Positions 1 to 64,000 of a stretch of 64,000 nt of DNA are shown piece after piece. Every line of letters begins with the position of its first letter. Positions within the stretch are counted from its first letter, which is position 1. The position numbers and the translations under genes were made by a program. Source of the stretch: Leptogorgia sarmentosa (Eukaryota); contig OZ210884.1 in the NCBI GenBank assembly GCA_964658305.1, positions 124,001 through 188,000 on the forward strand, in the 5' to 3' direction. The notes below the pieces were generated by a model, which was not told where the DNA came from, made no database searches, and saw nothing but the letters and a program-made list of their open reading frames with translations.

Positions 1-3000
1 TTAAAATTCCAAACATTAGTCAAAATCATGATCATTTTCGACACATTTTCCAACTTGGTATGAACAAATCAAAATCATTATTATCAATGTAAACACACTC
101 TGCAACATCGCTAGAGTGTGATTTTTTGCATTTGAAGAGTTTTAAAATTTCAAACGTTAGTCAAAATCATGATCATTTTTGACACATTTTCCAACTTGGT
201 ATGAACAAATCAAAATCATTGTTATCAATGTAAACACGCTCTGCAACATCGCTAGAGTGTGATTTTTGGCATTTGAAGAGTTTTAAAATTTCAAACTTTA
301 GTCAAATTCATGATCATTTTTGACACATTTTGCAACTTGGTATGAACAAATCAAAATCATTATTATCAATGTAAACACACTCTGCAGCATCACTGGAGGG
401 AGATTTTTAGCATCTGAAGAGTTTTAAAATTTCAAACATTAGTCAAATTCATGATCATTTTTGACACATTTTCCAACTTGGTATGAACAAATCAAAACCA
501 TTATTATCAATGTAAACACACTCTGCAGCATCACTGGAGGGAGATTTTTAGCATCTGAAGAGTTTTAAAATTTCAAACATTAGTCAAATTCATGATCATT
601 TTTGACACATTTTCCAACTTGGTATGAACAAATCAAACTCATTATTATCAATGTAAACACACTCTGCAGCATCACTGGAGGGAGATTTTTAGCATCTGAA
701 GAGTTTTAAAATTTCAAACTTTAGTCAAATTCATGATCATTTTTGACACATTTTCCAACTTGGTATGAACAAATCAAAATCATTATTATCAATGTAAACA
801 CACTCTGCAGCATCACTGGAGGGAGATTTTTAGCATCTGAAGTGTTTTAAAATTTCAAACATTAGTCAAAATCATGATCATTTTTGACACATTTTCCAAC
901 TTGGTATGAACAAATCAAAATCATTATTATCAATGTAAACACACTCTGCAGCATCACTGGAGGGAGATTTTTAGCATCTGAAGAGTTTTAAAATTTCAAA
1001 CATTTGTCAAATTCATGATCATTTTTGACACATTTTCCAACTTGGTATGAACAAATCAAAATCATTATTATCAATGTAAACACACTCTGCAACATCGCTA
1101 GAGTGTGATTTTTTGCATTTGAAGAGTTTTAAAATTTCAAACTTTAGTCAAAATCATGATCATTTTCGACACATTTTCCAACTTCGTATGAACAAATCAA
1201 AATCATTATTATCAATGTAAACACACTCTGCAGCATCACTGGAGGGAGATTTTTAGCATCAGAAGAGTTTTAAAGTTTCAAACATTAGTCAAAATCATGA
1301 TCATTTTCGACACATTTTCCAACTTCGTACGAACAAATCAAAATCCTTTTTATCAATGTAAACACGCTCTGCAACATCGCTAGAGTGTGATTTTTGACAT
1401 TTAAAGAGTTTTAAAATTTCAAACTTTAGTCAAATTCATGATCATTTTTGACACATTTTCCAACTTGGTATGAACAAATCAAAATCATTATTATCAATGT
1501 AAACACACTCTGCAGCATCAATGAAGGGAGATTTTTAGCATCTGAAGAGTTTTAAAATTTCAAACATTAGTCAAAATCATGATCATTTTTGACACATTTT
1601 CCAACTTGGTATGAACAAATCAAAATCATTATTATCAATGTAAACACACTCTGCAACATCGCTAGAGTGTGATTTTTTGCATTTGAAGAGTTTTAAAATT
1701 TCAAACATTAGTCAAAATCATGATCATTTTCGACACATTTTCCAACTTCGTACGAACAAATCAAAATCATTGTTATCAATGTAAACACGCTCTGCAACAT
1801 CGCTAGAGTGTGATTTTTGGCATTTGAAGAGTTTTAAAATTTCAAACTTTAGTCAAATTCATGATCATTTTTGACACATTTTCCAACTTGGTATGAACAA
1901 ATCAAAATCATTATTATCAATGTAAACACACTCTGCAGCATCACTGGAGGGAGATTTTTAGCATCTGAAGAGTTTTAAAATTTTAAACATTAGTCAAAAT
2001 CATGATCATTTTCGACACATTTTCCAACCTTGTATGAACAAATCAAAACCATTATTATCAATGTAAACACACTCTGCAGCATCACTGGAGGGAGATTTTT
2101 AGCATCTGAAGAGTTTTAAAATTTCAAACATTAGTCAAAATCTTGATCATGTTCGACACATTTTCCAACTTCGTACGAACAAATCAAAATCATTGTTATC
2201 AATGTAAACACGCTCTGCAACATCGCTAGAGTGTGATTTTTGGCATTTGAAGAGTTTTAAAATTTCAAACTTTAGTCAAATTCATGATCATTTTTGACAC
2301 ATTTTCCAACTTGGTATGAACAAATCAAAATCATTATTATCAATGTAAACACACTCTGCAGCATCACTGGAGGGAGATTTTTAGCATCTGAAGAGTTTTA
2401 AAATTTCAAAGATTAGTCAAAATCATGATCATTTTCTACACATTTTCCAACTTGGTATGAACAAATCAAAATCATTATTATCAATGTAAACACACTCTGC
2501 AGCATCACTGGAGGGAGATTTTTAGCATCTGAAGAGTTTTAAAATTTCAAACATTAGTCAAAATCATGATCATTTTCGACACATTTTCCAACTTCGTACG
2601 AACAAATCAAAATCATTTTTATCAATGTAAACACACTCTGCAACATCGCTAGAGTGTGATTTTTTGCATTTGAAGAGTTTTAAAATTTCAAACTTTAGTC
2701 AAAATCATGATCATTTTCGACACATTTTCCAACTTCGTACGAACAAATCAAAATCATTATTATCAATGTAAACACACTCTGCAACATCGCTAGTGTGTGA
2801 TTTTTTGCATTTGAAGAGTTTTAAAATTCCAAACTTTAGTCAAAATCATGATCATTTTCGACACATTTTCCAACTTGGTATGAACAAATCAAAATCATTA
2901 TTATCAATGTAAACACACTCTGCAGCATCACTGGAGGGAGATGTTTAGCATCTGAAGAGTTTTAAAATTTCAAACATTAGTCAAAATCATGATCATTTTC

Positions 3001-6000
3001 GACACATTTTCCAACTTGGTATGAACAAGTCAAAATCATTATTATCAATGTAAACACACTCTGCAACATCGCTAGAGTGTGATTTTCCAACTTCGTACGA
3101 ACAAATCAAAATCATTATTATCATTGTAAACACACTCTGCAACATCGCTAGTGTGTGATTTTTTGCATTTGAAGAGTTTTAAAATTTCAAACTTTAGTCA
3201 AAATCATGATCATTTTCGACACATTTTCCAACTTGGTATGAACAAATCAAAATCATTATTATCAATGTAAACACACTCTGCAGCATCACTGGAGGGAGAT
3301 TTTTAGCATCTGAAGAGTTTTAAAATTTCAAATATTAGTCAAAATCATGATCATTTTCGACACATTTTCCAACTTGGTATGAACAAATCAAAATCATTAT
3401 TATCAATGTAAACACGCTCTGCAACATCGCTAGAGTGTGATTTTTGGCATTTGAAGAGTTTTAAAATTTCAAACTTTAGTCAAATTCATGATCATTTTTG
3501 ACACATTTTCCAACTTGGTATGAACAAATCAAAATCATTGTTATCAATGTAAACACGCTCTGCAACATCGCTAGAGTGTGATTTTTGGCATTTGAAGAGT
3601 TTTGAAATTTCAAACTTTAGTCAAATTCATGATCATTTTTGACACATTTTCCAACTTGGTATGAACAAATCAAAATCATTATTATCAATGTAAACACACT
3701 CTGCAGCATCACTGGAGGGAGATTTTTAGCATCTGAAGAGTTTTAAAATTTCAAACATTAGTCAAAATCATGATCATTTTCGACACATTTTCCAACTTCG
3801 TACGAACAAATCAAAATCATTTTTATCAATGTAAACACGCTCTGCAACATCGCTAGAGTGTGATTTTTGGCATTTGAAGAGTTTTGAAATTTCAAACTTT
3901 AGTCAAATTCATGATCATTTTTGACACATTTTCCAACTTGGTATGAACAAATCAAAATCATTATTATCAATGTAAACACGCTCTGCAGCATCACTGGAGG
4001 GAGATTTTTAGCATCTGAAGAGTTTTCAAATTTCAAACATTAGTCAAAATCATGATCATTTTCGACACATTTTCCAACTTGGTATGAACAAATCAAAATC
4101 ATTATTATCAATGTAAACACACTCTGCAACATCGCTAGAGTGTGATTTTTTGCATTTGAAGAGTTTTAAAATTTCAAACTTTAGTCAAAATCATGATCAT
4201 TTTCGACACATTTTCCAACTTCGTACGAACAAATCAAAATCATTGTTATCAATGTAAACACGCTCTGCAACATCGCTAGAGTGTGATTTTTTGCATTTGA
4301 AGAGTTTTAAAATTTCAAACTTTAGTCAAATTCATGATCATTTTGGACACATTTTCCAACTTGGTATGAACAAATCAAAATCATTATTATCAATGTAAAC
4401 ACACTCTGCAGCATCATTGGAGGGAGATTTTTAGCATCTGAAGAGATTTAAAATTTCAAACATTAGTCAAAATCATGATCATTTTCGACACATTTTCCAA
4501 CTTCGTACGAACAAATCAAAATCATTATTATCAATGTAAACACACTCTGCAACATCGCTAGTGTGCGATTTTTTGCATTTGAAGAGTTTTAAAATTTCAA
4601 ACTTTAGTCAAAATCATGATCATTTTCGACACATTTTCCAACTTGGTATGAACAAATCAAAATCATTGTTATCAATGTAAACACACTCTGCAGCATCACT
4701 GGAGGGAGATGTTTAGCATCTGAAGAGTTTTAAAATTTCAAACATTAGTCAAAATCATGATCATTTTCGACACATTTTCCAACTTGGTATGAACAAATCA
4801 AAATCATTATTATCAATGTAAACACACTCTGAAACATCGCTAGAGTGTGATTTTCCAACTTCGTACGAACAAATCAAAATCATTATTATCATTGTAAACA
4901 CACTCTGCAACATCGCTAGTGTGTGATTTTTTGCATTTGAAGAGTTTTAAAATTTCAAACTTTAGTCAAAATCATGATCATTTTCGACACATTTTCCAAC
5001 TTGGTATGAACAAATCAAAATCATTATTATCAATGTAAACACACTCTGCAGCATCACTGGAGGGAGATTTTTAGCATCTGAAGAGTTTTAAAATTTCAAA
5101 CATTAGTCAAAATCATGATCATTTTCGACACATTTTCCAACTTCGTACGAACAAATCAAAATCATTTTTATCAATGTAAACACGCTCTGCAACATCGCTA
5201 GAGTGTGATTTTTGGCATTTGAAGAGTTTTAAAATTTCAAACTTTAGTCAAATTCATGATCATTTTTGACACATTTTCCAACTTGGTATGAACAAATCAA
5301 AATCATTGTTATCAATGTAAACACGCTCTGCAACATCGCTAGAGTGTGATTTTTGGCATTTGAAGAGTTTTGAAATTTCAAACTTTAGTCAAATTCATGA
5401 TCATTTTTGACACATTTTCCAACTTGGTTTGAACAAATCAAAATCATTATTATCAATGTAAACACACTCTGCAGCATCACTGGAGGGAGATTTTTAGCAT
5501 CTGAAGAGTTTTAAAATTTCAAACATTAGTCAAAATCATGATCATTTTCGACACATTTTCCAACTTCGTACGAACAAATCAAAATCATTTTTATCAATGT
5601 AAACACGCTCCGCAACATCGCTAGAGTGTGATTTTTGGCATTTGAAGAGTTTTAAAATTTCAAACTTTAGTCAAATTCATGATCATTTTTGACACATTTT
5701 CCAACTTGGTATGAACAAATCAAAATCATTATTATCAATGTAAACACACTCTGCAGCATCATTGGAGGGAGATTTTTAGCATCTGAAGAGTTTTAAAATT
5801 TCAAACATTAGTCAAAATCATGATCATTTTCGACACATTTTCCAACTTGGTATGAACAAATCAAAATCATTATTATCAATGTAAACACACTCTGCAACAT
5901 CGCTAGAGTGTGATTTTTTCATTTGAAGAGTTTTAAAATTTCAAACTTTAGTCAAAATCATGATCATTTTCGACACATTTTCCAACTTCGTACGAACAAA

Positions 6001-9000
6001 TCAAAATCATTGTTATCAATGTAAACACGCTCTGCAACATCGCTAGAGTGTGATTTTTGGCATTTGAAGAGTTTTAAAATTTCAAACTTTAGTCAAATTC
6101 ATGATCATTTTGGACACATTTTCCAACTTGGTATGAACAAATCAAAATCATTATTATCAATGTAAACACACTCTGCAGCATCACTGGAGGGAGATTTTTA
6201 GCATCTGAAGAGTTTTAAAATTTCAAACATTAGTCAAAATCATGATCATTTTCGACACATTTTCCAACTTGGTATGAACAAATCAAAATCATTATTATCA
6301 ATGTAAACACAATCTGCAACATCGCTAGAGTGTGATTTTTTGCATTTGAAGAGTTTTAAAATTTCAAACATTAGTCAAATTCATGATCATTTTTGGCACA
6401 TTTTCCAACTTGGTATGAACAAATCAAAATCATTATTATCAATGTAAACACACTCTGCAGCATCACTGGAGGGAGATTTTCAGCATCTGAAGAGTTTTAA
6501 AATTTCAAACATTAGTCAAAATCATGATCATTTTCGACACATTTTCCAACTTGGTATGAACAAATCAAAATCATTATAATCAATGTAAACACACTCTGCA
6601 ACATCGCTACAGTGTGATTTTTTGCATTTGAAGAGTTTTAAAATTTCAAACTTTAGTCAAATTCATGATCATTTTTGACACATTTTCCAACTTGGTATGA
6701 ACAAATCAAAATCATTATTATCAATGTAAACACACTCTGCAGCATCACTGGAGGGAGATTTTTAGCATCTGAAGAGTTCTAAAATTTCAAACATTAGTCA
6801 AAATCATGATCATTTTCGACACATTTTCCAACTTGGTATGGACAAATCAAAATCATTATTATCAATGTAAACACACTCTGCAACATCGCTAGAGTGTGAT
6901 TTTTTGCATTTGAAGAGTTTTAAAATTTCAAACTTTAGTCAAAATCATGATCATTTTCGACACATTTTCCAACTTCGTACGAACAAATCAAAATCATTGT
7001 TATCAATGTAAACACGCTCTGCAACATCGCTAGAGTGTGATTTTTGGCATTTGAAGAGTTTTAAAATTTCAAACTTTAGTCAAATTCATGATCATTTTTG
7101 ACACATTTTCCAACTTGGTATGAACAAATCAAAATCATTATTATCAATGTAAACACACTCTGCAGCATCACTGGAGGGAGATTTTGTGCATCTGAAGAGT
7201 TTTAAAATTTCAAACATTAGTCAAAATCATGATCATTTTCGACACATTTTCCAACTTGGTATGAACACATCAAAATCATTATTATCAATGTAAACACACT
7301 CTGCAACATCGCTAGAGTGTGATTTTTTGCATTTGAAGAGTTTTAAAATTTCAAACTTTAGTCAAAATCATGATCATTTTCGACACATTTTCCAACTACG
7401 TACGAACAAATCAAAATCATTGTTATCAATGTAAACACGCTCTGCAACATCGCTAGAGTGTGATTTTTGGCATTTGAAGAGTTTTAAAATTTCAAACTTT
7501 AGTCAAATTCATGATCATTTTTGACACATTTTCCAACTTGGTATGAACAAATCAAAATCATTATTATCAATGTAAACACACTCTGCAGCATCACTGGAGG
7601 GAGATTTTTAGCATCTGAAGAGTTTTAAAATTTCAAACATTAGTCAAATTCATGATCATTTTTGACACATTTTCCAACTTGGTATGAACAAATCAAAATC
7701 ATTATTATCAATGTAAACACACTCTGCAACATCGCTAGAGTGTGATTTTTTGCATTTGAAGAGTTTTAAAATTTCAAACATTAGTCAAAATCATGATCAT
7801 TTTCGACACATTTTCCAACTTGGTATGAACAAATCAAAATCATTATTATCAATGTAAACACACTCTGCAGCATCACTGGAGGGAGATTTTTAGCATCTGA
7901 AGAGTTTTAAAATTTCAAACATTAGTCAAAATCATGATCATTTTCGACACATTTTCCAACTTCGTACGAACAAATCAAAATCATTGTTATCAATGTAAAC
8001 ACGCTCTGCAACATCGCTAGAGTGTGATTTTTTGCATTTGAAGAGTTTTAAAATTTCAAACTTTAGTCAAATTCATGATCATTTTTGACACATTTTCCAA
8101 CTTGGTATGAACAAATCAAAATCATTATTATCACTGTAAACACAATCTGCAACATCGCTAGAGTGTGATTTTTTGCATTTGAAGAGTTTTAAAATTTCAA
8201 ATTTTAGTCAAATTCATGATCATTTTTGACACATTTTCCAACTTGGTATGAACAAATCAAAATCATTATTATCAATGTAAACACACTCTGCAGCATCACT
8301 GGAGGGAGATTTTTAGCATCTGAAGAGTTTTAAAATTTCAAACATTAGTCAAAATCATGATCATTTTCGACACATTTTCCAACTTGGTATGAACAAATCA
8401 AAATCATTATTATCAATGTAAACACACTCTGCAACATCGCTAGAGTGTGATTTTTTGCATTTGAAAAGTTTTAAAATTTCAAACTTTAGTCAAAATCATG
8501 ATCATTTTCGACACATTTTCCAACTTCGTACGAACAAATCAAAATCATTGTTATCAATGTAAACACGCTCTGCAACATCGCTAGAGTGTGATTTTTGGCA
8601 TTTGAAGAGTTTTAAAATTTCAAACTTTAGTCAAATTCATGATCATTTTTGACACATTTTCCAACTTGGTATAAACAAATCAAAATCATTATTATCAATG
8701 TAAACACACTCTGCAACATCGCTAGAGTGTGATTTTTTGCATTTGAAGAGTTTTAAAATTTCAAACTTTAGTCAAATTCATGATCATTTTTGACACATTT
8801 TCCAACTTGGTATGAACAAATCAAAGTCATTATTATCAATGTAAACACACTCTGCAGCATCACTGGAGGGAGATTTTTAGCATCTGAAGCGTTTTAAAAT
8901 TTCAAACATTAGTCAAAATCATGATCATTTTCGACACATTTTCCAACTTCGTACGAACAAATCAAAATCATTGTTATCAATGTAAACACGCTCTGCAACA

Positions 9001-12000
9001 TCGCTAGAGTGTGATTTTTGGCATTTGAAGAGTTTTAAAATTTCAAACTTTAGTCAAATTCATGATCATTTTTGACACATTTTCCAACTTGGTATGAACA
9101 AATCAAAATCATTATTATCAATGTAAACACATTCTGCAACATCGCTAGAGTGTGATTTTTTGCATTTGAAGAGTTTTAAAATTTCAAATTTAGTCAAATT
9201 CATGATCATTTTTCACACATTTTCCAACTTGGTATGAACAAATCAAAATCGTTATTATCAATGTAAACACACTCTGCAACATCGCTAGAGTGTGATTTTT
9301 TGCATTTGAAGAGTTTTAAAATTTCAAACATTAGTCAAAATCATGATCATTTTCGACACATTTTCCAACTTGGTATGAACAAATCAAAATCATTATTATC
9401 AATGTAAACACACTCTGCAACATCGCTAGAGTGTGATTTTTTGCATTTGAAGAGTTTTAAAATTTCAAACATTAGTCAAAATCATGATCATTTTCGACAC
9501 ATTTTCCAACTTGGTATGAACAAATCAAAATCATTATTATCAATGTAAACGCACTCTGCAGCATCACTGGAGGGAGATTTTTAGCATCTGAAGAGTTTTA
9601 AAATTTCAAACATTAGTCAAAATCATGATCATTTTCGACACATTTTCCAACTTGGTATGAACAAATCAAAATCATTATTATCAATGTAAACACACTCTGC
9701 AACATCGCTAGAGTGTGATTTTTTGCATTTGAAGAGTTTTAAAATTTGCAAACTTTAGTCAAATTCATGATCATTTTTGACACATTTTCCAACTTGGTAT
9801 GAACAAATCAAAGTCATTATTATCAATGTAAACACACTCTGCAGCATCACTGGAGGGAGATTTTTAGCATCTGAAGAGTTTTAAAATTTCAAATATTAGT
9901 CAAAATCATGATCATTTTCGACACATTTTCCAACTTGGTATGAACAAATCAAAATCATTATTATCAATGTAAACACACTCTGCAACATCGCTAGAGTGTG
10001 ATTTTTTGCATTTGAAGAGTTTTAAAATTTCAAACATTAGTCAAAATCATGATCATTTTCGACACATTTTCCAACTTGGTATGAACAAATCAAAATCATT
10101 ATTATCAATGTCAACACACTCTGCAGCATCACTGGAGGGAGATTTTTAGCATCTGAAGAGTTTTAAAATTTCAAACCTTTGTCAAAATCATGATCATTTT
10201 CGACACATTTTCCAACTTGGTATGAACAAATCAAAATCATTATTATCAATGTAAACACACTCTGCAACATCGCTAGAGTGTGATTTTTTGCATTTGAAGA
10301 GTTTTAAAATTTCAAACATTAGTCAAAATCATGATCATTTTCGACACATTTTCCAACTTGGTATGAACAAATCAAAATCATTATTATCAATGTAAACACA
10401 CTCTGCAGCATCACTGGAGGGAGATTTTTAGCATCTGAAGAGTTTTAAAATTTCAAACATTAGTCAAGATCATGATCATTTTCGACACATTTTCCAACTT
10501 GGTATGAACAAATCAAAATCATTATTATCAATGTAAACACACTCTGCAGCATCACTGGAGGGAGATTTTTAGCATCTGAAGAGTTTTAAAATTTCAAACA
10601 TTAGTCAAAATCATGATCATTTTCGACACATTTTCCAACTTCGTACGAACAAATCAAAATCATTGTTATCAATGTAAACACGCTCTGCAACATCGCTAGA
10701 GTGTGATTTTTGGCATTTGAAGAGTTTTAAAATTTCAAACTTTAGTCAAAATCATGATCATTTTTGACACATTTTCCAACTTGGTATGAACAAATCAAAA
10801 TCATTATTATCAATGTAAACACACTCTGCAACATCGCTTAAGTGTGTTTTTTTGCATTTGAAGAGTTTTAAAATTTCAAACTTTAGTCAAATTCATGATC
10901 ATTTTTGACACATTTTCCAACTTGGTATGAACAAATCAAAATCATTATTATCAATGTAAACACACTCTGCAGCATCACTGGAGGGAGATTTTTAGCATCT
11001 GAAGAGTTTTAAAATTTCAAACATTAATCAAAATCATGATCATTTTCGACACATTTTCCAACTTGGTATGAACAAATCAAAATCATTATTATCAATGTAA
11101 ACACACTCTGCAACATCGCTAGAGTGTGATTTTTTGCATTTGAAGAGTTTTAAAATTTCAAACTTTAGTCAAAATCATGATCCTTTTCGACACATTTTCC
11201 AACTTCGTACGAACAAATCAAAATCATTGTTATGAATGTAAACACGCTCTGCAACATCGCTAGAGTGTGATTTTTGGCATTTGAAGAGTTTTAAAATTTC
11301 AAACTTTAGTCAAATTCATGATCATTTTTGACACATTTTCCAACTTGGTATGAACAAATCAAAATCATTGTTATCAATGTAAAAACGCTCTGCAAGATCG
11401 CTAGAGTGTGATTTTTGGCATTTGAAGAGTTTTAAAATTTCAAACTTTAGTCAAATTCATGATCATTTTTGACACATTTTCCAACTTCGTACGAACAAAT
11501 CAAAATCATTGTTATCAATGTAAACACGCTCTGCAACATCGCTAGAGTGTGATTTTTGGCATTTGAAGAGTTTTAAAATTTCAAACTTTAGTCAAATTCA
11601 TGATCATTTTTGACACATTTTCCAACTTGGTATGAACAAATCAAAATCATTATTATCAATGTAAACACACTCTGCAACATCGCTAGAGTGTGTTTTTTTG
11701 CATTTGAAGAGTTTTAAAATTTCAAACTTTAGTCAAATTCATGATCATTTTTGACACATTTTCCAACTTGGTATGAACAAATCAAAATCATTATTATCAA
11801 TGTAAACACACTCTGCAGCATCACTGGAGGGAGATTTTTAGCATCTGAAGAGTTTTAAAATTTCAAACATTAATCAAAATCATGATCATTTTCGACACAT
11901 TTTCCAACTTGGTATGAACAAATCAAAATCATTATTATCAATGTAAACACACTCTGCAACATCGCTAGAGTGTGATTTTTTGCTTTTGAAGAGTTTTAAA

Positions 12001-15000
12001 ATTTCAAACTTTAGTCAAAATCATGATCCTTTTCGACACATTTTCCAACTTCGTACGAACAAATCAAAATCATTGTTATGAATGTAAACACGCTCTGCAA
12101 CATCGCTAGAGTGTGATTTTTGGCATTTGAAGAGTTTTAAAATTTCAAACTTTAGTCAAATTCATGATCATTTTTGACACATTTTCCAACTTGGTATGAA
12201 CAAATCAAAATCATTGTTATCAATGTAAACACGCTCTGCAACATCGCTAGAGTGTGATTTTTTTGCATTTGAAGAGTTTTAAAATTTCAAACTTTAGTCA
12301 AATTCATGATCATTTTTGACACATTTTCCAACTTCGTACGAACAAATCAAAATCATTGTTATCAATGTAAACACGCTCTGCAACATCGCTAGAGTGTGAT
12401 TTTTGGCATTTGAAGAGTTTTAAAATTTCAAACTTTAGTCAAATTCATGATCATTTTTGACACATTTTCCAACTTGGTATGAACAAATCAAAATCATTAT
12501 TATCAATGTAAACACACTCTTGCAGCATCACTGGAGGGAGATTTTTAGCATCTGAAGAGTTTTAAAATTTCAAACATTAGTCAAATTCATGATCATTTTT
12601 GACACATTTCCCAAATTGGTATGAACAAATCAAAATCATTATTATCAATGTAAACACACTCTGCAACATCGCTAGAGTGTGATTTTTTGCATTTGAAGAG
12701 TTTTAAAATTTCAAACTTTAGTCAAATTCATGATCATTTTTGACACATTTTCCAACTTGGTATGAACAAATCAAAATCATTATTATCAATGTAAACACAC
12801 TCTCCAACATCGCTAGAGTGTGATTTTTTGCATTTGAAGAGTTTTAAAATTTCAAACTCTAGTCAAATTCATGATCATTTTGACACATTTTCCAACTTGG
12901 TATGAACAAATCAAAATCATTATTATCAATGTAAACACAATCTGCAACATCGCTAGAGTGTGATTTTTACATTTGAAGAGTTTTAAAATTTCAAACTTTA
13001 GTCAAATTCATGATCATTTTTGACAGATTTTCCAACTTGGTATGAACAAATCAAAATCATTATTATCAATTCAAACACACTCTGCAGCATCACTGGAGGG
13101 AGATTTTTAGCATCTGAAGAGTTTTAAAATTTCAAACATTAGTCAAAATCATGATCATTTTTGACACATTTTCCAACTTGGTATGAACAAATCAAAATCA
13201 TTATTATCAATGTAAACACACTCTGCAGCTTCACTGGAGGGAGATTTTTAGCATCTGAAGAGTTTTAAAATTTCAAACATTAGTCAAATTCATGATCATT
13301 TTTGACACATTTCCCAAATTGGTATGAACAAATCAAAATCATTATTATCAATGTAAACACACTCTGCAACATCGCTAGAGTGTGATTTTTTGCATTTGAA
13401 GAGTTTTAAAATTTCAAACTTTAGTCAAATTCATGATCATTTTTGACACATTTTCCAACTTGGTATGAACAAATCAAAATCATTATTATCAATGTAAACA
13501 CACTCTCCAACATCGCTAGAGTGTGATTTTTTGCATTTGAAGAGTTTTAAAATTTCAAACTCTAGTCAAATTCATGATCATTTTGACACATTTTCCAACT
13601 TGGTATGAACAAATCAAAATCATTATTATCAATGTAAACACAATCTGCAACATCGCTAGAGTGTGATTTTTACATTTGAAGAGTTTTAAAATTTCAAACT
13701 TTAGTCAAATTCATGATCATTTTTGACAGATTTTCCAACTTGGTATGAACAAATCAAAATCATTATTATCAATTCAAACACACTCTGCAGCATCACTGGA
13801 GGGAGATTTTTAGCATCTGAAGAGTTTTAAAATTTCAAACATTAGTCAAATTCATGATCATTTTTGACACATTTTCCAACTTGGTATGAACAAATCAAAA
13901 TCATTATTATCAATGTAAACACACTCTGCAACATCGCTAGAGTGTGATTTTTTGCATTTGAAGAGTTTTAAAATTTCAAACTTTAGTCAAATTCATGATC
14001 ATTTTTGACACATTTTCCAACTTGGTATGAACAAATAAAAATCATTATTATCAATGTAAACACACTCTCCAACATCGCTAGAGTGTGATTTTTTGCATTT
14101 GAAGAGTTTTAAAATTTCAAACTTTAGTCAAATTCATGATCATTTTTGACACATTTTCCAACTTGGTATGAACAAATCAAAATCATTATTATCAATGTAA
14201 ACACAATCTGCAACATCGCTAGAGTGTGATTTTTTGCATTTGAAGAGTTTTAAAATTTCAAACTTTAGTCAAATTCATGATCATTTTTGACACATTTTCC
14301 AACTTGTTATGAACAAATCAAAATCATTATTATCAATGTAAACACACTCTGCAGCATCACTGGAGGGAGATTTTTAGCATCTGAAGAGTTTTAAAATTTC
14401 AAACATTAGTCAAAATCATGATCATTTTCGATACATTTTCCAACTTGGTATGAACAAATCAAAATCATTATTATCAATGTAAACACAATCTGCAACATCG
14501 CTAGAGTGTGATTTTTTGCATTTGAAGAGTTTTAAAATTTCAAACTTTAGTCAAAATCATGATCATTTTCGACACATTTTCCAACTTCGTACGAACAAAT
14601 CAAAATCATTGTTATCAATGTAAAGACGCTCTGCAACATCGCTAGAGTGTGATTTTTGGCATTTGAAGAGTTTTAAAATTTCAAACATTAGTCAAAATCA
14701 TGATCATTTTGGACACATTTTCCAACTTGGTATGAACAAATCAAAATCATTATTATCAATGTAAACACACTCTGCAACATCGCTAGAGTGTGATTTTTTG
14801 CATTTGAAAAGTTTTAAAATTTCAAACTTTAGTCAAATTCATGATCATTTTCGACACATTTTCCAACTTCGTACGAACAAATCAAAATCATTGTTATCAA
14901 TGTAAACACGCTCTGCAACATCGCTAGAGTGTGATTTTTGGCATTTGAAGAGTTTTAAAATTTCAAACTTTAGTCAAATTCATAATCATTTTTGACACAT

Positions 15001-15485
15001 TTTCCGACTTGGTATGAACAAATCAAAATCATTATTATCAATGTAAACACACTCTGCAACATCGCTAGAGTGTGATTTTTTGCATTTGAAGAGTTTTAAA
15101 ATTTCAAACTTTAGTCAAATTCATGATCATTTTTGACACATTTTCCAACTTGGTATGAACAAATCAAAGTCATTATTATCAATGTAAACACACTCTGCAG
15201 CATCACTGGAGGGAGATTTTTAGCATCTGAAGCGTTTTAAAATTTCAAACATTAGTCAAAATCATGATCATTTTCGACACATTTTCCAACTTCGTACGAA
15301 CAAATCAAAATCATTGTTATCAATGAAACACGCTCTGCAACATCGCTAGAGTGTGATTTTTGGCATTTGAAGAGTTTTAAAATTTCAAACTTTAGTCAAA
15401 TTCATGATCATTTTTGACACATTTTCCAACTTGGTATGAACAAATCAAAATCATTATTATCAATGTAAACACACTCTGCAACGTC
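1..15485. repeat. 141-bp AT-rich satellite array, block 1 (about 110 head-to-tail monomers)
   Basis: The motif AAAC(A/T/G)TTAGT recurs at 11, 152, 293 and onward, giving a period of 141. Consensus: TTAAAATTTCAAACATTAGTCAAAATCATGATCATTTTCGACACATTTTCCAACTTGGTATGAACAAATCAAAATCATTATTATCAATGTAAACACACTCTGCAACATCGCTAGAGTGTGATTTTTTGCATTTGAAGAGTT. The array runs off the window start. Confidence 0.99.
15480..15485 (+). repeat. Left copy of 6-bp target-site duplication (AACGTC)
   Basis: Satellite ...CTCTGC-AACGTC abuts AGTAGT. The right copy is AACATC (one mismatch). The uninterrupted paralogue at 9138-9143 has a single AACATC. Confidence 0.85.
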
Positions 15486-15519
15486 AGTAGTAATATAGGT
15501 ACCGATCGAGCCGGATTTT

Positions 15520-15800
15520 TGAGGTGGTGCATGAGGTGGTGCGAGGTGGTGCGAGGTGGTGCGAGGCTGCGTGAGGTGGTGCGAGGCTGCGTGAGGCTGC
15601 GTGAGGTGGTGCGAGGCTGCGTGAGGCTGCGTGAGGTGGTGCGAGGCTGCGTGAGGCTGCGTGAGGTGGTGCGAGGTGGTGCGAGGCTGCGTGAGGTGGT
15701 GCGAGGCTGCGTGAGGCTGCGTGAGGTGGTGCGAGGCTGCGTGAGGCTGCGTGAGGTGGTGCGAGGCTGCATGAGGTGGTGCACGGCGCGTGAGGCTGCG
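15520..15800 (+). repeat. GC-rich 10-bp tandem repeat (GTGAGGTGGT / GCGAGGCTGC / GTGAGGCTGC; 30-bp higher order), left arm
   Basis: GAGG recurs every 10 bp over about 28 units. Confidence 0.97.
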
Positions 15801-16210
15801 CAGGGGTGTGCAGGGGTGCGCATGCGTATTGAGGCTATGAACTCATTAGAATATCGTGTTCTGATTGGTTGAATTTTACAATTCGGATACGTAACGGGAT
15901 ACGTGTCTTGTATTTTCATTCTGGATACTGGTTGACGTTTTACATCGTGTTCTGATAGTTTGAACAGCGTTACGTTACGCTATAGGCGCGCTCAGATTCA
16001 TCTTCTTCTACGGAATCTTTTTAGCTGACGTAAAATATAGACAACACTTCCTATATTTTCAATACGAAATCTCTCTGTCTTCAGTTGCTATCCTCGTTGT
16101 TAAGTGCAAGTCATTAAGCGGTCATTAAGACTAAATTTGCATACTCGAAGTAATTAAAATTGTACATTACATCGCGCGGGCGTTTGCAGGAACACAAATT
16201 TCATTTTAAA
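15801..16210. promoter_or_regulatory. Unique ~410-bp segment with clustered transcription-factor-like motifs (mirrored at 19397-19806)
   Basis: TGCGCATGCGTA (NRF1-like) 15817-15828; CTGATTGGTT (reverse CCAAT box) 15861-15870; TGACGT (CRE half-site) near 15933 and 16026; GTCATTAAG twice at 16110-16129; octamer ATTTGCAT 16135-16142; ATCGTGTTCTGAT repeated at 15853 and 15944. These are motif matches only and function is untested. Confidence 0.4.
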
Positions 16211-17830
16211 TTCGATATCATTGGGATATCATTCGATATCATTGGGATATCATTTCGATATCATTGGGATATCATTCGATATCATTTGGGATATCATTCG
16301 ATATCATTGGGATATCATTCGATATCATTGGGATATCATTCGATATCATTGGGATATCATTCGATATCATTTCGATATCATTCGATATCATTTCGATATC
16401 ATTGGGATATCATTCGATATCATTTCGATATCATTGGGATATCATTCGATATCATTTCGATATCATTGGGATATCATTCGATATCATTTCGATATCATTT
16501 CGATATCATTGGGATATCATTCGATATCATTGGGATATCATTCGATATCATTTGGGATATCATTCGATATCATTGGGATATCATTCGATATCATTGGGAT
16601 ATCATTCGATATCATTTCGATATCATTCGATATCATTTCGATATCATTTCGATATCATTCGATATCATTTCGATATCATTGGGATATCATTCGATATCAT
16701 TTCGATATCATTCGATATCATTTCGATATCATTGGGATATCATTCGATATCATTTCGATATCATTGGGATATCATTCGATATCATTTCGATATCATTTCG
16801 ATATCATTGGGATATCATTCGATATCATTGGGATATCATTCGATATCATTTGGGATATCATTCGATATCATTGGGATATCATTCGATATCATTGGGATAT
16901 CATTCGATATCATTTCGATATCATTCGATATCATTTCGATATCATTGGGATATCATTCGATATCATTTCGATATCATTTCGATATCATTCGATATCATTT
17001 CGATATCATTGGGATATCATTCGATATCATTCGATATCATTTCGATATCATTGGGATATCATTCGATATCATTTGGGATATCATTCGATATCATTTCGAT
17101 ATCATTGGGATATCATTCGATATCATTTCGATATCATTGGGATATCATTCGATATCATTTCGATATCATTCGATATCATTTCGATATCATTGGGATATCA
17201 TTCGATATCATTTCGATATCATTTCGATATCATTCGATATCATTTCGATATCATTGGGATATCATTCGATATCATTTCGATATCATTCGATATCATTTCG
17301 ATATCATTGGGATATCATTCGATATCATTTGGGATATCATTCGATATCATTCGATATCATTTCGATATCATTGGGATATCATTCGATATCATTTCGATAT
17401 CATTTCGATATCATTCGATATCATTTCGATATCATTGGGATATCATTCGATATCATTTCGATATCATTCGATATCATTTCGATATCATTGGGATATCATT
17501 CGATATCATTTCGATATCATTGGGATATCATTCGATATCATTTGGGATATCATTCGATATCATTCGATATCATTTCGATATCATTGGGATATCATTCGAT
17601 ATCATTTCGATATCATTTCGATATCATTCGATATCATTTCGATATCATTGGGATATCATTCGATATCATTTCGATATCATTCGATATCATTTCGATATCA
17701 TTGGGATATCATTCGATATCATTTCGATATCATTGGGATATCATTCGATATCATTTCGATATCATTTCGATATCATTGGGATATCATTCGATATCATTGG
17801 GATATCATTTGGGATATCATTCGATATCAT
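16211..17830 (+). repeat. GATATC-core minisatellite (10/11/11/12-bp units), left arm, roughly 150 units
   Basis: Built from GATATCATTC, GATATCATTTC, GATATCATTGG and GATATCATTTGG. Confidence 0.98.
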
Positions 17831-17858
17831 CATTTGCATGGTCGACTATTCAATTGAA
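17831..17858. other. 28-bp central spacer of the palindromic element
   Basis: CATTTGCATGGTCGACTATTCAATTGAA is the only part of the element without an inverted partner. Repeat orientation flips across it. Confidence 0.9.
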
Positions 17859-19396
17859 CCCAAATGATATCGAAATGATATCGAATGATATCCCAATGAT
17901 ATCGAATGATATCCCAATGATATCGAAATGATATCGAAATGATATCGAATGATATCCCAATGATATCGAAATGATATCGAATGATATCGAATGATATCCC
18001 AATGATATCGAATGATATCGAAATGATATCGAAATGATATCGAATGATATCCCAATGATATCGAATGATATCCCAATGATATCGAAATGATATCGAAATG
18101 ATATCGAATGATATCCCAAATGATATCGAATGATATCCCAATGATATCGAAATGATATCGAATGATATCGAAATGATATCGAATGATATCCCAATGATAT
18201 CGAAATGATATCGAATGATATCGAAATGATATCGAAATGATATCGAATGATATCCCAATGATATCGAAATGATATCGAATGATATCGAATGATATCCCAA
18301 ATGATATCGAATGATATCCCAATGATATCGAAATGATATCGAATGATATCGAATGATATCCCAATGATATCGAAATGATATCGAATGATATCGAAATGAT
18401 ATCGAAATGATATCGAATGATATCCCAATGATATCGAAATGATATCGAATGATATCGAAATGATATCGAATGATATCCCAATGATATCGAATGATATCCC
18501 AATGATATCGAATGATATCCCAAATGATATCGAATGATATCCCAATGATATCGAATGATATCCCAATGATATCGAAATGATATCGAAATGATATCGAATG
18601 ATATCCCAATGATATCGAAATGATATCGAATGATATCCCAATGATATCGAATTGATATCGAATGATATCGAAATGATATCGAATGATATCCCAATGATAT
18701 TGAAATGATATCGAATGATATCGAAATGATATCGAAATGATATCGAATGATATCGAAATGATATCGAATGATATCCCAATGATATCGAATGATATCCCAA
18801 TGATATCGAATGATATCCCAAATGATATCGAATGATATCCCAATGATATCGAATGATATCCCAATGATATCGAAATGATATCGAAATGATATCGAATGAT
18901 ATCCCAATGATATCGAAATGATATCGAATGATATCCCAATGATATCGAAATGATATCGAATGATATCCCAATGATATCGAAATGATATCGAATGATATCC
19001 CAATGATATCGAAATGATATCGAATGATATCCCAATGATATCGAAATGATATCGAATGATATCGAAATGATATCGAATGATATCCCAATGATATCGAATG
19101 ATATCCCAATGATATCGAATGATATCCCAATGATATCGAAATGATATCGAAATGATATCGAATGATATCCCAATGATATCGAAATGATATCGAATGATAT
19201 CCCAATGATATCGAAATGATATCGAATGATATCGAAATGATATCGAATGATATCCCAATGATATCGAATGATATCCCAATGATATCGAATGATATCCCAA
19301 TGATATCGAATGATATCCCAAATGATATCGAATGATATCCCAATGATATCGAAATGATATCCCAATGATATCGAATGATATCCCAATGATATCGAA
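17859..19396 (-). repeat. GATATC-core minisatellite, right arm (inverted), roughly 145 units
   Basis: Units GAATGATATC, GAAATGATATC, CCAATGATATC and CCAAATGATATC. About 80 bp shorter than the left array. Confidence 0.98.
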
Positions 19397-19806
19397 TTTA
19401 AAATGAAATTTGTGTTCCTGCAAACGCCCGCGCGATGTAATGTACAATTTTAATTACTTCGAGTATGCAAATTTAGTCTTAATGACCGCTTAATGACTTG
19501 CACTTAACAACGAGGATAGCAACTGAAGACAGAGAGATTTCGTATTGAAAATATAGGAAGTGTTGTCTATATTTTACGTCAGCTAAAAAGATTCCGTAGA
19601 AGAAGATGAATCTGAGCGCGCCTATAGCGTAACGTAACGCTGTTCAAACTATCAGAACACGATGTAAAACGTCAACCAGTATCCAGAATGAAAATACAAG
19701 ACACGTATCCCGTTACGTATCCGAATTGTAAAATTCAACCAATCAGAACACGATATTCTAATGAGTTCATAGCCTCAATACGCATGCGCACCCCTGCACA
19801 CCCCTG

Positions 19807-20087
19807 CGCAGCCTCACGCGCCGTGCACCACCTCACGCAGCCTCGCACCACCTCACGCAGCCTCATGCAGCCTCGCACCACCTCACGCAGCCTCACGCAG
19901 CCTCGCACCACCTCACGCAGCCTCGCACCACCTCGCACCACCTCACGCAGCCTCACGCAGCCTCGCACCACCTCACGCAGCCTCACGCAGCCTCGCACCA
20001 CCTCACGCAGCCTCACGCAGCCTCGCACCACCTCACGCAGCCTCGCACCACCTCGCACCACCTCGCACCACCTCATGCACCACCTCA
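19807..20087 (-). repeat. GC-rich 10-bp tandem repeat, right arm (CCTCACGCAG / CCTCGCACCA)
   Basis: Reverse complement of 15520-15800 with two substitutions. Confidence 0.97.
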
Positions 20088-20121
20088 AAAATCCGGCTCG
20101 ATCGGTACCTATATTACTACT

Positions 20122-20127
20122 AACATC
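20122..20127 (+). repeat. Right copy of 6-bp target-site duplication (AACATC)
   Basis: ACTACT-AACATC-GCTAGAGTGTG. The satellite resumes in phase. Confidence 0.85.
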
Positions 20128-23100
20128 GCTAGAGTGTGATTTTTTGCATTTGAAGAGTTTTAAAATTTCAAATTTAGTCAAATTCATGATCATTTTTCAC
20201 ACATTTTCCAACTTGGTATGAACAAATCAAAATCGTTATTATCAATGTAAACACACTCTGCAACATCGCTAGAGTGTGATTTTTTGCATTTGAAGAGTTT
20301 TAAAATTTCAAACATTAGTCAAAATCATGATCATTTTGGACACATTTTCCAACTTGGTATGAACAAATCAAAATCATTATTATCAATGTAAACACACTCT
20401 GCAACATCGCTAGAGTGTGATTTTTTGCATTTGAAAAGTTTTAAAATTTCAAACTTTAGTCAAATTCATGATCATTTTCGACACATTTTCCAACTTCGTA
20501 CGAACAAATCAAAATCATTGTTATCAATGTAAACACGCTCTGCAACATCGCTAGAGTGTGATTTTTGGCATTTGAAGAGTTTTAAAATTTCAAACTTTAG
20601 TCAAATTCATAATCATTTTTGACACATTTTCCAACTTGGTATGAACAAATCAAAATCATTATTATCAATGTAAACACACTCTGCAACATCGCTAGAGTGT
20701 GATTTTTTGCATTTGAAGAGTTTTAAAATTTCAAACTTTAGTCAAATTCATGATCATTTTTGACACATTTTCCAACTTGGTATGAACAAATCAAAGTCAT
20801 TATTATCAATGTAAACACACTCTGCAGCATCACTGGAGGGAGATTTTTAGCATCTGAAGCGTTTTAAAATTTCAAATTTAGTCAAATTCATGATCATTTT
20901 TCACACATTTTCCAACTTGGTATGAACAAATCAAAATCGTTATTATCAATGTAAACACACTCTGCAACATCGCTAGAGTGTGATTTTTTGCATTTGAAGA
21001 GTTTTAAAATTTCAAACATTAGTCAAAATCATGATCATTTTGGACACATTTTCCAACTTGGTATGAACAAATCAAAATCATTATTATCAATGTAAACACA
21101 CTCTGCAACATCGCTAGAGTGTGATTTTTTGCATTTGAAGAGTTTTAAAATTTCAAACATTAGTCAAAATCATGATCATTTTCGACACATTTTCCTACTT
21201 GGTATGAACAAATCAAAATCATTATTATCAATGTAAACGCACTCTGCAGCATCACTGGAGGGAGATTTTTAGCATCTGAAGAGTTTTAAAATTTCAAACA
21301 TTAGTCAAAATCATGATCATTTTCGACACATTTTCCAACTTGGTATGAACAAATCAAAATCATTATTATCAATGTAAACACAATCTGCAACATCGCTAGA
21401 GTGTGATTTTTTGCATTTGAAGAGTTTTAAAATTCCAAACTTTAGTCAAAATCATGATCATTTTCGACACATTTTCCAACTTCGTACGAACAAATCAAAA
21501 TCATTGTTATCAATGTAAAGACGCTCTGCAACATCGCTAGAGTGTGATTTTTGGCATTTGAAGAGTTTTAAAATTTCAAACATTAGTCAAAATCATGATC
21601 ATTTTGGACACATTTTCCAACTTGGTATGAACAAATCAAAATCATTATTATCAATGTAAACACACTCTGCAACATCGCTAGAGTGTGATTTTTTGCATTT
21701 GAAAAGTTTTCAAATTTCAAACTTTAGTCAAAATCATGATCATTTTCGACACATTTTCCAACTTCGTACGAACAAATCAAAATCATTGTTATCAATGTAA
21801 ACACGCTCTGCAACATCGCTAGAGTGTGATTTTTGGCATTTGAAGAGTTTTAAAATTTCAAACTTTTGTCAAATTCATAATCATTTTTGACACATTTTCC
21901 AACTTGGTATGAACAAATCAAAATCATTATTATCAATGTAAACACACTCTGCAACATCGCTAGAGTGTGATTTTTTGCATTTGAAGAGTTTTAAAATTTC
22001 AAACTTTAGTCAAATTCATGATCATTTTTGACACATTTTCCAACTTAGTATGAACAAATCAAAGTCATTATTATCAATGTAAACACACTCTGCAGCATCA
22101 CTGGAGGGAGATTTTTAGCATCTGAAGCGTTTTAAAATTTCAAACATTAGTCAAAATCATGATCATTTTCGACACATTTTCCAACTTCGTACGAACAAAT
22201 CAAAATCATTGTTATCAATGTAAACACGCTCTGCAACATCGCTAGAGTGTGATTTTTTGCATTTGAAGAGTTTTAAAATTTCAAACATTAGTCAAAATCA
22301 TGATCATTTTCGACACATTTTCCAACTTGGTATGAACAAATCAAAATCATTATTATCAATGTAAACACACTCTGCAACATCGCTAGAGTGTGATTTTTTG
22401 CATTTGAAGAGTTTTAAAATTTCAAACATTAGTCAAAATCATGATCATTTTGGACACATTTTCCAACTTGGTATGAACAAATCAAAATCATTATTATCAA
22501 TGTAAACACACTCTGCAACATCGCTAGAGTGTGATTTTTTGCATTTGAAAAGTTTTAAAATTTCAAACTTTAGTCAAAATCATGATCATTTTCGACACAT
22601 TTTCCAACTTCGTACGAACAAATCAAAATCATTGTTATCAATGTAAACACGCTCTGCAACATCGCTAGAGTGTGATTTTTGGCATTTGAAGAGTTTTAAA
22701 ATTTCAAACTTTTGTCAAATTCATAATCATTTTTGACACATTTTCCAACTTGGTATGAACAAATCAAAATCATTATTATCAATGTAAACACACCCTGCAA
22801 CATCGCTAGAGTGTGATTTTTTGCATTTGAAGAGTTTTAAAATTTCAAACTTTAGTCAAATTCATGATCATTTTTGACACATTTTCCAACTTGGTATGAA
22901 CAAATCAAAGTCATTATTATCAATGTAAACACACTCTGCAGCATCACTGGAGGGAGATTTTTAGCATCTGAAGCGTTTTAAAATTTCAAACATTAGTCAA
23001 AATCATGATCATTTTCGACACATTTTCCAACTTCGTACGAACAAATCAAAATCATTGTTATCAATGTAAACACGCTCTGCAACATCGCTAGAGTGTGATT

Positions 23101-26100
23101 TTTTGCATTTGAAGAGTTTTAAAATTTCAAACATTAGTCAAAATCATGATCATTTTCGACACATTTTCCAACTTGGTATGAACAAATCAAAATCATTATT
23201 ATCAATGTAAACACACTCTGCAACATCGCTAGAGTGTGATTTTTTGCATTTGAAGAGTTTTAAAATTTCAAACATTAGTCAAAATCATGATCATTTTCGA
23301 CACATTTTCCAACTTGGTATGAACAAATCAAAATCATTATTATCAATGTAAACGCACTCTGCAGCATCACTGTAGGGAGATTTTTAGCATCTGAAGAGTT
23401 TTAAAATTTCAAACATTAGTCAAAATCATGATCATTTTCGACACATTTTCCAACTTGGTATGAACAAATCAAAATCATTATTATCAATGTAAACACACTC
23501 TGCAACATCGCTAGAGTGTGATTTTTTGCATTTGAAGAGTTTTAAAATTTGCAAACTTTAGTCAAATTCATGATCATTTTTGACACATTTTCCAACTTGG
23601 TATGAACAAATCAAAGTCATTATTATCAATGTAAACACACTCTGCAGCATCACTGGAGGGAGATTTTTAGCATCTGAAGAGTTTTAAAATTTCAAACATT
23701 AGTCAAAATCATGATCATTTTCGACACATTTTCCAACTTCGTACGAACAAATCAAAATCATTGTTATCAATGTAAACACGCTCTGCAACATCGCTAGAGT
23801 GTGATTTTTGGCATTTGAAGAGTTTTAAAATTTCAAACTTTAGTCAAATTCATGATCATTTTTGACACATTTTCCAACTTGGTATGAACAAATCAAAATC
23901 ATTATTATCAATGTAAACACACTCTGCAACATCGCTAGAGTGTGATTTTTTGCATTTGAAGAGTTTTAAAATTTCAAACATTAGTCAAAATCATGATCAT
24001 TTTCGACACATTTTCCAACTTGGTATGAACAAATCAAAATCATTATTATCAATGTAAACACACTCTGCAGCATCACTGGAGGGAGATTTTTAGCATCTGA
24101 AGAATTTTAAAATTTCAAACATTAGTCAAAATCATGATCATTTTCGACACATTTTTCAACTTGGTATGAACAAATCAAAATCATTATTATCAATGTAAAC
24201 ACACTCTGCAACATCGCTAGAGTGTGATTTTTTGCATTTGAAGAGTTTTAAAATTTCAAACATTAGTCAAAATCATGATCATTTTCGACACATTTTCCAA
24301 CTTGGTATGAACAAATCAAAATCATTATTATCAATGTAAACACACTCTGCAACATCGCTAGAGTGTGATTTTTTGCATTTGAAGAGTTTTAAAATTTGCA
24401 AACTTTAGTCAAATTCATGATCATTTTTGACACATTTTCCAACTTGGTATGAACAAATCAAAATCATTATTATCAATGTAAACACACTCTGCAACATCGC
24501 TAGAGTGTGATTTTTTGCATTTGAAGAGTTTTAAAATTTCAAACATTAGTCAAAATCATGATCATTTTCGACACATTTTCCAACTTGGTATGAACAAATC
24601 AAAATCATTATTATCAATGTAAACACACTCTGCAGCATCACTGCAGGGAGATTTTTAGCATCTGAAGAATTTTAAAATTTCAAACATTAGTCAAAATCAT
24701 GATCATTTTCGACACATTTTCCAACTTGGTATGAACAAATCAAAATCATTATTATCAATGTAAACACACTCTGCAACATCGCTAGAGTGTGATTTTTTGC
24801 ATTTGAAGAGTTTTAAAATTTCAAACATTAGTCAAAATCATGATCATTTTCGACACATTTTCCAACTTGGTATGAACAAATCAAAATCATTATTATCAAT
24901 GTAAACACACTCTGCAACATCGCTAGAGTGTGATTTTTTGCATTTGAAGAGTTTTAAAATTTGCAAACTTTAGTCAAATTCATGATCATTTTTGACACAT
25001 TTTCCAACTTGGTATGAACAAATCAAAATCATTGTTATCAATGTAAAGACGCTCGGCAACATCGCTAGAGTGTGATATTTGGCATTTGAAGAGTTTTAAA
25101 ATTTCAAACTTTAGTCAAATTCATGATCATTTTTGACACATTTTCCAACTTGGTATGAACAAATCAAAATCATTATTATCAATGTAAACACACTCTGCAA
25201 CATCGCTAGAGTGTGATTTTTTGCATTTGAAGAGTTTTAAAATTTCAAACATTAGTCAAAATCATGATCATTTTCGACACATTTTCCAACTTGGTATGAA
25301 CAAATCAAAATCATTATTATCAATGTAAACAAACTCTGCAACATCGCTAGAGTGTGATTTTTGGCATTTGAAGAGTTTTAAAATTTCAAACATTAGTCAA
25401 AATCATGATCATTTTCGACACATTTTCCAACTTGGTATGAACAAATCAAAATCATTATTATCAATGTAAACGCACTCTGCAGCATCACTGGAGGGAGATT
25501 TTTAGCATCTGAAGAGTTTTAAAATTTCAAACATTAGTCAAAATCATGATCATTTTCGACACATTTTCCAACTTGGTATGAACAAATCAAAATCATTATT
25601 ATCAATGTAAACACACTCTGCAACATCGCTAGAGTGTGATTTTTTGCATTTGAAGAGTTTTAAAATTTGCAAACTTTAGTCAAATTCATGATCATTTTTG
25701 ACACATTTTCCAACTTGGTATGAACAAATCAAAGTCATTATTATCAATGTAAACACACTCTGCAGCATCACTGGAGGGAGATTTTTAGCATCTGAAGAGT
25801 TTTAAAATTTCAAACATTAGTCAAAATCATGATCATTTTCGACACATTTTCCAACTTCGTACGAACAAATCAAAATCATTGTTATCAATGTAAACACGCT
25901 CTGCAACATCGCTAGAGTGTGATTTTTGGCATTTGAAGAGTTTTAAAATTTCAAACTTTAGTCAAATTCATGATCATTTTTGACACATTTTCCAACTTGG
26001 TATGAACAAATCAAAATCATTATTATCAATGTAAACACACTCTGCAGCATCACTGGAGGGAGATTTTTTGCATTTGAAGAGTTTTAAAATTTCAAACATT

Positions 26101-29100
26101 AGTCAAAATCATGATCATTTTCGACACATTTTCCAACTTGGTATGAACAAATCAAAATCATTATTATCAATGTAAACACACTCTGCAACATCGCTAGAGT
26201 GTGATTTTTGGCATTTGAAGAATTTTAAAATTTCAAACATTAGTCAAAATCATGATCATTTTCGACACATTTTCCAACTTGGTATGAACAAATCAAAATC
26301 ATTATTATCAATGTAAACACACTCTGCAACATCGCTAGAGTGTGATTTTTTGCATTTGAAGAGTTTTAAAATTTCAAACATTAGTCAAAATCATGATCAT
26401 TTTCGACACATTTTCCAACTTGGTATGAACAAATCAAAATCATTATTATCAATGTAAACACACTCTGCAACATCGCTAGAGTGTGATTTTTTGCATTTGA
26501 AGAGTTTTAAAATTTCAAACATTAGTCAAAATCATGATCATTTTCGACACATTTTCCAACTTGGTATGAACAAATCAAAATCATTATTATCAATGTAAAC
26601 GCACTCTGCAGCATCACTGGAGGGAGATTTTTAGCATCTGAAGAGTTTTAAAATTTCAAACATTAGTCAAAATCATGATCATTTTCGACACATTTTCCAA
26701 CTTGGTATGAACAAATCAAAATCATTATTATCAATGTAAACACAATCTGCAACATCGCTAGAGTGTGATTTTTTGCATTTGAAGAGTTTTAAAATTCCAA
26801 ACTTTAGTCAAAATCATGATCATTTTCGACACATTTTCCAACTTCGTACGAACAAATCAAAATCATTATTATCAATGTAAACACACTCTGCAACATCGCT
26901 AGAGTGTGATTTTTGGCATTTGAAGAGTTTTAAAATTTCAAACATTAGTCAAAATCATGATCATTTTGGACACATTTTCCAACTTGGTATGAACAAATCA
27001 AAATCATTATTATCAATGTAAACACACTCTGCAGCATCACTGGAGGGAGATTTTTAGCATCTGAAGAGTTTTAAAATTTCAAACATTAGTCAAAATCATG
27101 ATCATTTTCGACACATTTTCCAACTTCGTACGAACAAATCAAAATCTTTGTTATCAATGTAAACACGCTCTGCAACATCGCTAGAGTGTGATTTTTGGCA
27201 TTTGAAGAGTTTTAAAATTTCAAACTTTTGTCAAATTCATAATCATTTTTGACACATTTTCCAACTTGGTATGAACAAATCAAAATCATTATTATCAATG
27301 TAAACACACTCTGCAACATCGCTAGAGTGTGATTTTTTGCATTTGAAGAGTTTTAAAATTTCAAACTTTAGTCAAATTCATGATCATTTTTGACACATTT
27401 TCCAACTTGGTATGAACAAATGAAAGTCATTATTATCAATGTAAACACACTCTGCAGCATCACTGGAGGGAGATTTTTAGCATCTGAAGCGTTTTAAAAT
27501 TTCAAACATTAGTCAAAATTATGATCATTTTCGACACATTTTCCAACTTCGTACGAACAAATCAAAATCATTGTTATCAATGTAAACACGCTCTGCAACA
27601 TCGCTAGAGTGTGATTTTTTGCATTTGAAGAGTTTTAAAATTTCAAACATTAGTCAAAATCATGATCATTTTCGACACATTTTCCAACTTGGTATGAACA
27701 AATCAAAATCATTATTATCAATGTAAACACACTCTGCAACATCGCTAGAGTGTGATTTTTTGCATTTGAAGAGTTTTAAAATTTCAAACATTAGTCAAAA
27801 TCATGATCATTTTCGACACATTTTCCAACTTGGTATGAACAAATCAAAATCATTATTATCAATGTAAACGCACTCTGCAGCATCACTGTAGGGAGATTTT
27901 TAGCATCTGAAGAGTTTTAAAATTTCAAACATTAGTCAAAATCATGATCATTTTCGACACATTTTCCAACTTGGTATGAACAAATCAAAATCATTATTAT
28001 CAATGTAAACACACTCTGCAACATCGCTAGAGTGTGATTTTTTGCATTTGAAGAGTTTTAAAATTTGCAAACTTTAGTCAAATTCATGATCATTTTTGAC
28101 ACATTTTCCAACTTGGTATGAACAAATCAAAGTCATTATTATCAATGTAAACACACTCTGCAGCATCACTGGAGGGAGATTTTTAGCATCTGAAGAGTTT
28201 TAAAATTTCAAACATTAGTCAAAATCATGATCATTTTCGACACATTTTCCAACTTCGTACGAACAAATCAAAATCATTGTTATCAATGTAAACACGCTCT
28301 GCAACATCGCTAGAGTGTGATTTTTGGCATTTGAAGAGTTTTAAAATTTCAAACTTTAGTCAAATTCATGATCATTTTTGACACATTTTCCAACTTGGTA
28401 TGAACAAATCAAAATCATTATTATCAATGTAAACACACTCTGCAACATCGCTAGAGTGTGATTTTTTGCATTTGAAGAGTTTGAAAATTTCAAACATTAG
28501 TCAAAATCATGATCATTTTCGACACATTTTCCAACTTGGTATGAACAAATCAAAATCATTATTATCAATGTAAACACACTCTGCAGCATCACTGGAGGGA
28601 GATTTTTAGCATCTGAAGAATTTTAAAATTTCAAACATTAGTCAAAATCATGATCATTTTCGACACATTTTCCAACTTGGTATGAACAAATCAAAATCAT
28701 TATTATCAATGTAAACACACTCTGCAACATCGCTAGAGTGTGATTTTTTGCATTTGAAGAGTTTTAAAATTTCAAACATTAGTCAAAATCATGATCATTT
28801 TCGACACATTTTCCAACTTGGTATGAACAAATCAAAATCATTATTATCAATGTAAACACACTCTGCAACATCGCTAGAGTGTGATTTTTTGCATTTGAAG
28901 AGTTTTAAAATTTCAAACATTAGTCAAAATCATGATCATTTTCGACACATTTTCCAACTTGGTATGAACAAATCAAAATCATTATTATCAATGTAAACAC
29001 ACTCTGCAGCATCACTGGAGGGAGATTTTTAGCATCTGAAGAGTTTTAAAATTTCAAACATTAGTCAAAATCATGATCATTTTCGACACATTTTCCAACT

Positions 29101-32100
29101 TCGTACGAACAAATCAAAATCATTGTTATCAATGTAAACACGCTCTGCAACATCGCTAGAGTGTGATTTTTGGCATTTGAACAGTTTTAAAATTTCAAAC
29201 TTTAGTCAAATTCATGATCATTTTTGACACATTTTCCAACTTGGTATGAACAAATCAAAATCATTATTATCAATGTAAACACACTCTGCAACATCGCTAG
29301 AGTGTGATTTTTTGCATTTGAAGAGTTTTAAAATTTCAAACATTAGTCAAAATCATGATCATTTTCGACACATTTTCCAACTTGGTATGAACAAATCAAA
29401 ATCATTATTATCAATGTAAACACACTCTGCAGCATCACTGGAGGGAGATTTTTAGCATCTGAAGAGTTTTAAAATTTCAAACATTAGTCAAAATCATGAT
29501 CATTTTCGACACATTTTCCAACTTGGTATGAACAAATCAAAATCATTATTATCAATGTAAACACACTCTGCAACATCGCTAGAGTGTGATTTTTTGCATT
29601 TGAAGAGTTTTAAAATTTCAAACATTAGTCAAAATCATGATCATTTTCGACACATTTTCCAACTTGGTATGAACAAATCAAAATCATTGTTATCAATGTA
29701 TAGACGCTCGGCAACATCGCTAGAGTGTGATATTTGGCATTTGAAGAGTTTTAAAATTTCAAACTTTAGTCAAATTCATGATCATTTTTGACACATTTTC
29801 CAACTTGGTATGAACAAATCAAAATCATTATTATCAATGTAAACACACTCTGCAACATCGCTAGAGTGTGATTTTTTGCATTTGAAGAGTTTTAAAATTT
29901 CAAATTTAGTCAAATTCATGATCATTTTTCACACATTTTCCAACTTGGTATGAACAAATCAAAATCGTTATTATCAATGTAAACACACTCTGCAACATCG
30001 CTAGAGTGTGATTTTTTGCATTTGAAGAGTTTTAAAATTTCAAACATTAGTCAAAATCATGATCATTTTCGACACATTTTCCAACTTGGTATGAACAAAT
30101 CAAAATCATTATTATCAATGTAAACAAACTCTGCAACATCGCTAGAGTGTGATTTTTTGCATTTGAAGAGTTTTAAAATTTCAAACATTAGTCAAAATCA
30201 TGATCATTTTCGACACATTTTCCAACTTGGTATGAACAAATCAAAATCATTATTATCAATGTAAACGCACTCTGCAGCATCACTGGAGGGAGATTTTTAG
30301 CATCTGAAGAGTTTTAAAATTTCAAACATTAGTCAAAATCATGATCATTTTCGACACATTTTCCAACTTGGTATGAACAAATCAAAATCATTATTATCAA
30401 TGTAAACACACTCTGCAACATCGCTAGAGTGTGATTTTTTGCATTTGAAGAGTTTTAAAATTTGCAAACTTTAGTCAAATTCATGATCATTTTTGACACA
30501 TTTTCCAACTTGGTATGAACAAATCAAAGTCATTATTATCAATGTAAACACACTCTGCAGCATCACTGGAGGGAGATTTTTAGCATCTGAAGAGTTTTAA
30601 AATTTCAAACATTAGTCAAAATCATGATCATTTTCGACACATTTTCCAACTTCGTACGAACAAATCAAAATCATTGTTATCAATGTAAACACGCTCTGCA
30701 ACATCGCTAGAGTGTGATTTTTGGCATTTGAAGAGTTTCAAAATTTCAAACTTTAGTCAAATTCATGATCATTTTTGACACATTTTCCAACTTGGTATGA
30801 ACAAATCAAAATCATTATTATCAATGTAAACACACTCTGCAACATCGCTAGAGTGTGATTTTTTGCATTTGAAGAGTTTTAAAATTTCAAAAATTAGTCA
30901 AAATCATGATCATTTTCGACACATTTTCCAACTTGGTATGAACAAATCAAAATCATTATTATCAATGTAAACACACTCTGCAGCATCACTGGAGGGAGAT
31001 TTTTAGCATCTGAAGAATTTTAAAATTTCAAACATTAGTCAAAATCATGATCATTTTCGACACATTTTCCAACTTGGTATGAACAAATCAAAATCATTAT
31101 TATCAATGTAAACACACTCTGCAACATCGCTAGAGTGTGATTTTTTGCATTTGAAGAGTTTTAAAATTTCAAACATTAGTCAAAATCATGATCATTTTCG
31201 ACACATTTTCCAACTTGGTATGAACAAATCAAAATCATTATTATCAATGTAAACACACTCTGCAACATCGCTAGAGTGTGATTTTTTGCATTTGAAGAGT
31301 TTTAAAATTTCAAATTTAGTCAAATTCATGATCATTTTTCACACATTTTCCAACTTGGTATGAACAAATCAAAATCGTTATTATCAATGTAAACACACTC
31401 TGCAACATCGCTAGAGTGTGATTTTTCATTTGAAGAGTTTTAAAATTTCAAACATTAGTCAAAATCATGATCATTTTCGACACATTTTCCAACTTGGTAT
31501 GAACAGATCAAAATCATTATTATCAATGTAAACAAACTCTGCAACATCGCTAGAGTGTGATTTTTTGCATTTGAAGAGTTTTAAAATTTCAAACATTAGT
31601 CAAAATCATGATCATTTTCGACACATTTTCCAACTTGGTATGAACAAATCAAAATCATTATTATCAATGTAAACGCACTCTGCAGCATCACTGGAGGGAG
31701 ATTTTTAGCATCTGAAGAGTTTTAAAATTTCAAACATTAGTCAAAATCATGATCATTTTCGACACATTTTCCAACTTGGTATGAACAAATCAAAATCATT
31801 ATTATCAATGTAAACACACTCTGCAACATCGCTAGAGTGTGATTTTTTGCATTTGAAGAGTTTTAAAATTTGCAAACTTTAGTCAAATTCATGATCATTT
31901 TTGACACATTTTCCAACTTGGTATGAACAAATCAAAGTCATTATTATCAATGTAAACACACTCTGCAGCATCACTGGAGGGAGATTTTTAGCATCTGAAG
32001 AGTTTTAAAATTTCAAACATTAGTCAAAATCATGATCATTTTCGACACATTTTCCAACTTCGTACGAACAAATCAAAATCATTGTTATCAATGTAAACAC

Positions 32101-35100
32101 GCTCTGCAACATCGCTAGAGTGTGATTTTTGGCATTTGAAGAGTTTTAAAATTTCAAACTTTAGTCAAATTCATGATCATTTTTGACACATTTTCCAACT
32201 TGGTATGAACAAATCAAAATCATTATTATCAATGTAAACACACTCTGCAACATCGCTAGAGTGTGATTTTTTGCATTTGAAGAGTTTTAAAATTTCAAAC
32301 ATTAGTCAAAATCATGATCATTTTCGACACATTTTCCAACTTGGTATGAACAAATCAAAATCATTATTATCAATGTAAACACACTCTGCAGCATCACTGG
32401 AGGGAGATTTTTAGCATCTGAAGAGTTTTAAAATTTCAAACATTAGTCAAAATCATGATCATTTTCGACACATTTTCCAACTTGGTATGAACAAATCAAA
32501 ATCATTATTATCAATGTAAACACACTCTGCAACATCGCTAGAGTGTGATTTTTTGCATTTGAAGAGTTTTAAAATTTCAAACTTTAGTCAAAATCATGAT
32601 CATTTTCGACACATTTTCCAACTTCGTACGAACAAATCAAAATTATTGTTATCAATGTAAACACGCTCTGCAACATCGCTAGAGTGTGATTTTTGGCATT
32701 TGAAGAGTTTTAAAATTTCAAACTTTAGTCAAATTCATGATCATTTTTGACACATTTTCCAACTTGGTATGAACAAATCAAAATCATTATTATCAATGTA
32801 AACACACTCTGCAGCATCACTGGAGGGAGATTTTTAGCATCTGAAGAGTTTTAAAATTTCAAACATTAGTCAAATTCATGATCATTTTTGACACATTTTC
32901 CAACTTGGTATGAACAAATCAAAATCATTATTATCAATGTAAACACACTCTGCAACATCGCTAGAGTGTGATTTTTTGCATTTGAAGAGTTTTAAAATTT
33001 CAAACTTTAGTCAAATTCATGATCATTTTTGACAGATTTTCCAACTTGGTATGAACAAATCAAAATCATTATTATCAATGTAAACACACTCTGCAGCATC
33101 ACTGGAGGGAGATTTTTAGCATCTGAAGAGTTTTAAAATTTCAAACTTTAGTCAAAATCATGATCATTTTCGACACATTTTCCAACTTGGTATGAACAAA
33201 TCAAAATCATTATTATCAATGTAAACACACTCTGCAGCATCACTGGAGGGAGATTTTTAGCATCTGAAGTGTTTTAAAATTTCAAACATTAGTCAAAATC
33301 ATCATCATTTTCGACACATTTCCAACTTGGTATGAACAAATCAAAATCATTGTTATCAATGTAAACACACTCTGCAACATCGCTAGAGTGTGATTTTTTG
33401 CATTTGAAGAGTTTTAAAATTTCAAACTTTAGTCAAAATCATGATCATTTTCGACACATTTTCCAACTTCGTACGAACAAATCAAATCATTATTATCAAT
33501 GTAAAAACACTCTGCAACATCGCTAGTGTGTGATTTTTTGCATTTGAAGAGTTTTAAAATTTCAAACTTTAGTAAAAATCATGATCATTTTCGACACATT
33601 TTCAAACTTGGTATGAACAAATCAAAATCATTATTATCAATGTAAACACACTCTGCAGCATCACTGGAGGGAGATTTTGAGCATCTGAAGAGTTTTAAAA
33701 TTTCAAACATTAGTCAAAATCATGATCATTTTCGACACATTTTCCAACTTGGTATGAACAAATCAAAATCGTTATTATCAATGTAAACACACTCTGCAGC
33801 ATCACTGGAGGGAGATTTTTAGCATCTGAAGTGTTTTAAAATTTCAAACATTAGTCAAAATCATGATCATTTTTGACACATTTTCCAACTTGGTATGAAC
33901 AAATCAAAATCATTATTATCAATGTAAACACACTCTGCAGCATCACTGGAGGGAGATTTTTAGCATCTGAAGTGTTTTAAAATTTCAAACATTAGTCAAA
34001 ATCATGATCATTTTTGACACATTTTCCAACTTGGTATGAACAAATCAAAATCATTATTATCAATGTAAACACACTCTGCAACATCGCTAGAGTGTGATTT
34101 TTTTGCATTTGACGAGTTTTAAAATTTCAAACTTTAGTCAAATTCATGATCATTTTTGACACATTTTCCAACTTGGTATGAACAAATCAAAATCATTATT
34201 ATCAATGTAAACATACTCTGCAGCATCACTGGAGGGAGATTTTTAGCATCTGAAGAGTTTTAAAATTTCAAACTTCAGTCAAATTCATGATCATTTTTGA
34301 CAGATTTTCCAACTTGGTATGAACAAATCAAAATCATTATTATCAATGTAAACACACTCTGCAACATCACTGGAGGGAGATTTTTAGCATCTGAAGAGTT
34401 TTAAAATTTCAAACATTAGTCAAATTCATGATCATTTTTGACACATTTTCCAACTTGGTATGAACAAATCAAAATCATTATTATCAATGTAATCACACTC
34501 TGCAACATCGCTAGAGTGTGATTTTTTGCATTTGAAGAGTTTTAAAATTTCAAACTTTAGTTAAATTCATGATCGTTTTTGACACATTTTCCAACTTGGT
34601 ATGAACAAATCAGAATCATTATTATCAATGTAAACACACTCTGCAACATCGCTAGTGTGTGATTTTTTGCATTTGAAGTGTTTTAAAATTTCAAACATAA
34701 GTCAAAATCATGATCATTTTCGACACATTTTCCAACTTGGTATGAACAAATCAAAATCATTATTATCAATGTAAACACACTCTGCAACATCGCTAGAGTG
34801 TGATTTTTTGCATTTGAAGAGTTTTAAAATTTCAAACTTTAGTCAAAATCATGATCATTTTCGACACATTTTCCAACTTCGTACGAACAAATCAAATTAT
34901 TGTTATCAATGTAAACACGCTCTGCAACATCGCTGGAGTGTGATTTTTGGCATTTGAAGAGTTTTAAAATTTCAAACTTTAGTCAAATTCATGATCATTT
35001 TTGACACATTTTCCAAATTGGTATGAACAAATCAAAATCATTATTATCAATGTAAACACACTCTGCAGCATCACTGGAGGGAGATTTTTAGCATCTGAAG

Positions 35101-38100
35101 AGTTTTAAAATTTCAAACATTAGTCAAATTCATGATCATTTTTGACACATTTTCCAACTTGGTATGAACAAATCAAAATCATTATTATCAATGTAAACAC
35201 ACTCTGCAACATCGCTAGAGTGTGATTTTTTGCATTTGAAGAGTTTTAAAATTTCAAACTTTAGTCAAATTCATGATCATTTTTGACAGATTTTCCAACT
35301 TGGTATAAACAAATCAAAATCATTATTATCAATGTAAACACACTCTGCAGCATCACGGGAGGGAGATTTTTAGCATCTGAAGAGTTTTAAAATTTCAAAC
35401 ATTAGTCAAAATCATGATCATTTTCGACACATTTTCCAACTTCGTACGAACAAATCAAAATCATTGTTATCAATGTAAACACGCTCTGCAACATCGCTAG
35501 AGTGTGATTTTTGGCATTTGAAGAGTTTTAAAATTTCAAACTTTAGTTAAATTCATGATCGTTTTTGACACATTTTCCAACTTGGTATGAACAAATCAAA
35601 ATCATTATTATCAATGTAAACACACTCTGCAACATCGCTAGAGTGTGATTTTTTGCATTTGAAGAGTTTTAAAATTTCAAACTTTAGTCAAAATCATGAT
35701 CATTTTCGACACATTTTCCAACTTCGTACGAACAAATCAAAATCATTATTATCAATGTAAACACGCTCTGCAACATCATCGCTAGAGTGTGATTTTTGGC
35801 ATTTGAAGAGTTTGAAAATTTCAAACTTTAGTCAAATTCATGATCATTTTTGACACATTTTCCAAATTGGTATGAACAAATCAAAATCATTATTATCAAT
35901 GTAAACACACTCTGCAGCATCACTGGAGGGAGATTTTTAGCATCTGAAGAGTTTTAAAATTTCAAACTTTAGTCAAATTCATGATCATTTTTGACAGATT
36001 TTCCAACTTGGTATGAACAAATCAAAATCATTATTATCAATGTAAACACACTCTGCAGCATTACTGGAGGGAGATTTTTAGCATCTGAAGAGTTTTAAAA
36101 TTTCAAACATTAGTCAAAATCATGATCATTTTCGACACATTTTCCAACTTCGTACGAACAAATCAAAATCATTGTTATCAATGTAAACACGCTCTGCAAC
36201 ATCGCTAGAGTGTGATTTTTGCCATTTGAAGAGTTTTAAAATTTCAAACTTTAGTTAAATTCATGATCGTTTTTGACACATTTTCCAACTTGGTATGAAC
36301 AAATCAAAATCATTATTATCAATGTAAACACACTCTGCAACATCGCTAGAGTGTGATTTTTTGAATTTAAGAGTTTTAAAATTTCAAACTTTAGTCAAAA
36401 TCATGATCATTTTCGACACATTTTCCAACTTCGTTCGAACAAATCAAAATTATTGTTATCAATGTAAACACGCTCTGCAACATCATCGCTAGAGTGTGAT
36501 TTTTGGCATTTGAAGAGTTTGAAAATTTCAAACTTTAGTCAAATTCATGATCATTTTTGACAGATTTTCCAACTTGGTATGAACAAATCAAAATCATTAT
36601 TATCAATGTAAGCACACTCTGCAGCATCACTGGAGGGAGATTTTTAGCATCTGAAGAGTTTTAAAATTTCAAACATTAGTCAAAATCATGATCATTTTCG
36701 ACACATTTTCCAACTTCGTACGAACAAATCAAAATCATTGTTATCAATGTAAACACGCTCTGCAACATCGCTAGAGTGTGATTTTTGGCATTTGAAGAGT
36801 TTTAAAATTTCAAACTTTAGTCAAATTCATGATCATTTTTGACACATTTTCCAACTTGGTATGAACAAATCAAAATCATTATTATCAATGTAAACACACT
36901 CTGCAGCATCACTGGAGGGAGATTTTTAGCATCTGAAGAGTTTTAAAATTTCAAACATTAGGCAAATTCATGATCATTTTTGACACATTTTCCAACTTGG
37001 TATGAACAAATCAAAATCATTATTATCAATGTAAACACACTCTGCAACATCGCTAGAGTGTGATTTTTTGCATTTGAAGAGTTTAAAATTTCAAACTTTA
37101 GTCAAAATCATGATCATTTTCGACACATTTTCCAACTTGGTATGAACAAATCAAAATCATTATTATCAATGTAAACGCACTCTGCAGCATCACTGGAGGG
37201 AGATTTTTAGCATCTGAAGAGTTTTAAAATTTCAAACATTAGTCAAAATCATGATCATTTTCGACACATTTTCCAACTTGGTATGAACAAATCAAAATCA
37301 TTATTATCAATGTAAACACACTCTGCAACATCGCTAGAGTGTGATTTTTTGCATTTGAAGAGTTTTAAAATTTCAAACTTTAGTCAAATTCATGATCATT
37401 TTTGACACATTTTCCAACTTGGTATGAACAAATCAAAATCATTATTATCAATGTAAACACACTCTGCAACATCGCTAGAGTGTGATTTTTTGCATTTGAA
37501 GAGTTTTAAAATTTCAAACTTTAGTCAAAATCATGATCATTTTCGACACATTTTCCAACTTCGTACGAACAAATCAAAATCATTGTTATCAATGTAAACA
37601 CGCTCTGCAACATCGCTAGAGTGTGATTTTTGGCATTTGAAGAGTTTTAAAATTTCAAACTTTAGTCAAATTCATGATCATTTTTGACACATTTTCCACT
37701 TGGTATGAACAAATCAAAATCGTTATTATCAATGTAAACACACTCTGCAACATCGCTAGAGTGTGATTTTTTGCATTTGAAGAGTTTTAAAATTTCAAAC
37801 ATTAGTCAAAATCATGATCATTTTCGACACATTTTCCAACTTGGTATGAACAAATCAAAATCATTATTATCAATGTAAACACACTCTGCAGCATCACTGG
37901 AGGGAGATATTTAGCATCTGAAGAGTTTTAAAATTTCAAACATTAGTCAAAATCATGATCATTTTTGACACATTTTCCAACTTGGTATGAACAAATCAAA
38001 ATCATTATTATCAATGTAAACACACTCTGCAACATCGCTAGAGTGTGATTTTTTGCATTTGAAGAGTTTTAAAATTTCAAACATTAGTCAAAATCATGAT

Positions 38101-41100
38101 CATTTTCGACACATTTTCCAACTTCGTACGAACAAATCAAAATCATTGTTATCAATGTAAACACGCTCTGCAGCATCACTGGAGGGAGATTTTTAGCATC
38201 TGAAGACTTTTAAAATTTCAAACATTAGTCAAAATCATGATCATTTTCGACACATTTTCCAACTTCGTACGAACAAATCAAAATCATTGTTATCAATGTA
38301 AACACGCTCTGCAACATCGCTAGAGTGTGATTTTTTGCATTTGAAGAGTTTTAAAATTTCAAACTTTAGTCAAATTCATGATCATTTTTGACAGATTTTC
38401 CAACTTGGTATGAACAAATCAAAATCATTATTATCAATGTAAACACACTCTGCAGCATCACTGGAGGGAGATTTTTAGCATCTGAAGAGTTTTAAAATTT
38501 CAAACATTAGTCAAAATCATGATCATTTTCGACACATTTTCCAACTTCGTACAAACAAATCAAAATCATTGTTATCAATGTAAACACGCTCTGCAACATC
38601 GCTAGAGTGTGATTTTTGGCATTTGAAGAGTTTTAAAATTTCAAACTTTAGTCAAATTCATGATCATTTTTGACACATTTTCCACTTGGTATGAACAAAT
38701 CAAAATCGTTATTATCAATGTAAACACACTCTGCAACATCGCTAGAGTGTGATTTTTTGCATTTGAAGAGTTTTAAAATTTCAAACATTAGTCAAAATCA
38801 TGATCATTTTCGACACATTTTCCAACTTGGTATGAACAAATCAAAATCATTATTATCAATGTAAACACACTCTGCAACATCACTGGAGGGAGATTTTTAG
38901 CATCTGAAGAGTTTTAAAATTTCAAACATTAGTCAAAATCATGATCATTTTTGACACATTTTCCAACTTGGTATGAACAAATCAAAATCATTATTATCAA
39001 TGTAAACACACTCTGCAACATCGCTAGAGTGTGATTTTTTGCATTTGAAGAGTTTTAAAATTTCAAACATTAGTCAAAATCATGATCATTTTTGACAGAT
39101 TTTCCAACTTGGTATGAACAAATCAAAATCATTATTATCAATGTAAACACACTCTGCAGCATCACTGGAGGGAGATTTTTAGCATCTGAAGAGTTTTAAA
39201 ATTTCAAACATTAGTCAAAATCATGATCATTTTCGACACATTTTCCAACTTCGTACGAACAAATCAAAATCATTGTTATCAATGTAAACACGCTCTGCAA
39301 CATCGCTGGAGTGTGATTTTTGGCATTTGAAGAGTTTTAAAATTTCAAACTTTAGTTAAATTCATGATCATTTTTGACACATTTTCCAACTTGGTATGAA
39401 CAAATCAAAATCATTATTATCAATGTAAACACACTCTGCAACATCGCTAGAGTGTGATTTTTTGCATTTGAAGAGTTTTAAAATTTCAAACTTTAGTCAA
39501 ATTCATGATCATTTTTGACACATTTTCCAACTTCGTACGAACAAATCAAAATCATTATTATCAATGTAAACACACTCTGCAGCATCACTGGAGGGAGATT
39601 TTTAGCATCTGAAGAGTTTTAAAATTTCAAACATTAGTCAAAATCATGATCATTTTTGACACATTTTCCAACTTGGTATGAACAAATCAAAATCATTATT
39701 ATCAATGTAAACACACTCTGCAACATCGCTAGAGTGTGATTTTTTGCATTTGAAGAGTTTTAAAATTTCAAACATTAGTCAAAATCATGATCATTTTCGA
39801 CACATTTTCCAACTTCGTACGAACAAATCAAAATCATTGTTATCAATGTAAACACGCTCTGCAGCATCACTGGAGGGAGATTTTTAGCATCTGAAGACTT
39901 TTAAAATTTCAAACATTAGTCAAAATCATGATCATTTTCGACAAATTTTCCAACTTCGTACGAACAAATCAAAATCATTGTTATCAATGTAAACACGCTC
40001 TGCAACATCGCTAGAGTGTGATTTTTTGCATTTGAAGAGTTTTAAAATTTCAAACATTAGTCAAATTCATGATCATTTTTGACACATTTTCCAACTTGGT
40101 ATGAACAAATCAAAATCATTATTATCAATGTAAACACACTCTGCAACATCGCTAGAGTGTGATTTTTTGCATTTGAAGAGTTTTAAAATTTCAAACTTTA
40201 GTCAAATTCATGATCATTTTTGACAGATTTTCCAACTTGGTATGAACAAATCAAAATCATTATTATCAATGTAAACACACTCTGCAGCATCACTGGAGGG
40301 AGATTTTTAGCATCTGAAGAGTTTTAAAATTTCAAACATTAGTCAAAATCATGATCATTTTCGACACATTTTCCAACTTGGTATGAACAAATCAAAATCA
40401 TTATTATCAATGTAAACACACTCTGCAACATCGCTAGAGTGTGATTTTTTGCATTTGAAGAGTTTTAAAATTTCAAACTTTAGTCAAAATCATGATCATT
40501 TTCGACACATTTTCCAACTTCGTACGAACAAATCAAAATCATTGTTATCAATGTAAACACGCTCTGCAACATCGCTAGAGTGGGAATTTTGGCATTTGAA
40601 GAGTTTTAAAATTTCAAACATTAGTCAAAATCATGATCATTTTCGACACATTTTCCAACTTGGTATGAACAAATCAAAATCATTATTATCAATGTAAACA
40701 CACTCTGCAGCATCACTGGAGGGAAATTTTTAGCATCTGAAGAGTTTTAAAATTTCAAACATTAGTCAAATTCATGATCATTTTCGACACATTTTCCAAC
40801 TTCGTACGAACAAATCAAAATCATTGTTATCAATGTAAACACGCTCTGCAACATCGCTAGAGTGTGATTTTTTGCATTTGAAGAGTTTTAAAATTTCAAA
40901 CTTTAGTCAAATTCATGATCATTTTTGACAGATTTTCCAACTTGGTATGAACAAATCAAAATCATTATTATCAATGTAAACACACTCTGCAGCATCACTG
41001 GAGGGAGATTTTTAGCATCTGAAGAGTTTTAAAATTTCAAACATTAGTCAAAATCATGATCATTTTCGACACATTTTCCAACTTGGTATGAACAAATCAA

Positions 41101-44100
41101 AATCATTATTATCAATGTAAACACACTCTGCAACATCGCTAGAGTGTGATTTTTTGCATTTGAAGAGTTTTAAAATTTCAAACTTTAGTCAAAATCATGA
41201 TCATTTTCGACACATTTTCCAACTTCGTACGAACAAATCAAAATCATTGTTATCAATGTAAACACGCTCTGCAACATCGCTAGAGTGTGATTTTTGGCAT
41301 TTGAAGAGTTTAAAATTTCAAACTTTAGTCAAATTCATGATCATTTTTGACACATTTTCCAACTTGGTATGAACAAATCAAAATCATTATTATCAATGTA
41401 AACACACTCTGCAGCATCACTGGAGGGAGATTTTTAGCATCTGAAGAGTTTTAAAATTTCAAACATTAGTCAAATTCATGATCATTTTGACACATTTTCC
41501 AACTTGGTATGAACAAATCAAAATCATTATTATCAATGTAAACACACTCTGCAGCATCACTGGAGGGAGATTTTTAGCATCTGAAGAGTTTTAAAATTTC
41601 AAACATTAGTCAAAATCATGATCATTTTCGACACATTTTCCAACTTCGTACGAACAAATCAAAATCATTGTTATCAATGTAAACACGCTCTGCAACATCG
41701 CTAGAGTGTGATTTTTTGCATTTGAAGAGTTTTAAAATTTCAAACTTTAGTCAAATTCATGATCATTTTTGACAGATTTTCCAACTTGGTATGAACAAAT
41801 CAAAATCATTATTATCAATGTAAACACACTCTGCAACATCGCTAGAGTGTGATTTTTTGCATTTGAAGAGTTTTAAAATTTCAAACTTTAGTCAAATTCA
41901 TGATCATTTTCGACACATTTTCCAACTTCGTACGAACAAATCAAAATTATTGTTATCAATGTAAACACGCTCTGCAACATCATCGCTAGAGTGTGATTTT
42001 TGGCATTTGAAGCATTTGAAAATTTCAAACTTTAGTCAAATTCATGATCATTTTTGACAGATTTTCCAACTTGGTATGAACAAATCAAAATCATTATTAT
42101 CAATGTAAGCACACTCTGCAGCATCACTGGAGGGAGATTTTTAGCATCTGAAGAGTTTTAAAATTTCAAACATTAGTCAAAATCATGATCATTTTCGACA
42201 CATTTTCCAACTTCGTACGAACAAATCAAAATCATGGTTATCAATGTAAACACGCTCTGCAACATCGCTAGAGTGTGATTTTTGGCATTTGAAGAGTTTT
42301 AAAATTTCAAACTTTAGTCAAAATTATGATCATTTTCGACACATTTTCCAACTTCGTACGTACAAATGAAAATCATTGTTATCAATGTAAACACGCTCTG
42401 CAACATCGCTAGAGTGTGATTTTTTGCATTTGAAGAGTTTTAAAATTTCAAACATTAGTCAAAATCATGATCATTTTCGACACATTTTCCAACTTGGTAT
42501 GAACAAATCAAAATCATTATTATCAATGTAAACACACTCTGCAGCATCACTGGAGGGAGATATTTAGCATCTGAAGAGTTTTAAAATTTCAAACATTAGT
42601 CAAAATCATGATCATTTTTGACACATTTTCCAACTTGGTATGAACAAATCAAAATCATTATTATCAATGTAAACACACTCTGCAACATCGCTAGAGTGTG
42701 ATTTTTTGCATTTGAAGAGTTTTAAAATTTCAAACTTTAGTCAAAATCATGATCATTTTCGACACATTTTCCAACTTCGTACGAACAAATCAAAATCATT
42801 GTTATCAATGTAAACACGCTCTGCAACATCGCTAGAGTGTGATTTTTGGCATTTGAAGAGTTTTAAAATTTCAAACTTTAGTCAAATTCATGATCATTTT
42901 TGACACATTTTCCAACTTGGTATGAACAAATCAAAATCGTTATTATCAATGTAAACACACTCTGCAACATCGCTAGAGTGTGATTTTTTGCATTTGAAGA
43001 GTTTTAAAATTTCAAACATTTGTCAAAATGATGATCATTTTCGACACATTTTCCAACTTGGTATGAACAAATCAAAATCATTATTATCAATGTAAACACA
43101 CTCTGCAACATCACTGGAGGGAGATTTTTAGCATCTGAAGAGTTTTAAAATTTCAAACATTAGTCAAAATCATGATCATTTTTGACACATTTTCCAACTT
43201 GGTATGAACAAATCAAAATCATTATTATCAATGTAAACACACTCTGCAACATCGCTAGAGTGTGATTTTTTGAATTTTAAGAGTTTTAAAATTTCAAACA
43301 TTAGTCAAAATCATGATCATTTTTGACAGATTTTCCAACTTGGTATGAACAAATCAAAATCATTATTATCAATGTAAACACACTCTGCAGCATCACTGGA
43401 GGGAGATTTTTAGCATCTGAAGAGTTTTAAAATTTCAAACATTAGTCAAAATCATGATCATTTTCGACACATTTTCCAACTTCGTACGAACAAATCAAAA
43501 TCATTGTTATCAATGTAAACACGCTCTGCAACATCGCTGGAGTGTGATTTTTGGCATTTGAAGAGTTTTAAAATTTCAAACTTTAGTTAAATTCATGATC
43601 ATTTTTGACACATTTTCCAACTTGGTATGAACAAATCAAAATCATTATTATCAATGTAAACACACTCTGCAACATCGCTAGAGTGTGATTTTTTGCATTT
43701 GAAGAGTTTTAAAATTTCAAACTTTAGTCAAATTCATGATCATTTTTGACACATTTTCCAACTTCGTACGAACAAATCAAAATCATTATTATCAATGTAA
43801 ACACACTCTGCAGCATCACTGGAGGGAGATTTTTAGCATCTGAAGAGTTTTAAAATTTCAAACATTAGTCAAAATCATGATCATTTTTGACACATTTTCC
43901 AACTTGGTATGAACAAATCAAAATCATTATTATCAATGTAAACACACTCTGCAACATCGCTAGAGTGTGATTTTTTGCATTTGAAGAGTTTTAAAATTTC
44001 AAACATTAGTCAAAATCATGATCATTTTCGACACATTTTCCAACTTCGTACGAACAAATCAAAATCATTGTTATCAATGTAAACACGCTCTGCAGCATCA

Positions 44101-47100
44101 CTGGAGGGAGATTTTTAGCATCTGAAGACTTTTAAAATTTCAAACATTAGTCAAAATCATGATCATTTTCGACACATTTTCCAACTTCGTACGAACAAAT
44201 CAAAATCATTGTTATCAATGTAAACACGCTCTGCAACATCGCTAGAGTGTGATTTTTTGCATTTGAAGAGTTTTAAAATTTCAAACATTTGTCAAATTCA
44301 TGATCATTTTTGACACATTTTCCAACTTGGTATGAACAAATCAAAATCATTATTATCAATGTAAACACACTCTGCAACATCGCTAGAGTGTGATTTTTTG
44401 CATTTGAAGAGTTTTAAAATTTCAAACTTTAGTCAAATTCATGATCATTTTTGACAGATTTTCCAACTTGGTATGAACAAATCAAAATCATTATTATCAA
44501 TGTAAACACACTCCGCAGCATCACTGGAGGGAGATTTTTAGCATCTGAAGAGTTTTAAAATTTCAAACATTAGTCAAAATCATGATCATTTTCGACACAT
44601 TTTCCAACTTGGTATGAACAAATCAAAATCATTATTATCAATGTAAACACACTCTGCAACATCGCTAGAGTGTGATTTTTTGCATTTGAAGAGTTTTAAA
44701 ATTTCAAACTTTAGTCAAAATCATGATCATTTTCGACACATTTTCCAACTTCGTACGAACAAATCAAAATCATTGTTATCAATGTAAACACGCTCTGCAA
44801 CATCGCTAGAGTGGGAATTTTGGCATTTGAAGAGTTTTAAAATTTCAAACATTAGTCAAAATCATGATCATTTTCGACACATTTTCCAACTTGGTATGAA
44901 CAAATCAAAATCATTATTATCAATGTAAACACACTCTGCAGCATCACTGGAGGGAAATTTTTAGCATCTGAAGAGTTTTAAAATTTCAAACATTAGTCAA
45001 ATTCATGATCATTTTCGACACATTTTCCAACTTCGTACGAACAAATCAAAATCATTGTTATCAATGTAAACACGCTCTGCAACATCGCTAGAGTGTGATT
45101 TTTTGCATTTGAAGAGTTTTAAAATTTCAAACTTTAGTCAAATTCATGATCATTTTTGACAGATTTTCCAACTTGGTATGAACAAATCAAAATCATTATT
45201 ATCAATGTAAACACACTCTGCAGCATCACTGGAGGGAGATTTTTAGCATCTGAAGAGTTTTAAAATTTCAAACATTAGTCAAAATCATGATCATTTTCGA
45301 CACATTTTCCAACTTGGTATGAACAAATCAAAATCATTATTATCAATGTAAACACACTCTGCAACATCGCTAGAGTGTGATTTTTTGCATTTGAAGAGTT
45401 TTAAAATTTCAAACTTTAGTCAAAATCATGATCATTTTCGACACATTTTCCAACTTCGTACGAACAAATCAAAATCATTGTTATCAATGTAAACACGCTC
45501 TGCAACATCGCTAGAGTGTGATTTTTGGCATTTGAAGAGTTTAAAATTTCAAACTTTAGTCAAATTCATGATCATTTTTGACACATTTTCCAACTTGGTA
45601 TGAACAAATCAAAATCATTATTATCAATGTAAACACACTCTGCAGCATCACTGGAGGGAGATTTTTAGCATCTGAAGAGTTTTAAAATTTCAAACATTAG
45701 TCAAATTCATGATCATTTTGACACATTTTCCAACTTGGTATGAACAAATCAAAATCATTATTATCAATGTAAACACACTCTGCAGCATCACTGGAGGGAG
45801 ATTTTTAGCATCTGAAGAGTTTTAAAATTTCAAACATTAGTCAAAATCATGATCATTTTCGACACATTTTCCAACTTCGTACGAACAAATCAAAATCATT
45901 GTTATCAATGTAAACACGCTCTGCAACATCGCTAGAGTGTGATTTTTTGCATTTGAAGAGTTTTAAAATTTCAAACTTTAGTCAAATTCATGATCATTTT
46001 TGACAGATTTTCCAACTTGGTATGAACAAATCAAAATCATTATTATCAATGTAAACACACTCTGCAACATCGCTAGAGTGTGATTTTTTGCATTTGAAGA
46101 GTTTTAAAATTTCAAACTTTAGTCAAATTCATGATCATTTTCGACACATTTTCCAACTTCGTACGAACAAATCAAAATTATTGTTATCAATGTAAACACG
46201 CTCTGCAACATCATCGCTAGAGTGTGATTTTTGGCATTTGAAGAGTTTGAAAATTTCAAACTTTAGTCAAATTCATGATCATTTTTGACAGATTTTCCAA
46301 CTTGGTATGAACAAATCAAAATCATTATTATCAATGTAAGCACACTCTGCAGCATCACTGGAGGGAGATTTTTAGCATCTGAAGAGTTTTAAAATTTCAA
46401 ACATTAGTCAAAATCATGATCATTTTCGACACATTTTCCAACTTCGTACGAACAAATCAAAATCATGGTTATCAATGTAAACACGCTCTGCAACATCGCT
46501 AGAGTGTGATTTTTGGCATTTGAAGAGTTTTAAAATTTCAAACTTTAGTCAAATTCATGATCATTTTTGACACATTTTCCAACTTGGTATGAACAAATCA
46601 AAATCATTATTATCAATGTAAACACACTCTGCAGCATCACTGGAGGGAGATTTTTAGCATCTGAAGAGTTTTAAAATTTCAAACATTAGTCAAATTCATG
46701 ATCATTTTTGACACATTTTCCAACTTGGTATGAACAAATCAAAATCATTATTATCAATGTAAACACACTCTGCAACATCGCTAGAGTGTGATTTTTTGCA
46801 TTTGAAGAGTTTAAAATTTCAAACTTTAGTCAAAATCATGATCATTTTCGACACATTTTCCAACTTGGTATGAACAAGTCAAAATCATTATTATCAATGT
46901 AAACGCACTCTGCAGCATCACTGGAGGGAGATTTTTAGCATCTGAAGAGTTTTAAAATTTCAAACATTAGTCAAAATCATGATCATTTTCGACACATTTT
47001 CCAACTTGGTATGAACAAATCAAAATCATTATTATCAATGTAAACACACTCTGCAACATCGCTAGAGTGTGATTTTTTGCATTTGAAGAGTTTTAAAATT

Positions 47101-50100
47101 TCAAACTTTAGTCAAATTCATGATCATTTTTGACACATTTTCCAACTTGGTATGAACAAATCAAAATCATTATTATCAATGTAAACACACTCTGCAACAT
47201 CGCTAGAGTGTGATTTTTTGCATTTGAAGAGTTTTAAAATTTCAAACTTTAGTCAAAATCATGATCATTTTCGACACATTTTCCAACTTCGTACGAACAA
47301 ATCAAAATCATTGTTATCAATGTAAACACGCTCTGCAACATCGCTAGAGTGTGATTTTTGGCATTTGAAGAGTTTTAAAATTTCAAACTTTAGTTAAATT
47401 CATGATCATTTTTGACACATTTTCCAACTTGGTATGAACAAATCAAAATTATTATTATCAATGTAAACACACTCTGCAACATCGCTAAAGTGTGATTTTT
47501 TGCATTTGAAGAGTTTTAAAATTTCAAACTTTAGTCAAATTCATGATCATTTTTGACACATTTTCCAACTTGGTATGAACAAATCAAAATCATTATTACC
47601 AATGTAAACACACTCTGCAACATCGCTAGAGTGTGATTTTTTGCATTTGAAGAGTTTTAAAATTTCAAACTTTAGTCAAAATCATGATCATTTTCGACAC
47701 ATTTTCCAACTTCGTACGAACAAATCAAAATCATTGTTATCAATGTAAACACGCTCTGCAACATCGCTAGAGTGTGATTTTTGGCATTTGAAGAGTTTTA
47801 AAATTTCAAACTTTAGTCAAATTCATGATCATTTTTGACACATTTTCCAACTTGGTATGAACAAATCAAAATCGTTATTATCAATGTAAACACACTCTGC
47901 AACATCGCTAGAGTGTGATTTTTTCATTTGAAGAGTTTTAAAATTTCAAACATTAGTCAAAATCATGATCATTTTCGACACATTTTCCAACTTGGTATGA
48001 ACAAATCAAAATCATTATTATCAATGTAAACACACTCTGCAACATCGCTAGAGTGTGATTTTTTGCATTTGAAGAGTTTTAAAATTTCAAACATTAGTCA
48101 AAATCATGATCATTTTCGACACATTTTCCAACTTCGTACGAACAAATCAAAATCATTGTTATCAATGTAAACACGCTCTGCAGCATCACTGGAGGGAGAT
48201 TTTTAGCATCTGAAGACTTTTAAAATTTCAAACATTAGTCAAAATCATGATCATTTTCGACACATTTTCCAACTTCGTACGAACAAATCAAAATCATTGT
48301 TATCAATGTAAACACGCTCTGCAACATCGCTAGAGTGTGATTTTTTGCATTTGAAGAGTTTTAAAATTTCAAACATTAGTCAAATTCATGATCATTTTTG
48401 ACACATTTTCCAACTTGGTATGAACAAATCAAAATCATTATTATCAATGTAAACACACTCTGCAACATCGCTAGAGTGTGATTTTTTGCATTTGAAGAGT
48501 TTTAAAATTTCAAACTTTAGTCAAATTCATGATCATTTTTGACAGATTTTCCAACTTGGTATGAACAAATCAAAATCATTATTATCAATGTAAACACACT
48601 CTGCAGCATCACTGGAGGGAGATTTTTAGCATCTGAAGAGTTTTAAAATTTCAAACATTAGTCAAAATCATGATCATTTTCGACACATTTTCCAACTTGG
48701 TATGAACAAATCAAAATCATTATTATCAATGTAAACACACTCTGCAACATCGCTAGAGTGTGATTTTTTGCATTTGAAGAGTTTTAAAATTTCAAACTTT
48801 AGTCAAAATCATGATCATTTTCGACACATTTTCCAACTTCGTACGAACAAATCAAAATCATTGTTATCAATGTAAACACGCTCTGCAACATCGCTAGAGT
48901 GGGAATTTTGGCATTTGAAGAGTTTTAAAATTTCAAACATTAGTCAAAATCATGATCATTTTCGACACATTTTCCAACTTGGTATGAACAAATCAAAATC
49001 ATTATTATCAATGTAAACACACTCTGCAGCATCACTGGAGGGAAATTTTTAGCATCTGAAGAGTTTTAAAATTTCAAACATTAGTCAAATTCATGATCAT
49101 TTTCGACACATTTTCCAACTTCGTACGAACAAATCAAAATCATTGTTATCAATGTAAACACGCTCTGCAACATCGCTAGAGTGTGATTTTTTGCATTTGA
49201 AGAGTTTTAAAATTTCAAACTTTAGTCAAATTCATGATCATTTTTGACAGATTTTCCAACTTGGTATGAACAAATCAAAATCATTATTATCAATGTAAAC
49301 ACACTCTGCAGCATCACTGGAGGGAGATTTTTAGCATCTGAAGAGTTTTAAAATTTCAAACATTAGTCAAAATCATGATCATTTTCGACACATTTTCCAA
49401 CTTGGTATGAACAAATCAAAATCATTATTATCAATGTAAACACACTCTGCAACATCGCTAGAGTGTGATTTTTTGCATTTGAAGAGTTTTAAAATTTCAA
49501 ACTTTAGTCAAAATCATGATCATTTTCGACACATTTTCCAACTTCGTACGAACAAATCAAAATCATTGTTATCAATGTAAACACGCTCTGCAACATCGCT
49601 AGAGTGTGATTTTTGGCATTTGAAGAGTTTAAAATTTCAAACTTTAGTCAAATTCATGATCATTTTTGACACATTTTCCAACTTGGTATGAACAAATCAA
49701 AATCATTATTATCAATGTAAACACACTCTGCAGCATCACTGGAGGGAGATTTTTAGCATCTGAAGAGTTTTAAAATTTCAAACATTAGTCAAATTCATGA
49801 TCATTTTGACACATTTTCCAACTTGGTATGAACAAATCAAAATCATTATTATCAATGTAAACACACTCTGCAGCATCACTGGAGGGAGATTTTTAGCATC
49901 TGAAGAGTTTTAAAATTTCAAACATTAGTCAAAATCATGATCATTTTCGACACATTTTCCAACTTCGTACGAACAAATCAAAATCATTGTTATCAATGTA
50001 AACACGCTCTGCAACATCGCTAGAGTGTGATTTTTTGCATTTGAAGAGTTTTAAAATTTCAAACTTTAGTCAAATTCATGATCATTTTTGACAGATTTTC

Positions 50101-53100
50101 CAACTTGGTATGAACAAATCAAAATCATTATTATCAATGTAAACACACTCTGCAACATCGCTAGAGTGTGATTTTTTGCATTTGAAGAGTTTTAAAATTT
50201 CAAACTTTAGTCAAATTCATGATCATTTTCGACACATTTTCCAACTTCGTACGAACAAATCAAAATTATTGTTATCAATGTAAACACGCTCTGCAACATC
50301 ATCGCTAGAGTGTGATTTTTGGCATTTGAAGAGTTTGAAAATTTCAAACTTTAGTCAAATTCATGATCATTTTTGACAGATTTTCCAACTTGGTATGAAC
50401 AAATCAAAATCATTATTATCAATGTAAGCACACTCTGCAGCATCACTGGAGGGAGATTTTTAGCATCTGAAGAGTTTTAAAATTTCAAACATTAGTCAAA
50501 ATCATGATCATTTTCGACACATTTTCCAACTTCGTACGAACAAATCAAAATCATGGTTATCAATGTAAACACGCTCTGCAACATCGCTAGAGTGTGATTT
50601 TTGGCATTTGAAGAGTTTTAAAATTTCAAACTTTAGTCAAATTCATGATCATTTTTGACACATTTTCCAACTTGGTATGAACAAATCAAAATCATTATTA
50701 TCAATGTAAACACACTCTGCAGCATCACTGGAGGGAGATTTTTAGCATCTGAAGAGTTTTAAAATTTCAAACATTAGTCAAATTCATGATCATTTTTGAC
50801 ACATTTTCCAACTTGGTATGAACAAATCAAAATCATTATTATCAATGTAAACACACTCTGCAACATCGCTAGAGTGTGATTTTTTGCATTTGAAGAGTTT
50901 AAAATTTCAAACTTTAGTCAAAATCATGATCATTTTCGACACATTTTCCAACTTGGTATGAACAAGTCAAAATCATTATTATCAATGTAAACGCACTCTG
51001 CAGCATCACTGGAGGGAGATTTTTAGCATCTGAAGAGTTTTAAAATTTCAAACATTAGTCAAAATCATGATCATTTTCGACACATTTTCCAACTTGGTAT
51101 GAACAAATCAAAATCATTATTATCAATGTAAACACACTCTGCAACATCGCTAGAGTGTGATTTTTTGCATTTGAAGAGTTTTAAAATTTCAAACTTTAGT
51201 CAAATTCATGATCATTTTTGACACATTTTCCAACTTGGTATGAACAAATCAAAATCATTATTATCAATGTAAACACACTCTGCAACATCGCTAGAGTGTG
51301 ATTTTTTGCATTTGAAGAGTTTTAAAATTTCAAACTTTAGTCAAAATCATGATCATTTTCGACACATTTTCCAACTTCGTACGAACAAATCAAAATCATT
51401 GTTATCAATGTAAACACGCTCTGCAACATCGCTAGAGTGTGATTTTTGGCATTTGAAGAGTTTTAAAATTTCAAACTTTAGTTAAATTCATGATCATTTT
51501 TGACACATTTTCCAACTTGGTATGAACAAATCAAAATTATTATTATCAATGTAAACACACTCTGCAACATCGCTAAAGTGTGATTTTTTGCATTTGAAGA
51601 GTTTTAAAATTTCAAACTTTAGTCAAATTCATGATCATTTTTGACACATTTTCCAACTTGGTATGAACAAATCAAAATCATTATTACCAATGTAAACACA
51701 CTCTGCAACATCGCTAGAGTGTGATTTTTTGCATTTGAAGAGTTTTAAAATTTCAAACTTTAGTCAAAATCATGATCATTTTCGACACATTTTCCAACTT
51801 CGTACGAACAAATCAAAATCATTGTTATCAATGTAAACACGCTCTGCAACATCGCTAGAGTGTGATTTTTGGCATTTGAAGAGTTTTAAAATTTCAAACT
51901 TTAGTCAAATTCATGATCATTTTTGACACATTTTCCAACTTGGTATGAACAAATCAAAATCGTTATTATCAATGTAAACACACTCTGCAACATCGCTAGA
52001 GTGTGATTTTTTCATTTGAAGAGTTTTAAAATTTCAAACATTAGTCAAAATCATGATCATTTTCGACACATTTTCCAACTTGGTATGAACAAATCAAAAT
52101 CATTATTATCAATGTAAACACACTCTGCAACATCACTGGAGGGAGATTTTTAGCATCTGAAGAGTGTGATTTTTTGTGACATCGCTAGAGTGTGATTTTT
52201 TGCATTTGAAGAGTTTTAAAATTTCAAACTTTAGTCAAATTCATGATCATTTTTGACAGATTTTCCAACTTGGTATGAACAAATCAAAATCATTATTATC
52301 AATGTAAACACACTCTGCAGCATCACTGGAGGGAGATTTTTAGCATCTGAAGAGTTTTAAAATTTCAAACATTAGTCAAAATCATGATCATTTTCGACAC
52401 ATTTTCCAACTTCGTACGAACAAATCAAAATCATTGTTATCAATGTAAACACGCTCTGCAACATCGCTAGAGTGTGATTTTTTGCATTTGAAGAGTTTTA
52501 AAAATTTCAAACTTTAGTCAAATTCATGATCATTTTTGACAGATTTTCCAATTTGGTATGAACAAATCAAAATCATTATTATCAATGTAAACACACTCTG
52601 CAGCATCACTGGAGGGAGATTTTTAGCATCTGAAGAGTTTTAAAATTTCAAACATTAGTCAAAATCATGATCATTTTCGACACATTTTCCAACTTGGTAT
52701 GAACAAATCAAAATCATTATTATCAATGTAAACACACTCTGCAACATCGCTAGAGTGTGATTTTCTGCATTTGAAGAGTTTTAAAATTTCAAACTTTAGT
52801 CAAAATCATGATCATTTTCGACACATTTTCCAACTTGGTTTGAACAAATCAAAATCATTATTATCAATGTAAACACACTCTGCAACATCGCTAGAGTGTG
52901 ATTTTTTGCATTTGAAGAGTTTTAAAATTTCAAACTTTAGTCAAATTCATGATCATTTTCGACACATTTTCCAACTTGGTAGGAACAAATCAAAATCATT
53001 ATTATCAATGTAAACACACTCTGCAACATCGCTAGAGTGTGATTTTTTGCATTTGAAGAGTTTTAAAATTTCAAACTTTAGTCAAAATCATGATCATTTT

Positions 53101-56100
53101 CGACACATTTTCCAACTTCGTACGAACAAATCAAAATCATTGTTATCAATGTAAACACGCTCTGCAACATCGCTAGAGTGTGATTTTTTGCATTTGAAGA
53201 GTTTTAAAATTTCAAACTTTAGTCAAATTCATGATCATTTTTGACAGATTTTCCAACTTGGTATGAACAAATCAAAATCATTATTATCAATGTAAACACA
53301 CTCTGCAACATCGCTAGAGTGTGATTTTTTGCATTTGAAGAGTTTTAAAATTTCAAACTTTAGTCAAATTCATGATCATTTTCGACACATTTTCCAACTT
53401 GGTAGGAACAAATCAAAATCATTATTATCAATGTAAACACACTCTGCAACATCGCTAGAGTGTGATTTTTTGCATTTGAAGAGTTTTAAAATTTCAAACT
53501 TTAGTCAAATTCATGATCATTTTCGACACATTTTCCAACTTGGTAGGAACAAATCAAAATCATTATTATCAATGTAAACACACTCTGCAACATCGCTAGA
53601 GTGTGATTTTTTGCATTTGAAGAGTTTTAAAATTTCAAACTTTAGTCAAAATCATGATCATTTTCGACACATTTTCCAACTTCGTACGAACAAATCAAAA
53701 TCATTGTTATCAATGTAAACACGCTCTGCAACATCGCTAGAGTGTGATTTTTGGCATTTGAAGAGTTTTAAAATTTCAAACTTTAGTCAAATTCATGATC
53801 ATTTTTGACACATTTTCCAACTTGGTATGAACAAATCAAAATCATTATTATCAATGTAAACACACTCTGCAGCATCACTGGAGGGAGATTTTTAGCATCT
53901 GAAGAGTTTTAAAATTTCAAACATTGGTCAAATTCATGATGATTTTTGACACATTTTCCAACTTGGTATGAACAAATCAAAATCATTATTATCAATGTAA
54001 ACACACTCTGCAGCATCACTGGAGGGAGATTTTTTGCATCTGAAGAGTTTTAAAATTTCAAACATTAGTCAAATTCATGATCATTTTTGACACATTTTCC
54101 AACTTGGTATGAACAAATCAAAATCATTATTATCAATGTAAACACACTCTGCAACATCGCTAGAGTGTGATTTTTTGCATTTGAAGAGTTTTAAAATTTC
54201 AAACTTTAGTCAAATTCATGATCATTTTTGACAGATTTTCCAACTTGGTATGAACAAATCAAAATCATTATTATCAATGTAAACACACTCTGCAGCATCA
54301 CTGGAGGGAGATTTTTAGCATCTGAAGAGTTTTAAAATTTCAAACATTTGTCAAATTCATGATCATTTTCGACACATTTTCCAACTTGGTATGAACAAAT
54401 CAAAATCATTATTATCAATGTAAACACACTCTGCAACATCGCTAGGGTGTGATTTTCTGCATTTGAAGAGTTTCAAAATTTCAAACTTTAGTCAAAATCA
54501 TGATCATTTTCGACACATTTTCCAACTTGGTATGAACAAATCAAAATCATTATTATCAATGTAAACACACTCTGCAACATCGCTAGAGTGTGATTTTTTG
54601 CATTTGAAGAGTTTTAAAATTTCAAACTTTAGTCAAATTCATGATCATTTTCGACACATTTTCCAACTTGGTAGGAACAAATCAAAATCATTATTATCAA
54701 TGAAAACACACTCTGCAACATCGCTAGAGTGTGATTTTTTGCATTTGAAGAGTTTTAAAATTTCAAACTTTAGTCAAAATCATGATCATTTTCGACACAT
54801 TTTCCAACTTCGTACGAACAAATCAAAATCATTGTTATCAATGTAAACACGCTCTGCAACATCGCTAGAGTGTGATTTTTGGCATTTGAAGAGTTTTAAA
54901 ATTTCAAACTTTAGTCAAATTCATGATCATTTTTGACACATTTTCCAACTTGGTATGAACAAATCAAAATCATTATTATCAATGTAAACACACTCTGCAG
55001 CATCACTGGAGGGAGATTTTTAGCATCTGAAGAGTTTTAAAATTTCAAACATTTGTCAAATTCATGATCATTTTTGACACATTTTCCAACTTGGTATGAA
55101 CAAATCAAAATCATTATTATCAATGTAAACACACTCTGCAACATCGCTAGAGTGTGATTTTTTGCATTTGAAGAGTTTTAAAATTTCAAACTTTAGTCAA
55201 ATTCATGATCATTTTTGACAGATTTTCCAACTTGGTATGAACAAATCAAAATCATTATTATCAATGTAAACACACTCTGCAGCATCACTGGAAGGAGATT
55301 TTTAGCATCTGAAGAGTTTTAAAATTTCAAACATTAGTCAAAATCATGATCATTTTCGACACATTTTCCAACTTCGTACGAACAAATCAAAATCATTGTT
55401 ATCAATGTAAACACGCTCTGCAACATCGCTAGAGTGTGATTTTTGGCATTTGAAGAGTTTTAAAATTTCAAACTTTTGTTAAATTCATGATCATTTTTGA
55501 CACATTTTCCAACTTGGTATGAACAAATCAAAATAATTATTATCAATGTAAACACACTCTGCAACATCGCTAGAGTGTGATTTTTTGCATTTGAAGAGTT
55601 TTAAAATTTCAAACTTTAGTCAAATTCATGATCATTTTTGACACATTTTCCAACTTGGTATGAACAAATCAAAATCATTATTATCAATGCAAACACACTC
55701 TGCAACGTCGCTAGAGTGTGATTTTTTGCATTTGAAGAGTTTTAAAATTTCAAACTTTAGTCAAAATCATGATCATTTTAGACACATTTTCCAACTTCGT
55801 ACGAACAAATCAAAATCATTGTTATCAATGTAAACACGCTCTGCAACATCGCTAGAGTGTGATTTTTGGCATTTGAAGAGTTTTAAAATTTCAAACTTTA
55901 GTCAAATTCATGATCATTTTTGACACATTTTCCAACTTGGTATGAACAAATCAAAATCATTATTATCAATGTAAACACACTCTGCAGCATCACTGGAGGG
56001 AGATTTTTTGCATCTGAAGAGTTTTAAAATTTCAAACATTAGTCAAATTCATGATCATTTTTGACACATTTTCCAACTTGGTATGAACAAATCAAAATCA

Positions 56101-59100
56101 TTATTATCAATGTAAACACACTCTGCAACATCGCTAGAGTGTGATTTTTTGCATTTGAAGAGTTTTAAAATTTCAAACTTTAGTCAAATTCATGATCATT
56201 TTTGACAGATTTTCCAACTTGGTATGAACAAATCAAAATCATTATTATCAATGTAAACACACTCTGCAGCATCACTGGAGGGAGATTTTTAGCATCTGAA
56301 GAGTTTTAAAATTTCAAACATTAGTCAAAATCATGATCATTTTCGACACATTTTCCAACTTCGTACGAACAAATCAAAATCATTGTTATCAATGTAAACA
56401 CGCTCTGCAACATCGCTAGAGTGTGATTTTTGGCATTTGAAGAGTTTTAAAATTTCAAACTTTAGTTAAATTCATGATCATTTTTGACACATTTTCCAGC
56501 TTGGTATGAACAAATCAAAATCGTTATTATCAATGTAAACACACTCTGCAACATCGCTAGAGTGTGATTTTTTGCATTTGAAGAGTTTTAAAATTTCAAA
56601 CATTAGTCAAAATCATGATCATTTTCGACACATTTTCCAACTTGGTATGAACAAATCAAAATCATTATTATCAATGTAAACACACTCTGCAGCATCACTG
56701 GGGGGAGATTTTTAGCATCTGAAGAGTTTTAAAATTTCAAACATTAGTCAAAATCATGATCATTTTTGACACATTTTCCAACTTGGTATGAACAAATCAA
56801 AATCATTATTATCAATGTAAACACACTCTGCAACATCGCTAGAGTGTGATTTTTTGCATTTGAAGAGTTTTAAAATTTCAAACATTAGTCAAAATCATGA
56901 TCATTTTCGACACATTTTCCAACTTCGTACGAACAAATCAAAATCATTGTTATCAATGTAAACACGCTCTGCAACATCGCTAGAGTGTGATTTTTTGCAT
57001 TTGAAGAGTTTTAAAATTTCAAACATTAGTCAAATTCATGATCATTTTTGACACATTTTCCAACTTGGTATGAACAAATCAAAATCATTATTATCAATGT
57101 AAACACACTCTGCAACATCGCTAGAGTGTGATTTTTTGCATTTGAAGAGTTTTAAAATTTCAAACTTTAGTCAAATTCATGATCATTTTTGACAGATTTT
57201 CCAACTTGGTATGAACAAATCAAAATCATTATTATCAATGTAAACACACTCTGCAGCATCACTGGAGGGAGATTTTTAGCATCTGAAGAGTTTTAAAATT
57301 TCAAACATTAGTCAAAATCATGATCATTTTCGACACATTTTCCAACTTCGTACGAACAAATCAAAATCATTGTTATCAATGTAAACACGCTCTGCAACAT
57401 CGCTAGAGTGTGATTTTTTGCATTTGAAGAGTTTTAAAATTTCAAACTTTAGTCAAATTCATGATCATTTTTGACAGATTTTCCAACTTGGTATGAACAA
57501 ATCAAAATCATTATTATCAATGTAAACACATTCTGCAGCATCACTGGAGGGAGATTTTTAGCATCTGAAGAGTTTTAAAATTTCAAACATTAGTCAAAAT
57601 CATGATCATTTTCGACACATTTTCCAACTTGGTATGAACAAATCAAAATCATTATTATCAATGTAAACACACTCTGCAACATCGCTAGAGTGTGATTTTC
57701 TGCATTTGAAGAGTTTTAAAATTTCAAACTTTAGTCAAAATCATGATCATTTTCGACACATTTTCCAACTTGGTATGAACAAATCAAAATCATTATTATC
57801 AATGTAAACACACTCTGCAACATCGCTAGAGTGTGATTTTTTGCATTTGAAGAGTTTTAAAATTTCAAACTTTAGTCAAATTCATGATCATTTTCGACAC
57901 ATTTTCCAACTTGGTAGGAACAAATCAAAATCATTATTATCAATGAAAACACACTCTGCAACATCGCTAGAGTGTGATTTTTTGCATTTGAAGAGTTTTA
58001 AAATTTCAAACTTTAGTCAAAATCATGATCATTTTCGACACATTTTCCAACTTCGTACGAACAAATCAAAATCATTGTTATCAATGTAAACACGCTCTGC
58101 AACATCGCTAGAGTGTGATTTTTGGCATTTGAAGAGTTTTAAAATTTCAAACTTTAGTCAAATTCATGATCATTTTTGACACATTTTCCGACTTGGTATG
58201 AACAAATCAAAATCATTATTATCAATGTAAACACACTCTGCAGCATCACTGGAGGGAGATTTTTAGCATCTGAAGAGTTTTAAAATTTCAAACATTTGTC
58301 AAATTCATGATCATTTTTGACACATTTTCCAACTTGGTATGAACAAATCAAAATCATTATTATCAATGTAAACACACTCTGCAACATCGCTAGAGTGTGA
58401 TTTTTTGCATTTGAAGAGTTTTAAAATTTCAAACTTTAGTCAAATTCATGATCATTTTTGACAGATTTTCCAACTTGGTATGAACAAATCAAAATCATTA
58501 TTATCAATGTAAACACACTCTGCAGCATCACTGGAGGGAGATTTTTAGCATCTGAAGAGTTTTAAAATTTCAAACATTAGTCAAAATCATGATCATTTTC
58601 GACACATTTTCCAACTTCGTACGAACAAATCAAAATCATTGTTATCAATGTAAACACGCTCTGCAACATCGCTAGAGTGTGATTTTTGGCTTTTGAAGAG
58701 TTTTAAAATTTCAAACTTTAGTTAAATTCATGATCATTTTTGACACATTTTCCAACTTGGTATGAACAAATCAAAATAATTATTATCAATGTAAACACAC
58801 TCTGCAACATCGCTAGAGTGTGATTTTTTGCATTTGAAGAGTTTTAAAATTTCAAACTTTAGTCAAATTCATGATCATTTTTGACACATTTTCCAACTTG
58901 ATATGAACAAATCAAAATCATTATTATCAATGCAAACACACTCTGCAACGTCGCTAGAGTGTGATTTTTTGCATTTGAAGAGTTTTAAAATTTCAAACTT
59001 TAGTCAAAATGATGATCATTTTAGACACATTTTCCAACTTCGTACGAACAAATCAAAATCATTGTTATCAATGTAAACACGCTCTGCAACATCGCTAGAG

Positions 59101-59783
59101 TGTGATTTTTGGCATTTGAAGAGTTTTAAAATTTCAAACTTTAGTCAAATTCATGATCATTTTTGACACATTTTCCAACTTGGTATGAACAAATCAAAAT
59201 CATTATTATCAATGTAAACACACTCTGCAGCATCACTGGAGGGAGATTTTTTGCATCTGAAGAGTTTTAAAATTTCAAACATTAGTCAAATTCATGATCA
59301 TTTTTGACACATTTTCCAACTTGGTATGAACAAATCAAAATCATTATTATCAATGTAAACACACTCTGCAACATCGCTAGAGTGTGATTTTTTGCATTTG
59401 AAGAGTTTTAAAATTTCAAACTTTAGTCAAATTCATGATCATTTTTGACAGATTTTCCAACTTGGTATGAACAAATCAAAATCATTATTATCAATGTAAA
59501 CACACTCTGCAGCATCACTGGAGGGAGATTTTTAGCATCTGAAGAGTTTTAAAATTTCAAACATTAGTCAAAATCATGATGATTTTCGACACATTTTCCA
59601 ACTTCGTACGAACAAATCAAAATCATTGTTATCAATGTAAACACGCTCTGCAACATCGCTAGAGTGTGATTTTTGGCATTTGAAGAGTTTTAAAATTTCA
59701 AACTTTAGTTAAATTCATGATCATTTTTGACACATTTTCCAGCTTGGTATGAACAAATCAAAATCGTTATTATCAATGTAAAC
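20122..59783. repeat. 141-bp satellite array, block 2 (about 281 monomers, same orientation)
   Basis: Same monomer and variants as block 1, with no non-satellite sequence seen. Confidence 0.99.
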
Positions 59784-60201
59784 GCGCGCTTGCGTGCGCG
59801 TGCACGAAAAACCGCGCTCTACAAAATCATTAAAATTTATCGCTTAACCCTTGGATTTCAAAGTGAAAATCGGTAGATTCTGTTGGCTAAAGATTCACTC
59901 TTTGGATATTTGGTGTCTGCTTGGTTAAAATTACTTTCCTTTGGACAATTTTGGCGAAACAATTGTTGATTCAGTCCGAATTTCCGTTTATTGAGAGGAC
60001 GGAAAATTCGTTGAAAACTCGGAGGCGCGCACAACTACGCCACAGTCTGCTGACGTCGTTTGAATGCTCAACGTTTTTTGCACACGTTATTCATATACGA
60101 ATCGCGTTTGACTCGAGCGCGTGAGCAAATACGGTCGTCTATTAGAACAATTAAAAGGATAATCAATAATCAATAAATTAATTGAAACGTACAGGATTGA
60201 A

Positions 60202-60342
60202 ATGAAAATAACCCGTCTATTTTTCGCCAAATCACACTGGGTCGTGTGTATTGTGATATTTTTATGGCTTTCAACAAGATTGAAACCTGTTGTGGATACC
60301 AGTACAACTGCCACTGGAAAATACACTCGTATTTCCTCGTAA
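60202..60342 (+). CDS. 46-aa upstream ORF in frame with ORF2 (MKITRLFFAKSHWVVCIVIFLWLSTRLKPVVDTSTTATGKYTRISS*), signal-peptide/TM-like
   Basis: Translated by hand: ATG at 60202 (GAAATGA context), same frame as 60352, ending at TAA 60340-60342. Basic N-terminus followed by the hydrophobic run WVVCIVIFLWL. Confidence 0.5.
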   Translation: MKITRLFFAKSHWVVCIVIFLWLSTRLKPVVDTSTTATGKYTRISS

Positions 60343-60351
60343 CTTGCCATC

Positions 60352-63300
60352 TTGCCAGAAAGAATGTGCTTCATCTGGACTTCTACTCGTGATAGACAGT
60401 TGCGAAAGTTCAATCTTCCTGATGTTAAACATCGCTACGGACTGGACTTTCAAATTTCTCGCAAATGTTCTCACCTGGTTCTACTTATTCTCCTTGCTGG
60501 TGACATCGCGACTAACCCAGGGCCTGTAAATACGAATATTAACAACACGGATGGAACCTTCAGCTTGTTCTACCAAAATGTGAGAAGTTTAAAATCAACA
60601 TATTTGGATAGCTCATCTAATACGAAGGAGAGTAAACTATCTTGTTTCCACGACGTTGTTATGGCCAACCAGTTCGACATCATTGCGCTAACAGAGACAT
60701 GGCTAGACAGTTCGATTTTAAATCATGAACTTCTCCCTGTAGGATATAACATCTTCAGACGCGATCGAGAAGGAAAACGTGGCGGAGGTGTTTTATTGGC
60801 TATTAAAGATCACATCAAAACGGTCCAATTCAAATTTACCTCACAGTCTCTCGAGATAGTAAGCATTGTTATCAACTCTATATCCAGGAATGTGCTCGTT
60901 TGTGTATGTTATCGCCCACCAAATGCTGGTATTGAATTTCATAAAGAATTTGAACGTTTTCTCAAGTTCGCAAATGATTCAAGGTATAAAGATATCATCG
61001 TTCTTGGTGACTTTAATTTTCCTTCGATTCATTGGTTAAATGGTTCTGGATTCTCTGATGCAACAATTGAAAGTAGATTTACAGATTATCTGCAGGAGTC
61101 AGGATTATTTCAGCTGATAAATGTTCCTACTCGTGGTCACAACTTAATCGATCTGTTACTTACTACGAACGAGTTCTTTGTTCATAACATCACCGTTACA
61201 GATGACGATTCTGTTTGTTTAAAGTCAGACCACAAGGCGATCACAGCGGACATTAAAGTGAAGATAAATCCTCGGAAACCCGTTAAACGTATGGTTTACA
61301 ATTACTCAAAAGGTGATTTTAACTCCTTACGCACGACGTTAAGATGTCTTCCATTGTTAGATATTGTTGAAAACGAACACGATGTCAATACTGCTTGGAC
61401 CAAGTGGAAAGATGCATTTCTTTCTGCCGTAGACACTTTCATTCCAAAAACTAAGATGAAATCATCATACAAACCTCCTTACATCACCCACGACATCATT
61501 CACTCCCTCAACAAGAAAGCAACGTTGAGAAAACGGGCCAAGTTGACTAACTCTTCTGAACTTTGGAAACGATTTCGACTACTCCGGCGCAATATCAAGA
61601 ACCTAATAAGATCAAAGAAACGAGAGTATATTGCGAAGTTAGGAAGTGTGCTAAAGCAAAAACCGAAAGAATTTTGGAGATTCTTCAAAGCTAAAACAAC
61701 AGGCTGTTCCCTTCCTGACGTCATGCAACACAATGACCAAGATATCACCACTGCAAAAGAAAAAGCCGAAGCATTTAACATCTATTTTGCTTCAAATTTT
61801 CGTCCAGATTCCCCTATTTCCCATAGCTGTTCTACATCAAATTCGAACCGGAGTAATCTAGAATCCATTTCTGTTTCATCGGAAGAAGTTGGTGCTCTGT
61901 TATCCAGCCTCAAGATTGACAAAGCTACTGGACCCGACGGAATACCTGCCATGCTATTAAAAGAGTGTTCAAATGAAATTGCTCCATCACTAACTGCGCT
62001 CTTTAACATGTCACTTTCACTTGGCAAAGTTCCTCAAGAGTGGAAAGAAGCTAACGTTATCCCAGTTCCGAAAAAAGGCGATTCACACTTAGTCACCAAC
62101 TATCGACCAATTTCCCTGCTATCCTTAATATCCAAGACTTTAGAAAGGGTCGTGAACATGCACGTGTCTAACTTTGTTATGCCATTCCTTAATAAAGTTC
62201 AACACGGATTCTGCCGGAAACGATCATGTACTACCCAACTTCTCGGTGTTTACCATGACGTTGGCAAAGCTTTAGACAATGGTAACGAAGTTGACATGAT
62301 TTACCTTGACTTCTCGAAAGCCTTCGACTCAGTGTCTCATCAGAAACTTGTGTTAAAACTAGAACAGCATGGCATATCTGGTTCGTTATTATGCTGGATA
62401 ACAGATTACCTAACAAATCGACGTCAGTGTGTCGTAGTTAATGGTGTTGCATCTTCCTACCTTAATGTCACATCAGGAGTACCTCAAGGTAGTATACTTG
62501 GCCCACTTCTATTCATGATTTACGCGAACGATCTACCTGATGCAGTCCACCACAGCATAGTTCCCATGTTTGCTGATGACAGCAAATGCTTCCGAGAAAT
62601 CATCAAACCTAAGGACAGAAACCTTCTTCAGGCTGACGTCGATTCCCTTCTGCATTGGTCAACTATCTGGGACTTACGTTTTAATGCCCAAAAGTGTGCT
62701 GTTATGCATTTCTCTCGAAAGAAAAGTCCAGCCACCCAACAGGATTATTACCTCGACGGACGACCAATAAAATTATGTACCACTCAATGTGACTTGGGGA
62801 TCCTCGTGAGCGATGACTTAAAATGGTCGTTACATATCCATAATTTGGTATCTAAAGCCAATAGAATGCTTTGGTTTCTACGACGAAAGTGCTTTCACCT
62901 CGCTGACGTCAACGCTCGACGATTATTGTACTTGTCTCTTGTCCGATCTCATTTATCTCATGGTTGTGAAGTATGGGCACCTCAAGGACCTTCATCTGAT
63001 ATGTATCGTCTAGAAAGTATTCAGCGCCGTGCCACCAAGTTTATCCTTCAAGATTATGAATCATCTTACACAGATCGTTTAAAGAAACTCAACCTCATTC
63101 CACTTTCCTACTGGTTAGAATTAAAGGACATTGTTTTTTATTTCAAGTGCAAAGTCGGCCTGTATGAACTTGACATTCAGCAGTTTATTAAGCAACCTCA
63201 CCATCAATCAACCCGTTCAAGTTCCGGTGACTTTCTATGTCCAAACTTATGTAGAACATCTCTTTTTAGAAACTCATATTTTAATAGAATAGTAAACATA

Positions 63301-63474
63301 TGGAACAACCTACCTAATAATATTAAATCTTCCTCTTCTCTTTCTATCCTTAAAGCTAATCTACATAAGTACTACATTTATAAACTCAACACCGTATTCG
63401 ATACAGAAAGACCTAGAACTTGGAAAACACTGTGCAGTAAATGTAGATCACTGCAAATAAATTGTTGTTCATGA
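60352..63474 (+). CDS. LINE ORF2 polyprotein: apurinic-like endonuclease plus reverse transcriptase (track start is TTG; first ATG at 60364)
   Basis: APE motifs YQNVRSL, LTETWL, GGGVLL, YRPP, GDFN, PTR..IDL, SDH (~60559-61240). RT motifs KATGPDGIP, WKEANVIPVPKKG, NYRPISLLS, QHGF, YLDFSKAFDSV, GVPQGSILGPLLF, FADD (62569-62580), DLGI. CR1/L2-type C-terminus LESIQRRATK...YFNRIVNIWNNLP and a terminal CSKC. No internal stops or frameshifts. Confidence 0.97.
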   Translation: MPERMCFIWTSTRDRQLRKFNLPDVKHRYGLDFQISRKCSHLVLLILLAGDIATNPGPVNTNINNTDGTFSLFYQNVRSLKSTYLDSSSNTKESKLSCFHDVVMANQFDIIALTETWLDSSILNHELLPVGYNIFRRDREGKRGGGVLLAIKDHIKTVQFKFTSQSLEIVSIVINSISRNVLVCVCYRPPNAGIEFHKEFERFLKFANDSRYKDIIVLGDFNFPSIHWLNGSGFSDATIESRFTDYLQESGLFQLINVPTRGHNLIDLLLTTNEFFVHNITVTDDDSVCLKSDHKAITADIKVKINPRKPVKRMVYNYSKGDFNSLRTTLRCLPLLDIVENEHDVNTAWTKWKDAFLSAVDTFIPKTKMKSSYKPPYITHDIIHSLNKKATLRKRAKLTNSSELWKRFRLLRRNIKNLIRSKKREYIAKLGSVLKQKPKEFWRFFKAKTTGCSLPDVMQHNDQDITTAKEKAEAFNIYFASNFRPDSPISHSCSTSNSNRSNLESISVSSEEVGALLSSLKIDKATGPDGIPAMLLKECSNEIAPSLTALFNMSLSLGKVPQEWKEANVIPVPKKGDSHLVTNYRPISLLSLISKTLERVVNMHVSNFVMPFLNKVQHGFCRKRSCTTQLLGVYHDVGKALDNGNEVDMIYLDFSKAFDSVSHQKLVLKLEQHGISGSLLCWITDYLTNRRQCVVVNGVASSYLNVTSGVPQGSILGPLLFMIYANDLPDAVHHSIVPMFADDSKCFREIIKPKDRNLLQADVDSLLHWSTIWDLRFNAQKCAVMHFSRKKSPATQQDYYLDGRPIKLCTTQCDLGILVSDDLKWSLHIHNLVSKANRMLWFLRRKCFHLADVNARRLLYLSLVRSHLSHGCEVWAPQGPSSDMYRLESIQRRATKFILQDYESSYTDRLKKLNLIPLSYWLELKDIVFYFKCKVGLYELDIQQFIKQPHHQSTRSSSGDFLCPNLCRTSLFRNSYFNRIVNIWNNLPNNIKSSSSLSILKANLHKYYIYKLNTVFDTERPRTWKTLCSKCRSLQINCCS
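60469..60525 (+). other. 2A-like (StopGo) peptide, SHLVLLILLAGDIATNPG|P
   Basis: A hydrophobic run followed by GDIATNPGP at 60499-60525. It matches GD(V/I)ExNPGP except E->A and lies just upstream of the APE domain, where 2A-like motifs are known in CR1/L2-group elements. Confidence 0.75.
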
Positions 63475-63644
63475 ATGTTTATATAGTATAAAATAATGTC
63501 TATTATTAGTTAGCTGACTGTATGTGTGTAGAGGTTCAATTCATTGTTGTGTAGTGTATGCTGTTATAACTTTAGGAGGGACTTAGTTAGGGACTTATGT
63601 TCTGTTGTCTTTTCCTTCGATCTGTTTTAAAGATTGTAAATCAG

Positions 63645-63659
63645 TAATAATAATAATAA
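63645..63659 (+). repeat. (TAA)5 3' tail of the LINE (last unit overlaps the target TAAAC)
   Basis: TCAG-TAATAATAATAATAA-ACACACTC. Short tandem-repeat tails are typical of CR1/L2 elements. Confidence 0.9.
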
Positions 63660-64000
63660 ACACACTCTGCAACATCGCTAGAGTGTGATTTTTTGCATTT
63701 GAAGAGTTTTAAAATTTCAAACATTAGTCAAAATCATGATCATTTTCGACACATTTTCCAACTTGGTATGAACAAATCAAAATCATTATTATCAATGTAA
63801 ACACACTCTGCAGCATCACTGGAGGGAGATTTTTAGCATCTGAAGAGTTTTAAAATTTCAAACATTAGTCAAAATCATGATCATTTTTGACACATTTTCC
63901 AACTTGGTATAAACAAATCAAAATCATTATTATCAATGTAAACACACTCTGCAACATCGCTAGAGTGTGATTTTTTGCATTTGAAGAGTTTTAAAATTTC
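63657..64000. repeat. 141-bp satellite array, block 3 (continues past the window end)
   Basis: Monomers resume in phase after the LINE. Confidence 0.99.

Follow-up and report, generated by a model that had tools for sequence, protein, structure and literature searches.

A gene-less palindrome with Polinton/Maverick-type ends in satellite DNA: one copy of a dispersed family and a likely non-autonomous element

Kapitonov and Jurka reportedly gave an account of the Polinton elements in 2006. In the names of Polinton families the suffix N denotes a non-autonomous element, and N-suffixed families from zebrafish exist in Repbase. IS3EU elements produce target-site duplications (TSDs) of 6 bp but have ends of another type. 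Copy-back (or snap-back) defective viral genomes consist of two complementary copies of one end, carry no genes and depend on a helper. The end motif of Mavericks has been defined as 5'-(AGT)2//(ACT)2-3' or (AG)3//(CT)3; the first form is the commonest in vertebrates and is described with 6-bp TSDs, and intact vertebrate Mavericks have terminal inverted repeats (TIRs) of 46-1,447 bp (PMC8097293). The model for Polinton replication, with a single-strand panhandle, protein-primed synthesis and insertion by an integrase, has a mainly bioinformatic basis (PMC4196379). Polinton-N1A_NV is an N-suffixed family name in print, and this family still encodes a major capsid protein (PMC11296320). The foldback element Tetris has an outer unique domain, internal tandem repeats and a short non-coding middle; its TSDs are 8-10 bp and it is assigned to Mutator (PMC4079207). 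Ginger elements have TGT ends and 4-bp TSDs (PMC2836005).

The element studied here occupies 15486-20121 (4,636 bp) of the window, the whole 64,000-nucleotide stretch of DNA that was analysed. An earlier note on this DNA had described inverted arms of ~2.3 kb around a 28-bp spacer and AGTAGT...ACTACT termini, and these features are present: the left arm measures 2,345 bp and the right 2,263 bp, and the terminal motifs lie exactly at the two ends (Table 1). The arms are thus long TIRs, as in Polintons and Mavericks. Their outer ~980 bp differ at 2 positions, with an inverted match of 1,001 nt at 99%. There is a minisatellite with a GATATC core in both arms, ~295 units in total, which accounts for about 68% of the element (about 3.15 kb of 4.64 kb); the earlier note passed over both this minisatellite and the difference in its unit order between the arms. 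The two inner arrays are related to each other without being exact mirror images, and they differ by whole repeat units. The unit order that they have in common scores 204.5, in comparison with a mean of 67 and a maximum of 87.5 in 200 shuffles. A small hairpin is predicted for each pair of GATATC units in the left array. Tandem repeats inside long TIRs are also the layout of Mutator-type Foldback elements.

Table 1. Features of the palindromic element and its flanks (positions in the window)
Feature	Position	Strand	Basis or remark
Host 141-bp satellite, left flank	1..15479	+	tandem repeat analysis
Left target-site copy, AACGTC	15480..15485	+	satellite monomer positions 1-6
Left terminus, (AGT)2 motif and ~35-bp end segment	15486..15520	+	motif as in PMC8097293
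Left-arm minisatellite, G-rich 10-bp unit	15521..15785	+	repeat analysis
Left-arm body, ~430 bp, non-repetitive, Rfam-negative	15786..16213	+	sequence comparison
Left array, 152 units of GATATC and a 4-6-nt linker	16214..17830	+	unit parsing
Central spacer, 28 bp	17831..17858	.	arm alignment; a deep X3 contig covers all of it
Right array, 143 units; unit gains and losses relative to left, order related	17859..19393	-	unit parsing
Right-arm body, non-repetitive, identical with left body	19394..19821	-	arm comparison
Right-arm minisatellite, 10-bp unit	19822..20086	-	length equals left; one variant unit displaced 30 bp
Right terminus, ACTACT end	20087..20121	-	arm comparison
Right target-site copy, AACATC, common satellite sequence	20122..20127	+	satellite register
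Host 141-bp satellite, right flank, orientation as left	20128..59783	+	tandem repeat analysis

Six open reading frames (ORFs; 497-565 aa) result from reading through the GATATC array, which is free of stops, and four shorter ones run from the 10-bp minisatellite into the flanking satellite. The 4.6 kb contains only such repeat-derived ORFs, and has neither the gene set nor the 12-25 kb size of an autonomous Polinton. The claim that the element has no genes is therefore right in substance, since its ORFs are all repeat read-throughs. An Rfam search of the element gave 0 matches, and there is no RNA run among the listed holders of words from the left-arm body.

The element was said to be integrated in satellite DNA, and the 141-bp satellite does flank it on both sides in one orientation. 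In the left flank the satellite stops at monomer position 6; on the right it resumes at position 1, which makes a net duplication of 6 bp. The 6-bp TSD proposed earlier thus stands as regards the phase shift of the satellite, which is exactly 6 bp, but its two copies are imperfect (AACGTC and AACATC, one mismatch in 6). The G in the left copy is a rare variant that 2 other monomers in the window carry. A 6-bp shift, seen at one insertion only, is the length described for Polintons and Mavericks; it is neither the 8-10 bp of Mutator-type Foldback elements nor the 4 bp that accompanies TGT ends in Ginger1 and Ginger2. The local order of satellite monomers is irregular and, for this reason, reconstruction of the empty site from the satellite higher-order structure was unsuccessful.

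An element that is mostly tandem repeat and lies inside a satellite is error-prone for assemblies, and no listed contig bridges it by a 31-letter standard, so a fold-back of a read or a mis-join over the repeat array has to be weighed. However, there is no inversion between the flanks, which stand in 6-bp register; whole units distinguish one arm from the other; and terminus, body and spacer are all present in public runs. The common orientation of the satellite and the whole-unit differences argue against read fold-back in particular. The palindrome is confirmed as a real structure, and we regard an artefact as very improbable.

In order to find other copies, the terminus and spacer were mapped in contigs of four public runs (X1, X2, X3 and X6); runs with shares under 0.2 (organisms C, D and E) were left out. 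Words of the left-arm body are contained in 14 of the 19 listed runs. In all four mapped runs, contigs end at or beside the AGTAGT terminus with differing flanks. Among the rows listed, which leave out 8, 20 contigs have a loose end at 15482-15486; 14 of them break precisely at 15486 and the other 6 lie 1-4 bases outside. The flanks agree at only 0.46 in X3 (7 contigs) and 0.55 in X6 (5 contigs), and therefore come from different sites. Depth drops across the 15486 boundary from 15,494 to 3,081 in X3, from 98 to 15 in X2, from 156 to 23 in X6 and from 6 to 0 in X1. Additionally, four metagenome loci (L001 to L004) have the terminus of the element. Its first 24 bases are identical to ours in L001, L002 and L004 (L001 and L003 represent a single insertion), and further inward L001 to L003 contain an array of another kind, 22-bp and with a core that is palindromic. 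These data show that the element is a member of a dispersed family, the ends of which are present at numerous places in host DNA. A parse without a TSD, in which the ends are 3 bases longer (also with one mismatch), was rejected because 14 of the 20 listed contigs break at 15486 and because L001, L002 and L004 lack a continuation of the extra bases in their flanks.

Many flanks could also come from full or decayed Polintons, and the palindrome itself could be a dead remnant of a full Polinton that inserted here, lost its interior in place and never moved. The divergence of the inner arms and the lack of spacer coverage in X1, X2 and X6 are compatible with this, but the contigs were filtered and absence of the spacer from these three runs proves nothing. 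In X3, by contrast, the spacer-bearing contigs have depths of 1,462 and 1,713 as against 84-176 in five terminus-plus-flank contigs, although depth is not copy number. A deep contig spans the whole spacer, with 18 and 11 aligned array letters at its sides (under the 31-letter standard), and there is no loose end inside the spacer. The roughly tenfold depth and the absence of a loose end suggest several copies of one centre, and the centre looks multi-copy in this one run. Tandem amplification of the insertion together with its satellite could also lift the depth; against this, there is one copy of the palindrome within the window. We therefore think a one-off remnant quite unlikely. Differing flanks are thus seen in four of four runs and deep spacer contigs in one of four. 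The contigs are too short to hold both ends, so that flank pairs could not be matched, and none listed from the four runs joins the element to its satellite flank. X3 may be the source sample.

Polintons and Mavericks have (AGT)2//(ACT)2 ends, a 6-bp duplication and long TIRs in common with the palindrome (PMC8097293, PMC4028283, PMC4196379, PMC3014272), and a single-strand panhandle is predicted for both. The palindrome differs in size (4.6 kb as against 12.7-24.6 kb), in having none of the pPolB, integrase, ATPase, protease and capsid genes that Polintons carry, and in its arms, which meet at the spacer and are longer than the TIRs of vertebrate Mavericks (PMC8097293). It shares with the N-suffixed Polintons a presumed reliance on a helper Polinton, but Polinton-N1A_NV keeps a capsid gene, whereas the palindrome is gene-less and almost wholly palindromic (PMC11296320). 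Tetris, Drosophila FB and Galileo resemble it in having long TIRs that combine an outer unique domain and inner tandem repeats, in their short non-coding middle, and in being non-autonomous (PMC4079207). Copy-back defective viral genomes have a similarly doubled complementary end, no genes and a presumed need for a helper; unlike them, the palindrome is integrated and inherited as a family, and its arms have diverged. The earlier term 'undescribed system' was too strong, as the foldback layout is known (PMC4079207) and an N-suffixed Polinton has been named (PMC11296320). No description of a gene-less palindromic Polinton was found among titles and the opening lines of abstracts; an earlier one, for instance in Repbase or Dfam, may exist.

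We also searched viral and prokaryote collections for a helper; these scans have no bearing on the host genome. There were 0 matches in viral contigs to a 19-mer and a 16-mer from the terminus, and of the matches to a 15-mer (about 140) none of 120 extends, the best agreeing at 11 of the next 25 bases. Prokaryote genomes gave 0 matches, and a later scan gave 2, both without the AGTAGT end. Among 47 viral records searched, drawn from the 120 loci with the 15-mer, one has pPolB, which we take to be that of a phi29-type phage. Its relatives are mainly proteins, including one named fungal one, plus one Polinton-type pPolB, P0157. The alignment of P0157 used 50 of its best 150 relatives and led to 27 viral loci, of which 0 have the terminus of the element (best 20 of 35 bases) or an arm. 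Dependence of the palindrome on a helper is only inferred, because no gene-carrying helper with AGTAGT ends was found in these collections. The earlier description of a non-autonomous parasite of a Polinton is accordingly upheld in part, by the end motif, the 6-bp duplication and the many sites, but not by a helper in the viral collections.

The lack of a helper in these collections would also fit a rival reading, in which the palindrome is a non-autonomous foldback mobilized by a transposase of some cut-and-paste DDE superfamily, be it Mutator/Foldback, Galileo/P or other, and has Polinton-like ends by chance. The order of its domains is that of Tetris, and foldback structure may emerge independently in separate lineages (PMC4079207). 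In contrast, the duplication is not of the length found in Tetris (PMC4079207), the ends and TSD of Ginger are unlike those of the palindrome (PMC2836005), and its ends are the exact Maverick motif (PMC8097293). The ends and the 6-bp duplication fit Polintons and Mavericks and not Mutator-type foldbacks or Ginger, and we consider a DDE origin unlikely. Since the ends occur at many sites and match the Polinton/Maverick signature, the family has probably spread by means of borrowed Polinton enzymes. Taken together, the data suggest, with a probability of about 0.7, that the element represents a single copy from a dispersed gene-less palindromic family with Polinton/Maverick-type ends, and is a non-autonomous Polinton derivative that the enzymes of a helper Polinton copy and integrate.

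As proposed earlier, the predicted fold of a single strand is one long hairpin, with 96% of bases paired and 2,178 arm-to-arm pairs. Of a Polinton end, the palindrome would retain the cis signals and nothing else, and the ~35-bp terminus is likely to be the site for integrase and for initiation of replication. Once displaced or excised, a single strand would pair over almost all of its length and so recreate a duplex end; starting from the AGT-AGT repeat, a protein-primed polymerase B of the helper would copy the element, and the helper's retroviral-type integrase would insert the duplex via a 6-bp staggered cut. Because the order of units is not the same in the two inner arrays, the second arm is not freshly templated from the first in each cycle. 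The palindrome was probably born once and then inherited whole, while slippage altered the GATATC arrays arm by arm. The earlier note had one terminus copied back on itself; birth by copy-back and birth by an internal deletion, in which all the sequence between two long TIRs was lost, have about even odds. The GATATC arrays may have arisen neutrally by slippage, or they may represent amplified sites at which a helper protein binds, a role that has been proposed for Galileo's internal repeats. A more specific and rather doubtful proposal is that of a minimal polintovirus satellite that acts purely in cis, was copied back from one end and replicates through a nearly complete single-strand hairpin. 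It would offer the helper's replication or packaging protein ~295 palindromic sites and out-compete the helper, and would resemble a defective interfering genome that has become fixed in the germ line of an animal.

If a family without genes still moved, it would narrow the cis signals to the ~35 shared terminal bases and the content of the arms, and would suggest that polintoviruses have parasites akin to defective interfering genomes. The significance is limited because the helper has not been seen. Such palindromes slip past gene-based surveys; a survey of stony corals required that hallmark genes be present and that the loop separating the TIRs extend over many kilobases (PMC11131425).

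Finally, in 10 flank rows counted by hand, taken from the run contigs and the metagenome loci, position -2 is T in 9 and position -5 is A in 7, with A at -3, -4, -6, -7 and -8 in 1, 1, 4, 1 and 2 of 10. The helper's integrase would apparently favour NANNTN targets. This symmetry is the expectation of a 6-bp cut, but is weak evidence because one insertion accounts for two of the rows and another two are consensus rows. At 41% identity, a level too low to assign a taxon, the best named relative of a nearby LINE protein is from an octocoral.

Almost the whole window is a 141-bp tandem satellite, with 305 of its 366 intervals exactly 141 bp and a mean divergence of 4.2% from the commonest sequence. 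It is interrupted twice, by the element and by a LINE (see table), and both flanks of the element are satellite, as the earlier note had described. That note had also reported two inverted arms of about 2.3 kb around a 28-bp spacer, AGTAGT...ACTACT termini and an absence of genes, all of which our analysis confirms; the long ORFs of the element are read-throughs of stop-free repeats and there are no Rfam matches within it. Two main monomer types make up the satellite (241 AACATC-type and 120 AGCATC-type among 367 starts), and its higher-order blocks are irregular and vary along the window.

Coordinates of the features discussed (window positions unless a locus is named)
Feature	Position	Length	Description
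Element	15486-20121	4,636 bp	starts AGTAGT, ends ACTACT
Terminal segment		35 bp	outermost in each arm
Minisatellite		265 bp	second from the end in each arm; G-rich, 10-bp units
Unique body		~430 bp	third from the end in each arm
Inner array			innermost in each arm; unit GATATC plus a 4-6-nt linker; 152 units in left arm, 143 in right arm
Left inner array	16214-17830		CpG observed/expected 2.75 (satellite, 0.68)
Spacer	17831-17858	28 bp	between arms of 2,345 and 2,263 bp
LINE	59784 to about 63655		in 141-bp satellite
LINE ORF	60352-63474	1,040 aa	single, intact
Related family, L001	3574-4643		metagenome locus
Related family, L002	612-1454		metagenome locus
L137	1-13142	13.1 kb	viral contig

Satellite position 6 is the last before the element and position 1 the first after it, so that 6 bp are duplicated at the target. 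The 6-bp target site duplication (TSD) claimed previously thus stands in length, but its copies are not identical (AACGTC on the left and AACATC on the right). The G variant of the hexamer occurs at two further monomers in the window. A parse without a TSD, in which the ends are 3 bases longer, is equally parsimonious and was rejected on contig break points and the drop in depth: among 20 contigs with a loose end at 15482-15486 in the rows listed (eight further rows fell outside the listing), 14 break exactly at 15486 and six break 1-4 bases outside it, and summed depth falls sharply at the element boundary in all four public runs compared. Counted by hand, 10 flank rows, two of which are a single insertion and two of which are consensus rows, gave T at -2 in nine and A at -5 in seven, with A at -3, -4, -6, -7 and -8 in 1, 1, 4, 1 and 2. 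This lends weak support to a symmetric NANNTN target, as expected of a 6-bp staggered cut.

A fold-back artefact of sequencing reads would give inverted flanks and identical arms. We reject it because the surrounding satellite runs in one orientation and in 6-bp register on both sides, entire repeat units separate the two arms, and the terminus, body and spacer are each present in public runs. Words of the unique body are found in 14 of the 19 listed runs, from six studies, with shares of at least 0.2 in two organisms (A and B), and the terminus is joined to differing flanks in all four runs compared. In one of these, X3, which may be the source sample, the spacer lies complete within a contig of depth 1,462, flanked there by 18 and 11 aligned array letters, below the bridging standard of 31 letters; a second contig (depth 1,713) holds the right part of the spacer, no loose ends fall within the spacer, and five contigs holding terminus and flank have depths of 84-176. 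This would put the centre at roughly ten copies or more, depth itself being no copy number. The other three runs gave no spacer coverage, and the element's own insertion with satellite flank is absent from all listed contigs. Taken together, the data show that the element is real, dispersed, Polinton-ended and gene-less. Additionally, records of X2, X3 and X6 include three contigs with the terminus at one offset (270-315) and five differing letters, which suggests a single older insertion common to organisms A and B.

Non-autonomous zebrafish Polinton families exist in Repbase. In the excerpts consulted, the named family Polinton-N1A_NV retains a capsid gene (PMC11296320), Tlr1 was formerly seen as a non-autonomous Polinton (PMC5499653, PMC4028283), apparent non-autonomous copies are absent from the anole genome (PMC3014272) and C. 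elegans has remnants consisting of terminal inverted repeats (TIRs) alone (PMC11414722). No such gene-less palindromic element appears in the excerpts of PMC6431247 or PMC11131425, and no paper on gene-less palindromic Polintons turned up in literature searches by title and opening of the abstract.

In vertebrate Mavericks, according to the excerpts consulted, the most frequent end motif is 5'-(AGT)2//(ACT)2-3', TSDs are 6 bp long and TIRs span 46-1,447 bp (PMC8097293). Tetris has a layout like that of the element but, in the part of the source consulted, TSDs of 8-10 bp (PMC4079207), and Ginger is likewise described with TGT ends and 4-bp TSDs (PMC2836005). Given the Maverick motif and a 6-bp TSD unlike those of Tetris and Ginger, the element most plausibly works like a Polinton. 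It is not an autonomous member, and is best read as a small, repeat-filled, non-autonomous foldback derivative. The parasite proposed in the earlier note thus gains from the Polinton-type ends, 6-bp shift, dispersal and lack of genes, but no helper with the element's ends was found in the viral contigs or prokaryote genomes searched. L137, a viral contig in which a Polinton-type polymerase was matched, has perfect 101-bp TIRs, which are unrelated to the element ends.

The excerpted Polinton model runs from a short terminal tandem repeat through a racket-like single-stranded intermediate and pPolB synthesis to integration (PMC4196379). For the element, we put at about 70% the probability that a helper Polinton would provide pPolB and integrase, that the displaced strand would fold back to remake the duplex end, and that new duplexes would insert via a 6-bp cut. 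The long single-strand hairpin suggested earlier holds as a predicted consequence of the sequence: in the modelled fold 96% of bases are paired, 2,178 pairs link one arm to the other, and base 1 pairs with base 4,636. As to origin, copy-back of one terminus, as first proposed, and deletion between two long TIRs predict an identical structure, and we give them equal odds.

The inner arrays agree in unit order much more closely than expected by chance (score 204.5, against a mean of 67 and a maximum of 87.5 in 200 shuffles) and differ through gained and lost units. This divergence shows that the palindrome is passed on whole, without fresh templating in each cycle. The outer ~980 bp of the arms have two differing positions, at 15741 and 15771 versus 19866 and 19836, which represent one variant minisatellite unit shifted by 30 bp, the pattern that out-of-register pairing or slippage would leave. 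Such near-identity suggests recent copying, or repair within paired ends. The GATATC arrays may be a multiplied helper-protein site, as proposed for the internal repeats of Galileo (PMC4079207, in part), or may be neutral.

Four metagenome loci (L001-L004), which represent three separate insertions, match the element in its first 24 bases, have a similar T run, and do not align to the arm past about 70 bases. Further in, L001-L003 carry a different array, whose 22-bp unit is palindromic at its core. Because these loci hold both, a terminus followed by a palindrome-cored array recurs in a related family. L001, L002 and L003 also seem to contain small nested inverted-repeat insertions.

Finally, the LINE, which from its layout we take to be CR1/L2-like, encodes endonuclease and reverse-transcriptase domains and has an (AAT)n tail. 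At its insertion site the satellite goes from position 132 to 128, a target overlap of about 5 bp, and the nearest relative of the LINE is 91% identical across 70% of its length.
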